64,000 bases of DNA, taken from positions 45,195-109,194 of IMG/VR virus record IMGVR_UViG_3300026382_000009, one strand, 5' to 3'. A program made the position numbers and the translations under genes. This stretch comes from a virus. This document shows positions 1-64,000 of this stretch, piece after piece (positions within the stretch are counted from its first letter, which is position 1; every line of letters starts with the position of its first letter). The notes beneath the pieces are model-generated. The model did no database searches. It was not told the DNA's origin and worked only from the letters and a program-made list of their open reading frames with translations.

Positions 1-668
1 TTTTCTAATAAATCCAATCCATAATAATTTTGTTTATCCATAACAAAAAGATTTAAAGATGTAAAATCAATTGATAAATCAACTGGTTTTCTAAAAATAA
101 CATAATCTTCTATATTATGGCTTATGTCTTTTTGAATATTATTAACATACAAATGAACAGCATTGTTGTCTATTGATTTTAAAAAGAAAGGTTTTAATTC
201 TTTGACAATATATTCTGATGTTACTTTTTCTTCAAAAGAATTAAATTTACCTATATATAAATCAAATTCATCACCTGCTTCGTATTTTTTTGTTGGACCA
301 AAATAGAAAATATCATAATCTCCGTATGAACCAAATTTTTCACCATCACCAAGTAATAATGTTTTTTCTGTTTGAAGTTTAACTTTAACACGTGGAGCTG
401 TAAATCTGTTTAATCTATAACCTAATAAACGTGCTAATCTAATAATAGAACTATCTAATTGAGCTTCTTGAATATAATTTTCATTTCTCCAAGCTCTATA
501 TTTGTATGTTTCATATGTTCCAAAAGAAGCTATTAGATTTAGTAATAAATCTAATGTAGATGCATCTATATTATCTTGTATTATATCCCAATTGGATAAT
601 GATTTTAGATAATTGTATAAATCTTCTTTTATTTTTTGTTGAGATATACTTTGTAAATTTACAGCCAT
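1..668 (-). CDS. Baseplate wedge protein, T4 gp6-like (runs off window start)
   Basis: Manual translation from ATG at 668: MAVNLQSISQQKIKKDLYNYLKS...LDLLLNLIASFGTY...ENYIQEAQLDSSIIRLARLLGYRLNR, a gp6-type N-terminus; follows gp25-like gene. Confidence 0.75.
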   Translation of the reverse strand, partial: MAVNLQSISQQKIKEDLYNYLKSLSNWDIIQDNIDASTLDLLLNLIASFGTYETYKYRAWRNENYIQEAQLDSSIIRLARLLGYRLNRFTAPRVKVKLQTEKTLLLGDGEKFGSYGDYDIFYFGPTKKYEAGDEFDLYIGKFNSFEEKVTSEYIVKELKPFFLKSIDNNAVHLYVNNIQKDISHNIEDYVIFRKPVDLSIDFTSLNLFVMDKQNYYGLDLLE

Positions 669-669
669 T

Positions 670-1029
670 TTATTTTGCCTTCATTTTTAATGTTTTGTTA
701 TAATCTATAATTTCTTGAATTTTATCTATTTTTATGGATAAATTTATATCATATTCTTGACTATCAGGATTAAAATCTACTGATATATTTTCTACAGTAA
801 CCATCGGTAACCATCTTGCTATAGCTCTTTCAATTTCTAATTCTATTTTTTTAGCAACTAAAAAAGAATATGGTTCAAACAAGTAATTTTCTAAATAAGT
901 TCCAAAAGCTCTATTAAAAGGAACTTCACCAACTCTTATAGATAAAAGATTATCTAAATAATTTAATACAGCATTTTTATTATATAAATCTTTTCCATTT
1001 AAACTTATATCTTGATATACAATCTTCAT
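670..1029 (-). CDS. Baseplate wedge subunit, gp25/GPW family
   Basis: LLSIRVGEVPFNRAFGTYLENYLFEP...AIARWLPMV matches the gp25 pattern. Confidence 0.85.
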   Translation of the reverse strand: MKIVYQDISLNGKDLYNKNAVLNYLDNLLSIRVGEVPFNRAFGTYLENYLFEPYSFLVAKKIELEIERAIARWLPMVTVENISVDFNPDSQEYDINLSIKIDKIQEIIDYNKTLKMKAK

Positions 1030-1030
1030 T

Positions 1031-1321
1031 TTACGCCTTTACATTTGATGAACATCCTAATGCACTTCCACCACAACTTATTGGATCACCTATACGAGAT
1101 ATAGGGATACCATTAGCTTTTACAGTCGGATTACCAACTGCTTGAACAGCCCCATGTGATTCTGGAATAGGACAACAACAATGTGGTGGATAAACATCTC
1201 CAATTCTAGCAACGGGAATATTATTAGCAAATACATTAGGACTTCCTGTAACAACAGGCCTTGGAGGCCAACAACCATGTCCTGTTCCTATATCACCTAA
1301 TCTATGAACAAATGCTCCCAT
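1031..1321 (-). CDS. PAAR-repeat spike tip protein (gp5.4-like)
   Basis: RLGDIGTGHGCWPP, GSPNVFANNIPVARIGD, PISRIGDPISCG. Confidence 0.92.
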   Translation of the reverse strand: MGAFVHRLGDIGTGHGCWPPRPVVTGSPNVFANNIPVARIGDVYPPHCCCPIPESHGAVQAVGNPTVKANGIPISRIGDPISCGGSALGCSSNVKA

Positions 1322-1328
1322 TTTAACC

Positions 1329-2093
1329 TCAGTTATGATCTATACTTGGCGCAATTGTTTTATGTAAAACAGCACTTGTTGAAATATCAGGTCCTCCTAT
1401 ATTTGATGTTCTAAATCCACCAACAATATTGGCCATATTTCCAGAGACTAGAATATCTAAGTTACCTTTTACTTTCAACGTATAATCTTTTTCTATAACT
1501 TGTTTTAAACTTCCAACACAATGAAAAGTCATATTTCCATCTTTATCAATTTTTATTCTAGTTCCTGAAGAATGTGTTAAATCAATAGAATTTTTTAATA
1601 AATTTACTTTATAATAATTACCATTAATATCTCTAAATCCATAAGAATATGGATAATCTTCTTTTAAAGAATAATGACTATCTTCTAAATTTTCTGGATT
1701 TGTTACTACACCTGTAACAATTGGCTCTTTATAAAATATATTTTCACTCCCAGAAACACCTCCGGTAGGCTCTAAGACCTCATTATCAATTTGATATTTA
1801 GATATATATGCATCTTTTATTTTTTCCTCTGCGATGCTCTCTTGAATTTCTGATGAATTTTTTAATTGTGTCATAGATTCAGAACTTATTTTAGAAACTA
1901 AATCAGTTGTTTTAGATAAACTGTCAGAACTTTGTATAACTGTATCAGATACTTGATTTATTTCATCAGAAATTGTTTCAATATCTTCGTCTGTCCAACC
2001 ATAATCATTTTTTAATGTATTTATTATTTCTTGTTTATAATTATCTAATTCAAAAATACTTCTAACTTCACTGTTAATCCATTCAATATTCAT
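1329..2093 (-). CDS. Baseplate central spike, gp5 C-terminal/beta-helix part
   Basis: YPYSYGF...HSSGTRIKIDKDG then V/I-x-G-N repeats, ending IDHN; adjacent to PAAR gene. Confidence 0.7.
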   Translation of the reverse strand: MNIEWINSEVRSIFELDNYKQEIINTLKNDYGWTDEDIETISDEINQVSDTVIQSSDSLSKTTDLVSKISSESMTQLKNSSEIQESIAEEKIKDAYISKYQIDNEVLEPTGGVSGSENIFYKEPIVTGVVTNPENLEDSHYSLKEDYPYSYGFRDINGNYYKVNLLKNSIDLTHSSGTRIKIDKDGNMTFHCVGSLKQVIEKDYTLKVKGNLDILVSGNMANIVGGFRTSNIGGPDISTSAVLHKTIAPSIDHN

Positions 2094-2147
2094 TTATAAA
2101 CCTTAATTTATTCATTAATGATTTAACAATAATCTAATAATATTAAT

Positions 2148-4100
2148 CTAATAACATTTAATATTTTTAGAACTGAAATAAGGAATATTTAAACTTATAT
2201 CTGTTATTTCAAAATTAAATGTTGGAGTAGATAATCCTATATCAAATGGTTTACAATTAGATGTATCTAACATGTTTATAATATTATTTACTGTATTTTC
2301 TGCACTTTCTTTTAAATTTTCAATAACTCTATCAACTTCTTGATGTATTATATCAGATATTTCTTGTTTTTTATTTTCAAAATATTCTTGAAATTTTTTA
2401 GATGCTGTTTCAGCAAATTGTTTAGCTTTATCTTTGTCTAATTTTTGAAAAACAGAACCATATAATGAATTAACCAAATAAGATTGATAACCTTTTATAT
2501 TGTTTTCATATGTATTTTCAAATTTTTCTTTCAATTCTTCCTTTATATGTTTTATTTTTTCATTTAAATCATTTAATGAATTACGTTTTCTTTTTAATTT
2601 GTCTATAAATGTTGTAACAGCGTTTATAGCTTTTTCGACTGTTTTAACAATTGATGCTATAAAACATAAAACAGATTTAATAGAACATATAATAGTATTT
2701 ATAACTGCTAAAATAGCTTCAAATGGTGTCACTAATAAATTTAAAAGACTTCCAATAGTTTTTCTTGGATTATTTATAAAAGAAATAACACCTACTATTG
2801 TTCCTAATCCTATAAGTAAATTTTGTATTTTTTCTTTACTTCCAAATAATAAATTATTTATATTATTTAATTTATTTTTAGCACTTTCAATAAATTTTTT
2901 TAAATCATTTTTGAAAGCTAAAATAATAGATGAAGTAATAGCACCAAACATAAGGATTTGTTTTTCTTTATTTTGTAGTGCTATTAATTTTGATTGAATT
3001 TCATTTGCATTATTTTTTAATTCATCTGCAATATTTTTCATTTTTCCATACGAACTTGATAAAGTTTTATAACTGTTATTTAATTTACTGTATTGTTCTT
3101 GTGTTATATCTTTGTTTTTTTCTATTTCTGATTTAATTGAATTAAGTGTGTTAGTTTCTATTTCTAACAATGAATTGAAGTCATCTAATTCTTTAGTTAA
3201 TTCTTCAGATTTCAATGTTTTAATATAAATAATAATTCTGTTTGTTTCTTGTTCGTCTAAATATAATAAACTTGATGATAATTCTGTTATATTGTTTACA
3301 GATTCTTGAAAAGAAGTATAATATTTATCTCTATCATATAATGTTGATGAGTATTTTCCAAATTTAGAAAATGTGTTTATAAATAAATTTGAATAAAAAT
3401 TTATTTTTTTATCCAATTTTGATAAATCTAATTGACTTTGTAATTTAAGAATTTCTTTTGTATATTCTTTTAATTCATTCGCTAAATTAAGTTTTGTATT
3501 TAAAAAATTGTAAAAAGTAGTTTTACTGTTAAAATAATTTTGGAGTAAATCTCTGTATTTTTCACTTTCTTTTGTTAGATAATAAAAATTTATTTCTATA
3601 TTTTTATTTTTTAAAAATTCCTCATATAATGTTTTTTCATCACTATCTGGTAAGTTTTTAACATATTCTTTAATCTCTTTTTTGTTTATGTTACATTTGT
3701 TATACAAATCAAAAGGATAATACAAATTTATTTTATCACATTTAAAATTTATTTCAGAATTAATATCTGTAAGTTTATAAAGATTTTCTATTGTATTGTA
3801 TTTTTGTAATGCAAGATAATCTGTATAATAATCATAAAAATATTTTAATGATTTTAATGTAAATATAAGTTCTTCATTTGTTGCTTTAGAGATAGCTTGA
3901 TTTAATAATGTATTCAAAAGCTCTTTATCTATCGAATAAGAATTAAAAAAATCATTTATTTCAGGTGTTAAATTATTGATAAGATAATCATTTTCATCTA
4001 TTATAGATGTATTTATAAAATAATCTAATGATTTCAATAATCCAGATAAACTTGTTCCTGTATGATATATATTATTTCCTAAATTATTCAAAATCATCAA
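2148..4100 (-). CDS. Hypothetical 650-aa helical/coiled-coil protein between the two gp5 halves
   Basis: Long ORF with coiled-coil character and hydrophobic/amphipathic segments; no recognised motif. Confidence 0.6.
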   Translation of the reverse strand: MMILNNLGNNIYHTGTSLSGLLKSLDYFINTSIIDENDYLINNLTPEINDFFNSYSIDKELLNTLLNQAISKATNEELIFTLKSLKYFYDYYTDYLALQKYNTIENLYKLTDINSEINFKCDKINLYYPFDLYNKCNINKKEIKEYVKNLPDSDEKTLYEEFLKNKNIEINFYYLTKESEKYRDLLQNYFNSKTTFYNFLNTKLNLANELKEYTKEILKLQSQLDLSKLDKKINFYSNLFINTFSKFGKYSSTLYDRDKYYTSFQESVNNITELSSSLLYLDEQETNRIIIYIKTLKSEELTKELDDFNSLLEIETNTLNSIKSEIEKNKDITQEQYSKLNNSYKTLSSSYGKMKNIADELKNNANEIQSKLIALQNKEKQILMFGAITSSIILAFKNDLKKFIESAKNKLNNINNLLFGSKEKIQNLLIGLGTIVGVISFINNPRKTIGSLLNLLVTPFEAILAVINTIICSIKSVLCFIASIVKTVEKAINAVTTFIDKLKRKRNSLNDLNEKIKHIKEELKEKFENTYENNIKGYQSYLVNSLYGSVFQKLDKDKAKQFAETASKKFQEYFENKKQEISDIIHQEVDRVIENLKESAENTVNNIINMLDTSNCKPFDIGLSTPTFNFEITDISLNIPYFSSKNIKCY

Positions 4101-4433
4101 TTATCCTTTTAATTCTGGAGGAGTGTTAGGTAATTGAAACGAAACAATTCCATTATAAATATCTCTGTAAGGAAATTCTACAAAAACTTTTGTTCCAATT
4201 CTTGGTATTCGTCCTTGTTGATTATATGTGTCTGATGGTATTTGCTTAACAACATACCAAGGTAATAACTCTTTAGAAATTTTGTCTGTTAATCCTGGTA
4301 TTGAAACTTTAACTCTGAATAAAGGATAACCTGTGTTTTTGTAACCTTTATCAGTAACATCAACAACTGTTCCAACATAATAATTGTCAAGTATATGTTC
4401 ATTAAAAAGTTTTTCTTTTAATTTTACATTCAT
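4101..4433 (-). CDS. gp5 N-terminal OB-fold-like protein
   Basis: YVGTVVDV...RVKVSIPGL...LPW...PRIGTKVFVEF, typical of the gp5/VgrG OB fold. Confidence 0.75.
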   Translation of the reverse strand: MNVKLKEKLFNEHILDNYYVGTVVDVTDKGYKNTGYPLFRVKVSIPGLTDKISKELLPWYVVKQIPSDTYNQQGRIPRIGTKVFVEFPYRDIYNGIVSFQLPNTPPELKG

Positions 4434-5467
4434 AATAAATAATCCCTTGCTAATCTCAATGTAGTTTGAACATTTTTATTGGTTATATTCAAATCTTTCT
4501 GTAAAATTATATAATTACCATTCAATGATAAATTATCATTATTTTCATTTTTTATAAAAACACCGTCACAAATATTACATATTTCATCTGATATATAATA
4601 ATTATGTTTAGTAATGATATTTAACCTTTGTATATCAATCCATGTAGAAATATTTTTAGAAAATGTTGCATAATAATCTTCATAACAATTTCCACAGTTT
4701 ATAATAGGAGAAAAATTTTTATTATCTGTGTCTACTACTAAAGAACTTTTTCCTTTTGTGTTATAAAAAACATATCCTTGATGTAAAATGTCTATTACAG
4801 GTAGTTGTTTTCCATCAGAAAAGAAAAAAGCATTAGCATTATCACTTTCTATTTGATATTGATCTATTTTTAAACTTTTTTCATCAGCTAATGAAAAAAT
4901 AGCTCTTGTTTGTTTTAATGCATTTTTCACATCATCTACAACTAAAGAATTTGATAATGTAAATCCATAAATAGGACTTGATAATGTTTTCATATATGGT
5001 ATACTTTCATCAATAAATTGTTTTTCTGTGCAATACTGTATCCAAACTTGATAATCTTGACTTTCTGTTCTTATGTCAGGTCTGGCAAATTTTATTTGTT
5101 TAAGAAATTCTGATAATGTTGTTTTTTCAGCCCTTTGATAAGTTTTATGCATTAAATCCCATAAATCTGTTAATCCAGAAATTCTTATAGTAAATTCTTG
5201 ATTTCCAATTGCTTGAATAGTATAATTTACAAGAATTAATTGATGTTTTGACAAATTATCAGGACTATATCCTAAAAACAATTTAATTTTATCATAAGCT
5301 TTTAATTTATGAATAAAATCTATATTTGTAGTTTTTATTGATAATTCAAAATATGGTATTGTTCCAAAAGCTTTTTGAGTGACAACAAAAAAATTAAACA
5401 TTGAAATGTTATTTATTTTAATTCCATTTATTTCAAAATAAAAATAAAGATTTTGAATTTGAATCAC
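4430..5467 (-). CDS. Baseplate hub protein (gp27-like)
   Basis: Position between gp53-like gene and gp5-OB; size; C-terminal LNGNYII...TTLRLARD. Confidence 0.55.
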   Translation of the reverse strand: MIQIQNLYFYFEINGIKINNISMFNFFVVTQKAFGTIPYFELSIKTTNIDFIHKLKAYDKIKLFLGYSPDNLSKHQLILVNYTIQAIGNQEFTIRISGLTDLWDLMHKTYQRAEKTTLSEFLKQIKFARPDIRTESQDYQVWIQYCTEKQFIDESIPYMKTLSSPIYGFTLSNSLVVDDVKNALKQTRAIFSLADEKSLKIDQYQIESDNANAFFFSDGKQLPVIDILHQGYVFYNTKGKSSLVVDTDNKNFSPIINCGNCYEDYYATFSKNISTWIDIQRLNIITKHNYYISDEICNICDGVFIKNENNDNLSLNGNYIILQKDLNITNKNVQTTLRLARDYLL

Positions 5468-5751
5468 TGTTTATACTCCGTAATTAAAGTTATCAATTCC
5501 ATTTTGTCTGGTATCTCTATAATATCTTTTTGTATATTAAAAGGATTAAGAATCTTGTTGTAAATAGCTATAACCCACCATAATGACTCATCACCATATT
5601 CATTAAACGCTATCTCATCTAAATGTTCTCCTGCATAAGGAATAGATTTTTGTATATTTAATTCTCTTAATTGTTTTACAAATGGACTATCTAATTCATC
5701 ATAAATTTTAGCTGCATTATTGTATTTTAAATAATCTTCCATTAAAACCAT
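5464..5751 (-). CDS. Baseplate wedge gp53/LysM-like protein
   Basis: HLDEIAFNEYGDESLWWVIAIYNKILNP...IEIP. Confidence 0.8.
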   Translation of the reverse strand: MVLMEDYLKYNNAAKIYDELDSPFVKQLRELNIQKSIPYAGEHLDEIAFNEYGDESLWWVIAIYNKILNPFNIQKDIIEIPDKMELITLITEYKQ

Positions 5752-5752
5752 T

Positions 5753-6460
5753 TTATACCTTTATCATTTTTGCAACATCATCAGCTGTTAATACTCTATA
5801 AGATTCAAATGAACATGTCCATTTTATATAAAGCGGTTTTCCTTCCATATCTATAATAGTACTTATTTCAGGTGTAGAACTTGTAAGATATAATCCACAT
5901 GTTTTAAACCAATCACCTATAGTAACACAAATTAAACTTTTATCAAAAATTCTAAAGTTAGGTGTTTTAGATAATGGATTTATCAGTTCTTTTGCAATAG
6001 AAGGATCATACAAATGAGAAAACATTAAATTACCATTTGTTCTTATATCAGGTTGTGTTAATAAGGCAATTTGTCTCAAAATTTCAGTTACTTTTTTCGG
6101 ATTGCCAAATTTACCTATATAAATATTCATAGATAAAGAAAAACTCAATCTATTTGAACTTTCATAAGTATTTATAGTTGAGTTAATTGAGTGGAATTGA
6201 TCAACAATTCCACTACTTATGTTTCCAAACATTTTTGTGAGTCCTGCTTTAAAAACTCCTTTTATACCACCTTCAAGTCCTTGTGTCGCTAAACTTGAAG
6301 AATAATTTGCTCCCATAGGTAAAGAGATACTTTCTGCGTCAATTACTCCTGCTAATCTAACTTTCGCATGTTCACACGTGACAGTAATTATATAATCTTT
6401 AATTTCTTCTTCATTTAATAAATTTGTATAACTTTGTGTTAATGATTGTGACATTGTCAT
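5753..6460 (-). CDS. Tail tube initiator / baseplate-tube junction protein (gp48/gp54-like)
   Basis: Synteny downstream of tape measure; VTIGDWF...GKPLYIKWTCSF tube-fold-like C-terminus. Confidence 0.5.
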   Translation of the reverse strand: MTMSQSLTQSYTNLLNEEEIKDYIITVTCEHAKVRLAGVIDAESISLPMGANYSSSLATQGLEGGIKGVFKAGLTKMFGNISSGIVDQFHSINSTINTYESSNRLSFSLSMNIYIGKFGNPKKVTEILRQIALLTQPDIRTNGNLMFSHLYDPSIAKELINPLSKTPNFRIFDKSLICVTIGDWFKTCGLYLTSSTPEISTIIDMEGKPLYIKWTCSFESYRVLTADDVAKMIKV

Positions 6461-6462
6461 TT

Positions 6463-9165
6463 TTAATTCCTATTTGCTAAAAATTCATTTGATTTATCTA
6501 CAAATCTAACAGGTTCTGAGTTTTGATTGTAATAATTTTGAACAACGATTGATTGTTGAGATTGAGTATTTTTTTCATTACTTGTATTTTTATTTGTATC
6601 AATATTTACACTAAATGTTGCTTTTGATTGATTAGATTGTTTTTTAGCTAAATAAGTTTTAACAGTTTTAGCATCTAAATTTGATGCGGCAATTAAATTA
6701 GGTAAATCTCTTATACCTTGATTATAATAATTATCTAATATAACTTGTGCTTTTGAGTCAATACTTGTTTGACTATTAGATTGTTTTTTAAGTTTTTCTT
6801 TATATAATTCTTGTAATTTTTCTAATGTATCTTTATCCCAATCATTAAAATCTATAAGTTGTTTAATTTGTTTTGGAGATAATTGATCAATTTTTTTCCA
6901 ATCTACAATTTCAGAATCACCAAAAACATTATGAACTAATACACTTTCATCTTCAAGTTTTTGAATTAATTTATATTTATCGTCTCCAAACAAATATTGA
7001 AATGATTTTGTTGTATTAGCAATAGGACTTAAATTAGCCATTTGTTTTATTGCTAATTTATAAACATCTTTTACAGATTTTGGTTTTTTCTTTTTATTCC
7101 ATTTTTCTAATTTTTTGTCTTCTACAATTAAATTATTTACTTTGTTATTATTTTCTTTAAATGCTTGTTTTTCTAACAAATTTTTGGATTTATCATCTAA
7201 AATACTAATTATTAATTTAAAATCTTGTTCAGAAATTGAATCTGATTGACTCAATAACAATTTAATACCTTCTTTGGTTAAATACAATTTTCCATTTTTT
7301 ATTTCGCCTTCACCTCTATGTAAAATATTTGCTATTATATATCTAGTATCTTCTGAAACTTTAGCAAATGTTTTTATTAAATTTTCATCTTCTTTTGACC
7401 AATCATCAAAATGTATTAACGTCTTAAATTGACTATCTTTTAACATAAGAAGTCTAGACCAGTCTTTAATTTCAGTATCACCAATATAATGATGTTCAAG
7501 AACTCCTTGTTCTTCTAATGCGTCAATAAGTTCTCTATCTTTTCCGTATTTCCATTTATAAACACCATAACCAATAGCACCTACTGCGCCAATAGCCAAA
7601 ATTCCCCATCCAACTGGATTTGTAAGCAAAAAACTACCGGCAGATGATAAAACAGTTCCAGTTGCTGATAAAGCTCCAGTTGTGGCACTTGCTATTGATG
7701 GCATCAAAGCACCTGCACCTCTTGCAAGTAATCCAGTTCCACCTCTCATCATACCCATTAATGGTCTAGAAACAATATTTAAAAGTTTAGAAAAAAATCC
7801 TTTTCCACCTTTTAAAAGAATTCCACCTAATTTATCAATTTTAAGTTTTTTAATTATTTTTTCTATAATTTTTTCAGCTAATGTTCCTTCACCAAATACA
7901 GAATCTAATAATTTAGAAGTAACGTTAAAAGAAGCTTCTTCTATTGAGCTTGCTTCTGTTACACTTTTTAAAATGCTTGGATTATCTTTTACTTGTAAAG
8001 CATTAGTTAATTCTGCTATTTGTTTAGTGCTATCTTCTAATAATTCAAAACGTCTTTCTTCTAATATTTTTTGTTTGTTTGTTAATTTACCATTTTCTAT
8101 TAATTCTTCTGTTTTAATAAGTTGTTCTTTTAATAATACTTCGATTTCTGGATTTTTTGTTAACAAACTAATTTTTTTATAAAATGTTTCTTTATCAATA
8201 GATTTATTTTCATATTGATTTAATAATTGTTGTATATATTCTATTTCAGTTTTTGATAATTCATGATCTTTATTCAAAGTTTCTGTAATAGTATCAAATA
8301 ATAATGTTTGTTTCTCAAATTTTTTGTTGATTTCTTGATCTAAATTTCTAATTTCTTCTTGTATTTTTTTATTATTTTTAAATTCTTCATATATTTTTCC
8401 TAAATAATCTTCTATTGTCAAAGTTCCATCTAAAAGTTGTTTATATTCTTTTGTATTTTCTAATTTGTTTTCACGAGTAAAATTTTCTATTAATTCTAAT
8501 ATTCTATCGTATTGTCTAGATAACACAGAATTTTCAAGTTGTTTATCTAATAGTGTTGTTATTTTATCATTATCTTCTATTTCAAATATATTTTCACCTT
8601 TTTCAGTTTTAGCTGATTCTAGGATTTTTTTGAGTTGTTTTATTTCTGAAATAATTTCTGGTGTTAAAACTCCTTGTTCTTTGAAATCAGAAATAATTTG
8701 TTTGAGTTTTGTATTGTATTTTTCTTTTTCAAACAAAGATATTTTAGTCGTGCTATCAATACTATTTTTCAAAGATGATAATACTTTTACAATAGCTTTT
8801 GTATCTTCTTTATAAGTGTTTAATAAAGGTTTGAGAATTTCAAAGTCTTTAACATTTGAAATATTTTTAACTATGTTATTAAAAAGTTTTTTGTAATCAG
8901 AAGGTAAATATTTTTCTTCTTTTATTTGTTTAGAAATTTCTTTTAATTCTTTTTGAACAGTTTCTATTTTTAGTATTTCTTTTTCTATGTTTTTAGAACT
9001 TATTTTTCCTTCTTTATAAAGAGCTTCTATAGCATTTTTATCATTTTGTATTTTTAACAAATAATTTTTAAATTGATTGATATTAGAAAAAGAATCATTT
9101 TTGACTATACTCAGTAAATCTTCTACTTTTAAAGGTGTTTTTTCTAGAAATTCTATTGTATTCAC
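6463..9165 (-). CDS. Tape measure protein
   Basis: 900 aa, coiled-coil with Gly/Ala-rich stretch and TNPVGWGILAIGAVGAIGYG hydrophobic segment; GTG start. Confidence 0.75.
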   Translation of the reverse strand: MNTIEFLEKTPLKVEDLLSIVKNDSFSNINQFKNYLLKIQNDKNAIEALYKEGKISSKNIEKEILKIETVQKELKEISKQIKEEKYLPSDYKKLFNNIVKNISNVKDFEILKPLLNTYKEDTKAIVKVLSSLKNSIDSTTKISLFEKEKYNTKLKQIISDFKEQGVLTPEIISEIKQLKKILESAKTEKGENIFEIEDNDKITTLLDKQLENSVLSRQYDRILELIENFTRENKLENTKEYKQLLDGTLTIEDYLGKIYEEFKNNKKIQEEIRNLDQEINKKFEKQTLLFDTITETLNKDHELSKTEIEYIQQLLNQYENKSIDKETFYKKISLLTKNPEIEVLLKEQLIKTEELIENGKLTNKQKILEERRFELLEDSTKQIAELTNALQVKDNPSILKSVTEASSIEEASFNVTSKLLDSVFGEGTLAEKIIEKIIKKLKIDKLGGILLKGGKGFFSKLLNIVSRPLMGMMRGGTGLLARGAGALMPSIASATTGALSATGTVLSSAGSFLLTNPVGWGILAIGAVGAIGYGVYKWKYGKDRELIDALEEQGVLEHHYIGDTEIKDWSRLLMLKDSQFKTLIHFDDWSKEDENLIKTFAKVSEDTRYIIANILHRGEGEIKNGKLYLTKEGIKLLLSQSDSISEQDFKLIISILDDKSKNLLEKQAFKENNNKVNNLIVEDKKLEKWNKKKKPKSVKDVYKLAIKQMANLSPIANTTKSFQYLFGDDKYKLIQKLEDESVLVHNVFGDSEIVDWKKIDQLSPKQIKQLIDFNDWDKDTLEKLQELYKEKLKKQSNSQTSIDSKAQVILDNYYNQGIRDLPNLIAASNLDAKTVKTYLAKKQSNQSKATFSVNIDTNKNTSNEKNTQSQQSIVVQNYYNQNSEPVRFVDKSNEFLANRN

Positions 9166-9299
9166 GAATTAACCTTTTTAAGATGTAACTTTAATAAATC
9201 ATAAAACTCTTTGTATTGTAAATTTTTATCTGGATAACAATGAAATTCTTTTAACCACATATATTTCATTTCTAAAAATTCTTTATAAACAAATTTAGG
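9162..9299 (-). CDS. Predicted +1 frameshift extension of the upstream chaperone gene (or a 35-aa ORF from ATG 9269)
   Basis: Open +1 frame PKFVYKEFLEMKYMWLKEFHCYPDKNLQYKEFYDLLKLHLKKVNS starts at CCC-TAA; its TGA overlaps the tape-measure GTG. Confidence 0.55.
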   Translation of the reverse strand, partial: PKFVYKEFLEMKYMWLKEFHCYPDKNLQYKEFYDLLKLHLKKVNS

Positions 9300-10203
9300 G
9301 ATAAACCTTAATATCCAATAAACCTACATAAACTTTATTTTGATGACTACATTTTGGACAAATTTTAATAATAGGCTTATTATCTATTACAAGTTTTTCT
9401 TCCCATTCTACTAGTTTTTTGGAAAGACTTAATGGTGAATATAAAACAAAATTCATTTTTTCTTCTAAAGATTTATCCAAATTTTTAATTAATGCTGATA
9501 AATACAAAGCTCTTATTTGAGGATCTGATAAATTTTTTGATTCTTTAAATTTTTCAATTTCTATAATATCTTTTACTGTTAAAGGTCCTAGTTTTAATTT
9601 TTGTCCTTTAAATTCTATTTCTTCAAAATCTTTAACAATTGGTTCAGTAAATTCAAAATCAAATAAAGTTATAGGTGATTGTATTTTTGTTCCGCATTTA
9701 ACATATGGTTCTTCATTTTTATATTGTTTTTCAAGTTCAGCTATTTCTTCTGCTAATTTATCTAACTCTTCTTTATTTTTTATATCTTTTAATTGTTTTT
9801 TCTTTTCTTCAATTTTAAATAAAATTTCTTCTCTTTTTATATTAGGAACAATATTTTGACATTCAATATTAGTATATCCACCTGCAAAATCATTTATTGT
9901 TAAAGTTGATGAAAACATACATAAAGTTAAAAAATCTATTATTTCTAAATCTTCTATACTTCCATTTTCTATCAATATAACATCTTTGTAAATTCTAACC
10001 AATTCTTCTAAATTTTTATCTATATCTTTTGTTTCATCAATGTATTTAGATAGTGCTTCTGATTCTAATAAATTAAGTCCTCTAACATAAACTTCTTTAA
10101 ATGGATAAAATCTAAAATAAGTTGGTAGTTCAGTAATTTTTGTATATTCCAAAGGAATTCCATTTATTTCTTTTGTAATAGTTTGTAATTCTTTTTTCAT
10201 CAA
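9295..10203 (-). CDS. Baseplate hub assembly / tail assembly chaperone (gp26-like)
   Basis: ELPT...VYVRGL, LGPLTVKD, C-terminal CPKC; located between tube and tape measure. Confidence 0.65.
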   Translation of the reverse strand: MMKKELQTITKEINGIPLEYTKITELPTYFRFYPFKEVYVRGLNLLESEALSKYIDETKDIDKNLEELVRIYKDVILIENGSIEDLEIIDFLTLCMFSSTLTINDFAGGYTNIECQNIVPNIKREEILFKIEEKKKQLKDIKNKEELDKLAEEIAELEKQYKNEEPYVKCGTKIQSPITLFDFEFTEPIVKDFEEIEFKGQKLKLGPLTVKDIIEIEKFKESKNLSDPQIRALYLSALIKNLDKSLEEKMNFVLYSPLSLSKKLVEWEEKLVIDNKPIIKICPKCSHQNKVYVGLLDIKVYP

Positions 10204-10226
10204 TTTTCCTTTTTATTTGTTTACAT

Positions 10227-10739
10227 TTATTCTTTTTCTGAATAGCCTAAAACTACAAAATCAATAGGCAAATTATTTAAGCTTGCAGAACTATCACCTC
10301 TTTTAGTTATATTTGAATTTGGCAATATTGTTACATAAATTGTTTTGAAATGTTCACCAAATTTATCAAAATGTTCTATTACTAAATCAAATCCATATTC
10401 ATTTAATTTATTTAAAGGTATAACTCTTTTATTTTTAAAAATTTTTTGCATATATTCTTTAAAAAAATTTAAAAATTCTTCCTGGTGTGTTTCATAAACA
10501 GTTAATGATAATTTATTTGGCTTTATAAAACTGTAAGGTATTTGTAAGTCTGAGAGAGGTAAACCTAAATTAACTGTAGTAGTTTTAATTTCATAATCAA
10601 AACTATAATCTTGTATAGGAGCATAATCACCTAATAAATTTAACTTGTTAGCACCATTTTTAGTTCCAAAATACATTACCCACTGACTTGTATGACCTGG
10701 TTCAAATGTTGATTTTTTGCGTAAATCTAAATATTTCAA
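10227..10739 (-). CDS. Minor tail-tube-like protein
   Basis: Adjacent to tube gene, similar size, LSLTVYET motif; TTG start with AGGAG SD. Confidence 0.5.
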   Translation of the reverse strand: MKYLDLRKKSTFEPGHTSQWVMYFGTKNGANKLNLLGDYAPIQDYSFDYEIKTTTVNLGLPLSDLQIPYSFIKPNKLSLTVYETHQEEFLNFFKEYMQKIFKNKRVIPLNKLNEYGFDLVIEHFDKFGEHFKTIYVTILPNSNITKRGDSSASLNNLPIDFVVLGYSEKE

Positions 10740-10790
10740 TTTCTTCTCCTGTTAAATTATTTCTTTACAATAATCTAACGGGAGAAGAAA
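10740..10790 (-). promoter_or_regulatory. Long RNA hairpin sequestering the SD of the 10739 gene
   Basis: TTTCTTCTCCCGTTAGATTATT...AATAATTTAACAGGAGAAGAAA immediately before the TTG start. Confidence 0.6.
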
Positions 10791-10792
10791 AA

Positions 10793-11338
10793 CTAAAGTT
10801 CTTCTCCTCCTTTTTTCTTCCATGTAAAATTGTCATAACTTAATGTAATTGTTGGTTGAAGAGCAGCACTATCTTGTCCTAAAGAACCGCCAGCACCAAT
10901 TTGTCCTGGTAATACACCATACAATGTATATGTTCTTGTTACTTCATTATTAGCATCTAATAAATCCATTTCTACTTTTATTTTACATTTTTCAGTGCCT
11001 ACTGAATTACCTTCTAAAGCACTGAAATATTTTGATTTCCAATAATAAAGTGCTTCTTGATCTTTTGCATCTGCTCCACCAACAATTGTTAATGTAATTT
11101 CACCATTTCTATTTTCTTTACCAACATAATTTATTGTTTGACCCTGTAATTGAACTTGAATATGTTCAGTGCTTCCTTGAGGTAAATCTAATGACTGACA
11201 TCTGATTTCTACATCTTCATCAAATTTTGCTTTGATATCAGGATCAGTATTTGTATCTTCTAAAAATCTAACAACCCATCTAAAGGTTGTTTGGACTTCT
11301 GATAAAGCTCCTCTAACTTTCTTATAATCGAACTTCAT
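10793..11338 (-). CDS. Tail tube protein (gp19-like)
   Basis: FRWVVRF, RCQSLDLP, RTYTLYGVLP, ITLSYDNF; directly downstream of sheath. Confidence 0.85.
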   Translation of the reverse strand: MKFDYKKVRGALSEVQTTFRWVVRFLEDTNTDPDIKAKFDEDVEIRCQSLDLPQGSTEHIQVQLQGQTINYVGKENRNGEITLTIVGGADAKDQEALYYWKSKYFSALEGNSVGTEKCKIKVEMDLLDANNEVTRTYTLYGVLPGQIGAGGSLGQDSAALQPTITLSYDNFTWKKKGGEEL

Positions 11339-11354
11339 TTTTATCCTTTATAGT

Positions 11355-11377
11355 TTTTTATAATCCCAAAAGGGATC
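11355..11377 (-). terminator. Stem-loop after sheath gene
   Basis: ATCCC-TTTT-GGGAT hairpin; no clear U-tract on the minus strand. Confidence 0.3.
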
Positions 11378-13949
11378 AAAGAGCTACCTGTATTTTTGCA
11401 CCACTGTTAAATATAGCAAGTGTTACAGGAATTTCTTTAATACTTCTCGTAGGTTTAATTCCAACAAATACAGGCATTCTATTGTTATCAATATCTTCAT
11501 CAGTAATTACTGAACTTACTGCTACTTGATAATCATACAAGCCATTTTTAGTTTTAATATCTTCAAGGAAATTTGTAATAGCATTTTCAACTTCTTTCCA
11601 AGTTCTTTCTACGTTTAATTCAAATTCTTTGTATTCAAGCATATTTTTAAGTCCATATTTGATAACAATTAGTAACATTGCAACACTTCTATCATTTAAT
11701 GGACTTGGTTTACTATAAAGTGTTCTGTTACCCCAAATTGCAAATCCAGAACCTTTAACATATTTAAGAGGATTAATTTTATTATCACATAAGAAATCTC
11801 TATCACCTTCATTCGGTTTAATTTTAGAATCTATTACAACAATTTTTCCTCTTAACCATCCAGCGGCAGGATACCACATATAGTAATTTCTGTATGTATA
11901 AGATTGACTTGCTGCTGCAAATGCATCTGGACCAACCCAAACATATTTTTGGTTATATCTATCAAATATTTTTACCCAACCTGCGAAATAGCTTGCTCTA
12001 TCAGTATCAAGATTTAATCTAGCAACATCATTTACTAATGCATTTTTCCAATCAGCTGCATCTTCAGCATTTGGATCACTTGAGATATATACATGTGTCA
12101 AATCTGTGCTTTGTGCTAATTTTACACATTCTTGAACATAAGGTGTATCATAATAACCACCTGTCATTAAAAGTGTTACTGGTGTTTCACTGTAATTCCA
12201 TAATTTATAAAGGGCATTGATCATATCACCTGTTGTGATTGCACTTCCTTGAGAACCACCTTGAAGTAAATTAACACCAGCATCTAGTAATTTTCCAGCT
12301 AATCCTCCAATATAGATTATTTTATTCAAAGGATAATTGTAAAATACTTTATCCAATTCAGTTATAGGATAATATTGTTTTCCTTTGTAAATTCCTTTTG
12401 ATAAATCATTGTATGTTTCATCAAATTTTAATACTTCAGTATTTTGAACATTACCATTTAGATCTGTATATGTTTTATCAATTTCTTCTTCTTCCAGAGG
12501 TCTATCAATAATAATGTAATTTTCAGAAGAATTAATTGATTGAACTTTGTATTCTTTTGAAATAACATCAGATCCATCAAGATTTACATCATATTTGAAT
12601 TTAATTCTATCTCCCATTGATAATGAAGATACATCACTTAGGTAAACTTGCGTATGTCCTTTTAAAATATTTTCGTTTAAAGTTATTCCTGTTTCTCTAA
12701 ATATTTCTTCTGGTAATCTTTGCCAATAACTATGATCAGTATACAAAGGTTTGTCTTTTACATTTTTATTATCTAGAACATTAATATATTTAGATTTTCC
12801 ATTAATGACATCTTCTAAATACAATTGATTACCAAATCCATCAATAAAGTCAGTTTTTGTTACTTCCCAAGTTTCTACTAATACTCCATCATAATAAACA
12901 AGTATTTTAAATGCTTCTTCATAATTTGTTGAAGGTGCAATTCCAATTGATACTTTATTAAATTCTACTGATGGATCTTTTCCATATACTAAAAAGCTAT
13001 CTCTTTCTTCATATTCAAAATGTTCAACTTTATATAATTTAGTATCAGACGCATCAATTGTTAATTCATTATCTAAATGAATGAATTTTTGCACATAATC
13101 ATAATTTTCTTTACTTTTGAATGTTGTATTAGTTCCATCAATTTGAACTGGATCACCTGATTCCATATAATCTGCATTGTATACAAGAATTTCTTTACTT
13201 GATTCAGCATCAACAGCAACTATTACAGGTTTAGTATAACTTGTGTAATTTCCATCATTATCTTTGTCTTGTAAAATTTCAGTTCCAGCTTTTACTGTAA
13301 CAGGATCTTCTAAAGTTATTTTATTCAATAAAGTATGTCTTACTTCTAAATCAACAACTTTCGCTATTTGTTTTGATTCACCATAATCAGTTTCATCATT
13401 TAGTGTATCAAGTTTTCCATCTTCATCAGATGTAACATAATCACCTTCTTGCAAATTTCCAAATGAACTTACTTCAATATCTTTTACAGTTTGTCCTTGA
13501 TATGCAGAAATATCTATACCAGTATCTACATATTGTCTATTTCCTATATAAGTTGGAAAAATAAAACTATCAACATCTTTTTGTGTTAAACCATCTTTCA
13601 ATGGTTGAACAATTCTCATTTCATCTGTAAATGTTGCTAATGGATCATTTGGAACTTTTGCTACTTTACTTCTAACTAATGCAGCTGAATATTTTACATC
13701 ATCATGTGCAGCTCTAACAACCCATAATTTATTTGATTCTTGCAAATAAGTTATAGCACTATAAAATTCAGGATATCTTGTATCAGGTTCACCAAAAACC
13801 TCAATAAGCTCATTTTCACTTGTAACCAAATAAGGTTTATTCACAGGTCCTTTTTTGCTTCTAATTACTATTCCACCATAAATTCCTGGTACTGATGGAA
13901 CAATAGTGCTTCTATCTTGTTGTTTTATAATTACTTTTGCGCTTCCCAT
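11376..13949 (-). CDS. Tail sheath protein (gp18-like) with large insertions
   Basis: KGPVNKPYLVTSENELIEVFGEP, WYPAAGWLRG, INPL...IWGNRTL, GLYDYQV, IKPTRSIKEI. Confidence 0.95.
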   Translation of the reverse strand: MGSAKVIIKQQDRSTIVPSVPGIYGGIVIRSKKGPVNKPYLVTSENELIEVFGEPDTRYPEFYSAITYLQESNKLWVVRAAHDDVKYSAALVRSKVAKVPNDPLATFTDEMRIVQPLKDGLTQKDVDSFIFPTYIGNRQYVDTGIDISAYQGQTVKDIEVSSFGNLQEGDYVTSDEDGKLDTLNDETDYGESKQIAKVVDLEVRHTLLNKITLEDPVTVKAGTEILQDKDNDGNYTSYTKPVIVAVDAESSKEILVYNADYMESGDPVQIDGTNTTFKSKENYDYVQKFIHLDNELTIDASDTKLYKVEHFEYEERDSFLVYGKDPSVEFNKVSIGIAPSTNYEEAFKILVYYDGVLVETWEVTKTDFIDGFGNQLYLEDVINGKSKYINVLDNKNVKDKPLYTDHSYWQRLPEEIFRETGITLNENILKGHTQVYLSDVSSLSMGDRIKFKYDVNLDGSDVISKEYKVQSINSSENYIIIDRPLEEEEIDKTYTDLNGNVQNTEVLKFDETYNDLSKGIYKGKQYYPITELDKVFYNYPLNKIIYIGGLAGKLLDAGVNLLQGGSQGSAITTGDMINALYKLWNYSETPVTLLMTGGYYDTPYVQECVKLAQSTDLTHVYISSDPNAEDAADWKNALVNDVARLNLDTDRASYFAGWVKIFDRYNQKYVWVGPDAFAAASQSYTYRNYYMWYPAAGWLRGKIVVIDSKIKPNEGDRDFLCDNKINPLKYVKGSGFAIWGNRTLYSKPSPLNDRSVAMLLIVIKYGLKNMLEYKEFELNVERTWKEVENAITNFLEDIKTKNGLYDYQVAVSSVITDEDIDNNRMPVFVGIKPTRSIKEIPVTLAIFNSGAKIQVAL

Positions 13950-13958
13950 AAGTGTCCT

Positions 13959-14144
13959 TTATATTTTTCTTATAATAAGTTTATCTTTGAATTTTTTTAC
14001 ATTTTTTATAAAAACTTTTTCATTATCGAATTCTAAAATTAATTTTTCTTTTGGAGCAATAGGAACTATATCTTCAGGCAGTCCTACACCTCCAGTGTCA
14101 ATAAATTGTTGAAATTCAGTTTTATTAATTACTGCTACTTTCAT
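13959..14144 (-). CDS. Small hypothetical virion-module protein
   Basis: ORF in operon with SD. Confidence 0.55.
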   Translation of the reverse strand: MKVAVINKTEFQQFIDTGGVGLPEDIVPIAPKEKLILEFDNEKVFIKNVKKFKDKLIIRKI

Positions 14145-14146
14145 TT

Positions 14147-14875
14147 TTATCCTTTAAATTCTAATTTATAATCTATTTCTTTTAATGTTGGATATGTGTT
14201 TTCAAAATTATTTAATATTGGTCCTGTTAATTCACATGAAAAAGACAATTGTTGTAAATTACCATATTTTTCAAAATCTATATGACCAACTTCAGAAATT
14301 TCTTCAAAATTTACTTGATATTCTAATTCAATAGGTTTTTCATTAATTAAAACAACAATTGTAAAAGTTCTTGGTCTCAAAAATTCTTTACAATACAAAA
14401 ATTGTAAATCATTTATTATTTTAGAACTACTTGAAATAATTTGAAATTCATATTCTATTGTTCCCAATATTAAATCACGAACAATATAATTATCTGGATC
14501 GGTATTTATTTCTTCTCGTATATATTTTACAAATTCTAAAACATTTTCATCTTCGATTTTTATTTTTTGAAAATCACTCATATCAGATGTAAATACAGCT
14601 TCAAACGATATATTGTTTAATCTGTCATCAGTTTTTTTAAGAGGACTGTATCTATATAAGAGTAAATTATAACTTTCTTTTTGTAGTTTTTCTAAATCTT
14701 CATCAGTTAATCCAGGTAATGATAAATCTTTATACATATATCTATAGTTAAGACTACTAATATATTGTTTAATTATTCCTATTTCTGAATTGTATTGTGC
14801 TTGAATATTTATACCATATTTTTCAAATGTTTTTACGATAAATTCAGCCATTTTGTTATGGACTATTTCTAACAT
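14147..14875 (-). CDS. Tail terminator/sheath stabiliser (gp15-like)
   Basis: Synteny (neck, neck, terminator, sheath) and size only. Confidence 0.4.
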   Translation of the reverse strand: MLEIVHNKMAEFIVKTFEKYGINIQAQYNSEIGIIKQYISSLNYRYMYKDLSLPGLTDEDLEKLQKESYNLLLYRYSPLKKTDDRLNNISFEAVFTSDMSDFQKIKIEDENVLEFVKYIREEINTDPDNYIVRDLILGTIEYEFQIISSSSKIINDLQFLYCKEFLRPRTFTIVVLINEKPIELEYQVNFEEISEVGHIDFEKYGNLQQLSFSCELTGPILNNFENTYPTLKEIDYKLEFKG

Positions 14876-14884
14876 TTTTAAATC

Positions 14885-15454
14885 CTATAATACCTTAATA
14901 GGTTTATAATTATTATGATTAGGTGTTTCTTCTTCTTTAGTATCTTTAACAATAGAATATTCTTCTTCAAAATTCAAAGAAGAAAATTCTTCACTATCAA
15001 ATTCTGATTTTTTTTCTTCTATTAATTCAAAATCTGTTTCTTTAGTTGTTATAACAGGAACTAAAATATATTTTCTAAAAACTATTGATTCATCATCTTT
15101 ATATTCTACTTCATCATTTATTCTGAATTTTAAAACACCTGTTGGAGGGTTAACTACAATCAAAGAATATTTAGGAAATCTTTTAGTATTAGGAAGATAA
15201 AGAACAGGTTCATCCTGAGTTAAATTATCAAAAATACCTGGAAGAGTTGTTTCACCTAAAGAATAAAAAGAAGGGATAAGTAATTTTCCAGAAAAATCTG
15301 GAGTGTCCGAATATTCTATATTATCATCATAAAAGCCATGATGAAGACTTTTATCATTTTTTGGAAAATAAACATCAGCAAATACTCCATATAAGTTTGT
15401 TAAAACTTTTATGGAAATATTTGCGCCAATTTTTATACCTTTTAATAACTTCAT
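14885..15454 (-). CDS. Neck/head-closure protein (gp14-like)
   Basis: LYGVFADVYFP resembles the gp14 N-terminal motif; synteny. Confidence 0.5.
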   Translation of the reverse strand: MKLLKGIKIGANISIKVLTNLYGVFADVYFPKNDKSLHHGFYDDNIEYSDTPDFSGKLLIPSFYSLGETTLPGIFDNLTQDEPVLYLPNTKRFPKYSLIVVNPPTGVLKFRINDEVEYKDDESIVFRKYILVPVITTKETDFELIEEKKSEFDSEEFSSLNFEEEYSIVKDTKEEETPNHNNYKPIKVL

Positions 15455-15457
15455 TTT

Positions 15458-15643
15458 TTACTCTTTAAAAGGATATTTTCTTCCAGTTAATTTTTCAAAA
15501 ATTTCTTTTTCATCTTCAATAAAAAAACTACCAATAACTTGATTATTATTTACATTTAAAAATTCAATAAATTTTTCACCATTTCTTTCTTTTATTACCG
15601 CTTTTAATGGTTTTGTCAAAAATCTAAATAAAACTTTATTCAT
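15458..15643 (-). CDS. Small hypothetical protein
   Basis: ORF in operon. Confidence 0.5.
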   Translation of the reverse strand: MNKVLFRFLTKPLKAVIKERNGEKFIEFLNVNNNQVIGSFFIEDEKEIFEKLTGRKYPFKE

Positions 15644-15649
15644 TTTTTT

Positions 15650-16240
15650 TTATCCTATTGCTAAATACCAATTACTATCTGTTTCAGACAATTTTTCAAT
15701 AGCATTTTCAACAAGTTCTTTTCCTTGTTCATACAGTTCAGAACCATCATTTTCAAATGGAAGTTCTGTTAAATTAAATCCTTTAAATGGTTCAACTGCT
15801 GCTTGTAAATATAAACCAAGACAAATATCAATAAATTCTTTGTCTTGATTGGGATTAATATCTTTTAATATATTAGCTGCTAAAACTTCTATGTAAAAAT
15901 GTCCAGAAACCTGTGACATTAATTTTTTAGTTTGTCTATCAAAAGACCAATGAAATGTCACAGGTTTATCATTGAGATAAGGAGGTGTAATAAATATATT
16001 TTTCACATTAAAAACATCTCGTTCATTTCCATCTTCATCTATTATTTTTGAAAAATCACTAATTCCAGATGGAATGTATTGTTTTACAATTAAGTCTTTA
16101 TTTCTGTATTGATTGTAAATTGACAATGCTCTATTTGCTATAACTTCAATAACATCATCATTGATTTCTAAATTTTCTTCACCTATATAATACAGATTTG
16201 ATAAAATAAGTAATTGGTGTTTTAATTCTTGAATTGTCAT
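15650..16240 (-). CDS. Neck/adaptor protein (gp13-like)
   Basis: MTIQELKHQL, LEINDDVI, RALSIYNQY, DGSELYEQGKE resemble gp13. Confidence 0.65.
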   Translation of the reverse strand: MTIQELKHQLLILSNLYYIGEENLEINDDVIEVIANRALSIYNQYRNKDLIVKQYIPSGISDFSKIIDEDGNERDVFNVKNIFITPPYLNDKPVTFHWSFDRQTKKLMSQVSGHFYIEVLAANILKDINPNQDKEFIDICLGLYLQAAVEPFKGFNLTELPFENDGSELYEQGKELVENAIEKLSETDSNWYLAIG

Positions 16241-16267
16241 ATTAAATTCTTTGATTTATATTTTAAT

Positions 16268-16891
16268 TTACGATAATATTCTTTCTACAAGTGTTTTAGG
16301 ATCTGAAGGATTTACTGTTTCTTCAACTCTTGTTAAGTCTTCTAAAATTCTTTCAAAAAGATCTTTAGATTCTTTTAATTTTTTTTCTTCTTTTTCATCG
16401 CCTTTTTCATCGCCTTTTTCATCATCTTTTTTATCATCTTCACCATCTTCTTCGTCATCTTCTACTTCTTCATCATCTTCAGATTTATCTTCTTTCTTTT
16501 CTTCTTTTTTTCCTTTATCTTCTTTATCACCTTCTTTTTCTTTGCTTTCTTCACCATCTTTATCATCTTTATCTTTTTTATCTTTTTCACTTTCTTTATC
16601 TTCTTTATCATCTTTTTCATCGGCTTCTTTGAGAGCTTCTTCAACTTTTTCTGCAATAATTTTTTCTAATTCTTCATCAACAGCATTAAGCATTTCTTCA
16701 TCTAAGACAATATAACCTTTTTCTTCAAGTTTTTCTTTTAATACAGCAATATCAACATATTTATCAAAATTTTCCATAAGTTCATGTTCTAGTTTGTTAA
16801 GTTCTTCTTCAGAAAGAACAACATAACCTTTTTCTTCAAGTTTTTCTTTGTATTCTTTAATTTTAATATTTTCTCTTAAATCTCTTATCAT
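16268..16891 (-). CDS. Highly charged D/E/K-rich protein, possible head scaffold or internal protein
   Basis: KEKLEEKGY(V/I)VL duplicated; long D/E/K low-complexity tract; located near capsid gene. Confidence 0.5.
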   Translation of the reverse strand: MIRDLRENIKIKEYKEKLEEKGYVVLSEEELNKLEHELMENFDKYVDIAVLKEKLEEKGYIVLDEEMLNAVDEELEKIIAEKVEEALKEADEKDDKEDKESEKDKKDKDDKDGEESKEKEGDKEDKGKKEEKKEDKSEDDEEVEDDEEDGEDDKKDDEKGDEKGDEKEEKKLKESKDLFERILEDLTRVEETVNPSDPKTLVERILS

Positions 16892-16903
16892 ATTTTCCCC
16901 TTT

Positions 16904-17545
16904 TTATTTTATTATTATTTTGTCATCTTTTAAAATTATTTCTAGATGTGGATATTTTTTATCAACTTGTGCAGCAATATCTGCCAATGTATCACTATCT
17001 ACACCAGAAACTTCGATTCTATCATTATATATATCAACCAAAACTTTTTTGAATCCTAATGCATCAATAAATTTTGCTATTTCAATTGGGTTAAAATTAG
17101 TAGATTTTTCTTTAATTTTTTCAGATTTTTGTTCTTTTAAATCTTTATTACCTGCTACTTTTTCATTTAATTCTTTTTCTCTTACTAAAACAAGTTGTTC
17201 ATCAAAAGAATAATTATAATCTTTAAGTTTTTCTTCAATTTCTTTTAATTTTTCTTTATCACCATCAATAATAAAAGCTGTTTCTTTGATTTCTAATTTT
17301 ATATCAAATAAATTTTCATCCAAAAGTTCAATTAAACGTTCTAAAGTAATATTTAATTTATTTGATTTTTTAATTTCTAAAATATTTGATGATTTTATAA
17401 CATACTCATTAGATGGTTCTAATGAAGCTAAAATTAAAGCTAATTGAGGTGCTGTAATATTTTTTGTTTCAACTAAAATAGAATTAGCAGTAACAGTAAT
17501 AGAATCATCATTTTCGTATAATTTAATCACATCAATAATTTCCAT
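16904..17545 (-). CDS. Hypothetical head-module protein
   Basis: ORF with SD in late operon. Confidence 0.55.
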   Translation of the reverse strand: MEIIDVIKLYENDDSITVTANSILVETKNITAPQLALILASLEPSNEYVIKSSNILEIKKSNKLNITLERLIELLDENLFDIKLEIKETAFIIDGDKEKLKEIEEKLKDYNYSFDEQLVLVREKELNEKVAGNKDLKEQKSEKIKEKSTNFNPIEIAKFIDALGFKKVLVDIYNDRIEVSGVDSDTLADIAAQVDKKYPHLEIILKDDKIIIK

Positions 17546-17546
17546 G

Positions 17547-17879
17547 TTATTCCTTTATTTTTTTTGCTTTTCTTTTTGTTCTAGTTTTAGTTTCATTATT
17601 ATTTAATACTTTTTTCTTGTTAGCTTTTTCACTTGTATTTTCTTTTTTGTTTTCTTTTTTTACATCTTCTTCCATATCCATATTTTCTTCTGTTTCTATT
17701 TTAACAGGTTTTTCTTTTTTATATATAGGTTCAATTATAATAAATTCTTTAAAATTGTTTACAATGACTGAATTTCCATATATTTTTTTCTCAGATTTTG
17801 GTTCTAAAAAAACTTTTTCATTATTAATAATAACTTCAACTTTATATTTTGATGTATTTTTTATTTTATAACCTATCAT
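17547..17879 (-). CDS. Hypothetical protein with basic C-terminus (start likely ATG 17879)
   Basis: AAGGA SD upstream of ATG 17879; the track start at 17915 lies inside an inverted repeat. Confidence 0.55.
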   Translation of the reverse strand: MIGYKIKNTSKYKVEVIINNEKVFLEPKSEKKIYGNSVIVNNFKEFIIIEPIYKKEKPVKIETEENMDMEEDVKKENKKENTSEKANKKKVLNNNETKTRTKRKAKKIKE

Positions 17880-17904
17880 ATAAATCCTTTTTTGTTTGAT
17901 TTTT

Positions 17905-18001
17905 GACATCTTCAAAGATTTATATATATCATATTTTAATATATGAGTTTAATATATAAATTTGATATGTAATTTTTAATATATAAATCTTTGAAAATGT
18001 C
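17905..18001. repeat. 23-bp inverted repeat (1 mismatch) enclosing three TTAATATAT direct repeats
   Basis: gacatcttcaaagatttatatat (17905-17927) versus atatataaatctttgaaaatgtc (17979-18001). Confidence 0.8.
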
Positions 18002-18018
18002 CCAAAAAGGGACAAAAG
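17994..18018 (-). terminator. Intrinsic terminator after major capsid gene
   Basis: TGTCCC-TTTTT-GGGACA followed by TTTT. Confidence 0.65.
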
Positions 18019-18019
18019 A

Positions 18020-19420
18020 TTAAAGGTTTTTAAGAACGATTTTTGTCATCATTCCAGGAATTACAGCTTTTACACCACTTACAGTTGCAATTCCTTTTTG
18101 AGATCTTAAAGGATTCAAGTTTACAGAACCTGCAAGATCAGTTAATGTAATAGGCATATAATCAGCTTTTACAAGTCCAGCTTCAAAAATTCCACTACCT
18201 TTTGTGATATATACAATTTCATTTGCTGGAACAACAGTAGATCTAATAACAACTTGTCCATTTAATGTTCCAACAACCATTGTTCCAACACCATTAAATC
18301 CTGTTCCAACACTTTGGAAACCTGGTAATCCCATAATATATGCTGTCGCAGCAGTTCCTGCAACAAGAACACCTTTATCTGTCAATCTTCCAGCATTGTT
18401 AAGAACATTTGCTTGAGCTTGTGGAATAACACTTGTCATAAATGCAAGTTTATGTTCAATTTGTGATACACCACTTGGAGGTGTAACATCCCAATCAACA
18501 ACACCTTGAGCATTGTTATATGCTTCTTTTACAAGAGCTGCACTTAAAAGTGCTACAAGTTCAGTTGTTAAATCTTTAGCAAGCATTTCTTCTGCATTCA
18601 ATCCAAATCTTTTTTGGATTGCATATTGTTTTAACAAGCTTAATTCTGTTCTAAGTGCAAATACTTTTGTTGTAATAGTTGTTGATTTATATTCTGTAAG
18701 AATAGTTGGAATTTCATCATTTTTATTGCTATCAAATGCAGTTTCATATTCTATAATGATTTTTTCACCATTTCCTGGTGCTGTTTCAAAATGAACAGTA
18801 ACTGCACCAGTATCATAATTAATAGTTCCTGAAACTCCATTACCGATTAATACACCATTTCCATCATCAATAGCTTTAACATTTGGATCACTTTCAAGAT
18901 AAACAACTACTGTTCTTTTGTAAACAGGTGCATTTGTAACAGTAAATGCAAAATCTTTGTTTGTTCCATCACCAGTAGCACCAACTTCTGCTACAGCATC
19001 ATCAGCAGCATTGAAAATTGCTTGTCTTCCTGTTAATCCACCTACAAGTGTTTGACCTTTAGTATTTCCATTTCTTGCTGTTTCTGAAACAACATCTTTA
19101 TAATAAACAATTCCTTGTTGTTCACCAATTGTTTGAACTGATGCCATAAGTGGTGCTGGATCAACAATACTTGCAGCAGTAATAACATCAAGTGCAATTT
19201 TTGGAAGAACAGCAAAATCTCCAATACCACCATTTGCTTCTAAAAATCTCATAGATTCTTCAGTTGCTTCTAATTTTTGAACTAAGTTTGCAAGTTCTTC
19301 AATTGAAGCACTACCATTAATTTTTGAACTTAAAGATTTGCTTTCATAAACATCAATATATTTTTTATATTTTTTAAATCCTTGTTCTACTACTCTTTCT
19401 AAATTTTTTGCTCCCATCAA
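18020..19420 (-). CDS. Major capsid protein (gp23-like)
   Basis: MASVQTI...GIVYY, FALRTELS, GLNAEEMLAKDLTTEL, AGLVKADYMPI, NPLRSQKGI; GGGGAG SD. Confidence 0.9.
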   Translation of the reverse strand: MMGAKNLERVVEQGFKKYKKYIDVYESKSLSSKINGSASIEELANLVQKLEATEESMRFLEANGGIGDFAVLPKIALDVITAASIVDPAPLMASVQTIGEQQGIVYYKDVVSETARNGNTKGQTLVGGLTGRQAIFNAADDAVAEVGATGDGTNKDFAFTVTNAPVYKRTVVVYLESDPNVKAIDDGNGVLIGNGVSGTINYDTGAVTVHFETAPGNGEKIIIEYETAFDSNKNDEIPTILTEYKSTTITTKVFALRTELSLLKQYAIQKRFGLNAEEMLAKDLTTELVALLSAALVKEAYNNAQGVVDWDVTPPSGVSQIEHKLAFMTSVIPQAQANVLNNAGRLTDKGVLVAGTAATAYIMGLPGFQSVGTGFNGVGTMVVGTLNGQVVIRSTVVPANEIVYITKGSGIFEAGLVKADYMPITLTDLAGSVNLNPLRSQKGIATVSGVKAVIPGMMTKIVLKNL

Positions 19421-19514
19421 CTCCCCTTTATATTTTATTTTTATTTTTTATTAATTTGAGTTGGTATTTTGTGCTACCAATTACTAATTTATTTAATATT
19501 ATTTAATGATAGTC

Positions 19515-20081
19515 TCATTTGTCTTTTTTAATTTCTTCAACAGTATTTAATTGAACACGTATAGATTCTTCCAAGAATTTATCATCACTTAATATTTTTT
19601 CTACTATTTCATCAAGTGAAGTAATTTCATTTTTATCATTTTGAATATTGAGAGATTGAATTTGTCCTTCAAGTCTTTCAGTATCAACTTTTTCTCTCAA
19701 TTCATTAAGAGATTTTAAAAGTTCTGCTCTCATAATACGTGTTTGTGCATATAATTGAAGTAATTTACCTTTATCAAGTTCAACAAGTGTTTTATCATTG
19801 TAGATTATATCTTCTATTTTTGAAAGGAATTTTTCTAATTTTAATAATTTATTTGACGTTGACTTCATTAATGCTACAAGAGATAAATCAATTTCCAACA
19901 TTGTTGTTGAAACTTTTTCGGCTATTTCTTTGTTAGGAACCTTTTTTTCTCCAGAAAGGAGTTTTTCATGTTCTTCTTCTAAATCTTTTACATATTCAAC
20001 TGATTTTGAAAATTCATTATTATCTTGCATTTGAAGTTTAATATCTTCTTCAATGTAAGCTTCAATTACATCATTGCTCAT
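19515..20081 (-). CDS. Hypothetical coiled-coil protein
   Basis: ORF with AAGGA SD upstream of capsid gene. Confidence 0.55.
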   Translation of the reverse strand: MSNDVIEAYIEEDIKLQMQDNNEFSKSVEYVKDLEEEHEKLLSGEKKVPNKEIAEKVSTTMLEIDLSLVALMKSTSNKLLKLEKFLSKIEDIIYNDKTLVELDKGKLLQLYAQTRIMRAELLKSLNELREKVDTERLEGQIQSLNIQNDKNEITSLDEIVEKILSDDKFLEESIRVQLNTVEEIKKDK

Positions 20082-20252
20082 TTTATTCCTTTATCAATTT
20101 TTATTTTTTTATCAAAAATTCACGTTTTTTAATTTATTTAACTTTTTATTTAATTCTCATAATTTTCGATACAATAAGGCACATCAAAGTATAATACACA
20201 ATAATACACAATGTAAATATTACAAATGAACTTAACAACAGAAAAAAAGGGA

Positions 20253-21542
20253 TTAATTTAAGTTTAATTGAGAGAGTTCTTCTAACCAAATTTCTTTTGG
20301 AGATTTTTTTGAGAGTAAATTTATTTTTTCTTGGAGAGATTTAATTTGTATTTTTAATTCATTTATTTTTTCTTCAGTTAAATTATAAAGATTCATTTTT
20401 AAATGTTCTTCAGGATATTGAATAGCAAGATTTTTACATTGTTCTAAAATATCATTTTTATTTCTTTTGTTAATTACTAGTTTATTTTCAATTATTGATT
20501 TAATAAATTTAGCTCTATCTAGTAAAAAGTTTATTTCTTTTTGATATTTTTCCAACAAATATTTTTTTCTTTTTTCATAGAATTTTAATCTTATTTCAAT
20601 ATATTTATCTATTAATTCATAAACGCTGTTAAATTCAATTATCCTATTATTTTCATCTATACATGTATAATTTTCAACAATTTTTTTAGATAATTTTAAC
20701 TTTTTAATAATTTCTTCATCATCTAAATTACTAAAATCAGAACTTACATTTATTTCAAATAAAAATTCACCATTTTGAGATTTGTCTTTAAATCCTTTGA
20801 TAATTTTTTTGTTTTCTAATTCATTTAAAATTTTCAAATAAGCTTTTAAGTCATAACCTATTGGTAATTCAGAAATGATTATTTTAGTTTTTCCAATTCG
20901 TTCGAATTTACCTAAAATTTCCCATCCATTTTCATATTCTTTAATTGTCCCTTTAAATCCCTTAAAATATGGCTTTAAATTAACTTTTTTACCTTTAATG
21001 TAATTTATTATATCTGTTAAATTTCTTGGAAGAATTTTTTGAGCAAAACCTGTTGAAACACCTTCACTTCCATTAACTAAAATCATAGGAATAATAGGAA
21101 CATAATATTTATATTCTATTCTTTGTCCTTCAAAATATTGTTCTTCTAAAATACTATCATCTTCTTGTCTATAAATATCTCTAAGATATGGTTGCATATA
21201 TGTATAAATATATCTGCTTGCTGCAGGTTCTGGAGATAATCTATCACCAAAATGTCCTTCCGGAACAAGATATGGAATATTATTTGTTCCAGCAAAATTT
21301 TGTGTCATATTAACAATAACACCTTCTATATTACCTTGACCATGTATATAATTAGTATGTTCAGCAACAGTTGCTGCAAGTCTTGCTACTTGTGTTTCTT
21401 TTTTAATATTTTTATCTAGAACAGTAAAAAGAACTTTTCTTGATGTATTTTTTAAACCATCAATATAACTAGCAATTTTTCTTGTGTTATCATAAACAGG
21501 ATAATTAATAAAATCATTGTTTATAAATTCTTGTAGCGTCAT
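20253..21542 (-). CDS. Type IIA topoisomerase medium subunit (gp52-like)
   Basis: IDGLKNTSRKVL, YIHG, PAASRYI (catalytic Tyr), PMILVNGSEGVSTGF. Confidence 0.95.
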   Translation of the reverse strand: MTLQEFINNDFINYPVYDNTRKIASYIDGLKNTSRKVLFTVLDKNIKKETQVARLAATVAEHTNYIHGQGNIEGVIVNMTQNFAGTNNIPYLVPEGHFGDRLSPEPAASRYIYTYMQPYLRDIYRQEDDSILEEQYFEGQRIEYKYYVPIIPMILVNGSEGVSTGFAQKILPRNLTDIINYIKGKKVNLKPYFKGFKGTIKEYENGWEILGKFERIGKTKIIISELPIGYDLKAYLKILNELENKKIIKGFKDKSQNGEFLFEINVSSDFSNLDDEEIIKKLKLSKKIVENYTCIDENNRIIEFNSVYELIDKYIEIRLKFYEKRKKYLLEKYQKEINFLLDRAKFIKSIIENKLVINKRNKNDILEQCKNLAIQYPEEHLKMNLYNLTEEKINELKIQIKSLQEKINLLSKKSPKEIWLEELSQLNLN

Positions 21543-21551
21543 TTTAACTCC

Positions 21552-22628
21552 TCATATTTTATTTATATCTAAAGATGTTTCTTTTATATATTCTTTTCTT
21601 TTATCAACTTTTTCTTTTGATAACCAATCATCAAGTAATTTTTCATCTATTTCATCAAGTTTCACAATCATATTTTCAAGTCCATCTTTATTTATAATTT
21701 CCAATAATTGTTTCTTTGTCCATCTACCAAGACCTTTAGCATATTGAACCTCTCTGTTTGGTATATCTTTCATAGAATACCACCAATTTTTTAATTTTCC
21801 ATTTTTTATTTCAAATGCAATAGGAGTATAAAAACGATAAATTTTATTTCTATAATTAGGTAAGTATTTTACAATATTTCCTATTAAAAGTAAATTAATC
21901 TTAAATCCATCTAAATCTTGATCAGAAGCTATAATAATTTTTTCAAAATTATAACTATTACATATAGTAATAAGATCTTTTAATTCTTTATTAGAATTAA
22001 CTTTACTGATAGGCACTTCCCATGCATTTAATGGAACACCTTTTAGCTCGTAATAAGCATATTCATTTCTTCCTAATATATTCATTAAACCTGATCTTGC
22101 TGATGTTCCTTCACAAATTAACAAATATTTGTTATTTTTAATTGCTGGAAAAAATTTTTCAGATTTGATTTTCTTTTCTTTTTTAGATAATTTTTTTAAT
22201 TCAGCATTTTCTTTAGCTTTTTGTTTAAGTATAAAATATTCAGTTATAGCAGTCATCAAATTTTCATCTTTTAATAATTGCTTAACTATTTTATCCCAAT
22301 CTACATTTTCAAAAAATTTTTCTATATCTTTAATAGAATTTGATACTTCTATTTTTTCTTGAGAACTAAATTCAAGCTTTGGAAAAAATCTCATAATAAG
22401 AAGAATTTTCATTTTGTTTTTAATATCACTTGGTTTTATTGATGGAAATTTTTTAAGAAGTTTTTCTCTTATTTTTGGCACAATTTTATTATTAATAATA
22501 TACGAAATAGGTGTTCCACCATTTCTTATATAAAGTCCATTAACTATTAAACACTGAGAAAAATCATCATTTTCATTGTGTTTTATTTCAAAATAAAAAT
22601 TATCCTTTTTTATATTACCGTATTTCAC
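21552..22628 (-). CDS. Type IIA topoisomerase transducer + TOPRIM subunit (start likely GTG 22628)
   Basis: VNGL..RNGGT, FSSQEK, LICEGTSA, LKGVPLN, ASDQDLDG, YAKGLG; AAAGGAG SD before GTG 22628. Confidence 0.9.
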   Translation of the reverse strand: MKYGNIKKDNFYFEIKHNENDDFSQCLIVNGLYIRNGGTPISYIINNKIVPKIREKLLKKFPSIKPSDIKNKMKILLIMRFFPKLEFSSQEKIEVSNSIKDIEKFFENVDWDKIVKQLLKDENLMTAITEYFILKQKAKENAELKKLSKKEKKIKSEKFFPAIKNNKYLLICEGTSARSGLMNILGRNEYAYYELKGVPLNAWEVPISKVNSNKELKDLITICNSYNFEKIIIASDQDLDGFKINLLLIGNIVKYLPNYRNKIYRFYTPIAFEIKNGKLKNWWYSMKDIPNREVQYAKGLGRWTKKQLLEIINKDGLENMIVKLDEIDEKLLDDWLSKEKVDKRKEYIKETSLDINKI

Positions 22629-22715
22629 AATAACTCCTTTTATGATTTCTAAATCACATAACAAATTCATTTAATAATTGATAAGTGTCAATATTATTGT
22701 AATTAGACCAATAAA

Positions 22716-23438
22716 TTAAAAATTAATTTCTTGAATATTTATTCTTTCTTTATTGTAATAAAACTTAATTTCAGGATATGTTAAAGCCAACATAATGACT
22801 CTACTATAAATAGCTAATTTTTCATTTTCAGTAAATTTATTAACTTCAAATCTACTAAAATCAGGCTCTACATAAACTTCAACACCTGTTTTAGTAGTTT
22901 TCTTTTCTTTAACTTTTATTTTTGTTGCATTTTCTATACTCGTATAAACTATTTCTTTTCCAGAATTTCTATTTTTTCCAATAAAAACTTTACTAAAATA
23001 ATTTGTTAGTGCTGCTCCCATACCATTGGCACCAGCTGATTTTCTTTTTGAATCATCAAAATTACTCCCAGCTTTTAAAGTCCCCCAAGCTGATTCACAC
23101 ATCCAAACTTCTTTATTTAATATTTTATTAAAATGTTTTATGTTAGGTATTCCAACACCATTGTCTTTTACAGTAAATGATGTATCATCTAAAAAAATGT
23201 CTATTCTTGGATTACCATTAAAATTGTTATCTACAAAAGCATCAACTGAATTATCTAAAATTTCTTCAAAAATTTTTACAAGTCCTGGAACATATTCAAG
23301 TTCTGTTTCTACAAATTTATTATTTTTTACGACGTATCTTTTTTCACGTATTTTTTTAACAGCACCAATATAAACATTTGGTCTTTTTAATGCATGTTCT
23401 CTATCATCTAAAATTTCAATTTTCCTTTCTTTTGTCAA
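22716..23438 (-). CDS. Type IIA topoisomerase GHKL ATPase subunit (N-terminal part of gp39)
   Basis: EHALKRPNVYIG, EILDNSVD, VKDNGVGIP, AGSNF, GANGMGAALTN. Confidence 0.93.
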   Translation of the reverse strand: MTKERKIEILDDREHALKRPNVYIGAVKKIREKRYVVKNNKFVETELEYVPGLVKIFEEILDNSVDAFVDNNFNGNPRIDIFLDDTSFTVKDNGVGIPNIKHFNKILNKEVWMCESAWGTLKAGSNFDDSKRKSAGANGMGAALTNYFSKVFIGKNRNSGKEIVYTSIENATKIKVKEKKTTKTGVEVYVEPDFSRFEVNKFTENEKLAIYSRVIMLALTYPEIKFYYNKERINIQEINF

Positions 23439-23459
23439 TGTAACTCCTTTTTATAATGA

Positions 23460-23487
23460 ATTATACTAATTTTTATAAAAAAGTAAA
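23460..23487 (-). promoter_or_regulatory. Sigma70-like promoter upstream of topoisomerase
   Basis: TTTACT-N16-TATAAT followed by AAGGAG SD. Confidence 0.55.
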
Positions 23488-23530
23488 TAGCTTCAAATTT
23501 TGTTGTATATTATTTTTTAAATAATAACTC

Positions 23531-23644
23531 AAATTTACTTATCTGAGCCTCTCTGGAGGTCTCTGGTTAATTTTTTAATTATTCTAATAATTTTTATTAT
23601 CAAAATTTTAAATTTTTACCAGAGAGGCTCTAATAAGTAAATTT
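23531..23644. repeat. Dispersed inverted-repeat element, copy 1
   Basis: aaatttacttat-ct-gagcctctctgg ... ccagagaggctc-ta-ataagtaaattt. Confidence 0.9.
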
Positions 23645-23648
23645 AAAA

Positions 23649-24053
23649 TTATGAATTACAAATTTCTTTACATTTATCACAACATTTTTTCAATTCTTCT
23701 TCATATTTTTTTATTACTCTTTTAAGAGATATTTTTTTAGCTTCATCATAATGTATTTTAGCTTTTTTACCATGAATAGTTGGATTCTTTATTACATATT
23801 TTATATCATCATCAACCTTACTAAGATATTTTTTAACTTCTGCTTTGAAAATATTTGTTATAATAGGCCAATCAGATTTTTTAGGTTTACAACCCTTTTT
23901 ACCATCTTCTAAAAACACACAAATTGCTCTTTTCCAAAGAACCATTACATAATAATCAGGTAATTCAAATTTTTTAACCCATCCTTTAACAATTTTTGAA
24001 TTTGTTTTAAGATTTAATTTTTCTTGGATTTTATTTAAAACTTCTCTTATCAT
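23649..24053 (-). CDS. Hypothetical protein
   Basis: ORF of 134 aa with Cys-rich C-terminus. Confidence 0.55.
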   Translation of the reverse strand: MIREVLNKIQEKLNLKTNSKIVKGWVKKFELPDYYVMVLWKRAICVFLEDGKKGCKPKKSDWPIITNIFKAEVKKYLSKVDDDIKYVIKNPTIHGKKAKIHYDEAKKISLKRVIKKYEEELKKCCDKCKEICNS

Positions 24054-24210
24054 AGTTTTTCTTTTATTAGTTTTAAAATTATTTTCTTATATTCATCAAG
24101 AGAATATTTTGTATTGTTAAAAAAATTGAAAAAATAAACGTCATTTTGATTACATATTTTTAAATAATAAGTCAGTGCTTCTAGAATTATAAATTCTTTT
24201 TCTTCTTTAG

Positions 24211-25323
24211 TCATTTTTTATACCCTTTAAATCTATCTTTTAAAAGATCAAATTTATACAAATCATTTTTTAAACTACCTTTTTGATAGTTAGTATTATC
24301 AGCTTCTTGTAAAGCAACTTGAGTTTTATTTAAGTTTCGATATTCGTTATACCAAACAATTATGTCAGATTTTTCTTCATTATAAATAGGTTTTAATCCT
24401 ATTTCTTTTAATCTATAATCAGTCCAGTATTTTATAAAATGATTATTAATTTTTTGATTAAATCCTTGAAAATCACCATCTTTTAATAAGTAATCACTCC
24501 ATTCCATTTCAAGTTCTGTTGTTTCTTCAGCCATTTTATATGCTAAATCTTCAAAATAACTTTTTAAATGTAAAAATTCTTGAGAATCATCTTTCATTAA
24601 AATTTTCATTACATTAGCACCTGTAGTTGTGTGAACTGTCATCTCATCCCAAGCAATCAATTTAAGCATTTGTGAAAATCCCTGAATTGAATTTCCATAA
24701 GCTTTATTGATACTCCACGTTGAAAAAAAACTAAAAGGAAATTTAACACCTTCTAAGAAAAATGTTCTCAAAAGATTTTCTAATAATAATTTTTTAAGTT
24801 CATCATCAACAATATCTTCTTTTAATTTCTCTATTAATTTATTAGCACTTTCTATTTCTTTATCTGCTCTTTTTTTCACAACATTATCTTCATAAATTAA
24901 ATCAAGCATTTCAGTAACTTTACTTCCAAATGCTTGATTTAAACCTGTGCTGTAACTTAGTGCATGAATATCTTCTTCTACCTTTATTCTTGCATATAAA
25001 TAAGATAACCATGTATCTGAAGCCAAATCTGATAAAATACCAAAAGTTCCAGGAACTAAACTATCCATTACATTTTGATATAAAATGTTGAGATGGAATA
25101 TTCTTTTAGGAATATCATCCATCATATCCCATCCCTTTTTATCTTTGGAACAGTCAATTTCTTTTGTAAACCACGTATTAGATTCAGAAGCTTCAGCTAA
25201 TTTTTGAAAAATATCATAAGATTTTTTATCTATTCTTTGAAAGTTTCCATAATCCCCAAAAAATAATTTATTATACTCTTTTGGTTTTTCTGCTAGACAC
25301 AAAGTATGACAAATTTTATTCAT
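24211..25323 (-). CDS. nrdB: Ribonucleotide reductase class I beta subunit
   Basis: WFTKEI, MDSLV, EDIHALSY, FLEGVKF, WDEMTVH metal-ligand motifs, ALQE..NTNY. Confidence 0.93.
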   Translation of the reverse strand: MNKICHTLCLAEKPKEYNKLFFGDYGNFQRIDKKSYDIFQKLAEASESNTWFTKEIDCSKDKKGWDMMDDIPKRIFHLNILYQNVMDSLVPGTFGILSDLASDTWLSYLYARIKVEEDIHALSYSTGLNQAFGSKVTEMLDLIYEDNVVKKRADKEIESANKLIEKLKEDIVDDELKKLLLENLLRTFFLEGVKFPFSFFSTWSINKAYGNSIQGFSQMLKLIAWDEMTVHTTTGANVMKILMKDDSQEFLHLKSYFEDLAYKMAEETTELEMEWSDYLLKDGDFQGFNQKINNHFIKYWTDYRLKEIGLKPIYNEEKSDIIVWYNEYRNLNKTQVALQEADNTNYQKGSLKNDLYKFDLLKDRFKGYKK

Positions 25324-25591
25324 TGTTATTCCTTTTTAAATAGTCTAATTCATTTAACATTTCTTTAATTGTATTGATAATTTCTTTATTTCCTTCTACT
25401 TCAGCTTTTTCAACAAATTCATATAAAACATGTATTAATCCATTAACAATAACAAAATCATTAAATGTTATAGCTTTTAAAAAATTAACAAAATTTTCCA
25501 TGTATTCAAAAATATCAGTATCAGAATTAAAAGAGAAATTAATCTCTTTATCATTCATTTTGTAATTAAAAATTACTCTTCCATTTTCCAT
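25316..25591 (-). CDS. Hypothetical protein between nrdA and nrdB (start likely ATG 25591)
   Basis: AAAGGAG SD precedes ATG 25591. Confidence 0.55.
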   Translation of the reverse strand: MENGRVIFNYKMNDKEINFSFNSDTDIFEYMENFVNFLKAITFNDFVIVNGLIHVLYEFVEKAEVEGNKEIINTIKEMLNELDYLKRNNNE

Positions 25592-25601
25592 TGTTTCTCC
25601 T

Positions 25602-28340
25602 TTAACTTGAGCAACTTTCGCAGACATCATTATCTGTTTCAGCTTTTAAACTATTCATATAATATAATGTCTTAACTCCTAAACTTTCAGCAAATATAAT
25701 ATCTTCTATAATTTCAAAAGCACTTTCAGGATTTTTGTAATAAAGATTTACTGATTGTGATTGGTCTAAAAATTTTTGTCTAATTGCTGCAAGTTCTATA
25801 AGACGCTTTTGTGGAATATCCCAAGCCAATTCATAATACATTCTATTTTTATTTAGATTAGGTGCTAAAAATGGTAATGTATATGTTCCTTCTTTTATTA
25901 TTTTGTATTGTCTAATTGGTTCTATTCCTTCTGTGCTTGAAATGACTAATCCAGAAGTATTATGACTGATACATCCATTACTTAATACATATTCTTCATA
26001 TTCAGGAACATGTATATCCCAGGTTGGTTCAACACCTACTTTTTTAACTGATTTAACTCCTAATAATAAATTATTTTGTTGTTTAATATTATCCCCATCT
26101 TCTAAATCCTTTACTTGTTTCCAAATTAATTTGTCATCCTCTGTTTCAACAAGCAATAAATGGTTACCTGTAAATTTATATTTATTTCCATCTTCAAATT
26201 CTACTTCATAAACTTCTCTTTTTCCATTATAATATATTTTATTAGTTTCTTTATAACCAAATCTTGTTTTTACATTAATAGGGGATTTTAATTCATACCA
26301 ACCAAGAACTTCTAAGTTTTCTATTGTTTTGTAATCAATACCTCCTTCTTCAAGAATTTCTTGAATTGATTTGATACCATCTTTAGTTATTATCTCATTT
26401 TCTTTTGATTGGCATTGTGTAGGCGCTATTGCAAATAAATTTTCAAATCTTATTCCAAATTCTTTGAGTTCTTTTCTTAAACTTTCCCAATCTTTTTTCA
26501 TTTCAAAATTATATTTTTCTGGAAGTTTACTCAATTCCCAAGGAAATAAACCTTTATCCCAAGATGTTCCAGAAATTCCCTTATATTTTCCTCTTTCTTT
26601 AGCTAATCTTATTGCTTGCTTGATAAAATGATATGTCAAATCTTCAAATAATTCGTGTGTAAATCTTAAAACTTCATCATCAGTAAATTTTATACCTTTA
26701 CTCGCTAATAGATTTGCATAATTATTTACACCTATTCCTATACTTCTTAAATCTCTATTAAATTTTTCACCTAAACGAACTTTGTATTTTGCTACATCAA
26801 ATGCATTGTCCATACCTAATAAAATACTATAAGCTAATTCATCTTTTTCTTCTTCTGTCATTTCATACCATTTAACTAAATTAACAGAAGAAAGATTACA
26901 AATACCTATCAAACCATCATATTTTCTTACATTTATCCATTTATCATTATCTGAATCTTTAATTAACTTATCTTCTATAAGTCTAATAGGTTTTGTTCTA
27001 ACAGTCACCTCCATGCAGAGATTACTCATTTTTATAACATCAGGTGATACTCTCTGTTCATTTACATTATCCATACTCATCCAATAAATATTTCCTGTCT
27101 CACTTCTAACTTTAGCATAAAGAAATGCTAATTCTCTTGCTTTAATTTTTCTTTTTCTGATACCAGGTTTTTTAGAATAATAATCATACCACTTATCAAA
27201 TTCATCACCGTATGCTTCTACTAACTCAGGAGTATCTAAAGGATCAAATAAAAATACTTCTTCATCATTTATAATAGCTTCAGAAAATCTTCTATTCCAT
27301 TTCATTGTATATTTTAATTTTCTAGCTCTTTCTTCATCAGCACCACCAGCATCTCTTAACATAATTATTTCTGGTGACTCATAATGCCACCAAGCAAAAT
27401 TAACAACCGCTGCACCACTTCTAACACCTCTTTGATTAAATGATGAAATAACACTTTCAAATAATTTAATAAAATAAATAACTCCAGATGTTTTTCCGAC
27501 TAAATCTACAATTGCTCCTATAGCTCTTAACAATGTAACATCTATTCCTATTCCACTTCCATATTTAGAATAAATACCCATACTTCTTGCTACTTCTAAA
27601 ATACTTTCAGAATCATCATCTACTTCTATTAAAACACAACTTGTTGGATTAAAAACTCTTTCTAAAGCATTCACTATCATAGGTGTAGGAGCAGTAAATT
27701 TATGTAAAGATAAATCATCGTATTTTCTTTTAATTGTTTCTAATCTGTTTTTATCTTTATAATGTAATTGAATAGCAACAGCCATATATCTATGTTGAGG
27801 CAATTCTAAAAATTTTGTTTTACTGTATTTTTTAGCATATTTCTGCATAAACAATTCAAATCCACCAAACGTAAAAAGAAAATCTCTTTCTGGTTTAATA
27901 TAATCTCCAAGTTCTTTTAATTCTTCTTCTGTAAAAGTGTCAAAAATTTCTTTATTATAAACCTTGTATTGAATTCCTTTTTGAATAACATCTAAGTAAT
28001 TAGGATATTCATTTCTACTTACATTCCAAACTTCTTTTCTATATCTCAATATCAATAAATTTTTTGCTATATCATCCCAAACAGGATATAAATCAGAAAT
28101 AAAATTTGCACATGTTTCAATTACTTCATCTAATAATTTAATAACTGAAATTTTATTTCCTATTTTCAAATTAATTGCATTTAATACGTCTTTAACAAAA
28201 GTATCATCATATGGTTCTTGTATGCCTGCTTTATTTACAGCCCATTTAATGACTTTATAAAGTTTTTCTTCAGAATAAGGTTCTTCTCTTCCATCTCTTT
28301 TTATGACAATATGTTTTTTTCCTTCTTTTAATTCGATCAT
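25602..28340 (-). CDS. nrdA: Ribonucleotide reductase class I alpha subunit with ATP cone and a cis intein
   Basis: VIKRDGREE ATP cone, TSCVL, SNLCME, CNLSS, AIAPTQ/TS, EGIEP, KTLYY, C-terminal CESC. Confidence 0.96.
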   Translation of the reverse strand: MIELKEGKKHIVIKRDGREEPYSEEKLYKVIKWAVNKAGIQEPYDDTFVKDVLNAINLKIGNKISVIKLLDEVIETCANFISDLYPVWDDIAKNLLILRYRKEVWNVSRNEYPNYLDVIQKGIQYKVYNKEIFDTFTEEELKELGDYIKPERDFLFTFGGFELFMQKYAKKYSKTKFLELPQHRYMAVAIQLHYKDKNRLETIKRKYDDLSLHKFTAPTPMIVNALERVFNPTSCVLIEVDDDSESILEVARSMGIYSKYGSGIGIDVTLLRAIGAIVDLVGKTSGVIYFIKLFESVISSFNQRGVRSGAAVVNFAWWHYESPEIIMLRDAGGADEERARKLKYTMKWNRRFSEAIINDEEVFLFDPLDTPELVEAYGDEFDKWYDYYSKKPGIRKRKIKARELAFLYAKVRSETGNIYWMSMDNVNEQRVSPDVIKMSNLCMEVTVRTKPIRLIEDKLIKDSDNDKWINVRKYDGLIGICNLSSVNLVKWYEMTEEEKDELAYSILLGMDNAFDVAKYKVRLGEKFNRDLRSIGIGVNNYANLLASKGIKFTDDEVLRFTHELFEDLTYHFIKQAIRLAKERGKYKGISGTSWDKGLFPWELSKLPEKYNFEMKKDWESLRKELKEFGIRFENLFAIAPTQCQSKENEIITKDGIKSIQEILEEGGIDYKTIENLEVLGWYELKSPINVKTRFGYKETNKIYYNGKREVYEVEFEDGNKYKFTGNHLLLVETEDDKLIWKQVKDLEDGDNIKQQNNLLLGVKSVKKVGVEPTWDIHVPEYEEYVLSNGCISHNTSGLVISSTEGIEPIRQYKIIKEGTYTLPFLAPNLNKNRMYYELAWDIPQKRLIELAAIRQKFLDQSQSVNLYYKNPESAFEIIEDIIFAESLGVKTLYYMNSLKAETDNDVCESCSS
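25959..26414 (-). mobile_element. Cis mini-intein (152 aa, no homing endonuclease) in NrdA
   Basis: APTQ|CQSKENEIITKDG...FTGNHLLL (block B TxxH)...WDIHV...SNGCISHN|TSG. Confidence 0.92.
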
Positions 28341-28349
28341 TTCACCCCT

Positions 28350-29039
28350 TTATAATTCTATTCCTAATTTATTTAGTTCTTCCAAATATTTTTCTGTATA
28401 TGAAACAATACCAGAATTAACACCCATATCAGCTATTAAATTTCCAAAATTATCAAATAAAATATTTCCTGTTGGTGTTCTTATTAAAAATACTTTTTTA
28501 AAATCATCATTTTCTAAAACTTTTTCTATACTTATATCGATACCTAGATCTTTTTTAAAATTTTTAATAAAAATATTTTTATTGAATTTTTTATTGACAT
28601 TGTTTTTATAATTTTTAAACCATGTTGTTTCTTTAAAATCTGTTGTACCAATACTAATTAAATTAAAAACTAAACTTCTAAATTCACTTTCTGGATAATT
28701 TTTTCCTATGTTATATCTTTTTCTGTTTCCAAAAACATCTGTTGTTTCAATAATCAAAGACCTTTTTCTCAAAATTAATTTAAGATATTTTTTCAAATTA
28801 GTAATTTTAATAATTATTGATTTATTTTTAATCAAATATTCTTTCCAATTTTCAATTTCATAAAATGAATTTGGATTTAAACCAACAATATTATCTTTTC
28901 CAAACATTTTTTCTAAAATATCCAAAAAATTATAAGGAAACTCATTAAAATCTTTTATTTCTAATTCTTCTATTACTAAATTTAGTAATTCTTCTAATTC
29001 TTTTGTAAAAATTTTTTCAAATCCGTCAAAACAAATCAT
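28350..29039 (-). CDS. Hypothetical protein
   Basis: ORF with SD and its own TTTACT-N17-TATAAT promoter (29064-29092). Confidence 0.6.
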   Translation of the reverse strand: MICFDGFEKIFTKELEELLNLVIEELEIKDFNEFPYNFLDILEKMFGKDNIVGLNPNSFYEIENWKEYLIKNKSIIIKITNLKKYLKLILRKRSLIIETTDVFGNRKRYNIGKNYPESEFRSLVFNLISIGTTDFKETTWFKNYKNNVNKKFNKNIFIKNFKKDLGIDISIEKVLENDDFKKVFLIRTPTGNILFDNFGNLIADMGVNSGIVSYTEKYLEELNKLGIEL

Positions 29040-29100
29040 GCAAACTCCTTTATTTTTTGTTAAATTATATAATGTTTTTAATTAAAAGTAAACTTTTAAT

Positions 29101-29547
29101 TCATGAACATAGAAAATTTATTAATTTTTGTTTTAAATTAATTTTTTTCATGTCAAATTCCTTTAAAAGATATTTAGCTTTGAGTATGAGAGATTCAATA
29201 TTATATTTTTCATATAAACCTTTACATATATCAAATCCTTTAGTATTCATTTCATCATGAAGATTTTTCACATAAAATAATTCATCCATGTCTTTGCTTG
29301 TTATTCTTAAACTCACGTCGGTACCATATAGTCGTAATTCTAAAGAAAAATTTTCTCCATCTATCTTTATTTCTTTTGTCAAAGAAAATAAAATATTACC
29401 ACATGAAATCTTACTTATTCCAATTGATTTTGCAAATTTCTCAAAATCTTTATGAATATCTTTATCCATTAATTTCATTTGAAGTTTGTGTAATTCTTTT
29501 ATTTTTTCTAAAAATTTTTTGTATATCATATTTTCTCCTTTAAACAA
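29101..29547 (-). CDS. Hypothetical protein
   Basis: ORF; true start is probably the ATG after AAAGGAG near 29529. Confidence 0.5.
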   Translation of the reverse strand: MFKGENMIYKKFLEKIKELHKLQMKLMDKDIHKDFEKFAKSIGISKISCGNILFSLTKEIKIDGENFSLELRLYGTDVSLRITSKDMDELFYVKNLHDEMNTKGFDICKGLYEKYNIESLILKAKYLLKEFDMKKINLKQKLINFLCS

Positions 29548-32056
29548 TTAATTTTTCTATAACTTTTAAATAATCATCACTAATATAATAACTATTATAT
29601 TTGTATTTGTATCCAAGTTCTTTTAAAAAAGATTTTAATTCTTTATTCAATTCTTTAGGAACAAATCTTTGTTTTAGTTTTAAATTATCTTTGTAATACA
29701 GCATCTTTTTCATCAGTTTAATTTTTTCTAAACCTATTCCATTTTTTTCTAAAATACTAAGATAATTTACTAAATCTTCTTTTTTCATTAAAAATAATTT
29801 ATGATTTATCATTTTATTAAAATCTTTTTTATTTTTTAAAATTATTTTTAAAAGTTGAATTTTTTCATCTTCAGAACTAAAGGTCAAAAACTTTTCATAG
29901 TATTTTATCTTTTGTTCTTCATTGTATGTTAAATCATTATTTTTTAATCTATTAATTAAAAGTTCTATTTTTTGTTGTTCTTTTTCTTTAATTTGTCGTT
30001 TGATTTCTTTTAAATTTAATGTCGTTTTTTCTTCAACAATTTTTATAGATTGTGTATTAAATTGATGCTCAAGCAATTTCAAAAAACTTTTTTTATGATT
30101 AACTTCTAATAAATTCAAAAAAGTTTCAATTTCAAACATAAATTCACCAAAATTATTTATAATTTTGTTGCCAAATTCATCAAAAGAAAAATATATTGAT
30201 TCATCTAAAAAATATAAATATTCATTTTTTAAAATTTCTTTATCTATAATTTTAAATTTTTTTATATCTTTTACAAAAAAAATTATTTTTTCAGCGAATC
30301 TATTTCTTTTTAATTGCTGTAATGAAGAAATTACATCTATTGTTTGACTTTCATCTATATGATAATGTATTTTGACATTTGGACAATTTATTGAAATTCC
30401 AACAGTAATAGTTGGTGTATAAACCAATGCATCCCATGTAGCTTCTTGTGAAAACGTTTCAAATATTTTATTTTTTTCTTCTTCAGACGTGTCCCCATTT
30501 AAAAATACAACTTTTTTTCCTTTTTGTTTCAAAAGTTCACTTATCAAATATCCTGTATTTTTGTTTGATACAGAAATAGTAATTTTTTCTTTTTCATTCA
30601 AAATTTTTGAGATAATAGTATTTTTATCAGTAAATTGAATTAATTCAATATTATCTTTATATTCATTAAAAATATATTTCTTTTTTCTATTTTTGAAAAA
30701 ATCAGGTTCAATTTCTAAAAACGCATCAAGTAAAATGAGTTTAAATTTTTTATTTGTTAATATTTTATATAATTTCATTTTATTTAAAACTGATTTATCA
30801 GTTAAATTAGATAATAAATGAATAAGCAATGAAATATATTCATCAATTATTACAACATCAAAATTTTTGATATCATATTTCCATAAGCTGTCAAACTGCG
30901 TTACAAGATGTCCATTATTCTGATAATCATCGTAATAAATATTAATGTTATACTTTTTTGAAATATCTTCAGCTAAACTTCTTCTATTTGTTATGAATAA
31001 ACATCTTTTATTATTTTTTGTAAAATAATTAAGATATTTAGCAATCAAATTTGATTTTCCTGTTCCCATTGGTGATTTTATTTTTAAAACATCGAAATCT
31101 TCTATGATTTCTAAAGATACATATCTTTCATTTATAAAAATTGTATTTTTTTGCTTTAATTTCAATTTTATGGCATTTATTGATAATTTTTCTAGTTTTT
31201 TATCTAATTTTTCTTCATTTTTTCTATTTATAAATTCTTTTACAGATTTCAATTTAGAAATATCTTTATAAAAGTTTATTGATTTAGATGGATCAAAGTG
31301 ATGTAAAATAAAAGGATTATTTTTAAAAAGAAAATATCCTTTAGGTGTTTTTTCATTAGGATGTCTAAAAACTAACAAATCTCCTTTATCTTGAACAACA
31401 GAAAATCCAAGACCATTAAGATATTTTATACTCTCAAATAAAATATCTTCATATCCTTCATTTTTAATTATTTTCTTTTTAATTTTTGGGAGTTTTTTTA
31501 TTTCACCTTTGTGAAATATTACAAAATCATTATTGAGAGTTGGTGCTTGAAATGTTGCTTCTCTAATTACAGATAAATCTGTTTTTCCTAATCCTTTGAT
31601 TAAAAAATTTATATTTAAAAGAAATTGTTTCAAAGACTCTTCATTATTTGAACCTTCTACTAAAATTGCACCTTTTAAATTGTATTTTCCTTTTCCATAA
31701 CTTCTACTAGGTAAAACGAAAAAATAATAATTTTCTTTTTTAAGAATTTCAACAATTTTTTCTGAATCTTCTTTTGAAAAAACATCATCAATATCTAAAA
31801 CAATATATTGAACTTGTTTACAAAGATAATCTTTTAATTCTCTTTTTAATCTTTTTTTGATGACAGGTTCTTTGATATTATAACAACGATTTAAATGAAA
31901 ATGATTTATGAAATAATAAGGAAGATTTTCAAATGAAGTTTTAATTGTCCTAAATTCGAAAGTATTGTCACCATATGGAGAAATAGGAAATTTAGAAGTG
32001 CTTTTTGAATTAAAAATTGTAATTTTTATATTATTAATATTTTTATCCATTTTCAC
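29540..32056 (-). CDS. SF2 helicase of origin-binding (UL9-like) type with N-terminal primase-like region
   Basis: KSPMGTGKS, TNRRSLA, IIDEY, YTPTITVGIS, QQLKRNR; N-terminal VLDIDD. Confidence 0.7.
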   Translation of the reverse strand: MKMDKNINNIKITIFNSKSTSKFPISPYGDNTFEFRTIKTSFENLPYYFINHFHLNRCYNIKEPVIKKRLKRELKDYLCKQVQYIVLDIDDVFSKEDSEKIVEILKKENYYFFVLPSRSYGKGKYNLKGAILVEGSNNEESLKQFLLNINFLIKGLGKTDLSVIREATFQAPTLNNDFVIFHKGEIKKLPKIKKKIIKNEGYEDILFESIKYLNGLGFSVVQDKGDLLVFRHPNEKTPKGYFLFKNNPFILHHFDPSKSINFYKDISKLKSVKEFINRKNEEKLDKKLEKLSINAIKLKLKQKNTIFINERYVSLEIIEDFDVLKIKSPMGTGKSNLIAKYLNYFTKNNKRCLFITNRRSLAEDISKKYNINIYYDDYQNNGHLVTQFDSLWKYDIKNFDVVIIDEYISLLIHLLSNLTDKSVLNKMKLYKILTNKKFKLILLDAFLEIEPDFFKNRKKKYIFNEYKDNIELIQFTDKNTIISKILNEKEKITISVSNKNTGYLISELLKQKGKKVVFLNGDTSEEEKNKIFETFSQEATWDALVYTPTITVGISINCPNVKIHYHIDESQTIDVISSLQQLKRNRFAEKIIFFVKDIKKFKIIDKEILKNEYLYFLDESIYFSFDEFGNKIINNFGEFMFEIETFLNLLEVNHKKSFLKLLEHQFNTQSIKIVEEKTTLNLKEIKRQIKEKEQQKIELLINRLKNNDLTYNEEQKIKYYEKFLTFSSEDEKIQLLKIILKNKKDFNKMINHKLFLMKKEDLVNYLSILEKNGIGLEKIKLMKKMLYYKDNLKLKQRFVPKELNKELKSFLKELGYKYKYNSYYISDDYLKVIEKLIV

Positions 32057-32141
32057 ACCTTAAATTCTTTTTTATTTTCATCTACCGTGTGCTCTGTTTA
32101 ATTTTCTCTTTTTTGAAATATAAAATATTATCAAAAATTAA

Positions 32142-32172
32142 AAGACCTCTTACAGGTGTTCTGAGAGGTCTT
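32142..32172. terminator. Stem-loop in intergenic region (possible terminator or degenerate relative of the dispersed element)
   Basis: aagacctct-tacaggtgttctg-agaggtctt. Confidence 0.45.
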
Positions 32173-32223
32173 GTAATGTTACATATAATTTTAATAAATT
32201 TTTATTAAATTGAAATTAATTTT

Positions 32224-33000
32224 TTAGATTTTGGTTTTAAATTGTTCAAAATCCTCTTCTCCATCACAATAACCAAATTTTTTAAATGGACACCAATCAC
32301 AAAGAGGCGATATATTTTTATCAAATTTAGATTCATTTTCTACAGGTTTTATATATTCTACCATTTTTTTAATTAATTCATTTAATTGCTCTCTATAATA
32401 TGTTCTTAAAACATATTTATTGTGTTCTACAAAATAAAAATAAGCTTCAATTTTTTTGACATTAGGAAATTTTAAAAAAATCCAAATGCTATAAATTATT
32501 AACTGCATTTCATTTTGATCTTCTTTAAATTTACCAGTTTTCCAATCAACAATAATAGCAATATCGTCTTTAATGGCTAAAAAATCTATAAAGCCTCTTA
32601 TTAAAATATTTTCTTTTTCATTTTTATTACTTTTACTTTCATATTCATCAGGTATAATTTTATCTTTTCCTTTTTTAGATAAATCAAGTTTTAATGAAAA
32701 ACCTTTTTCTATGTATTTTTCTTTCAATGATTTAAAAAAAGAATAATGTGGTGATATTACAAAATTATTAAAAATTTGATCATATTTTTGAATATCTTCT
32801 TTTTTAGATAATTCAAAAGAAAAATCTTTGTTTTTGTTTGTTAAATCACATTCTATTAAATGATGTAAATATTTACCTTTTTCTAAAGCAATATTAGTTT
32901 CAAATGGAATTTTTATTTTATCGATATATTGCAATTTGAATTTTCTTGGACAATGATAAAAAGCTCCAAGCTTAGAAAAACTATAAGGTGCGTATTTCAT
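32224..33000 (-). CDS. Cas4/RecB-like PD-(D/E)XK exonuclease with 4-Cys cluster
   Basis: SFSKL...CPRKF, GKYLH, RGFIDFL, IVDWKTGK, QLIIY, CDWCPF...C. Confidence 0.88.
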   Translation of the reverse strand: MKYAPYSFSKLGAFYHCPRKFKLQYIDKIKIPFETNIALEKGKYLHHLIECDLTNKNKDFSFELSKKEDIQKYDQIFNNFVISPHYSFFKSLKEKYIEKGFSLKLDLSKKGKDKIIPDEYESKSNKNEKENILIRGFIDFLAIKDDIAIIVDWKTGKFKEDQNEMQLIIYSIWIFLKFPNVKKIEAYFYFVEHNKYVLRTYYREQLNELIKKMVEYIKPVENESKFDKNISPLCDWCPFKKFGYCDGEEDFEQFKTKI

Positions 33001-33017
33001 TTTTTATCCTAAAAAAA

Positions 33018-33305
33018 TTAAATCAATGATGCTATTGAATTCAATAAATCTTCATCTCTCTTTATAATATCTTCAATAGCATCAACCAAATCTTTTTCTT
33101 GTGAATATTGTTCTTTTAATTCTTTTTTAATTTCTTTAATAGCTTTATCTATTTCTTTGATAAGAATTCCATTTTCTTTTGCTTCTTGTTTAATTGCTTT
33201 CATATCTTCTTTAATACCTTTTATTTCCATTTCTAATGCAATTAGTTGTTTTACATATTTTTTAATTTGTTCTTCTTGATTTTGAATTTCAGTAATCATA
33301 CACAT
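33018..33305 (-). CDS. dsDNA-binding protein (T4 DsbA/GapR-like)
   Basis: IKKYVKQLIALEMEIKGIKEDMKAIKQEAKENG pattern; next to rnh/gp32. Confidence 0.65.
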   Translation of the reverse strand: MCMITEIQNQEEQIKKYVKQLIALEMEIKGIKEDMKAIKQEAKENGILIKEIDKAIKEIKKELKEQYSQEKDLVDAIEDIIKRDEDLLNSIASLI

Positions 33306-33306
33306 T

Positions 33307-33756
33307 TTACACTCCTAATTTGTTTTTAATTTCTTGATAAACATTTAACATATCATCTTTTTCTTTGAATTTCCAATAAACAAATTTAGAAATTTTTATC
33401 ATATCACCACTTTTATAATCTTTTACATCAATACCAAAATCAAGATTAAAAATTATCTTGTTTATTTCATTTATTTCATAAGAAATAGTGTTAATATGAT
33501 TTTTATTAACAATTTCATCTTGAATTGAACATATTAGAAAATTCTCTTTTACGTAATCTAAGTTTAAAAGTTTATTTTTTAATTTATCAAAATCATAATC
33601 ATTATTAAATTCTTGTATATAAAAATCAGCTGTATCTTTTCCTAAAATATTTATAGCATTTGAAAAATTAAAAATAATTTGTTTTTTTCTTTTATTAAAA
33701 ATTATTGTTGCAACTTTTTTTAAATTAACAATTTTTTTACTCAGTTCTATGAACAT
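33307..33756 (-). CDS. Hypothetical protein with two-fold internal repeat
   Basis: IVN...TI...IIFN...KNKL occurs twice. Confidence 0.6.
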   Translation of the reverse strand: MFIELSKKIVNLKKVATIIFNKRKKQIIFNFSNAINILGKDTADFYIQEFNNDYDFDKLKNKLLNLDYVKENFLICSIQDEIVNKNHINTISYEINEINKIIFNLDFGIDVKDYKSGDMIKISKFVYWKFKEKDDMLNVYQEIKNKLGV

Positions 33757-33782
33757 CGTTAACTCCTTTCCATTTTTGTAGT

Positions 33783-34811
33783 TTATAATAATTTTAATTT
33801 TAATTTTCCTTTAAAACCTTTATAAATATTATCTAAAATCAAATGTTTGATCATATCTTTATTCCATCCATTTTGAATAAGTTCATTAAAATCTTTTGCA
33901 GAAATTGGTTCACCTTTGTAAATTTTTGGCCAAATAAATACATAATAATCATCAATATATTTTAAACTTTGATTTCTTGATGCTTCATCGTAATTTTGAT
34001 TATCTAAACAAAATATTGGTTTTTCTAATTTGTCCAATAAATCTTGAGGAAAACTAATTCCTAAGTTTGCCACAATTCTATTAAGAGGTAAACCACTACT
34101 TAAAGCATCAAATACAGATTCAAAAATAAAAACAGCTTTATCCCAATCAACATTAAAAATGTTCCATACTTTTAATCCATGATTTGGTAAAAAAGTATAA
34201 AATTCTTTTTTATCTAATTTTCTTGATTGAAATCCATATAGTTTTCCATCTTTTTCAAGTGGTATAATTATACTATTTTTAATAAAAAGTGTTTTATCTT
34301 TTAATTTAACATTACTTTCACAATAATAAAATAAATCTGTATATTGACTAAGACCTCTTTTTGCAAGATAATCTTCTGCAGGTGTTCCTTTTATTTTAAC
34401 AAATTCTTTTGGAACATCAAAAAGAATAAATTCATTTTTGAATTTTTTGCCAGACTTTTCATTTAATTCTTTTATTTCATTTATTTGTTTTGATTTATTT
34501 TTAAGTTTTTCTAAATAAATTTTTCTTATTTCTGTTTTATATTGTTCATATAAATTCATATTTACAGTTTTAAGATATGTTTTTAAAGAGCCTGAAAAGC
34601 CACAATTAAAACATTTTACATTTGGTTTTTTTAAATAATGATCAAAATAAAAATGAAGACGTTGTTTTTTATTCCAAGATTTTCCTTCTCTACAAATAGG
34701 ACAACAAATAGCAATATCACATTCTTTTTCTTTTGGTGGTAAATCACTTATGTTTGTCAATTTAAAATAGTATTTTTCTCGCTCATCTAAATGACACATT
34801 TTTAACTCCAT
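33783..34811 (-). CDS. DNA primase (gp61-like)
   Basis: CCPICREG..., KCFNCG Zn finger, YLAKRG, GFQSR, FESVFDALS, CLDN, KDFNE. Confidence 0.92.
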   Translation of the reverse strand: MELKMCHLDEREKYYFKLTNISDLPPKEKECDIAICCPICREGKSWNKKQRLHFYFDHYLKKPNVKCFNCGFSGSLKTYLKTVNMNLYEQYKTEIRKIYLEKLKNKSKQINEIKELNEKSGKKFKNEFILFDVPKEFVKIKGTPAEDYLAKRGLSQYTDLFYYCESNVKLKDKTLFIKNSIIIPLEKDGKLYGFQSRKLDKKEFYTFLPNHGLKVWNIFNVDWDKAVFIFESVFDALSSGLPLNRIVANLGISFPQDLLDKLEKPIFCLDNQNYDEASRNQSLKYIDDYYVFIWPKIYKGEPISAKDFNELIQNGWNKDMIKHLILDNIYKGFKGKLKLKLL

Positions 34812-35866
34812 TCATTAATATTAGATGTTTTATGATTATTTTGATGTAACTTTTCTTGAACTTTAGCTTGCATTGTAAAATCATTCATATTCATAAATTG
34901 TTCATTGAGATTAAATTTTAACAAAAACTTCTGAATGCATTGACCATTATAATTAACCTCTTTTTCTAAATATGTTTTCCAAATTTTATCTTCAATTTCT
35001 TTTGGAATAAAATCAAAATCAATTAATGTTTTATTTCTTTCATAATTATATCTAAATTTTTTATTTTGTAAAGCTTCTTCTAACTGATCATTGTTCAAAA
35101 ATTTTAATGCTGTTTTTTCACCAAATCGAGCTTTTTTATAAACATCTTTTTCAGGATATTTTTCTTGAAATTTTTGTTTTAATTTTTCAAATAAATCTTT
35201 ATAATCATATTCTAATTTTTCAACATCATATATATAAACATTACTGTCTTTTAAAAATTTAATAAAATCTTGTGAATATTCTAATCCTTCTTTTACTGAT
35301 GGAATATTGTCAGATTTATCTCCAATCAACACATGAATATCTTTAAATAGTTTAACGTTTTCAATTGAATCATCTATATCTTTTTGTTTAATTGGATCAT
35401 ATATTTTTGCATTGTATAAAAGACATTGTTTCATATCTTTGTCTGATGTAACTATAATTACATTATTTATTTTTTTAGCTAATACAGCAATAATATCATC
35501 AGCTTCTGCTTCATCTATTTTTAAAACTTTATAAGGAAAACATTTATCTAAAATATTTATAAAAGCTTCTAATTTAGAAAAATATTCATTGAAATCAATT
35601 TCACTTTCATCTCTATTTTTCTTTCTATTACTTTTGTAATCAGGACAAATCTTTTTTCTCCAATTGTTTTTTCCATCAATTGCAAGAATAATTTCATTGT
35701 TAGGAAATTTTTTTGAAATATGTCTCAAAGAATTTAACATAAGATGATAAAACATCGGCATAAATTCATCAGTGACAAATTTTCCACTAACTTTTTTTGG
35801 TTTTACAAGAGAAATAGCCGTATAAAGATTACGATGAGAAAGATGACTAAAATCTACTATTATCAT
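34802..35866 (-). CDS. rnh: RNase H / 5'-3' exonuclease (T4 rnh-like)
   Basis: IIVDFS, AIDGKNNWRK..YKSNR, EADDIIA, TSDKDMKQ, GDKSDNIP. Confidence 0.92.
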   Translation of the reverse strand: MIIVDFSHLSHRNLYTAISLVKPKKVSGKFVTDEFMPMFYHLMLNSLRHISKKFPNNEIILAIDGKNNWRKKICPDYKSNRKKNRDESEIDFNEYFSKLEAFINILDKCFPYKVLKIDEAEADDIIAVLAKKINNVIIVTSDKDMKQCLLYNAKIYDPIKQKDIDDSIENVKLFKDIHVLIGDKSDNIPSVKEGLEYSQDFIKFLKDSNVYIYDVEKLEYDYKDLFEKLKQKFQEKYPEKDVYKKARFGEKTALKFLNNDQLEEALQNKKFRYNYERNKTLIDFDFIPKEIEDKIWKTYLEKEVNYNGQCIQKFLLKFNLNEQFMNMNDFTMQAKVQEKLHQNNHKTSNINEWS

Positions 35867-35892
35867 TTTTACTCCTTATTTAAAAGAAAAAA

Positions 35893-36930
35893 TCACAGAT
35901 CAGCTAAAAGATCTTCCAACTCTTGATCTGTAATATTTGGAGATACTGTTGTTTTAGGTTTTTCTTGAATTGTCTCAGATTTTGGTTCTTCTTTTATTTC
36001 TGATGTTATATTATATTTTGTTTCAGGTTTTATTTCAGGTTTCGTTTCAGATGTTAAATCAGATGATATTTCAGGTTTCACAATAGATTTTTTAAATAAT
36101 TTTCTATTTGGATTGCTAATATCATCATATGGTTCAGTAATAATTTCAGATCCATTTCTTAATAAAAATTCTTCAAGTTCTGTTCCAGCAATAGCTTTTT
36201 TAAATTTTGCTAAAAGTTTTTCATAAGGTTCAAATGTATCTTCACCAAGTATAATTTCATTTAAATCATAACAATTTTCTTCTATAAATCTTCGTGCTTC
36301 TTCAGGATCTGTAAATAAAGCACTTGGTTTATCAAATGTCGTGTTATCATAATTTGGAAAATCTTTTTTAGACTTTTTAATTCTTACAAGAATCATATTA
36401 GCACCATCAATTGGATCAAAAACATTTATAGGTTGTATTCCTGCATTTCTTAAATCTTCTGGTGGATTTATTGCTGCTTTAATTTTATCAAGAAGCTTTA
36501 CACCATATGTCCAATAAAATACTTTTCCATTGTTGTCAGGATTTCCATTATCTTTTACTACATAAATATTACTTGCAAATTTTGTTTTTCTACTAATTTG
36601 CTTAGCAAATTCTTTAGCTTCTTCAGTTCCAATAGCTTGAAGTTCATAATAAATATCAGATACTGGACAAGGTTTTCCAATAGTTTGTGGTGATTTTGCT
36701 CTATAATATTTTATATTTCCTGTTTTATCTTGAAATCTTATATAATGTTCATAATATTTCACAATAGGAACTTCATTAATATTTTTTTGAGGTAAAAGTC
36801 TTATAACAGCACTTCCATTTCCTTTTTCATCCGTTGTTAAATCCCACTGTCTTTCATCACCAAATTTCTTTTTCGGTTCAAATACTTGTTGTAATTGTTG
36901 TGTTAATGTTTCTGTATCAAATAATCCCAT
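35893..36930 (-). CDS. Single-stranded DNA-binding protein (gp32-like)
   Basis: DERQW, GNGSAVIRLLP, NIYVVKD..NPDNNGKVF, PNYD, acidic C-terminus LEDLLADL. Confidence 0.93.
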   Translation of the reverse strand: MGLFDTETLTQQLQQVFEPKKKFGDERQWDLTTDEKGNGSAVIRLLPQKNINEVPIVKYYEHYIRFQDKTGNIKYYRAKSPQTIGKPCPVSDIYYELQAIGTEEAKEFAKQISRKTKFASNIYVVKDNGNPDNNGKVFYWTYGVKLLDKIKAAINPPEDLRNAGIQPINVFDPIDGANMILVRIKKSKKDFPNYDNTTFDKPSALFTDPEEARRFIEENCYDLNEIILGEDTFEPYEKLLAKFKKAIAGTELEEFLLRNGSEIITEPYDDISNPNRKLFKKSIVKPEISSDLTSETKPEIKPETKYNITSEIKEEPKSETIQEKPKTTVSPNITDQELEDLLADL

Positions 36931-37006
36931 GTTCGTCCTTTCGTATTATTTTTCGATTTTTTTTCGAATTTTTTCGTAGTTTAACGACATTCCGACAGGT
37001 CGAAGA
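36931..37006 (-). promoter_or_regulatory. Candidate gene-32-type translational operator
   Basis: CGACCTGTCGGAATGTCG followed by repeated CGA(A)n units up to the SD. Confidence 0.45.
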
Positions 37007-37696
37007 TTAAAATTCTTTTTTGATAGAAATTAATAATTCAAATGGTTCTTCAATATTTTTTAAATAAGCTATAGGGTTATTTGTCTTAGGATTTCTTTTA
37101 ATATGAAATTCATATTCACAGTCTGGAATTTTACTAATATTCATTATATCAAAAACAAATTTATTTTCTTCATTTGAAAGAATATCTTTTTCATAATAAT
37201 TAGGATTTTGAAAATTATTGTTAGCATCAATTGTTGTAATAATTAATTGATGAACAGAAGAATCAATAACTAAATCACTATGACCAAGAATGTTTGATAT
37301 TTTTTTAATATGTTTTAAATCTTCTCGCGTTAAATCAAATTTAACTGTTGATGTAACCGATTTAACTTTATCAAAAATGTCAGGTGCAACTGAAAATTTT
37401 TCAAGTAAATTAACACTTGTTGTTTCATATATTTGCTTTAATTTTCCATTATTTATAATAATTTTTTCACCATCTTTTTCTAAAAAGACATTTTCACCAA
37501 AATAGTCAACAAGATTCAAAAATTGAGCTAAATTATAAATACCAAATTTTTCAAATTTTTCTTCATCTAATTCATCTAAATTAATCAAAGCTATTATAGA
37601 ATAATCATTTGTCATTGTTGTTTTTGGATATTCTATAATAACAGAATTAGAAATTTGAATTAATTTTTTCAAAATAGGTATTGTATTTTCTAACAT
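37007..37696 (-). CDS. Sliding clamp (gp45-like)
   Basis: MLENTIPILKKLIQISNSVII, FGIYNLAQFLNLV; size matches gp45. Confidence 0.85.
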   Translation of the reverse strand: MLENTIPILKKLIQISNSVIIEYPKTTMTNDYSIIALINLDELDEEKFEKFGIYNLAQFLNLVDYFGENVFLEKDGEKIIINNGKLKQIYETTSVNLLEKFSVAPDIFDKVKSVTSTVKFDLTREDLKHIKKISNILGHSDLVIDSSVHQLIITTIDANNNFQNPNYYEKDILSNEENKFVFDIMNISKIPDCEYEFHIKRNPKTNNPIAYLKNIEEPFELLISIKKEF

Positions 37697-37705
37697 GGTT
37701 ATCCT

Positions 37706-37963
37706 TTAATTAATTGATTGAATTTCAGCTAATGTTTTTTCAAAAATATGTTCTACAATATTTTTTGCCATCTTTTTAGCTGTTTTCTTATTAGAACAAA
37801 CTCTTTTTAAAATATCGTCTGTAAATTTTTCTATATATTCTTTTTTTAAATCATTCAAATTATAATTTTTAAAAAGTCCAAATTTATCGTCACCTAAAAT
37901 AACAACTCTTGTATACAAATTAATATCTTCAACAAGTTTATGTTGTAAATCTAATGAAACCAT
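37706..37963 (-). CDS. Hypothetical protein (start likely ATG 37963)
   Basis: AAGGAG SD; promoter TTTACT-N16-TATAAT at 37989-38016. Confidence 0.55.
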   Translation of the reverse strand: MVSLDLQHKLVEDINLYTRVVILGDDKFGLFKNYNLNDLKKEYIEKFTDDILKRVCSNKKTAKKMAKNIVEHIFEKTLAEIQSIN

Positions 37964-38112
37964 CTTAGCTCCTTTTTTCTTTTTTATTATTATATCATAT
38001 TTTTTCAAAAAGTAAATAAAATTTAATCATATATTTTAATTCTGAAAAATTTATAACATTTTTTCATAAATATTTCATCAATAAAAATATCATCAATGTT
38101 TTGTCCAAATTT

Positions 38113-38307
38113 TTAAAAAATATCTTTTATAATTTCTTTTATTGCATTTTTATCATATTCATTCAAAGGAAATGCAATAAAAGTTATTTCACCTTTATCC
38201 AAACCCAACGTTAAATTTTTAATGTTATATACATCATTTAAAGTAATTTTTAAAACTTCTTTTAGTTTTTTCTCATTTATTCTTTTTAATAATTCTTCTT
38301 TTTTCAT
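38113..38307 (-). CDS. Hypothetical protein
   Basis: ORF track. Confidence 0.45.
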   Translation of the reverse strand: MKKEELLKRINEKKLKEVLKITLNDVYNIKNLTLGLDKGEITFIAFPLNEYDKNAIKEIIKDIF

Positions 38308-38308
38308 T

Positions 38309-38701
38309 TTAAATACCCTCTTTTTTCATAATAGTATTTGGATGCAAATCTTTATCGTTTACAATTACACTGGTTAAATGTTTATCATCAATTATTTTAT
38401 ACTCTAAATCAAAATCTTTTTTTAATAATTCAAACAATTCTTCTAATGAATTAAATTTTGTTATTTCAATATTATCATTTTCGTATACTTTTATATCTCC
38501 ATCTTCATATAATTTTTGAAACATATTTTCATAATTATCTAAATCTATCAATGAACGAATATAAAGCTTACCATTTTCAACAGTCATTATTCCTTTATAC
38601 TCAACTTCATTAAATAATGTAATTTTTACTTCATAAGTCATTGTTATATCCTTATTCATGTGGGAATGTAATTTTAAACTTTTTAGTCTTTTCTCATTCA
38701 T
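38309..38701 (-). CDS. Hypothetical protein
   Basis: ORF track. Confidence 0.5.
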   Translation of the reverse strand: MNEKRLKSLKLHSHMNKDITMTYEVKITLFNEVEYKGIMTVENGKLYIRSLIDLDNYENMFQKLYEDGDIKVYENDNIEITKFNSLEELFELLKKDFDLEYKIIDDKHLTSVIVNDKDLHPNTIMKKEGI

Positions 38702-38710
38702 TTTAACTTC

Positions 38711-38823
38711 TTAAATTTTTCCTGTTCCACCACAATATTGACAATTAATCCATTCTGTTTTTCCCAACAGTCATATGTTTCAATGTAACACACTCCATTA
38801 CAAACATTACATTTCATATTCAT
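38711..38823 (-). pseudogene. Frameshifted small DnaJ-type zinc-finger gene
   Basis: MKCNVCNG in one frame and WINCQYCGGTGKI* in another, joined at an A-run. Confidence 0.5.
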
Positions 38824-39248
38824 CCTTTATTTTGAAATAAAATTTACAAATTCTAACTTTAATCTCTTTATTTGAATTTACATTTTGTTTCATACATTAA
38901 AAATATTTTTTCTTCAGAAAAAGTTTATTTGATGGAATAAATTCTTTTTTCATAAATTTATAAATTCTTAAAACTCACACAAGATCTTTTATTCTTTGAT
39001 GAAAATTTTTCCTGTGAAACTAAACATTCTTTTTGAAACATTTTCAATATCACTCATATCAAATTTATTTTAAATTTTCATTTTTATTTTTTACTAGTTC
39101 TTTAATATTTTCTATAATTTCATCAATTTCATCATAATCTAAATCTATACCGTCTTCTTCTGCATATTCTGGAAGATATATATTCATATCGTCTAATATT
39201 TTAACAAAATCCAAAATCCACAAAGCTTTTTCTTTCATTATTACCCCT

Positions 39249-39434
39249 TTAAAAAGTTTTTTCTATTTTTTTAATTACTTCTTTTATTTTTTCATATTGT
39301 GTATATTCATCTATTTCTTCTTTGTCATTCAAAGTGAGTTCATAAAAAACATCAAACTTTTCAGATAGAACTTTTTTTCCTAATTCTTCTAATGAAAAAA
39401 TAATCAAATCTTTTTCAAATTGTGACAATTTCAT
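39249..39434 (-). CDS. Hypothetical protein
   Basis: ORF with SD. Confidence 0.45.
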   Translation of the reverse strand: MKLSQFEKDLIIFSLEELGKKVLSEKFDVFYELTLNDKEEIDEYTQYEKIKEVIKKIEKTF

Positions 39435-39453
39435 TTTAAATCCTTGAAGTTAC

Positions 39454-39717
39454 TTATAATCTTTTTAAAAATTGTTTATAAAATTCTTTCACAAATTTTA
39501 ATTCATCTTCAAGAGGCATAAATTTTGATTGTGTTTTTTCAAGATAATCAAGATATTTTTCAATGCCTTTTTGTATATGAATTTCTGTTATTTTTTCATT
39601 ATTTTCTTCAGCTATTTTTTTCACCATATCAATTATCATTTTAAGTGAATTTATTTTTATTTTATTTTTTTCTTTTTCAGCCTTTAAGAGTTCTTTTTTA
39701 AGATCTTGAAATGTCAT
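39454..39717 (-). CDS. YqeY/GatB-like small helical protein
   Basis: LKKELLKAEKEKNKIKINSLKMI resembles the YqeY N-terminus. Confidence 0.45.
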   Translation of the reverse strand: MTFQDLKKELLKAEKEKNKIKINSLKMIIDMVKKIAEENNEKITEIHIQKGIEKYLDYLEKTQSKFMPLEDELKFVKEFYKQFLKRL

Positions 39718-39747
39718 ATTATCTCCTTGATAATATTTGTAAATACA

Positions 39748-40182
39748 TTATGTTATAAAATCTTCATCTAATATAAATGTATGCAAACTTAAAAATTTAT
39801 TATCTTTTTTGTAAGAAATACATAAGACATTTTCTGCTTTACATATAAAAACTTTTTTAATGAATTCTTCTTGTTCACAAAAATAATCTTCCATAATTTC
39901 TGATTTTAACCATAAAGGAGTATCATTCTGTGATTTTAAATTCTCAATAGCACATTCTAAACAACAAAAATTATTTTTTAGATATATTTTTTCAATACTT
40001 TTTAAAACAAAATAATCAATATATTGCATAAGAACATTAACAAACAATCTTTTAAGTGTTTTTATTTCAACATTTTCAGGATTTTTAAAATTATTTACTC
40101 GTGTTTCCATTTCTTTTGCTGTTAAATATAAACATTTATCAAAATACTTGTTTTCAAAATATTTTTTTATTTTATTTTTCAT
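39748..40182 (-). CDS. Hypothetical protein
   Basis: ORF with AAGGAG SD. Confidence 0.55.
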   Translation of the reverse strand: MKNKIKKYFENKYFDKCLYLTAKEMETRVNNFKNPENVEIKTLKRLFVNVLMQYIDYFVLKSIEKIYLKNNFCCLECAIENLKSQNDTPLWLKSEIMEDYFCEQEEFIKKVFICKAENVLCISYKKDNKFLSLHTFILDEDFIT

Positions 40183-40239
40183 ATTTACTCCTTAATAATT
40201 TTAAAATGAAAAAATTAGTATTTTTATAATTCATAATTT

Positions 40240-40602
40240 TTATTTGCACCAATAAATTTTTACAATATTAGGATATTCACTTAATATTGGAATTCTATGA
40301 CCCACTGTGTGAACTTTACAAACCTTTTTGTTTAACATTTCATTTTGTAAATCACTTGAATTAAACTTTCCAATAAACAATCTATCAACATTTTCAAAAA
40401 CACCTTCTTTTGTAAAAATAAGATATTTTGTATTTTCTCCTGTAACATTTGTAACAGATTTAATATGAATTATTCTATCTTGTCCATTCGTATAATGTAA
40501 AATTATAGATGTGATACTTATTAATGTGAAAAAAATTAAAATAATAATTAATTCTATATTACCTTTTCTCATGTTGTATCCTTTTGTTTGTATTTTAAAC
40601 AT
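40240..40602 (-). CDS. Membrane-anchored phage protein
   Basis: N-terminal TM helix, then KYLIFT..GVFEN.D...KFNSSD...G.RIP.LS.YPNI, a common phage motif. Confidence 0.6.
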   Translation of the reverse strand: MFKIQTKGYNMRKGNIELIIILIFFTLISITSIILHYTNGQDRIIHIKSVTNVTGENTKYLIFTKEGVFENVDRLFIGKFNSSDLQNEMLNKKVCKVHTVGHRIPILSEYPNIVKIYWCK

Positions 40603-40813
40603 ATTTCACTGAAAAAATCTTGTTATCATTTAAAAAGCTATTTCCTATTGAAATTACTTTTATAATTCCTTCATTTATAAATTCATTGTAATGATTTCCA
40701 AATATTTTTTCCAATATTGTTTGTAATACAGTAACTTTTTGTTTTAATTTATCTTCAGTAATAAATTTTATTTTATCATTACCATAAACTTTTTTTGCTA
40801 TAATTTTATAAGT

Positions 40814-41521
40814 TTATATAATATCACTTGTAATAACTTTCTTATCTTTTGGATAAATTACAACATAAACATAAGGAAATTTTGATCTTATAAAATAATT
40901 TACTAAAACTTTTTGATCATTCTTTAATTTTTTTATTAATTCAATTTTTAAATTTTTAATTTCTGAAAAATCCTCACAATCAGGAAGAAAATGTATGATT
41001 TTTTCAAGTTCTTTTGAATAATTTTCTAATTCTATAACATTATCAATAAGAAGGTTCAATGCCTTTAGTGATGTATTAATTGTTAATCTGTTTTTTATTG
41101 TTCTCTCAATAAAAGGGAGAGCCTTTTCAAGTTTTGTTAGTGTTGTTCCTATTAATTCAATTAAAATAGGAATTTGATTTGTCAACAACTCACTATTTTC
41201 AACAAATTTTGTTCTCAAATTTACAAGCAATTCTATATCAATATTTGGACTTGATTCAATTTTATCTATTTGTTTTTGAAGTTCTTTGTTTTCTTCTTCT
41301 AATTCTACATTTAATTTTTCAAGAATTTGTAAGTACTTTGTCAAATAATTTCTTTTTTCATATAAATAAGATAATGCTATTTCTAAATCTTTAAATTCAT
41401 TTTTTGGAAATACTTTATAAATAATTCTTTTTATTAATGGTCTGTGGACAATTTTGTCTAGATTGAGATTAATATCTTGTACAGTCTTTTCTATTTCTGT
41501 TGATAATTTGGTGAATTCCAT
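40814..41521 (-). CDS. Coiled-coil hypothetical protein, possibly a deletion-fusion
   Basis: SD and promoter upstream; composition changes abruptly after ELENYSKELEK. Confidence 0.5.
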   Translation of the reverse strand: MEFTKLSTEIEKTVQDINLNLDKIVHRPLIKRIIYKVFPKNEFKDLEIALSYLYEKRNYLTKYLQILEKLNVELEEENKELQKQIDKIESSPNIDIELLVNLRTKFVENSELLTNQIPILIELIGTTLTKLEKALPFIERTIKNRLTINTSLKALNLLIDNVIELENYSKELEKIIHFLPDCEDFSEIKNLKIELIKKLKNDQKVLVNYFIRSKFPYVYVVIYPKDKKVITSDII

Positions 41522-41745
41522 TTTAACTCCTTTTCATTTTTTTATAATTATAACACATTTTTAAAAAATGTTAACATTTTTGTGATTTTTTTGTATGTTT
41601 TTTGTTTTTACACACATACTTTATAAAATATTATTATTTATATAAATATAATTTATCTATGTAAATATTTGCATTTAAAATTCACACATGTAAAAAATAT
41701 TTTTATAGCAACTATAACAAAACATTTTTAAACATACATTTTGTT

Positions 41746-42193
41746 TTAAAAATTTGAATTTTCAAAAATATTTCCAATAATCTCAAAATTTTTTTTCTAA
41801 TTTATATATTGTTTTGTTTTTACTATCTACAACCATAAAACAACAATCATTTTGAATATATTTTACAAATCCAATTTCAGTTACTTCTTCACATGTATAC
41901 TTATTAAAGGATGTATTATTTAGACGTTTTATAATTCTTTTTACTATATCTCCTTCATAAATTTCTTTATTGTTTTTATCTTTTAAACCTGTATATTGTC
42001 CTATACTTTTTTTTCAACTTTAAATATATCTTTATTTTCTTCAAAACCTAATGCATTAACATATATCAAAACATTCATAGATACCTATATATCTTTGTTC
42101 TGTTATATAAAATTTATTATTTTCTTGAATTAAATTACCATATATCCATTTATCCAATATTTTTGAAAATCCTCTAAATTTTATTTTTCTCAC
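41746..42193 (-). pseudogene. YopX-family pseudogene with three frameshifts
   Basis: MRKIKFRG...W.YG, GQYTGLKDKNNKEIYEGDIV, FEIIGNIFEN, broken by frame changes at an ATATAT run and two A8 runs. Confidence 0.8.
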
Positions 42194-42263
42194 TATAATT
42201 CCTTTTATCATGTTTTTAATTAAACAATAATTTTATTTTTCAAAATAATATGAAGTTAACATT

Positions 42264-42539
42264 TTATTCAATTATTTTTCTTTCAAATCTGTTACATCCA
42301 AATTTTTCATCAGTAATAATAAAATCATAATTAACTGGATTATTACATAACAATCCTTTTTTAGTTTTTAAAAAATATTTACAACCCCTACATATTTTGC
42401 TTTCAAAATCATCATAAATTTTATCTATTAATTTATAAACAAAACAAGATTTTACAACTTCATCTTCATATTCATCAAAATCATTTTTAACAATTTCTTT
42501 GACACAATTAATATATTTTTTAGCTTCTTCTCTTGTCAT
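42264..42539 (-). CDS. Hypothetical Cys-containing protein
   Basis: LIDKIYDDFESKICRGCKYF...C...FGCNRFE. Confidence 0.6.
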   Translation of the reverse strand: MTREEAKKYINCVKEIVKNDFDEYEDEVVKSCFVYKLIDKIYDDFESKICRGCKYFLKTKKGLLCNNPVNYDFIITDEKFGCNRFERKIIE

Positions 42540-42610
42540 TTTATTCTCCTTAACAATTTATTGTTTTTGTGTTATAAGTTACAAATGATAATACTAATCC
42601 ATATATCGTT

Positions 42611-42922
42611 TTACTGCTCCAAAAAGAATTTAATTAAATCATCAAAATTTAAAGGTAATTCATCAATTTTTACTTTAATCTCTTTCTCTAAAAAGTGTGA
42701 CAATCTTAAACCTTGTTTTTTTATTTCATCTTCAATCTCATAATAAAAATCTTTATTACTAAATCTGTCTGATTCAACCCACAAATGAGTTAGAGAAACT
42801 GCTAAATATGCTTTTGCAATTATCTTTATTTTTCTTTTAGTTAATTTCATTTTCTTCCTTTTAAATTTGTTACAATCAAAGTTTTCACTAATTAATAAAT
42901 AATAATCACTGTTTGTTACCAT
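42611..42922 (-). CDS. Hypothetical protein
   Basis: ORF; true start is probably the internal ATG near 42850. Confidence 0.45.
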   Translation of the reverse strand: MVTNSDYYLLISENFDCNKFKRKKMKLTKRKIKIIAKAYLAVSLTHLWVESDRFSNKDFYYEIEDEIKKQGLRLSHFLEKEIKVKIDELPLNFDDLIKFFLEQ

Positions 42923-42964
42923 ATCACGCAGACTTTTACAACCATTTGTTCCTTTTAAATTTAT

Positions 42965-43189
42965 TTACACCTCCTCTATTTCTTCTTCTAAATATTTCAA
43001 AATATCCTCTTTTGTTTTAAAAACAAATTCTTCTGAAAACCAATCTGTATTTTCTACATAATATTTTATTTCAGAAGTTTCTGGTATATCAATATTGACT
43101 TTTATACAACATACTTTACTTTTAACAATTTTATTTTTATGAACCACATAACAATCATCACCTATATTTAGTTTTGTTTTTATTATCAT
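42965..43189 (-). CDS. Hypothetical protein (SH3/KOW-like)
   Basis: TKLNIGDDCY...VFKTKED motif common in small phage ORFs. Confidence 0.5.
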   Translation of the reverse strand: MIIKTKLNIGDDCYVVHKNKIVKSKVCCIKVNIDIPETSEIKYYVENTDWFSEEFVFKTKEDILKYLEEEIEEV

Positions 43190-43190
43190 T

Positions 43191-43838
43191 TCATTCTCCT
43201 TCTAAATCAAATCTACCTGAATTAAGAATGTCACAAATTTTCTGAGCATCTTCTCTTGTTCTAAAATATACTTTGTCGGGATTATAAAGCCATTGAAATT
43301 CTACCACACCCCATTTTTCCACTTCATCTTCTTTAAAAAGTGAAATACCATAAGATAATTTTCCTAATTCAAATTCATACCCTCTACTATTTGGACATTC
43401 TTGATCCCTAAGTGCCAAAAGTCTTGTAAATCTTTTAATAGTTTTAAGAGCTTTTTCAGCTGTTTTTCTATCATTTCTAGTAAATCCATTTTTAATCGCA
43501 AAATCATATCCACACAAATTTATTTTATCACTTAAACTAACAAGATTATTATAATCTATTGGATTTAATAAATAATTACATTCTTTAAGTTTAATTTTAG
43601 GTGATTTAGGGATTTCAAATTTAATTTCATCCCAGAATAATGTTTGGTTTAAATATTTATTTGTTTTACCATCAAAGTTGTATGCTTTGTGATAACCAAG
43701 TGAAGGAAAATACACTACTATAGGATATTCTTCTGTATTAATATATTTTACAATCCCCCATCCGTATCGAAAATCCCATACTCTATCTCCAATTTTAATT
43801 CCATCAAAATACCTCATTTTTAATTCCTTATTTTTCAA
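43191..43838 (-). CDS. Hypothetical phage protein
   Basis: FDGIKIGDRVWDFRYGWGIV...TLFWDEIKFEIP; VYFRTREDAQK. Confidence 0.65.
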   Translation of the reverse strand: MKNKELKMRYFDGIKIGDRVWDFRYGWGIVKYINTEEYPIVVYFPSLGYHKAYNFDGKTNKYLNQTLFWDEIKFEIPKSPKIKLKECNYLLNPIDYNNLVSLSDKINLCGYDFAIKNGFTRNDRKTAEKALKTIKRFTRLLALRDQECPNSRGYEFELGKLSYGISLFKEDEVEKWGVVEFQWLYNPDKVYFRTREDAQKICDILNSGRFDLEGE

Positions 43839-44055
43839 TTATTTTTTCTGAAATTTTAAAATTGTCCTCATTCCAGAACAACACACAACCGACATATCTT
43901 AATAACTACATATTACAATAAAACTATTAAAAGTATGTTTGTTTCTATTTATCTTCATGTTTGTTACTAAATCTGCAATTTTTTCTCATATAATTATAAC
44001 ACATTTCCAAAAAACTTCAAAAGGTTTAAATAAAATTCAAAAACCAACTTTAAAT

Positions 44056-44250
44056 TTAATCATTTTTAACTTCTTCTAAAGTTTTATATAAGGCAATAGT
44101 AATATTTTTAGTTAAAACATCAAAAAACTTTTTGGTATCCTCTTTATTTTGTCGAGGAATATCTTTATGTTCAACAATAAATTTACCTAAATAATCCCCT
44201 GAATCAAAAAGTGGAAAAATTAAAAGATTTTCTTTTCTATTAACAATCAT
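44056..44250 (-). CDS. Hypothetical protein
   Basis: ORF with SD. Confidence 0.45.
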   Translation of the reverse strand: MIVNRKENLLIFPLFDSGDYLGKFIVEHKDIPRQNKEDTKKFFDVLTKNITIALYKTLEEVKND

Positions 44251-44251
44251 T

Positions 44252-44602
44252 TTAATTTTCCTTTAAATTTTTTAAATTATCTAAATCAAGTTCAACTGTA
44301 AAATTTTTATTGAAATTTTCTATAGCTTTTTTAACTTCTTCTATAAGTGTATTCAAAATATCAACAAAAATGTTGTATTCATAATCACGAAATGAATCTT
44401 CTATGATATCTTTATATACTGAATTATAATTTTTTAAAAAGATAGAAATATTATGACCTTTCTTTAAAAGTCTACTATTTTCAATCACAAATCCTTTTTC
44501 TTCTGCATATTTTTCAACTATTGATGAAAAATATTTTACTTCTTCATCATTAATAAAAACTTTATTGATTTTTCCTGAAATTACATTTACTTTAAGTTTC
44601 AT
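44252..44602 (-). CDS. Hypothetical protein
   Basis: AAAGGAG SD directly after dispersed element copy 2. Confidence 0.55.
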   Translation of the reverse strand: MKLKVNVISGKINKVFINDEEVKYFSSIVEKYAEEKGFVIENSRLLKKGHNISIFLKNYNSVYKDIIEDSFRDYEYNIFVDILNTLIEEVKKAIENFNKNFTVELDLDNLKNLKEN

Positions 44603-44615
44603 TCTTAACTCCTTT

Positions 44616-44730
44616 AAATTTACTTATCAGAGCCTCTCTGGAGGTCCCTGGTTAATTTTCTAATTATTCTAATATATTTTTTATAATTAAAATTTGAATA
44701 TTTACCAGAGAGGCTCCAATAAACAAATAC
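44616..44730. repeat. Dispersed inverted-repeat element, copy 2
   Basis: gagcctctctgg (44630-44641) ... ccagagaggctc (44705-44716). Confidence 0.9.
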
Positions 44731-44740
44731 TAACAATAAA

Positions 44741-44769
44741 ATTATAACATGTTTTTTTCAAAATGTAAA
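44741..44769 (-). promoter_or_regulatory. Sigma70-like early promoter
   Basis: TTTACA-N17-TATAAT with extended -10 (TGTTATAAT). Confidence 0.7.
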
Positions 44770-44775
44770 TTAAAA

Positions 44776-45138
44776 TCAAATTCCCATTTCTAATTTTTGC
44801 CATTCTATAAATAATTTGATATCCCATCTAAAACTTTCAATATTTTTTAAATGTTTTTCTAAATATTCAATGTCATTTTCAAGTTCTTTTAATTTATATT
44901 TTAACTCAATATATTCTTTATCTCTTTCAATAAAATCTTTTATTTCATTTTGTTTCAAAGAAATAGGAAAATCATTTTTATAGTAAAGATATCTTTCCAA
45001 CCATAAAGAATCAAGCTCTTTTGAAACTTTTATTAATTCATAACGCTTTTGTTTAATTTCTTTTAAAACTTTTTCATATTCACCAGCAATCTCTCTAAGT
45101 TTTTCTTTTATATTTGTATTATCAAATGTAAAATCCAT
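44776..45138 (-). CDS. uvsY: Recombination mediator UvsY-like
   Basis: Helical, with YLYYK, IEYLEKHLKNIESFRWDIKLFIEWQKLEMG; adjacent to UvsW. Confidence 0.75.
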   Translation of the reverse strand: MDFTFDNTNIKEKLREIAGEYEKVLKEIKQKRYELIKVSKELDSLWLERYLYYKNDFPISLKQNEIKDFIERDKEYIELKYKLKELENDIEYLEKHLKNIESFRWDIKLFIEWQKLEMGI

Positions 45139-45139
45139 T

Positions 45140-46732
45140 TTAATCTCCTATTTGAATTTCTTTTTCTATAATAGGATAAGAATTTTGTAAATACAAATTA
45201 ATTCTTTCATCTGCATGTTTTAGTATATAATTTTTCTTTTTTCTACAACTTGTAAAATCATCTACATAATCAAAAATTTTAACTTTTTCTTTTGACTCAT
45301 GTTGACGCATTCCTCTTCCAATACTTTGATTAAGAATTATAAAAGATTTAATACTAGAAACCAAATGTATATTATGAATTTTCTTTATATTAACTCCCGT
45401 TGATAATGTTCCAAATGTTGCAATTAATATACCACCATCTTTTAATTCAAACATTTTTCTTATTTCTTCTCTTTTTTCTCCTTTTACATCACCTCTAATA
45501 AAGAAAATGTTCAAATCATCTAAAACAATAATTTTATCATGTTTTACATCATTTTTTATAAGATTTCTTGATTGAATAATATAATATTTTGAATTGTCTT
45601 TTATAGATTTGATTTCTTTTTTATAAATTAAATCTTCATTAGGAACATCTAAATTTAATTTTAATTTAATAATTTCTTTTAACAAAGTTTCACCATGAGT
45701 AATTTTATTATAAAGAATTAAATTATTTTCTTTTTTGTTTAAAGAAAGTTTATTTACTATTTTAGCTATAAAAATGTTTCTTACATTCAAATCTTCTATA
45801 AATTTAACTTCTTGTTGATACGTTTTACATTTTTGCCAAAATTCTTTACAAATCTCCTTATTGTAATTTAAAAAGAACATGACAACTTCAACAGGTGTAG
45901 CATATCCTTGATTAATAAGTTCTTGAGGAGTAATAATTGTGATAGGTTTACCCAATGTTGAAAGAAGTGTAAATTTATCTACACTGTTCTGAGGGAGTGT
46001 TCCTGTTAAACCTATTTTATATTCAGCATTTACAGAAGCTTTAAGTATTTTATTAAGAGAATCAGATTTTGCAACATGAGATTCATCAATTATGACAAAA
46101 TTAGCTTTAGGTAATAAATGCATAGCATTTTTCAAACTTTGCCAAGTTGATATAACAACATCCTTTTTAAACTCTTTTTCTTTTCCTGAATAAATTTTAT
46201 GAATGTATTTATCTAAATCTTTCCAACCATATTCTTTAAAATCACTATACATTTGTTCTACAAGATTTATTGTTGGAACAACTAAAACACCTTTTAATCC
46301 TTTGGATAAAAGATATCTAATAATTACATACAAAACAAAACTTTTACCTGAATTATGATGAACTATGTTATTTTGAACATAACACTCTTCTTCAAAATCA
46401 ATATTGAAATCAATCCATTCTTGCTTTTTTAAATCTTCAATTGAAACAATTTTTTTTGTGTCAAACAAATTACCTTTTAGTATTTCATCTCCTATTTTTA
46501 AATTTGAAGAAGACTCCCAAATTGGTTTATTTTTATCTTTTTTTAATAAAAAATGTGTAATAGAACATTTTATTGATGAACCATCATCAAATGTAATTTT
46601 TTTACCATCTAAATCTTTTTTAATAAAATAATCATTTATTTTTTTAAATCCAAATGGTGTTTCAATTTTTACATTTTTTCCTTGTTTTATTAATTCAACA
46701 ATTTCACCAAAAGTTCTTTCTTCTATTTTCAT
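45140..46732 (-). CDS. uvsW: Split intein C-fragment (127 aa) fused to C-terminal part of UvsW helicase
   Basis: CSITHFL (block B), WIDFNI (block F), IVHHN|SGKS, then VPTINLVEQ, STWQSL, DESH, GLTGT, STGVNI, QSIGRGMR. Confidence 0.92.
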   Translation of the reverse strand: MKIEERTFGEIVELIKQGKNVKIETPFGFKKINDYFIKKDLDGKKITFDDGSSIKCSITHFLLKKDKNKPIWESSSNLKIGDEILKGNLFDTKKIVSIEDLKKQEWIDFNIDFEEECYVQNNIVHHNSGKSFVLYVIIRYLLSKGLKGVLVVPTINLVEQMYSDFKEYGWKDLDKYIHKIYSGKEKEFKKDVVISTWQSLKNAMHLLPKANFVIIDESHVAKSDSLNKILKASVNAEYKIGLTGTLPQNSVDKFTLLSTLGKPITIITPQELINQGYATPVEVVMFFLNYNKEICKEFWQKCKTYQQEVKFIEDLNVRNIFIAKIVNKLSLNKKENNLILYNKITHGETLLKEIIKLKLNLDVPNEDLIYKKEIKSIKDNSKYYIIQSRNLIKNDVKHDKIIVLDDLNIFFIRGDVKGEKREEIRKMFELKDGGILIATFGTLSTGVNIKKIHNIHLVSSIKSFIILNQSIGRGMRQHESKEKVKIFDYVDDFTSCRKKKNYILKHADERINLYLQNSYPIIEKEIQIGD

Positions 46733-46800
46733 ATTAACTCCTATAAATTTTTATGTTAATCTTCAATTATAACTCTTATTTTTTCATTTTTATCTAGACA
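46352..46800 (-). mobile_element. Naturally split intein: IntN 46759-46800 (14 aa) and IntC 46352-46732 (127 aa)
   Basis: SATG|CLDKNEKIRVIIED*, then a 23-nt spacer with AGGAG, then MKIEERT...HHN|SGKS. Confidence 0.9.
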
Positions 46801-47244
46801 ACCTGTTGCAGAAATAAGAATACAATTTTTATTATTTATAGCTTCAACAATAGCTTTTATTTGATAATCTCTTGGTTTAAATGGTGGATTTAATGAGTTA
46901 ATGAATTCTTTAATTTCTTCTTCAGTTACTTTTTCATTATTTGAATCTATATTTTCGTATTCAAATTCTGGAAATTTATTTAAAATTAATTTTACTAATC
47001 CTCTTGGTATTATCATTCCAGATGGTGTTAAAGAATAAAATTTCTTCTTTCCATCCCATAAACCTGCTCTAAAAGCAGGTGTAAATCTATATCCATCAAC
47101 ATAAATTGAAAGCATATTCATGAGTTTTAACCGTAATTCCATTCCTTCTTCAGTATTAGGAATTTCTATTAAAGAATATGAATAATTTATATCTTTTATT
47201 TTCACATTAATCCTTTGATTTAGAATTTTAACCTTTATATCCAA
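46756..47244 (-). CDS. uvsW: UvsW helicase N-terminal part fused to a 14-aa split-intein N-fragment
   Basis: YRFTPAFRAGLWDGK, PRDYQIKAI, ILISATG, then CLDKNEKIRV (intein block A). Confidence 0.92.
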   Translation of the reverse strand: MDIKVKILNQRINVKIKDINYSYSLIEIPNTEEGMELRLKLMNMLSIYVDGYRFTPAFRAGLWDGKKKFYSLTPSGMIIPRGLVKLILNKFPEFEYENIDSNNEKVTEEEIKEFINSLNPPFKPRDYQIKAIVEAINNKNCILISATGCLDKNEKIRVIIED

Positions 47245-47449
47245 TTCTTTCTATTTCTTTTTCTATTTCTTCTAATAATTCATCATGATTTAATAAAAAT
47301 TCAATTGTATTTGAAAACATGTTATCAAATTTATCTAAAAGATAATCATCATCTTCTTCATAAGAATAAGCTTTTTTCCATAATTCTTTGAATGTATAAA
47401 AATCAATTCTATTGTAAATATAAAGTAAAATTTTTCTTGTTTTGCTCAT
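47228..47449 (-). CDS. Hypothetical protein
   Basis: AAGGAG SD with TGTTATAAT upstream. Confidence 0.55.
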   Translation of the reverse strand: MSKTRKILLYIYNRIDFYTFKELWKKAYSYEEDDDYLLDKFDNMFSNTIEFLLNHDELLEEIEKEIERIGYKG

Positions 47450-47533
47450 TTTAACTCCTTTTCATTTTATTTTTTATAATTATAACATATTTTTTCATAT
47501 TTTTGAATAGTAAATACAAGTTTTTAAAAAAAA

Positions 47534-48931
47534 TTATTTTATTCCTAAAATTGATTTCTCAATTTCAATACATTTTTCATACGAATCGGCTTCATCTTTA
47601 TCTTCTCTAATACATACAAAACTTGGATGTAAAAGAGCTTCTACTTTTCCATCTTTCCAAGATAATCCTCTACAATTAATTGTTGCAATTTTACCAATTA
47701 ACTTGTCTTTATGTTTAGTAATATAATTCATGTCTTCTTCTGTTAAACCTCCAGCTTTAACTTTTATTTTACCATCAGAACTTTCAGCTATAACTCTGTT
47801 AATAAAATTTTCATATTTTGTTCCTGGTGTGCCATATTCAAAACCAATAATTTTAAAATCAACATCAAAATTTATTTTAATTTTTATTTGATAATCAGGT
47901 TTTTTATTTATAAATTTCCCATATTTACTTTTAACAACAGTTCCTTCTCCACCTCTTTGAAAAATTTCTTTAAAATGTTCTATAACTTCTTCTTTTATTT
48001 TTACAGGTCTAGTAGAAATTTCTAAAATATTATCTGTTTGCCACAAACATTCTTTTAAATTTGAATATCTTTTGTAATAAGGAATTTCACAATATCCTTT
48101 GCTCCAATCTTTGAAAGGAATTATATCCCAAGCAACAATATAAATATCTTTTAAAAATTCAGATGGTTTTTTTCCATATTTTTCAATAAATGCTTTAATA
48201 TCTTTTTCTTTTAATTTTCCTTCTTTCTTTTTAGACAAAAGTGTTTTTATTGAATTAATTAATCCATTAGCTTTATATCTATCAAAATTTTTAACAAGAA
48301 TCTCACCAGTAATAACAAATTCATCATAAACAGGTGAAAAATAATTGTGTTTAAAAGCCCTTTCTAAATGTAAATCTTTTCCATTTCTCGCAAATGTTCT
48401 TAATTCTCCTGTTTCACAATTATAATAGAGGTTACAAAACATTCCATCAAGCTTTTCTTGTGACCAAACTTCACCTTCTTCAAGAAGTTTTTCAAGTTTT
48501 TTCATATTAAAAGGAATTGCTCCCATATATGAAGTAATTGGTATAAAATTTTCAAATACTTTGTTTATTAATTTAGCATTAATACCTATTTTAAAATCTT
48601 TTTGAAGAATTCCATCAAATACCCAAGCATCGTGTTCATCAAGCTTTTGATATAAATATTCAACTTCATTTCTTGCAGCATTTCCTGTAATTTTTCTTAA
48701 TCTTAAATTATCTAAAGTATCAAATATAATATGACTTGAATGCTCTAAAGTAATTTCACCTTTATTTGGAAGTTTATCATATTTTTTAACATAGTATTGA
48801 TAAAATGGATTATAAGCGTAAAATAAAACTTTTTTAAGAAGATCATTATCTTTATGTTGTTTAAGTATCTCTTGTTTTTTGTTAGTAGAAGAAGTTTCTT
48901 TTATTTGTTGTAGAATTTCATAAACTTTCAT
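47534..48931 (-). CDS. ATP-dependent DNA ligase (gp30-like)
   Basis: QEKLDG, FARNGK, ITGEIL, AWDII, EGTVVK, KIK, HPSFVCIREDK. Confidence 0.93.
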   Translation of the reverse strand: MKVYEILQQIKETSSTNKKQEILKQHKDNDLLKKVLFYAYNPFYQYYVKKYDKLPNKGEITLEHSSHIIFDTLDNLRLRKITGNAARNEVEYLYQKLDEHDAWVFDGILQKDFKIGINAKLINKVFENFIPITSYMGAIPFNMKKLEKLLEEGEVWSQEKLDGMFCNLYYNCETGELRTFARNGKDLHLERAFKHNYFSPVYDEFVITGEILVKNFDRYKANGLINSIKTLLSKKKEGKLKEKDIKAFIEKYGKKPSEFLKDIYIVAWDIIPFKDWSKGYCEIPYYKRYSNLKECLWQTDNILEISTRPVKIKEEVIEHFKEIFQRGGEGTVVKSKYGKFINKKPDYQIKIKINFDVDFKIIGFEYGTPGTKYENFINRVIAESSDGKIKVKAGGLTEEDMNYITKHKDKLIGKIATINCRGLSWKDGKVEALLHPSFVCIREDKDEADSYEKCIEIEKSILGIK

Positions 48932-49069
48932 TTTAACTCCTTTTATTAATTTACTTCTCAGAGTGCTTCTGAAAGGTAAATAGAGGTGAAAGCTAAAATT
49001 TTTCTTATCAAATAAATAAGGAAGCCTTTTTACCTTTATAAAATTATGGTGTGTTTTTGAAAAAGTAAA

Positions 49070-49654
49070 CTATTTTAAAAAATTTTTATAAATTTCTTCT
49101 AATGAAATAGGTGTAAAATTTATATTTTCAACTGAAACATTAAAATGAGGTATTTCACATTCTTGACAAGGATTTGCACTATGTGTATGACCATGAATTA
49201 ATAAATCAATATTACCAAGCTTTTTCTTAAATTCTCTAAGAGAAGTGTTTGTATCCAAATATTTTTCACACAATGGATAATGACAAATACCGATCTTCTT
49301 TTTATTAACATTCAAAATAAAATATGCGTTAGTGCTTTGAAACCCCACATCTTTGTACCATCCATTAGATTTATGGTCATGGTTTCCATAAATTAAAATC
49401 TTATTTCCATTCATATTATCTAAAATTCTTTTGGCTAAAAATTTTTCTGAAAGCACAAATTCATATTTTCTTTTATATTGACCAAATCCTACAAAAATAT
49501 CTCCAACAAAAAACACAGTGTCTTCTGGTTTAACAACACTATTATATCTTTTTATCATTTCTTCTATGTATGAATCTTGAAATTGCTTTCTTTTAGGTTC
49601 ATATTCAAATATGTTTTGATGAAAGAAATGATAATCACTTACAAACCAAATCAT
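49070..49654 (-). CDS. Calcineurin-like metallophosphoesterase
   Basis: SDYHF, VGD, GNHD, CHYP, HGHTH, NVSVE. Confidence 0.92.
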   Translation of the reverse strand: MIWFVSDYHFFHQNIFEYEPKRKQFQDSYIEEMIKRYNSVVKPEDTVFFVGDIFVGFGQYKRKYEFVLSEKFLAKRILDNMNGNKILIYGNHDHKSNGWYKDVGFQSTNAYFILNVNKKKIGICHYPLCEKYLDTNTSLREFKKKLGNIDLLIHGHTHSANPCQECEIPHFNVSVENINFTPISLEEIYKNFLK

Positions 49655-49914
49655 CTTTCTTCCATTGGTGTAATAAATAATCCCGTTAAAATATAGTTTA
49701 CAACGGCACCTATTATTTCACCAATTATCATATAAATAGGTGTCATAATTACACTGAAATGTGTAAAGCTAAACCATTCAATTCCTTGAACATCAAAAAT
49801 TTTAGCACATAACAAAATTAAAAAGACAGGCCCTGATAAATACACAATAAAAGATGATACAATTGCTAAAAGAAATGTATTTGCACTTAAAGTTCCTAGA
49901 ATATATTTTTTCAT
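49651..49914 (-). CDS. Small membrane protein
   Basis: Two hydrophobic helices. Confidence 0.6.
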   Translation of the reverse strand: MKKYILGTLSANTFLLAIVSSFIVYLSGPVFLILLCAKIFDVQGIEWFSFTHFSVIMTPIYMIIGEIIGAVVNYILTGLFITPMEER

Positions 49915-49922
49915 ATTTTCTC

Positions 49923-50153
49923 CTATAAATAATTTATATAAATATTTGGAATACTATCAAGTCTTTCAACTAATTTTACTGGAATATTATTTATTTTAGC
50001 TACTTTTTCACATGTGTTAAATTTTAATTCTGATTTCATCTTTTTAATCCAATTAATCACACTTAACGAGTAATCTCCATCTTTATTTTTAATTTTAACT
50101 AATTCACAATAAATCCCTTGTATTTCTTTAATCATTTCTGGATTTATTTTCAT
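49923..50153 (-). CDS. Hypothetical protein (start likely ATG 50153)
   Basis: ORF coupled to the dCMP deaminase stop. Confidence 0.45.
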   Translation of the reverse strand: MKINPEMIKEIQGIYCELVKIKNKDGDYSLSVINWIKKMKSELKFNTCEKVAKINNIPVKLVERLDSIPNIYINYL

Positions 50154-50659
50154 TTTACGTCTTTTATTTGTTCTACAGTAATTCCACATTTTTTTAAAAA
50201 CTCAATTCCATCAGTGTTTCTATATTCTTCATAATAAAAAACTCTTTTTATTCCTGACTGAACAATTAATTTAGCACATTCAGGACAAGGACTCAAAGTA
50301 ACATACATATCACATTCATTAGTCGATATTCCAGCTTTTGCTGCAAAAGCAATAGCATTCATTTCAGCGTGAACTGTGAAAGGTGATGTTTTTAAAATTT
50401 CTTTTGGATCATCAAATTGTTTTTTACATTTACGACAAAAATATAAAAAATCATCAAATTTTCCAATTTCTTTAGAACCACAAAAAGGACATAATTTTTC
50501 TATTTCTTCACATACATTTTCATATCCTGATACTGTTCCATTATAACCACAAGAAATAATCCTATTATCTCTAGTAAGAACTGCACCAACTTTATTTCTT
50601 TTACAATAAGATAACTTAGCAGTTTCCAAAGCAACTCTCATAAAATATTTTTCTTTCAT
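50150..50659 (-). CDS. cd: dCMP deaminase with inserted Zn-ribbon
   Basis: KVGAVL, GYNG, HAEMNAI, SPCPECAK; insert CPFC...CRKC. Confidence 0.93.
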   Translation of the reverse strand: MKEKYFMRVALETAKLSYCKRNKVGAVLTRDNRIISCGYNGTVSGYENVCEEIEKLCPFCGSKEIGKFDDFLYFCRKCKKQFDDPKEILKTSPFTVHAEMNAIAFAAKAGISTNECDMYVTLSPCPECAKLIVQSGIKRVFYYEEYRNTDGIEFLKKCGITVEQIKDVK

Positions 50660-50877
50660 AATATGTCCTTAAATTTAGCAAGTTTCATCAAAGCTTGTGC
50701 TTCTATTGCTTTGACCGCTTGTTTAGTTATTCCAAATAAATAAGCTATTTCATCTAATTTATATTCTCTGCATTCTACAATACCCATTTCAATCAAATAA
50801 TTTAAAACTATCCATTTTTCATTTTTATCTTCAATTTCATCTAAAATTAATTTTACTTCTTTTAATGTTAATTCCAT
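50656..50877 (-). CDS. Stand-alone sigma70 region-4-like HTH protein
   Basis: YKLDEIAYLFGITKQAVKAIEAQALMKL. Confidence 0.7.
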   Translation of the reverse strand: MELTLKEVKLILDEIEDKNEKWIVLNYLIEMGIVECREYKLDEIAYLFGITKQAVKAIEAQALMKLAKFKDIL

Positions 50878-50907
50878 TTTAACTCCTTTTCTTTTAGTTA
50901 CATGTTA

Positions 50908-50936
50908 ATTATAACAAAAATAAAAATAAATGTAAA
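50908..50936 (-). promoter_or_regulatory. Sigma70-like early promoter
   Basis: TTTACA-N17-TATAAT (TGTTATAAT). Confidence 0.7.
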
Positions 50937-50971
50937 TACTTTTTACTAATTTTTGTTAATTTTCTAATTTT

Positions 50972-51682
50972 TTAATCTTCTAAATTTACAGAATAAAGAT
51001 ATTTATGTTCATCAGGAATAGCCAAATATAAATTATAAACCAATATTCTAAAATCCCAAAAAACATCTTTTTGTGATCTTAATTCTAATAAATGTTGTAA
51101 TTCTTGTCCATTAATTGTATAAACACCTCTTGTTTTATATCCTTCAGGAAGAAGTATTTTGATTCTATCTAAATTTTTTCCCTTATAATGTGCTACAATT
51201 TTTCTTGTATTTTCTAAATTTTGTAATGCGTATTTATCAATAACTTCATCTCCAGAAAAAACAAAATATTTTGAAGCTCTTTGAATATCATCGATAAATT
51301 CTTTTTCTTGTGCTAATTCTTTCAATGTATATCGTGTTGATTTAACTGTCGGTGCAATTCCAACACAATGACGTGACAATTCTTGTAATGTTGCTCTACT
51401 AAAATTCATAATCCTGAATGTATATGTTAGATGCCTTAAAATAGATTTATGTTTAAATTTATTACCTATCCTTTCTATAAATTCTTTATCTTTTTCACCT
51501 GTTATATTATTTTTTATATCACTATCTGATTTACTATGACTTTGCCATGCTTCTCTTCCACCTTCAGCACATACCCATAATGGTGTATACCAAAGAACTT
51601 CAGATTTTTGTGGATTTAATTCTTCAAAATCGTAATTCCATTGTCTTAATTCTTTTATTTTATTTTTAATTTTTTCGATCAT
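50972..51682 (-). CDS. thyX: Flavin-dependent thymidylate synthase
   Basis: HKSILRH, SRATLQELSRH...VKSTRY, LLPEG, LELR. Confidence 0.9.
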   Translation of the reverse strand: MIEKIKNKIKELRQWNYDFEELNPQKSEVLWYTPLWVCAEGGREAWQSHSKSDSDIKNNITGEKDKEFIERIGNKFKHKSILRHLTYTFRIMNFSRATLQELSRHCVGIAPTVKSTRYTLKELAQEKEFIDDIQRASKYFVFSGDEVIDKYALQNLENTRKIVAHYKGKNLDRIKILLPEGYKTRGVYTINGQELQHLLELRSQKDVFWDFRILVYNLYLAIPDEHKYLYSVNLED

Positions 51683-52163
51683 TTAAAACTCCTATTTCAA
51701 TTAAAATTTTTTTAACTTTATCTTTTAATTTGTTAATATCTTTTTCTGTATTATCTAAAATAATTTCTTTATCAAAATCAATTTTTTCAATAAATTCTTC
51801 TTTTATATTTTTATCAATAACATGTATAACAATTACATTATCAACTTCTTTAATTCTCTCATATTCAACTTTAAATCTCAAATCTGTTATTAAATTAATT
51901 TTTGTAACATTCATTTGTTTCTTCACAAAATCAGCCCAAATATAAGGATACCCTTTTTTTATTTCTTCTGAAAACCATATCAAATCTTTTCGATATTTTT
52001 CTTTGTTTTTTTCAAAATCATCTAAAGATATACCTTTTATTTTACAAAATATTTCTTTAGGTTTTTTAGCAAAAGAAAATCTATCAACTTTTATATATTT
52101 TTCAATGACATCTGCAACAGTATCTTTTCCAACTCTTTTTTCACCATATAAAAAAATTGTCAT
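51666..52163 (-). CDS. dNMP kinase (T4 gp1-like)
   Basis: GEKRVGKDTVA, SFAKKPK, ITDLRFKVE. Confidence 0.8.
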   Translation of the reverse strand: MTIFLYGEKRVGKDTVADVIEKYIKVDRFSFAKKPKEIFCKIKGISLDDFEKNKEKYRKDLIWFSEEIKKGYPYIWADFVKKQMNVTKINLITDLRFKVEYERIKEVDNVIVIHVIDKNIKEEFIEKIDFDKEIILDNTEKDINKLKDKVKKILIEIGVLNDRKN

Positions 52164-52747
52164 TTTAATTCCTTTAAAACTTTTTTATACTCTTCTGGTG
52201 TGTTGAAAAATAAAGTTTTTTCTTTTACAATATTAACATGAAAATTATTTTTAACAGCTAAATCTAAAAATTCTTTTTCTTTTTCTTTTAATTCTTTAAT
52301 TATAAAAATTGAATTATCTTGATAACCTTCTTTTTGACCTTTAGTCCAATCTATTAATTTATTTTCTTTAAAAACCAAAGAAACATATGGATTTTTTCTT
52401 TTTGTTACAGTCAAACAATTATTATCAAATTTTTTATATGTTTCTAAAATATCTTTTATATTTTGTTCATTAAAAAATACGTCACTCCAACAAATACAAA
52501 TAGGTTCTTTAATTTTCTTTTTTAATTCAAAAACATCTGCTCCTGATCCATTCCCAAAATCACCTGTTATAGTTTTAGAAAATGTTTTAATTTTCGGATA
52601 ATTATTTAAAATATTATCTGTTGTAACTATATAAATATTATCAAAAAATTTTTTAAAAATTTTTTCATTATATTCAAACGTTTCTAATATTTTTGGCTTA
52701 TAGGAAAATCTTGATGATTTTCCTGCTGCCATAATATATAAATTCAT
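52160..52747 (-). CDS. NTP transferase (GT-A nucleotidyltransferase, MobA/GlmU-like)
   Basis: IMAAGKSSRF..KPK, WSDV, FFNTPEEY. Confidence 0.82.
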   Translation of the reverse strand: MNLYIMAAGKSSRFSYKPKILETFEYNEKIFKKFFDNIYIVTTDNILNNYPKIKTFSKTITGDFGNGSGADVFELKKKIKEPICICWSDVFFNEQNIKDILETYKKFDNNCLTVTKRKNPYVSLVFKENKLIDWTKGQKEGYQDNSIFIIKELKEKEKEFLDLAVKNNFHVNIVKEKTLFFNTPEEYKKVLKELK

Positions 52748-52750
52748 TGT

Positions 52751-54412
52751 TTATCCTTTTCTTAAAAGATATTTTAAAAATACATTAGTATCATAAACAT
52801 TTTTTACATGAAGTGATGGTAATTTTTTAATCATATCTTTATCATTTCCATTTATTTCATCACCAATATAAAACACTTTATTTTTATCTATATCAATTAA
52901 TTCAAGCAACTTTTTAAAATTATTATATTTATTATTGTCTTTTTTCATTATATCAATAGTTGAAATACCTGCTTTAATAACTTGTAAATCAGGTAGTTTA
53001 ATTAACAAATATTTATGTAGAACTTCTCTATATTCATAATCTAAAAATCTTAATGAAATAATACAATTATTTCTATTTTCAATTTTTGAAACATTGAATG
53101 ATATATCTCTCAAAACATCAAAAATCTCATTTAATTCATTTGTTTTTAATTCAAAATTTTTATAAATAATTTTATTATCTTTATAAATAGTACTTCCATA
53201 ATTTGTCGCATAATAATTACATTTTAATTCTTTAGGAATTTCAGAAAGTTTTTTACCTGTAAAAAGTATTATTTTGTATTTATCATAAAGTTTATTTATC
53301 AAATTATTATTTTCTAATGAAACATCTACATCTTTTATATTTCTAGAAAAAATAGTATCATCAAAATCAAATATCAATGTATTAAAATCATCAAAATTAA
53401 AATAACTGTCAAAAATTGTAAATGCTAACTCATCAGGATCATGTTTATCTTTATTTTTTATTTTTTCATTGATAACAACAGGAATATCTAACTTTGAATA
53501 AATTTTTGTATGAGATATAATTTTTGAAACATCATAATTTAGACTTTTTAAAATAATTTTAAGTTCTTCTTCTAAAGAATACCCTATCATATCTTTATCA
53601 CGTGTAATATTGACCACAAGATATTTTTCTTTTTCTTTTATTGCTTCTTTAAATCCTTTAGTTTTATATGTTGGTATTAGTGAAGAAAATTGTGTTCCTG
53701 AACTAAATATTATTAAATCACTTTTTTTAATTACTTTTTTAGCTCTTTCAGACAAAATTGGAATTTTTTCGTTTCCATATTTATCAATAAAAAATATGTC
53801 AGTAATTCTGTTGTTAGGATTATTCCAATCAACTATTTCAGCTTCATCATATATATTAACTGATTTCTCAGTTTTTGCGCATAAAAATAATGATTCATCA
53901 GAATTAACAATAACATTTTTAGGTAAATTAAGATATTCTGCCATAATATCAGCCGCTTTTTGTAACGACTTATTATTAATATAAGCAAGACCACCATATA
54001 CAATATTAGCAATAGAAAAATCTACATATCTTATTTTATGTGAAAGTTTTTGTTTAAAATACACTTCAACAGCTTGTTTAATTTCATCAGGAAAATCTGA
54101 AACTAATTCTTTTATTTTATATTCAGCATCTTTATAAAACGTGTATCTCTTTGATAAAACATTAAAAATTTTTTCTGATAAATCTGTTTTAATTTTATCT
54201 CTATATAATTCATAATCTAAAAATTGTTGTTTTCTGACATCAGATGGACCGAGTATTTCACCATTAAAAACTTTTCTAACAATACCAGTAGAAAGACCAT
54301 TATCATACGCATTTACTAAAGTATACATATTATTAATATCTAAATATTTAGAAAGTCCTTTTTTTAATTGTTTACTTCCTGTTCCTCCTGAAATTATTAA
54401 CACTTTCATCAA
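52751..54412 (-). CDS. CofD/YvcK (UPF0052)-like domain fused to a HAD IIB phosphatase/phosphosugar mutase
   Basis: ISGGTGS, NAYDNGLSTG, GPSDVR, SSGTQFSSLIP; then FDFDDT, FTGK, GISTIDI, IGDEINGND. Confidence 0.82.
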   Translation of the reverse strand: MMKVLIISGGTGSKQLKKGLSKYLDINNMYTLVNAYDNGLSTGIVRKVFNGEILGPSDVRKQQFLDYELYRDKIKTDLSEKIFNVLSKRYTFYKDAEYKIKELVSDFPDEIKQAVEVYFKQKLSHKIRYVDFSIANIVYGGLAYINNKSLQKAADIMAEYLNLPKNVIVNSDESLFLCAKTEKSVNIYDEAEIVDWNNPNNRITDIFFIDKYGNEKIPILSERAKKVIKKSDLIIFSSGTQFSSLIPTYKTKGFKEAIKEKEKYLVVNITRDKDMIGYSLEEELKIILKSLNYDVSKIISHTKIYSKLDIPVVINEKIKNKDKHDPDELAFTIFDSYFNFDDFNTLIFDFDDTIFSRNIKDVDVSLENNNLINKLYDKYKIILFTGKKLSEIPKELKCNYYATNYGSTIYKDNKIIYKNFELKTNELNEIFDVLRDISFNVSKIENRNNCIISLRFLDYEYREVLHKYLLIKLPDLQVIKAGISTIDIMKKDNNKYNNFKKLLELIDIDKNKVFYIGDEINGNDKDMIKKLPSLHVKNVYDTNVFLKYLLRKG

Positions 54413-54465
54413 TTTTCCTTTATTTTAAATATTCATTTAAAATTATATTATATTTTTTAAAAATG

Positions 54466-55005
54466 CTAACTTAAAATTTTTAAAAGTTGTTTTTTGAAAA
54501 TTTCTTTTTTATTAAATCTTCTTACATACGATGGATGATAAACTTTAAAAGAATTAAATTTTTCAAAAACATCATTGTATTCTTTATAATTTCCTAAAAA
54601 TACAAACCTATCAAAATCATATTCATTTTTTAGAAAATTCAATTCATCTAAAAGAATATTAGTCCATTCTTTTAATGATAAATTAGATTCATCTTTTATT
54701 AAATTAGTAAAATAAGGAAATAATTTTATTTCTTTTAAAACATCTAAAAGTGTTTTTGATGAAGGACCAAATAACCAAGCAGATTCACATTTATATAAAT
54801 GTTTAAATTTTGTTCCAGGTTTGTAACCTATAAAAACAATTTTTGAAAATAAATTTCCTCTAGGAGGAGTATAGAATTTTTTAAAATTATTAAAATACTT
54901 TTGATGTTTCTTTAATCCAAAAATTCCTGGATATTCTATATCATCTATATTTGGTTTTATTTCTTTAATTTTTAAAATATTTTTACAGATACTATCCCAA
55001 TTCAT
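54466..55005 (-). CDS. Uracil-DNA glycosylase superfamily-like protein
   Basis: RGN...IVFIGYKPG, FGPSSKTL, YFTNLIK, VFLG, VYHPSY (family-4-like motifs, divergent motif A). Confidence 0.7.
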   Translation of the reverse strand: MNWDSICKNILKIKEIKPNIDDIEYPGIFGLKKHQKYFNNFKKFYTPPRGNLFSKIVFIGYKPGTKFKHLYKCESAWLFGPSSKTLLDVLKEIKLFPYFTNLIKDESNLSLKEWTNILLDELNFLKNEYDFDRFVFLGNYKEYNDVFEKFNSFKVYHPSYVRRFNKKEIFKKQLLKILS

Positions 55006-56093
55006 ATTCTTTCTTTTATTATTTGATATAATTCTTTTGCATATTCATCAACATTAATTTTAGTATTCTCATATTGTAAATCACAAATTTTTTTACATTT
55101 CTCTTCATCATTTTTCAACATTTTCATTCTTTTTTCAATATCATCTTTACTTTTAACATATAACAATTTTCTCAAAGTTTCATCTGTATAAATTTTCATT
55201 TGTGGATCTAATTCTTTATCAACAAATGTTATGTTGTTTGCTAAAATTGACTCATATACTCTTTGATTTATATTATTACCATTATATTTTTTATCACCTA
55301 TGATTACTGTCGCTTTAAATTCATTCATCTTGTTTAAAAATTCTGAATATTCAACTGGTTTTCCAAATAGTGGTGGTCTACCATGTATTTCTTCTTTGTA
55401 TTTTTTAAATTTTTCTAATTTTATAGGACCAAAAACTTCAACAATTAAATCATTATATCCAAATAAAAACTGAAGAATTTTTTCTTCTCTTTTTCCACCT
55501 CTTAATGTTCCACCATATCCTAAGTCTTTTATTTTTTTAGACCAATCCCAAGGAAGTCTTTCATTTAATAAAGGAAATTTATAAAAAGGAAAATGGACAT
55601 ATTCTTTAACTTTCACTTCTTTTTCAATTTGTTTTCTAAAAGGATTAATATTATAAGGTTGATGAATATAAATAATTTCTTTGTCTATATAAATATCCTC
55701 TTTTTTATATTTTTTACTCCATGGTTTCTTTTCAATCGATTTCCAAATTTGTTTCAAATGTAATTCAGGGTCACAATACATATAAAATATAGGTCCATTA
55801 AATTTATTAATCATAATATAATTCATTATTTGAGCTTTATCTTCAGCACCTCCAAAAAAGTTAACATTACCATTAATAACTACAAGTGCATCAAAATTAT
55901 CTAAATTATTGTCTTCTAAAATATTGTGTCCTATTGCAAAATCAATTTTTGGATCTTTTTTTAAAATTTTAGTAAAATAATGAACTTCAAAATTTTTAGA
56001 CAAAAGCTTCATAATTGATAGTGCTTCTCCTGAACCGCCTGATGTTCCTTTATTTACAATTCTAGCTCCTAATTTTAAAACAGCTATTTTCAT
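55002..56093 (-). CDS. DNA beta-glucosyltransferase-like (T4 BGT family)
   Basis: MKIAVL, VINGNVNFFGG, YGGTLRGGKRE, IIGDKKYN, RVYE, VDKELD align by recall with T4 BGT motifs. Confidence 0.88.
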   Translation of the reverse strand: MKIAVLKLGARIVNKGTSGGSGEALSIMKLLSKNFEVHYFTKILKKDPKIDFAIGHNILEDNNLDNFDALVVINGNVNFFGGAEDKAQIMNYIMINKFNGPIFYMYCDPELHLKQIWKSIEKKPWSKKYKKEDIYIDKEIIYIHQPYNINPFRKQIEKEVKVKEYVHFPFYKFPLLNERLPWDWSKKIKDLGYGGTLRGGKREEKILQFLFGYNDLIVEVFGPIKLEKFKKYKEEIHGRPPLFGKPVEYSEFLNKMNEFKATVIIGDKKYNGNNINQRVYESILANNITFVDKELDPQMKIYTDETLRKLLYVKSKDDIEKRMKMLKNDEEKCKKICDLQYENTKINVDEYAKELYQIIKERI

Positions 56094-56497
56094 TTGTTTT
56101 CCTTAAATTCTTTTAATTCTTTTAGTTTTTTATCAAGTTCTAAATTAATTATTTTTAAAGATTTATCTAAAATTGGTGATAATTTTTCATCTATTTTAAT
56201 CTTTTTACCAACATTGTATCCTAAATAAGAATAAAACAAATATTTTCTAGGACTTAAAACAATAAGTAAAAGACCAATAATAGTCAATATAACACTCACT
56301 TTTATATATTTTTTGAGATTTGATTTTATATCTTTTATTCTTTTTATTTCTTCTTCTTTTTTCAAGCAACATTCATCTAAAACCAATTCATAATAAAAAG
56401 ATAAAATAGATAATACAAGTAGTCCACCAAAAAACAAAACATTTTCCAATTTTCCTATCATATCATAAAGATAAAGATAAACAAAAATTTTTTCCAT
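56090..56497 (-). CDS. Membrane protein
   Basis: Two TM helices. Confidence 0.6.
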   Translation of the reverse strand: MEKIFVYLYLYDMIGKLENVLFFGGLLVLSILSFYYELVLDECCLKKEEEIKRIKDIKSNLKKYIKVSVILTIIGLLLIVLSPRKYLFYSYLGYNVGKKIKIDEKLSPILDKSLKIINLELDKKLKELKEFKENK

Positions 56498-56542
56498 CTT
56501 AACTTCCTTTTCATGTTTTGTATAACCACCACATCATATTTA

Positions 56543-57310
56543 TTAAAAAACGTAAATATATTCATTTTCATTTATAAATCTTTCAATGTATTTGAAATGT
56601 CTTTCATAAACATGTAAAGAGCTCGCTGTCCAGATAATAGGTCCTTTTTTTAATTCCGGGTATGTCTTTTTTAGTTCATCAAAAACTTTATTTTGGACAT
56701 ACAAATCCCAATAAAAATCGGAAGAATACCCAAACACAATATCATTACTGCGCATTACATAATGACTAATTAACACATTATCTCTAATAAAAAATTGATT
56801 ATACATTGTGCAAATAAAATCTGACATACCATTTTTATTGTATTCATAATGCATAGAAGGTCTATTGTAAATCATAATAGCTCTTCTACTATCCGGATTT
56901 CGTTTTAATTCTCTTATACAATTTTTGTATTGATCAAAATTTTCTTTACTAAAAATAACCCAACCATAATTAGAATTTATAAAACCATCTTTATCTGCAA
57001 CTTGCTGCCAAATTAACGGAACTTTTCCTGGAATATCATAAACATTTAATGATTGACTTTCATACCATTGTATTTCTCTTTGTGCATAATCTAAATTTGT
57101 CTCTCTAAGAATATACGGTTCATCAACTATAAATGTTGCTCCAATAATTTCAATTAATTTTTGTCCTGTCTTATCAATAACAAATTCTTTATTTTTATAT
57201 TTTTGAATTATTTCATTTCTTATATCTTTTATTTTTTTATAAAAATTAGTTTTATCTGTCCAATTTGACATTCTTTCATTTATTTCTTTGTTTATATCTA
57301 TTACACACAT
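56543..57310 (-). CDS. dCMP hydroxymethylase (T4 gp42-like)
   Basis: DKTG.K.IEIIGA.F, REIQWY, INSNYGW, DSRRAIMIY.RPSM, GMSDFICT, MRSND.VFG..SD (Asp at the dCMP-specificity position), SLHVYERHF. Confidence 0.92.
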   Translation of the reverse strand: MCVIDINKEINERMSNWTDKTNFYKKIKDIRNEIIQKYKNKEFVIDKTGQKLIEIIGATFIVDEPYILRETNLDYAQREIQWYESQSLNVYDIPGKVPLIWQQVADKDGFINSNYGWVIFSKENFDQYKNCIRELKRNPDSRRAIMIYNRPSMHYEYNKNGMSDFICTMYNQFFIRDNVLISHYVMRSNDIVFGYSSDFYWDLYVQNKVFDELKKTYPELKKGPIIWTASSLHVYERHFKYIERFINENEYIYVF

Positions 57311-57313
57311 TTT

Positions 57314-57817
57314 TCATCCTTTATATTTTTTAATAATATCTTTATATCTCGGATCAGTTTCTTTTACAAAATTACCTTCAGGAGTTAAAAAACCTTTCCT
57401 ATCTTTTATTTCATTATAAGCAACTTCTAATGCATAATCAGAATCTATTCCTAAATATCTAGAATATCCTACTAAATAAATATATGATTTTTTAATTAAA
57501 TCTAATGCTGATTTTGTATCTTCTTTAATAATCATATCACCAATATTGCAAATAGTTTCTGTCAACAAATCTAAGTCATAAAATTCATTAGATTTTTCAA
57601 ATTCAATTCCACCTAACATTTCACTCAAATTAATCAAAACAACTTGAACATCACCTATAGCGTCCACTAATTTATCATTATCTTTTAATCTTTTAGCTTC
57701 AAATATTTCACTAAATTCGCTCATTAATTTTGCAAATTGAGTCAATGGTTTACCGTTATCAATAATTCCTCTATCTTTACTCCATTGTATAACTTTTTGC
57801 TTAAGTTCTTTTTTCAC
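57314..57817 (-). CDS. MazG-like NTP pyrophosphohydrolase (probable dCTPase; start GTG 57817)
   Basis: QWSKDRGI, KLMSEFSE, DAIGDVQVVL, AYNEIKDRKG; AAAGGAG SD and TTTACA-N16-TATAAT upstream. Confidence 0.8.
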   Translation of the reverse strand: MKKELKQKVIQWSKDRGIIDNGKPLTQFAKLMSEFSEIFEAKRLKDNDKLVDAIGDVQVVLINLSEMLGGIEFEKSNEFYDLDLLTETICNIGDMIIKEDTKSALDLIKKSYIYLVGYSRYLGIDSDYALEVAYNEIKDRKGFLTPEGNFVKETDPRYKDIIKKYKG

Positions 57818-57905
57818 GTTATCTCCTTTATCAAAATATTTTTCATAAATAATTATATTAAATTTCACAAATTTGTAAATCAAAATAGACAAAAATATTT
57901 TTTGT

Positions 57906-58367
57906 TTAAAAAACTTCACATTGACAAAAATGATTAAAATAATAACCTCCATAATTTGACTCTTTTATATTTTCAATAAATATGTCAGTTCTAACTTTGT
58001 ATTTAAAGTTAATATCACCATTAGGAAATATTTCACATAATAAAACAAAATCAATTAAATTAGAATTTTGTTTCACGTATTTCATATCTTGTCTAATTGG
58101 AAACCATTTGTGTCCATTCACTCTTGCAGTTTTGACTTCATATTTTGTATTAAAACAATCAATTAAATCATATCTCCAATCAAAACTTTTCTTGAAACCA
58201 AAATTTTTAATTAAAAAATATTCTGCTGCTATTCCATTAAATGCATCTTTATAAATTTGTTGAGATGTTCTTCCACTAGTATTGTTTGTTTGGATTATTT
58301 TGTTAACTTCAAAATTTACAAAATTTAAAAAATCTTTATCTTTACAATTAATATTTCCTATAATCAT
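57906..58367 (-). CDS. denB: Endonuclease IV (DenB)-like PD-(D/E)XK nuclease
   Basis: GIAAEYFL, YDL, YEVKT...KW, ESNYGGYYF resemble T4 DenB motifs (AEFFV, WDVL, EVKTH, KSNYNGWYL) as recalled. Confidence 0.7.
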   Translation of the reverse strand: MIIGNINCKDKDFLNFVNFEVNKIIQTNNTSGRTSQQIYKDAFNGIAAEYFLIKNFGFKKSFDWRYDLIDCFNTKYEVKTARVNGHKWFPIRQDMKYVKQNSNLIDFVLLCEIFPNGDINFKYKVRTDIFIENIKESNYGGYYFNHFCQCEVF

Positions 58368-58888
58368 TTTAACACCTTATCTAGAAAATATTTTACAATA
58401 TCAAATACATCATCTTCATTTTTGTCTTCTATATTTATAAGAAATTTACTTTTTATGTTAGATAATTCATATGCCTTTTCAAAAAGATTAATTTCTTTTT
58501 CTTTTAATTTCAAATCAGTAGTAAATGACTGTCCATCATCACGTTGTATTAAATTTTTAGGATTATCAATAAAAATAAATAAAATACTATCTTTTAAAAA
58601 AATTTTTTCAAATTCTAGAACTTTTTCTATTTCTTTTTTTGTATAATTTCTATAAATTGGTCCATAAACCAACTCACCTATATGTAATCTATTAGAAATA
58701 ATTGGATAAATTAAATCTAGCTCTGATATTCTTATATATTCTTCTAATGCTAATTCAGGATTATTTATACCATAATAACTACAGTGTGTTTTTATTAAAG
58801 GCTCTTTATACTTTTTATAATACCATTTTTGTATTTTTTTAATTTGCGTATCTTTGCCAACATTATCAGGACCTTCAATTATTATCAT
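58364..58888 (-). CDS. Thymidylate-kinase-like nucleotide kinase (start likely ATG 58888)
   Basis: IIIEGPDNVGKDT, NRLHIGELVYGPIYR, RDDG. Confidence 0.8.
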   Translation of the reverse strand: MIIIEGPDNVGKDTQIKKIQKWYYKKYKEPLIKTHCSYYGINNPELALEEYIRISELDLIYPIISNRLHIGELVYGPIYRNYTKKEIEKVLEFEKIFLKDSILFIFIDNPKNLIQRDDGQSFTTDLKLKEKEINLFEKAYELSNIKSKFLINIEDKNEDDVFDIVKYFLDKVLK

Positions 58889-58933
58889 AATTCCTCCTTT
58901 ATGCAATTATAATATAACAATATTAATTTTATA

Positions 58934-59167
58934 TTAATTATTATATTTTTTTAAAAATTCTTTAGTATATTCAATAAAAGTTTCTAGACAATTAAAATCA
59001 TCAGGAAGTAAATATTCAAATTCTTTATGACCATCCATAATGAATCTATTATCCCATCTTCCTACTATCATTTCTTTTTCATTAACAATTATACCATTTC
59101 CAAAATAAAATTTTCCATCTATATAAGATTTCTTATATTTATTAAGTAATTTTTCACCAAAATTCAT
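58934..59167 (-). CDS. Hypothetical protein
   Basis: ORF with AAAGGAG SD. Confidence 0.5.
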   Translation of the reverse strand: MNFGEKLLNKYKKSYIDGKFYFGNGIIVNEKEMIVGRWDNRFIMDGHKEFEYLLPDDFNCLETFIEYTKEFLKKYNN

Positions 59168-59176
59168 TTAACTCCT

Positions 59177-60226
59177 TTAATTATGAAAGAAAAGACATTG
59201 TGTTGTATCTTTCATATATTCAAAATAAATTCTATTAAATCCTTCAGTATACAAAGGAAGTTCAAATCTTTTTGCAAAATCTATTAAAATATTTTCTGGA
59301 ATAAATTTTCCATCAATTTCACTTCTTTCTTTATTTCTTTTGAGAATTTCATCTAAAGATGATAACATGACAACTGCTTTTACATTATAATCATCAAGTT
59401 GAGATAACCATCTTCTTCTTGATTTCCAACTAATATTTGTCATATCTATAACAAAATCTTTATTTGATTTTTTAAGTTTATTAAATTTTTGTAAAAGAAT
59501 TTTATTAATTTCTTTTTGATCCTCTGAGCTTAATTTTTTCCAAATATCTGTATATGTATCACCATATCCTTTCTTTTTTCCATATTCTAAAAGAATATCA
59601 TCTCTACTTAAAACTTCTAAGTCTTTAAAATTCTTTTTTATATAAGTCGATTTTCCAGATCCTGGAAGTCCTATCATAATATAACAATTTTTATCTAATA
59701 TTGTATTACAAATTTTATTAAATCCATATTTTTCTTTTTCTTTATATTGAAAATCTTTAAAAGAAATATTTCCTTTGGCATCATAAGATGAAAATTCATA
59801 AAGTTTTTCATATAAATCATAATGTCCATTGACAAAATATTTTTTAATTTGTTTGTCTGATTTTCTCCAAAATATTCCATGATAATTTGTTATGTAAAGA
59901 ATTTCAATAGCATTCAAAAAAGATACAGTATCTTTATAAACTAAATTTATTAAAAAATCAATAGACATCAAAGTAGAAATTCCTTCATGTCCTCTAAATA
60001 CTATTTTACCATTTTCTAGATGATTTTTTGCAAGAGGTTTTCCAATATCATGAAGAAGTGCAGCAATTTGAAGATTCTTTGAAGCATTATTTAAGCGAGC
60101 TTGATTAAATACAAGCATAGTATGAGTCCAAACATCCCCTTCAAGATGATATAAATCACCCTGATGAGAAGTAGATTTTAACAAAGTTTCATAAGTTTTC
60201 TTAAAATCTTTAAATATTCTTTCCAT
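59177..60226 (-). CDS. HD-domain phosphohydrolase fused to a polynucleotide-kinase-like P-loop
   Basis: HLEGDVWTHT, LLHDIGKP, GHEGIS; GLPGSGKST, SRDDI, IDMTN, RNKER. Confidence 0.85.
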   Translation of the reverse strand: MERIFKDFKKTYETLLKSTSHQGDLYHLEGDVWTHTMLVFNQARLNNASKNLQIAALLHDIGKPLAKNHLENGKIVFRGHEGISTLMSIDFLINLVYKDTVSFLNAIEILYITNYHGIFWRKSDKQIKKYFVNGHYDLYEKLYEFSSYDAKGNISFKDFQYKEKEKYGFNKICNTILDKNCYIMIGLPGSGKSTYIKKNFKDLEVLSRDDILLEYGKKKGYGDTYTDIWKKLSSEDQKEINKILLQKFNKLKKSNKDFVIDMTNISWKSRRRWLSQLDDYNVKAVVMLSSLDEILKRNKERSEIDGKFIPENILIDFAKRFELPLYTEGFNRIYFEYMKDTTQCLFFHN

Positions 60227-60239
60227 TTTAACTCCTTTA

Positions 60240-60352
60240 AAATTTATTTATCAGAACCTCTCTGGAGGTCTCTGGTTAATTTTTTAATTATCGTAATAGT
60301 TTTAATTATCAAAGTTTTAAATTTTCACCAGAGAGGCTCCAATAAATAAATA
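60240..60352. repeat. Dispersed inverted-repeat element, copy 3
   Basis: gaacctctctgg (60254-60265) ... ccagagaggctc (60328-60339). Confidence 0.9.
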
Positions 60353-60363
60353 CTAACAATAAA

Positions 60364-60392
60364 ATTATAACAAATTTTTTGAAAAAAGTAAA
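60364..60392 (-). promoter_or_regulatory. Sigma70-like early promoter
   Basis: TTTACT-N17-TATAAT (TGTTATAAT). Confidence 0.7.
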
Positions 60393-60407
60393 TAAATTAC
60401 AATTTAT

Positions 60408-60827
60408 TTATATTTCAAAATCATTTTTTGAATATTCATAAACATCTTTGATAACTTCTTTGAGATATTTTTCTAATTCTTTTAATGGTTTATCCTTAAA
60501 GAAAAATACCTCATTATCTGTAGCACAAGCTCTTTCTATTAATTCTTTAAATTTACCATCTTCTTTTAGAACTTTAAAAATTAATTCTTTCATTCTATAA
60601 GGATACTTAACATTTTTAATATGTATTTTTGGACCTTTTATTGATATCAAAAATACAGAATCATTTTGATTTATTTCTTTATCCCATACATTTATTTCTT
60701 TGCCAACAATTTTAAAATGAAATTCTACATCATCAATTTCAAAAATAACAGGTTGATCAATACTGTATTCAAAAATTAATTTTGTTTCTTTAACTTCTTT
60801 TCCAGTTTTTGGTAAAATAACATTCAT
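60408..60827 (-). CDS. Hypothetical protein
   Basis: ORF with AAGGAG SD. Confidence 0.55.
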   Translation of the reverse strand: MNVILPKTGKEVKETKLIFEYSIDQPVIFEIDDVEFHFKIVGKEINVWDKEINQNDSVFLISIKGPKIHIKNVKYPYRMKELIFKVLKEDGKFKELIERACATDNEVFFFKDKPLKELEKYLKEVIKDVYEYSKNDFEI

Positions 60828-60829
60828 AT

Positions 60830-61183
60830 TTACTCCTTAATTTTTTTATAAATATATTTGATATCATCCCAATCAGCACCAAACATACTGTATGTTTTAA
60901 TTTCTATTTTACTTTCCCAATTTTTATCTTTTTCAAGTAATTCATTTTTCATATTTGTTTTATAAACAAAACCAACAGGAGCATATTTTTGTAGAAATTT
61001 ATCTTTTCTCACATGAATTTCATTTTTAAATTTTGATTTATTACAATCAATTTCAAAAATATGAATACAATTGTCAATTTCATCAATATTATCCAAAATG
61101 TATTTTTTAATTTCTTCAAACGTTTTAAATAATTTTAAAAAATTATATCTTTCAAAACAATTTGAATCTGAAAACAAAAACAT
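60830..61183 (-). CDS. Hypothetical protein
   Basis: ORF with AAGGAGG SD. Confidence 0.55.
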   Translation of the reverse strand: MFLFSDSNCFERYNFLKLFKTFEEIKKYILDNIDEIDNCIHIFEIDCNKSKFKNEIHVRKDKFLQKYAPVGFVYKTNMKNELLEKDKNWESKIEIKTYSMFGADWDDIKYIYKKIKE

Positions 61184-61326
61184 CTTTTCCTCCTTATATA
61201 TATATTTTCTAAAAATTCTTTTGCTTTTGATAATTTGTTTGTATTTTTAATAATTTTTATTTTGAGCAAATTTTGAAGTTCTTCTTCATTTTTTGCTTTC
61301 ATTGAAACACTGGGTGAGGGTGTTCT

Positions 61327-61623
61327 TTATTCAACATATACCCCTTCATAAAAAATATAATAAAAATTTTTTCTAACTCTAGATTTTGAATTCAAAACAT
61401 CTTCAATTTCTTCTTTTGAATATACCTCTATATGTTCAGGTTCTCTTTCATCATTTAAAATTGGAACAGGATATTTTTTATCAAAATAAAATCCTATTTC
61501 ATAAAATTCTTCTTCTGGATAATTTTCTTTTTTAATTAATTTTTTTAGCCACCACTTATCATATTTGTTTAATTTTATAGTAATATCTTCTCCTGTAGAA
61601 AATTTATTTTTATAAACTTCCAT
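61327..61623 (-). CDS. Hypothetical protein
   Basis: AAGGAG SD with promoter upstream. Confidence 0.6.
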   Translation of the reverse strand: MEVYKNKFSTGEDITIKLNKYDKWWLKKLIKKENYPEEEFYEIGFYFDKKYPVPILNDEREPEHIEVYSKEEIEDVLNSKSRVRKNFYYIFYEGVYVE

Positions 61624-61647
61624 TTTAACTCCTTTTTCTTTTTTATA

Positions 61648-61676
61648 ATTATAACATATTTTTTGAAAAATGTAAA
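61648..61676 (-). promoter_or_regulatory. Sigma70-like early promoter
   Basis: TTTACA-N17-TATAAT (TGTTATAAT). Confidence 0.7.
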
Positions 61677-61727
61677 TAGTAGAATAGATATTCCAAAAAT
61701 TTTACACAACAAATGATTTATATAATG

Positions 61728-61828
61728 TATATTTGAAAATGTAACTTGAAGATATATTTTGAAAATGTAATTTGAAGATATATTTTGAAGGATATATTTT
61801 GAAGGATATATTTTGAAGGATATATTTT
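61728..61828. repeat. Tandem repeat array (14-bp gatatattttgaag units plus a ~26-bp duplicated unit)
   Basis: Units at 61777, 61791 and 61805, partial at 61819, variant at 61751. Confidence 0.9.
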
Positions 61829-61906
61829 AAATCAATGGAAGATTTGCAATAAAGAGTTTTTAATTTAACTTTTGAAAACTCTTTGAAGATTTTTAAAGAA
61901 AATACA

Positions 61907-62056
61907 GAGAGAGTTGAAGACTAACAGTTACTTTAATTATAAAAACAAAGGAAGTCTTTTTAACTCTCTCATTAATGATCATAAAAACTTAAGAGGGCGG
62001 AGACAACAAATAACCCCTTTTATTAAAATATATCAAGGATGTCTCTTTGCCCTTTT
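61907..62056. ncRNA. Two tandem hairpins of shared architecture (candidate structured ncRNAs)
   Basis: gagagagtt-g-aagact...agtctt-ttt-aactctctc and agggc-g-gagaca...tgtctc-ttt-gccct. Confidence 0.5.
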
Positions 62057-62058
62057 TT

Positions 62059-63876
62059 TTAAGAAAAAAGTCTCAATTGAACATCTTTTGTATATTCCAC
62101 TTTTTTGAAATCCTTAGAATTTAAAAATCCTTTTAAAATTTCTAATAAATCTTCTGATAAAATATCTTCAATTCTCAATCTTGCTTCATTGTAAGCTTTT
62201 ATCACATTCATAAAAAGCGTTTCGTTTTCATTTGCTACAGATTTTGGAGGCATTTTGAAATTATTAATATAAAAAGTATCTTCTATTAATACACCTAATG
62301 TTTTATGAATATTTTTTTCATCCACATAATCATTACATTTAAAAATAATTTCATCAGCCATTGTATTTTTTGGTAATTCATTTGTTCTTTCTATATTTCC
62401 AAACCAAAGTGTATAAGGAACCTTTACATCTTGTGGTGAAAAATAATTAATATTCAATATATAAATTGAACCTTTTGTGTTTAACAAAAGAAAACTTTCA
62501 GCAGCACCATTTTTTGCGTCAGTCATATCACCACTAAAAATTACATTATTGTTTTTCCAATCAGAATTCCAACCAATTTTTCTAAATTGATTTGTCAAAG
62601 AAAGATCTAAATCTATACTTTTTCCATTAACATTTTCCCAATAAATACCCATTAAATTAAAATTTGTTATTTTTGTTCCAAATGGAACATCATTTAAAAA
62701 TTGTTTTCCAGAAACAGGTAAAGCATAATTTTTATATTTTTCTATATCAAAAATGATTTTCTCTTTAACAATTTTTTTAATAAATTTCATTTGTATAAAA
62801 TTTATTAATATTTCTAAAAATGGTTTATATTCACCTGTAAAATATGTTTTTGTATACCATATTTTTCCATTTCTTATAACATACATTGCACCGTTAATAT
62901 TATTTTCTTGACAATAAACTCTGTATTTAAAGGCATTCCCTAATTTAATAACATATGATAAATCCATATTTGATATCAATTTCATAAAATCATCATAACA
63001 TATATTTCCATATTCTATTAATTCTGTGATTCTTAGATATTTTGGAAGTCCTTTAGGTTTGTGATATTTTTTAGATAATTTAGAGATTCTATTTATAGTC
63101 CATTTTAATTTTCTATTATTAGAATTTGCTTTCACTGCTACAAATATTTTCTTATATCTATTAAACCCTTCAGCTAAAGGAATAAATCCATATTTTTCTA
63201 TAAATTTTTTAAGATATTCAAAAAACTCATTTGATTTATTCACAAAAACACCAAGTGTCTCTTCATCTTTAACAAATAAGGTATTACCTGTTAAAATATA
63301 ATTTACGTATCCAAAAAATTCATCAATATTATCTGGTAATTTATTAAACTTATCAAAAAGTGCATATCTTAATTCTTTAGAAGGAATTTTATCAAAATCA
63401 AGTTCTAAATTGTTATAGTTTATGAAATTAACAATAAAAGAAATTTCTTCAAAAGTCCATTGTTTAGTATTGTAAATATCTTCTACAAATCTTTTAACAA
63501 ATTCTTCAAAAGACATTGATTCAATTACAATAACTTCTTTGATAATTTGATTAAATTCAGGATTATCTAAAAATACATCTTCACCTTGAAGACCTAATCC
63601 ATATGTTGTAAAATAATGTAATAATTGTTTTACTAAAATATCAAATCTTGAAGAATTAGCTACTTTTTTAAAAGTACTAAATGTTTTAGCAGTTCTAGCT
63701 TTTGTAATTTCAGTTTTTAAAACTTCTTTAATATTTTGAATATCATCTTTTGTTAAATGCTGAAAATTTTTAACAACAAAAGGCAAAAGATCTTCCATTT
63801 CTTGAAAATTATTTTCATCTTTTCCTGTATAAACAAATTTGTTGTATCTATCATAAACAAATTTTTGTAAATTCAT
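62059..63876 (-). CDS. 605-aa helical protein with C-terminal TerD-like domain (possibly Ro/TROVE-related)
   Basis: C-terminal GIYW...IDLDLS...IFSGDMTDAKNGAAE (TerD-like); N-terminal HYFTTYGL, NRISKLSKKYHKP. Confidence 0.6.
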   Translation of the reverse strand: MNLQKFVYDRYNKFVYTGKDENNFQEMEDLLPFVVKNFQHLTKDDIQNIKEVLKTEITKARTAKTFSTFKKVANSSRFDILVKQLLHYFTTYGLGLQGEDVFLDNPEFNQIIKEVIVIESMSFEEFVKRFVEDIYNTKQWTFEEISFIVNFINYNNLELDFDKIPSKELRYALFDKFNKLPDNIDEFFGYVNYILTGNTLFVKDEETLGVFVNKSNEFFEYLKKFIEKYGFIPLAEGFNRYKKIFVAVKANSNNRKLKWTINRISKLSKKYHKPKGLPKYLRITELIEYGNICYDDFMKLISNMDLSYVIKLGNAFKYRVYCQENNINGAMYVIRNGKIWYTKTYFTGEYKPFLEILINFIQMKFIKKIVKEKIIFDIEKYKNYALPVSGKQFLNDVPFGTKITNFNLMGIYWENVNGKSIDLDLSLTNQFRKIGWNSDWKNNNVIFSGDMTDAKNGAAESFLLLNTKGSIYILNINYFSPQDVKVPYTLWFGNIERTNELPKNTMADEIIFKCNDYVDEKNIHKTLGVLIEDTFYINNFKMPPKSVANENETLFMNVIKAYNEARLRIEDILSEDLLEILKGFLNSKDFKKVEYTKDVQLRLFS

Positions 63877-63888
63877 TTTAACTCCTTT

Positions 63889-64000
63889 AAATTTACTTAT
63901 CAGAACCTCTCTGGAGGTCCCTGGACAATTTTTATAATGTATAAATATTTTTTACAATCAACTTTTTAAACTTTAACCAGAGAGGCTCCAATAAATAAAT
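63889..64000. repeat. Dispersed inverted-repeat element, copy 4
   Basis: gaacctctctgg (63903-63914) ... ccagagaggctc (63977-63988), just upstream of the SD of the 605-aa gene. Confidence 0.9.

Follow-up and report, generated by a model that had tools for sequence, protein, structure and literature searches.

The window analysed here is a 64,000-nucleotide stretch of a 109-kb IMG/VR phage genome (record IMGVR_UViG_3300026382_000009, positions 45,195 to 109,194), which is T4-like, has terminal repeats and a GC content of 23%, and contains many A/T runs. Within it, the helicase gene uvsW is divided over two adjacent genes, both on the minus strand, and the two halves keep their order and orientation at a single locus. 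The upstream gene has two candidate start codons, TTG at 47244 and GTG at 47205, and the latter, which gives a 149-aa product, is the more likely one, since it is preceded by AGGA at a distance of 5 nt and is where public gene calls place the beginning of the gene. Counted from the GTG, 135 codons (46801..47205, minus strand) encode the N-extein of UvsW, to which the TTG start would add a further 13, and these end in ...ILISATG, the first half of a Walker A motif. They are followed by the 14 codons of an N-terminal intein fragment (IntN; 46759..46800, minus strand), which supplies strands beta1-beta2 and begins with Cys1, the predicted first splicing nucleophile; the protein thus terminates ...KNCILISATG-CLDKNEKIRVIIED*. 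The TAA stop codon of this gene (46756..46758, minus strand) lies at a position common to four relatives, L004, L008, L016 and L051.

A spacer of 23 nt (46733..46755, minus strand) separates the two genes and carries a Shine-Dalgarno sequence, AGGAG, at 46742..46738, 5 nt ahead of the ATG at 46732. The second gene (46732..45140, minus strand) is in a different frame from the first and encodes 530 aa. Its first 127 codons (46352..46732, minus strand) form the C-terminal intein fragment (IntC), in which block B (KCSITH60), block F (EWIDFNI, with W106-I-D108-F) and block G (IVHHN127, with H125-H126-N127) are readily recognized, and the protein then continues directly into SGKSFVLYV. This is the start of the C-extein (45140..46351, minus strand; 403 codons and a stop), which runs from Ser+1, in the second half of the Walker A motif, through the SF2 helicase core. 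Two stop codons lie in the frame of the upstream gene, TAA and then, within the spacer, TAG; a TAA also stands in the IntC frame, 18 nt 5' of its ATG, so that no simple read-through can fuse the halves. There is no ORF within the 23-nt spacer, a scan for terminator-like sites between the two genes found none, and a promoter scan did no better than with shuffled sequences. The two-gene anatomy, the spacer with its AGGAG, the change of frame and the SATG|SGKS junction had all been described in a sequence-only reading of this DNA, and each of these details holds.

The identity of the host protein as UvsW, also proposed in that reading, is well founded. Pfam finds UvsW_N in the N-extein (E=1.9e-8) and ResIII (E=2.5e-18), DEAD and Helicase_C domains in the second protein from residue 128; the helicase motif D216-E217-x-H219 of the latter is conserved. 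The N-extein matches PHROG 16259 and PHROG 16, annotated as 'DNA helicase', and the division between the genes is evident in the first of these, the upstream gene matching up to profile position 142 and the downstream gene from position 142. The profile is continuous at this point, indicating that the helicase has been cut at one position, inside Walker A. From residue 123 onward the second protein is 37% identical to UvsW proteins or helicases of Campylobacter phages, and the best matches among annotated genes are UvsW of Campylobacter phages and cyanophages. The neighbourhood is one of recombination genes, with a DNA ligase upstream of the split uvsW and uvsY directly downstream (44776..45138, minus strand; Pfam UvsY, E=2.5e-10), and with UvsW_N, an SF2 core and Helicase_C it completes the features of a T4-type SF2 helicase of the UvsW kind.

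That removal of the two intein pieces restores the Walker A motif is borne out by an intein-free relative, L005, which encodes a contiguous 540-aa UvsW with LLSATS|SGKSF at the same junction, followed by a 120-aa UvsY homologue. Splicing the window UvsW in silico (135 + 403 residues) gives a 538-aa protein that is 67.6% identical to that of L005 and aligns with it without a gap at the junction; the in-frame insertion at a conserved site therefore closes up exactly.

Several lines of evidence identify the inserted residues as an intein. Cys1 stands directly after SATG, and the block A sequence C1-L-D is invariant in all seven N fragments compared. Residues H60, W106, D108, Y118, H125, H126, N127, S128, G129 and K130 are invariant in 16 of 16 sequences (alignment A4), and the block G junction H126-N127|S128 recurs as HHN|SGKS in most of about 150 representative matches. 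Block B has its histidine in H60, with Ser57 (S-I-T-H) in place of the canonical threonine, a substitution also present in printed alignments of gp41-1 (SEEH) and Cat (SDNH). With IntC alone the Pfam Intein_splicing model scores 22.8 bits, under its gathering score of 35.8; searches against PDB sequences, however, match IntC to CatC (6dsl, E=1e-5), gp41-1 (E=7e-5) and VidaL (E=1e-4), and a profile of the intein family matches VidaL 6vgv with E=5.7e-15. AF2 models of IntC alone and of a contiguous homologue, L020, have pLDDT values of 92.2 and 92.8 respectively, and both adopt a HINT fold. In Foldseek comparisons the matches listed for the two models are, apart from a few BIL or Hedgehog HINT domains, nearly all inteins, and VidaL scores TM 0.77-0.81; for the IntC model, VidaL 6vgv is the best full-domain match (TM 0.81, rmsd 2.1 A, 25% identity). 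The window phage also has a cis mini-intein in NrdA.

The position of the break is defined by comparison with contiguous homologues, with which IntN and IntC, 141 aa together, are collinear, the IntN corresponding to their first 14 residues. The break falls in a loop of variable length after residue 14: four contiguous inteins (L020, L015, L022 and L010) have no extra residues there, and others have an insertion of 10-35 residues. In the L020 model, in which Cys1 is numbered 5, this point corresponds to the turn that joins strands 11-16 and 19-24, ahead of the first helix; in the IntC model of the window intein that helix (residues 8-16) accordingly lies within IntC. The split is therefore of the S1 type, directly after beta2 as defined previously (PMC13014065), with the two pieces on separate genes. 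An IntN of 14 aa, present in at least five lineages, is found in the window and in L004, L008, L016 and L051, and that of L042 has 15 aa. In the majority of the remaining split members the IntN is 20-45 aa long, the greater length reflecting an extra helix ahead of the break. This helix is absent from both window fragments and from several of the contiguous homologues, so that the window IntN is complete at 14 aa. Natural short IntN fragments of atypically split inteins range from 15 to 37 aa (PMC13014065), the range that the sequence-only reading had given, and the S1 cases are VidaL with 16 aa and PolB16 with a 'record-short' 15 aa (PMC13014065, PMC10189870). The anatomy, the fold and the independent relatives with the same 14 residues thus agree with the earlier claim of a natural, atypical split, and the 14-aa IntN undercuts by one residue the shortest natural one published, that of PolB16.

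Contiguous and intein-free alleles, which it had been suggested should be sought in relatives, both exist, the intein-free one being that of L005. Searching with a narrow DNA pattern (W.DF-15aa-HHN-S/T-GK) yielded 19 stretches of viral and 36 of metagenomic origin, which after removal of duplicates comprise 14 cis mini-inteins (127-152 aa) at exactly the same site and approximately 18 split loci in which the N fragment is in the same locus. In a word-indexed protein search, the intein region matched only itself. An exhaustive search of representative proteins with the intein (50%-identity clusters, E<=1e-3) gave 152 clusters, which include dozens of UvsW C fragments that begin directly with the intein, and about 20 contiguous forms. 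The rarity that had been attributed to this element was consequently overstated, as this intein allele is a common one among uncultured phages.

A sister phage is represented by the ends of two contigs, L004 and L003, from one metagenome, which overlap by 12 nt. The L004 N fragment is 88% identical to that of the window and carries the IntN CLDKNEKIRVIVED*, while the IntC-UvsW-C protein of L003 is 86% identical to its window counterpart. Comparison of the window with this sister gives dN/dS values of 0.14 for IntC and 0.09 for both exteins, and the intein is thus under purifying selection, as would be expected if UvsW activity needs splicing. The synonymous divergence of the intein (dS 0.47) is lower than that of the exteins (0.84-0.90), and although the counts are small, this is compatible with a more recent exchange of the element.

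We have considered whether the locus could be read in other ways. One is that the interruption is an artefact of assembly or sequencing, or is bypassed by recoding, the intein being in truth contiguous and the stop codon and frame change either erroneous or overcome by the ribosome. Low-GC DNA with many A/T runs is a setting in which errors of this kind might arise, but the independent assemblies L004, L008, L016 and L051 end the N gene after the same 14 intein residues, in several relatives the halves are separated by about 1.1 kb of other coding sequence, and the canonical AGGAG-N5-ATG of the spacer is conserved in L003, together with the AGGAGTTAATATG motif. Recoding would moreover have to pass two in-frame stops and change frame, and it would then meet the TAA upstream in the IntC frame. 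We regard this explanation as scarcely credible. Also very improbable is a gene in decay, in which a mobile element has disrupted uvsW, its loss is under way and the fragments no longer function, even though uvsW is indeed physically interrupted and the genome encodes at least one further helicase (an 838-aa ORF at 29540..32056). Gene decay is at odds with the low dN/dS values of exteins and IntC at a dS from the sister of 0.5-0.9, with the integrity of both ORFs and their good ribosome-binding sites, and with the retention of the same split state in several diverged lineages; neither frameshifts or stops in the halves of close relatives nor a dN/dS near 1 was seen. Selection, conserved translation signals, independent assemblies and the arrangement of stop codons thus led us to reject the pseudogene, assembly-error and frameshift or read-through readings.

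A more subtle alternative is that the intein pieces act as a clasp that does not splice, docking the UvsW halves non-covalently so that the helicase is a two-chain enzyme that retains the intein domain. We think this very unlikely, as the catalytic residues Cys1, His60, His126-Asn127 and Ser+1 are all present and invariant in the family, and intein-free and cis-splicing-type alleles occupy the identical site; a 141-aa domain inside the P-loop, between SATG and SGKS, is furthermore hard to square with ATP binding. A further reading, unlikely as a whole, is that either the 14-residue IntN is the shortest natural one that supports efficient trans-splicing, or splicing is conditional, responding for example to redox state through Cys1 or to the stoichiometry of the two products, and times UvsW activity during infection. 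The first half of this proposal is plausible, and the second is speculative. A related suggestion in the sequence-only reading, that the split serves as a post-translational switch on recombination-dependent replication, finds no support here; the presence among relatives of contiguous, endonuclease-bearing and intein-free alleles fits a selfish element.

The explanation that we prefer, with a probability of about 0.88, is that the locus encodes a functional, naturally split class-1 intein in the Walker A motif of the UvsW of a T4-like phage, with an S1 break that leaves a 14-residue IntN on a 149-aa protein, while a second protein, of 530 aa, starts with an IntC of 127 residues. What is observed directly comprises the anatomy and homology, the IntC fold, the intein-free, cis and endonuclease-bearing alleles of relatives and the purifying selection; the association of the fragments and the chemistry of splicing are inferred. 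The two adjacent genes are probably co-transcribed, each being translated from its own ribosome-binding site, after which the IntN strand would dock on the first strand of IntC and complete the HINT fold. Cys1 would form a thioester from which the acyl group is passed to Ser+1, cyclization of Asn127, aided by His126, would free the intein, and an O-to-N shift would yield the 538-aa UvsW with SATG-SGKS restored.

The sister phage also offers an indication of how the split may have arisen. Across the join of L004 and L003, between the intein halves, runs a continuous ORF of about 407 aa on the opposite strand. Six other split loci (L006, L007, L012, L016, L019 and L024) have homologues of it between their halves (E=1e-17 to 1e-52 by blastp). 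No secure Pfam or PHROG family could be assigned to these ORFs, and a profile built from them gave no sequence matches in the PDB, but two of them, which have weak matches to DUF559/MTES_1575, carry the Vsr-like motif GDYWH...GYEVLIIWE at their end. From the motif in these two members and from their context, the ORFs recall Vsr-like homing endonucleases and may be putative members of this group. In the fractured genes described by Dassa et al. (2009), split-intein halves flank a free-standing homing endonuclease gene, in some cases a Vsr-like one, and loss of the endonuclease is step III of the proposed model (PMC2677866). In the window the host halves keep, at a single locus, the order and orientation of the undivided gene, but only 23 nt lie between them, confirming the earlier statement that no endonuclease gene is present there, and the locus looks like an endonuclease-less derivative of a fractured gene at step III. 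A free-standing homing endonuclease gene would have broken a contiguous mini-intein at the break loop and would then have been lost in the window phage, the sister phage keeping such a gene; by parsimony, loss in the window phage is most likely, rather than a later gain in the sister. A second sister pair is provided by L008 and L016, both with a 14-aa IntN, in which the gaps between the halves are 120 nt and 1105 nt respectively.

The interest of the locus, which we consider moderate, lies in intein engineering and in this evolutionary series. Protein semisynthesis calls for natural IntN fragments that are very short, because such an IntN can be made as a peptide. A 14-aa IntN of the Cys1/Ser+1 type, which selection has maintained in at least five lineages of phage, provides a panel of natural variants to test. 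A single insertion site gives a series that extends from an intein-free gene through a contiguous mini-intein and a split intein with a nuclease gene to a split intein without one, and the two sister pairs within it differ only by the nuclease gene, so that the alleles document the fracture-then-loss model with real genomes. What is known of how inteins or UvsW work is unchanged by this locus.

Among systems described previously, VidaL (PDB 6vgv/6vgw) is the closest solved relative of the window intein. It too is cysteine-dependent and has an S1 break after beta2 (PMC13014065), and its crystallized chain ends ...SH(A)SGK, with the same SGK at the start of the C-extein. The two nevertheless share only about 25% sequence identity, the IntN is 16 aa in VidaL and 14 aa in the window, and the last intein residues are SHN and HHN respectively. 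The activity of VidaL has been measured, whereas the window intein is known here from its sequence and a model; set against VidaL, the window intein comes with a genomic context, in that its host is UvsW, its two genes are adjacent and a sister phage carries a putative endonuclease gene. The PolB16 OarG intein is likewise a natural S1 split with a very short IntN, of 15 aa and the 'shortest characterised', and is cysteine-less (PMC10189870, PMC13014065). It uses Ser/Thr nucleophiles and resides in a DNA polymerase, in contrast to the Cys1/Ser+1 intein of the window, which interrupts a helicase P-loop and has an IntN one residue shorter; PolB16 is absent from the PDB sequence matches of both IntC and the family profile.

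The terminase inteins AceL-TerL and GOS-TerL, and the consensus 'Cat', resemble the window intein in being phage-derived, in having a P-loop ATPase as host and in combining a short IntN with a long IntC, and CatC (6dsl) is the best single-sequence PDB match of the window IntC (E=1e-5). Their IntN, however, is 25-37 aa long and their S2 split follows the first helix (PMC13014065), whereas the window break precedes this helix and leaves it in IntC. The fractured genes of Dassa et al. (2009) share with the window the order, orientation and common locus of the halves and a host that is a phage enzyme of DNA metabolism, and they include an endonuclease-less case, the gp41-7 locus; an N-proximal break occurs among them only in the terminase locus, and UvsW is absent from their hosts (PMC2677866). 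The split UvsW intein is therefore a further representative of the rare class already known from VidaL and PolB16, rather than a new kind of system.

A single family of free-standing ORFs, approximately 330-410 aa in length and present in both orientations, separates the two parts of split uvsW inteins. In the sister phage represented by two contig ends of one metagenome, the ORF spans L004:6434-6947 and L003:1-722 on the opposite strand; in other split loci it is at L016:398-1564 on the plus strand, and at L012:2650-3750, L019:2219-3259, L006:5054-6037 and L024:183-1214 on the minus strand. The central region is conserved, with YKxYC..KTK.. and repeated RYG.EEG / KYG.E.GT..W..RQ..WQ.T motifs, and has no match in Pfam or among PDB sequences, while the C-terminal domains are Vsr-like in some members and of other kinds in the rest. 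We regard these ORFs as probable homing endonucleases in which a common DNA-binding module is combined with exchanged nuclease domains.

Additional split uvsW inteins in metagenome contigs have adjacent halves and no endonuclease, with gaps of 50 nt (L036/L044), 144 nt (L048) and 9 nt (L057); their N-terminal intein fragments (25, 26 and 36 aa, respectively) are longer than that of the window. The intervening gene thus seems to have been lost repeatedly among split uvsW inteins. Comparison of window 45140-47205 with L003/L004 gave dS values, albeit from small counts, of 0.47 and 0.15 for the C- and N-terminal intein fragments and 0.84-0.90 for the flanking exteins; synonymous divergence in the intein is about half that of the exteins, which hints that the intein passed between these two phages more recently than the host gene.

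The locus shows a further insertion polymorphism downstream: in the sister phage, an N6/N4 DNA methylase gene (L003:2371-3192, plus strand) follows uvsW in place of uvsY. Elsewhere in the window, a 553-aa protein (52751-54412, minus strand) joins a CofD/YvcK-like domain (PF01933, E=6e-22) to a HAD-type hydrolase domain, an uncommon combination for a phage.

The window's phage carries a second intein besides that of UvsW, a contiguous mini-intein roughly 152 aa long (25959-26414, minus strand) within the gene for NrdA, the ribonucleotide reductase large subunit (25602-28340). Its junctions read ...APTQ/CQSKENE...CISHN/TSG, and it shares 26% identity with the UvsW C-terminal fragment and matches Pfam Intein_splicing above the cut-off (47.1 bits).

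Follow-up and report, generated by a model that had tools for sequence, protein, structure and literature searches.

Bacteriophage T4 glucosylates 5-hydroxymethylcytosine (hmC) with UDP-glucose taken from its host, and carries no genes for synthesis of the sugar donor. The gene cluster described here, which lies in a 64,000-nucleotide window (the whole stretch of viral DNA that was analysed), is similar to the T4 hmC pathway in encoding homologs of gp42 and BGT, a gp1-type kinase and a dCMP deaminase, with MazG as the dCTPase analogue of gp56. It differs from the T4 system, however, in that ThyX takes the place of ThyA, a search of the phage record revealed no alpha-GT and no further clear glycosyltransferase, and the BGT belongs to a separate clade, usually followed by a gene for a CofD/YvcK-PMM fusion and one for a nucleotidyltransferase, a pair referred to here as the cassette.

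Phages that modify 5-hydroxycytosine provide a second comparison. The clusters of RB69 and DLP3 lead to arabinosyl-5-hydroxycytosine and that of RL38J1 to hexosyl-5hoC (PMC13326640). The analogy with RB69 drawn in the first-pass annotation, which took that phage as a model for the use of unusual sugars, thus needs updating with respect to the base, as RB69 does not make ara-hmC (PMC13326640). Similar to the window, these clusters combine a TS homolog, a TMPK-like kinase, DNA glycosyltransferases and NDP-sugar genes that include a nucleotidyltransferase and a HAD enzyme. Their sugar genes, which encode an arabinose-5-P isomerase, a kinase-nucleotidyltransferase fusion, a HAD phosphatase and a UDP-Galp mutase (PMC13326640), and their GT4-like transferases are, however, unrelated to the window cassette and BGT, and no CofD or YvcK protein is mentioned in PMC13326640.

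The components of the cassette have better characterized relatives. YvcK/GlmR proteins (UPF0052; PDB 2o2z, 2hzb, 2ppv and 2q7x), which bind UDP-sugars and include a Listeria protein reported to display uridyltransferase activity (PMC7525490, PMC10128056), are closest to the N-terminal domain of the fusion in both structure and sequence, sharing with it the motifs GGTG, DxGxSTG and SGT..S..P. In contrast with GlmR, the window domain forms one protein with a PMM-like domain and has a nucleotidyltransferase as its partner, and its family occurs not in a yvcJ-glmR-yvcL operon but in loci for DNA modification in phages and for polysaccharides in bacteria. The CofC/CofD system, which makes coenzyme F420 and in which CofD is the 2-phospho-L-lactate transferase, also pairs a nucleotidyltransferase gene with a PF01933 protein, and the CofD fold was recovered (3c3d, E 7e-11); the window, however, contains no F420 genes and its nucleotidyltransferase is nearer to sugar-1-phosphate enzymes than to CofC. 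The C-terminal domain is best matched, by both profile and fold, by eukaryote-type PMM and Lactococcus alpha-phosphoglucomutase (HAD-IIB; PDB 2amy, 7myv and 4bnd), and retains their DxDDT nucleophile, GDExxxGND motif and equivalents of PMM2 R123, R141 and S179. Identity to these enzymes is only ~18%, however, and the fusion to a YvcK/CofD-family domain sets it apart; the mutase function is putative. A search of the literature found no paper describing the cassette.

Gene content and predicted synthesis of the modified base

All 11 open reading frames listed in the first-pass annotation are present on the minus strand, tightly packed or overlapping (Table 1), confirming that the gene cluster is real; the dCMP deaminase gene lies outside the range considered in that annotation. 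Ten of the 11 gene calls hold. The exception is the 153-aa ORF previously termed DenB-like, which had no match in Pfam, PHROG or NCBIfam, or by tblastn against 50,697 phage records, and no homolog in other cassette loci.

Table 1. Features of the modification cluster, with positions in the window
Feature	Position	Strand	Evidence
P-loop nucleotide kinase, thymidylate-kinase-like, 180 aa	58364..58906	-	PHROG 761 E 5.4e-12 (weak); Pfam PF02223 E 6e-4, below cut-off
153-aa ORF, family not recognised	57906..58367	-	D..ExK-like motif only
MazG-like NTP pyrophosphohydrolase, candidate dCTPase	57314..57952	-	PHROG 1992 E 4.7e-37
dCMP hydroxymethylase of T4 gp42 type, predicted 5hm-dCMP synthase	56543..57310	-	PDB 1b49/1b5e E 1.2e-75
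Small membrane protein, 135 aa	56090..56497	-	PHROG 3878 (unknown function) E 2e-13; two hydrophobic segments
BGT-family DNA glycosyltransferase, GT-B	55002..56093	-	PF09198 88.7 bits (cut-off 27); PHROG 7922 E 1e-58; 1bgt E 2.4e-37
UDG-superfamily-like protein (weak)	54466..55005	-	PF03167 E 8.6e-6, 26.3 bits (cut-off 24.3)
YvcK/CofD-family + PMM/alpha-PGM-like HAD-IIB fusion, 553 aa	52751..54412	-	PF01933 + PF08282
Nucleotidyltransferase, 195 aa, GT-A-like, sugar-1-phosphate type	52160..52747	-	AAGKSSRF..PK signature; AlphaFold/Foldseek fold
dNMP kinase, T4 gp1 type	51666..52163	-	PHROG 139 E 9.6e-26; PF21448 E 7e-8
ThyX flavin-dependent thymidylate synthase	50972..51682	-	TIGR02170 E 5.8e-21
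dCMP deaminase	50150..50659	-	PF00383 E 8.5e-27

The thymidylate-kinase-like protein has homologs in 29 of 67 cassette loci, and a TMPK-like ‘nucleotide kinase' is found at the corresponding position of the clusters in DLP3, RB69 and RL38J1 (PMC13326640, Table 1). The UDG-like protein has no PDB relative detectable by sequence, and its homologs adjoin BGT in a minority of loci. The ORF of the MazG-like protein overlaps the preceding ORF by 47 nt; as its PHROG match begins at residue 47, the true start codon may be downstream of the overlap.

The gp42 homolog displays a thymidylate-synthase fold (PF00303, 67.4 bits) in which D164, the catalytic Cys167, D190 and D198 align with D145, C148, D171 and D179 of T4. 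With respect to specificity for dCMP, D198 is at the position of Asn177 in E. coli ThyA, and the acidic D164 is at that of Leu143. The residues that distinguish 5hm from 5ho synthases were taken from PMC13326640, in which the 5-hydroxy-dCMP synthase (RB69 gp48 type) has Asn in place of the Asp at E. coli ThyA D169; this D169N change is present in the RB69, DLP3 and RL38J1 homologs. In the window protein, in contrast, the Asp is kept (MRSND, D190), and the 5-hydroxy-dCMP synthase reading was rejected. The complete 5hm signature (L143D, Cys, D169 kept and N177D) was shared by every one of the 29 cassette-linked TS homologs compared. The gp42 homolog is thus predicted to be a 5hm-dCMP synthase, with a 5hm rather than a 5ho signature.

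The BGT homolog aligns with 1bgt over its whole length (residues 1-329) and keeps E22, D100, R191, R195, Y261, R269 and E272 of the T4 enzyme. Among 27 cassette-linked homologs the catalytic base D100 and the UDP-binding residues R191, R195, R269 and E272 are each conserved at 90% or more. The diagnostic residues in the gp42-type and BGT homologs support the earlier proposal that the cluster replaces cytosine with hmC and glycosylates it. That proposal also offered a non-glucose sugar as one option, and this part gains no support: only six fixed differences separate the cassette-linked BGT clade from the T4 clade, and none of them is within the two stretches that contain the UDP-binding residues. 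As the donor residues are the same as those of T4, the transferred sugar is probably glucose-like.

The cassette and its genomic neighbours

The fusion protein, for which the AlphaFold model has a pLDDT of 95.4, comprises a YvcK/CofD-family domain (residues ~1-335) and a HAD-IIB domain (residues ~345-553). In the latter (Hydrolase_3, PF08282, 32.7 bits), FDFDDT at residue 348 and the motifs GISTIDI and GDEINGND, reported previously, at residues 482 and 517 are all present, and there is little or no variation at the core residues D349, D351, K495, D518 and D524. The description of this domain as PMM-like was well founded, since in profile searches of the PDB it matched PMMs and alpha-PGM (4bnd) at E values of 1e-16 to 5e-13 and phosphatases at 1e-5 or worse, and Foldseek also placed it nearer to 4bnd and PMMs than to phosphatases. 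R447, R462 and the Thr of GxxTIDI align with R123, R141 and S179 of PMM2; the equivalent of R134 falls in a gap.

The 195-aa protein contains the G-x-G-(S/T)-R-x(n)-P-K signature (AAGKSSRFSYKPK, residues 7-19) with G9, R13 and K19 invariant. Pfam returned no match for the window protein itself; its relatives match PF12804. The AlphaFold model (pLDDT 95.7) was closest in Foldseek to GDP-mannose pyrophosphorylase, ST0452, KdsB, RmlA, GlmU and LicC, with TM scores of 0.7-0.8 against VTC1, ST0452, RmlA and GlmU. Signature and modelled sugar-1-phosphate nucleotidyltransferase fold thus favour the nucleotidyltransferase call of the first-pass annotation. In other genomes homologs of this protein are joined to the C-terminus of CofD-HAD, and single proteins with CofD, HAD and NTP_transf_3 domains exist, which combine all three cassette activities.

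The N-terminal domain of the fusion satisfies the superfamily profile (PF01933, 78.6 bits against a cut-off of 30) and reaches neither the CofD equivalog cut-off (TIGR01819, 18.4 bits against 257) nor that of YvcK/GlmR (TIGR01826, 62.2 bits against 196), although YvcK/GlmR is still the closest solved fold; in Foldseek the domain is nearer to 2o2z and 2ppv (YvcK family) than to 3c3d (CofD). Its many invariant charged residues (D37, R46, D58, K61, R89, E190, D272 and D274) resemble an active site. Stand-alone relatives without HAD or nucleotidyltransferase are found beside GT2 in polysaccharide loci and CofD-GT2 fusion proteins exist, which hints that the domain may itself be a transferase in glycan assembly. 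Phage and bacterial fusion homologs have 42 conserved residues in common, and no position is fixed for different residues in the BGT-linked phage proteins and the bacterial ones, which speaks for an identical small-molecule chemistry in phages and bacteria.

In 41 of 67 viral loci BGT is directly upstream of the fusion, the nucleotidyltransferase is directly downstream in 25, and a gp42-like gene is within 10 kb of the cassette in 27, BGT being present in every locus where such a gene accompanies the cassette. When grouped at 50% identity, the loci with the order BGT, fusion, nucleotidyltransferase make up at least 12 clusters, with GC contents of 22-52%, and in no fewer than 12 deeply divergent lineages BGT and the fusion remain immediately adjacent on the same strand. 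The co-occurrence proposed as a check in the first-pass annotation, of CofD-HAD and nucleotidyltransferase genes with bgt and gp42, whose absence was to count against that proposal, was thus found, and the cultured Ralstonia phage RsoM2USA and LR756500 carry all four genes, with BGT, fusion and nucleotidyltransferase in that order. The genes cluster far beyond what chance would give: dozens of divergent phages share this neighbourhood. When mapped onto the BGT tree, in which the window protein is located in a clade separate from the T4 type, presence of the cassette requires six changes, whereas 500 shuffles required 18.8 on average and none as few. About one third of this clade has no cassette within 7 kb, and BGT is missing within 10 kb of the cassette in 26 of the 67 viral loci. 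A 205-kb viral sequence, 92% complete and devoid of both TS homologs and BGT, carries the cassette as well, and in bacteria the cassette is located beside GT2 or GT8 in polysaccharide loci that lack BGT and gp42. Possession of the cassette is thus not confined to hmC phages.

Proposed source and fate of the sugar

The reading that we favour, tentatively and at somewhat under an even chance, is that the cluster swaps cytosine for glycosylated hmC and that the cassette makes the NDP-hexose donor for the BGT-like enzyme. By analogy with T4, the MazG-like enzyme would remove dCTP, the gp42 homolog would convert dCMP to 5hm-dCMP and the gp1-type and TMPK-like kinases would move this nucleotide toward the triphosphate, with the supply of dTTP kept up by dCMP deaminase, which would provide dUMP to ThyX, and by ThyX itself. 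After replication the BGT-family enzyme, judging from its conserved residues, would transfer hexose from UDP-hexose to hmC in DNA. The fold and profile matches suggest that hexose-1-phosphate arises from hexose-6-phosphate through the PMM/alpha-PGM-like HAD domain and is then combined with NTP by the 195-aa nucleotidyltransferase to yield NDP-hexose. The least certain step is that of the YvcK/CofD-family domain, which may bind a sugar nucleotide, as YvcK/GlmR does, and then control the fused mutase or aid nucleotide transfer. The product would most likely be glucosyl-hmC or a close hexosyl analogue, and synthesis of glycosyl-hmC would not depend on the host UDP-glucose pool. Since bacterial cassettes sit beside other hexosyltransferases (GT2 and GT8), the portable cassette fits a soluble-donor module that serves whichever transferase adjoins it. 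Several observations, however, count against donor synthesis. T4-type phages glucosylate hmC without such a cassette, none is nearby in about a third of the BGT clade, and the YvcK/CofD-family domain, despite its active-site-like residues, is left without a necessary catalytic job, although its stand-alone relatives near GT2 and the CofD-GT2 fusions hint at one.

The main rival, somewhat less likely, is that BGT makes glucosyl-hmC from host UDP-glucose, that the PMM-like mutase and the nucleotidyltransferase of the cassette supply an NDP-hexose, and that the CofD-like domain then adds hexose-1-phosphate from this NDP-hexose to a glucose hydroxyl with release of NMP, in the manner of CofD in F420 synthesis or LicD with CDP-choline; the resultant hexose-phospho-glucosyl-hmC would be a base not described so far. 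This scheme assigns a family-typical reaction to all three cassette activities and a catalytic role to the charged residues of the CofD domain, and the stand-alone relatives and GT2 fusions are as expected of a glycan-modifying transferase. The T4-like donor residues would allow BGT to use UDP-glucose, a gp42-like gene beside the cassette always comes with BGT, and the nucleotidyltransferase best matches GDP-mannose pyrophosphorylases, CofD itself using a GDP-linked donor. By sequence and fold, however, YvcK/GlmR rather than true CofD is the closer relative of the domain, whose TIGR01819 score is far short of the cut-off, and the YvcK branch is not known to form phosphodiesters. Furthermore, no residue is fixed differently in the fusions of phages and those of bacteria although the acceptors would be DNA and glycan, respectively, and the fusions are acidic in both (median pI 5.6 in phages and 5.5 in bacteria) with no sign of DNA binding, albeit a weak argument.

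A third reading, an unlikely one, places the cassette outside DNA modification. It would instead be auxiliary sugar metabolism, acting on envelope precursor pools in a GlmR-like manner or on another glycosylation target, and its adjacency to bgt would reflect a common early region for nucleotide and sugar metabolism. The bacterial polysaccharide loci, the 26 viral loci without nearby BGT, including the 205-kb virus, and the function of YvcK/GlmR proteins in cell-envelope precursor metabolism (PMC6171935, PMC10128056) are consistent with this view, which is difficult to reconcile with retention of the BGT-fusion adjacency in lineages ranging from 22% to 52% GC, with the few changes on the BGT tree and with a glycosyltransferase being the cassette's neighbour wherever it is found.

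Less probable still is that the DNA contains plain beta-glucosyl-hmC from host UDP-glucose, with the cassette a non-essential booster or regulator under UDP-glucose scarcity and no new chemistry; this differs from donor synthesis by the cassette solely in the degree of phage dependence on it, and the T4-identical donor residues, the suitability of the PMM/alpha-PGM-like domain and nucleotidyltransferase as a phosphoglucomutase and UDP-glucose pyrophosphorylase bypass, and the role of YvcK/GlmR as a UDP-sugar-binding regulator (PMC7525490) are set against strong conservation of the cassette beside BGT and its use in bacterial polysaccharide loci despite housekeeping UDP-glucose, which suggests a dedicated, possibly unusual product.

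Gene content of the hydroxymethylcytosine cluster

The IMG/VR phage record that contains the cluster is 109,194 bp long, has a GC content of ~22% and carries direct repeats at its termini, the window being its right-hand 64 kb; no near-identical DNA was found in the cultured phages searched. Between 58906 and 50972 eleven consecutive ORFs on the minus strand overlap or are separated by short gaps, an arrangement expected of an operon, and in a promoter and terminator scan of this AT-rich DNA sites were no more frequent than in shuffled sequence. Ten of the eleven gene assignments made in the first-pass annotation were borne out, among them MazG, the gp1-type dNMP kinase, ThyX, a 135-aa membrane protein, in which two hydrophobic segments were detected, and, though the matches are weak, the thymidylate-kinase-like and UDG-like proteins. 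The motifs it quoted (GISTIDI and GDEINGND) are indeed present in the 553-aa fusion. The exception is the 153-aa ORF named 'DenB-like', a label to be dropped: no relative was found in Pfam, PHROGs, NCBIfam or 50,697 phage records including T4. If this ORF encodes a nuclease, the enzyme might degrade dC-containing host DNA. The true start codon of MazG is probably downstream of the annotated one, and the 349-aa HD/AAA_33 protein may be a repair enzyme resembling polynucleotide kinase/phosphatase, or may serve nucleotide metabolism in some other way. The dCMP deaminase completes the T4-style pyrimidine set.

Features of the cluster and the rest of the window (window coordinates; G000, coordinates on the whole phage record)
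Feature	Position	Strand	Match or remark
349-aa protein	59177-60226	-	Directly upstream of the cluster; N-terminal HD domain, C-terminal AAA_33 P-loop kinase domain
153-aa ORF	57906-58367	-	YDLID...YEVKT stretch resembling a PD-(D/E)xK nuclease motif
MazG ORF	57314-57952	-	47-nt overlap with preceding ORF; family match starts at residue 47
TS-like gene	56543-57310	-	T4 dCMP hydroxymethylase, E 1.2e-75
BGT homolog, 363 aa	55002-56093	-	T4 beta-glucosyltransferase over full length; PF09198 88.7 bits; PHROG 7922 1e-58; 1bgt 2.4e-37
553-aa fusion	52751-54412	-	PF01933 (CofD/YvcK), residues 4-320; HAD Hydrolase_3 beyond residue 345
195-aa nucleotidyltransferase	52160-52747	-	
dCMP deaminase, zinc-ribbon-like insert	50150-50659	-	Downstream of ThyX, just outside the range of the first-pass annotation
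Calcineurin-like phosphoesterase	49070-49654	-	Downstream of ThyX
ATP-dependent DNA ligase	47534-48931	-	Downstream of ThyX
GT2 match within 839-aa ORF	31610-31804 (G000:76804-76998)	-	Sub-threshold, 16 bits, E 5e-4

In RB69 and DLP3 a TS homolog gives rise to 5-hydroxycytosine, not 5-hydroxymethylcytosine (hmC); D169N (E. coli ThyA numbering) marks the TS homologs that make 5-hydroxycytosine, and L143D/E together with N177D marks dCMP-using, non-methylating enzymes (PMC13326640, 2026). In the window TS homolog the catalytic Cys is present, the positions of L143 and N177 are both occupied by Asp, and the Asp of D169 is retained; the identical four residues occur in 29/29 TS homologs adjoining the cassette in other loci. 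From these residues we predict that the window protein synthesizes 5-hydroxymethyl-dCMP. 5-Hydroxycytosine was ruled out as the base, D169N being absent from the window protein and from all linked TS homologs, as was replacement of thymine by hmU: the specificity residue is Asp, and ThyX, dCMP deaminase and the TMPK-like kinase are retained.

The BGT homolog retains D100, the catalytic base and the residue mutated in PDB 1nzd, together with E22, R191, R195, Y261, R269 and E272. In a quick maximum-likelihood tree cassette-linked BGTs form their own clade (support 96), and those of T4, CC31 and Acinetobacter and Enterococcus phages a separate one (support 100); the cassette label changes 6 times on the tree, compared with a mean of 18.8 over 500 shuffles, none of which was as low. 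An altered donor pocket was not borne out: the cassette-linked and T4 clades show no more than six fixed differences, none of which falls in the two stretches holding UDP-binding residues. Since all six lie outside these stretches, nothing in the BGT residues indicates a donor other than UDP-glucose, although such a donor keeps some likelihood. The remainder of the phage record yielded no alpha-GT, no GT1 and no convincing GT2; the sole other glycosyltransferase hint there is the GT2 match within the 839-aa ORF, which is probably not a glycosyltransferase.

The fusion and its partner nucleotidyltransferase

The 195-aa protein has no Pfam match. With its relatives from 23 loci it displays an AAGxxSR..PK nucleotidyltransferase signature, and the best structural matches of its model (pLDDT 95.7) are GDP-mannose pyrophosphorylase, ST0452, KdsB, RmlA, GlmU and LicC. 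The N-terminal domain of the fusion (model pLDDT 95.4) matches structures of the YvcK family (2o2z, 2ppv, 2hzb and 2q7x) better than CofD (3c3d), and because its NCBIfam scores fall below the cut-offs for both YvcK and CofD it is assigned, from its sequence, to a separate branch of PF01933. A true CofC/CofD (F420) pair was ruled out by the profile scores and the sugar-1-phosphate nucleotidyltransferase fold of the 195-aa protein.

The C-terminal domain of the fusion matches the structures of Lactococcus alpha-phosphoglucomutase and eukaryote-type phosphomannomutases (PMMs) better than those of phosphatases. A profile of the HAD domain alone gave 1e-16 to 5e-13 for PMMs and alpha-PGM and 1e-5 or worse for phosphatases, and its conserved residues include those aligned to PMM2 R123, R141 and S179. 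A nucleotidyltransferase, a phosphodiester-forming transferase and a phosphatase are together the pattern of cobamide or di-inositol-phosphate synthesis. Because the PMM and alpha-PGM matches are much stronger, however, a plain sugar phosphatase is the less likely assignment for the HAD domain, with some probability left to it. Hexose-6-phosphate is ordinarily turned into NDP-hexose by a mutase and then a nucleotidyltransferase, and we infer that the cassette performs this conversion. The fusion has an acidic pI everywhere; BGT homologs are themselves only about neutral, and thus pI is a poor gauge of DNA binding.

Distribution of the cassette in phages and bacteria

Among cultured and deposited phages the fusion occurs in two records only, one from the Ralstonia jumbo phage RsoM2USA and one, LR756500, from an uncultured phage of 462 kb; in each a TS homolog, a nucleotidyltransferase and a homolog of BGT (44-46% identity) lie close to the fusion. 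In RsoM2USA (MG752970.1) the order BGT, fusion, nucleotidyltransferase spans the ends of the linear record (83-3011; 343047-343802), the first two lying at its start and the last at its very end, a split that is due to the arbitrary linear ends. The deposited record calls all three 'hypothetical protein'; the genome paper names ORF2, the BGT homolog, a beta glucosyl transferase, files it under 'signal transduction' and nowhere uses the word 'hydroxymethyl'. RsoM2USA, a cultured phage, has the whole module.

In IMG/VR the fusion is encoded in 67 loci, which fall into 12 or more clusters at 50% identity and have GC contents of 22-52%. BGT is just upstream on the same strand in 41/67, the next gene is a detectable nucleotidyltransferase in 25/67, a TMPK-like kinase is present in 29/67 and a gp42 homolog lies within 10 kb in 27/67; a reverse scan from BGT found the cassette in 44/67 loci. 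In about 25 cases the homolog is one continuous protein 770-900 aa long, two of four checked against Pfam showing the order CofD, (HAD), NTP_transf_3, which is a Rosetta-stone link between fusion and nucleotidyltransferase. The first-pass annotation had listed a lack of co-occurrence between the cassette and bgt/gp42 in other genomes among the findings that would tell against its proposal; that objection does not arise, because such co-occurrence was found repeatedly, both in these loci and in RsoM2USA and LR756500.

The cassette is not, however, specific to hmC. The full fusion was found in 37 bacterial loci, mostly Clostridia MAGs, with an NTP_transf_3 gene adjacent in 37/37 and BGT or gp42 in 0/37; its neighbours include GT2 (17 loci) and GT8 (7 loci) hexosyltransferases, Wzx-type flippases and epimerases. 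In polysaccharide loci the CofD-like domain has stand-alone relatives too, adjoining GT2 enzymes, and CofD-GT2 fusion proteins exist. BGT is also absent from 26 viral cassette loci, in 11 of which the conserved neighbour is a 230-aa protein for which the protein atlas gave only a weak lead to RgpF-type glycosyltransferases. Across these settings what always accompanies the cassette is thus a glycosyltransferase and not hmC. One of the 26 loci belongs to a 205-kb, 92%-complete virus (IMGVR_UViG_3300032167_000020; L072), a search of which found neither TS homolog nor BGT. With about 25 other viral loci it forms a second cassette-bearing lineage, partly binned as giant-virus MAGs, in which the cassette is often one 770-830-aa protein and BGT and TS homologs are lacking.

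Possible roles of the cassette

The hmC module belongs to the known T4 kind. In the papers searchable no report was found that connects modification of phage DNA with CofD, YvcK or UPF0052 proteins or with a PMM-like enzyme. RB69, DLP3 and RL38J1 resemble the window in that phage-encoded donor synthesis lies beside DNA glycosyltransferases, but differ in the enzymes, the base (5hoC) and the transferases (PMC13326640). The first-pass interpretation stands in part: hmC and the co-occurrence are supported, but a non-glucose donor finds no support in the BGT residues.

The reading that we favour, tentatively and with somewhat less than even confidence, is that the cassette would make a soluble NDP-hexose to be spent by the adjacent transferase, which in phages would be BGT. 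In its favour the cassette is portable, occurring with unrelated transferases and acceptors, and 42 residues are conserved across fusions, with not one fixed difference between the BGT-linked phage proteins and the bacterial ones. Against it, no reaction in this scheme requires the YvcK/CofD-family domain, despite its many invariant charged residues. This domain may bind a sugar nucleotide and regulate the fused mutase, much as GlmR binds UDP-GlcNAc and regulates GlmS (PMC6171935, PMC7525490), or alternatively may help in nucleotidyl transfer (cf. PMC10128056).

It could be argued instead, with less likelihood, that BGT uses host UDP-glucose and the CofD-like domain moves hexose-1-phosphate from the cassette NDP-hexose onto the glucose, freeing NMP. 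CofD carries out an analogous transfer from a GDP-linked donor. Here every one of the three activities would have its typical job, and stand-alone CofD-like genes in glycan loci would be accommodated; a single unchanged active site, however, would have to take DNA-borne and glycan-borne sugars alike. The domain would then be a phosphotransferase of a new type that modifies DNA, joining hexose-1-phosphate to glucosyl-hmC through a phosphodiester, a proposition of this same lesser likelihood. If true, the product would be an undescribed, negatively charged hypermodified base, common to many jumbo and mid-sized phages including RsoM2USA, made by the same chemistry as that decorating bacterial surface polysaccharides. 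The likelihood that is left is divided between a function that has nothing to do with DNA and a UDP-glucose booster that the phage could do without.

Hypermodified cytosines decide whether phage DNA is cut by restriction enzymes, type IV systems and CRISPR nucleases, and hence affect phage therapy and cloning. Phage-encoded donor pathways acting on 5-hydroxycytosine, for arabinose and galactofuranose, were shown only recently; the cassette would be a further, widespread donor route, on 5-hydroxymethylcytosine. It is built around a YvcK/CofD-family enzyme, and solving it would give its counterparts in many polysaccharide loci of Clostridia a function too.

The gene that follows the nucleotidyltransferase, in the window a gp1-type dNMP kinase, is guanylate-kinase-like (PF00625, TIGR03263) in 18 other phage loci (L016-L032 and others, for example L067:12645-13307). 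It may be a non-homologous replacement of the dNMP kinase, or could recycle GMP if this is released by the CofD-like step. It was not taken to point to GMP recycling, because with a gp1-type dNMP kinase at that place in the window a dNMP-kinase role accounts for it equally well.
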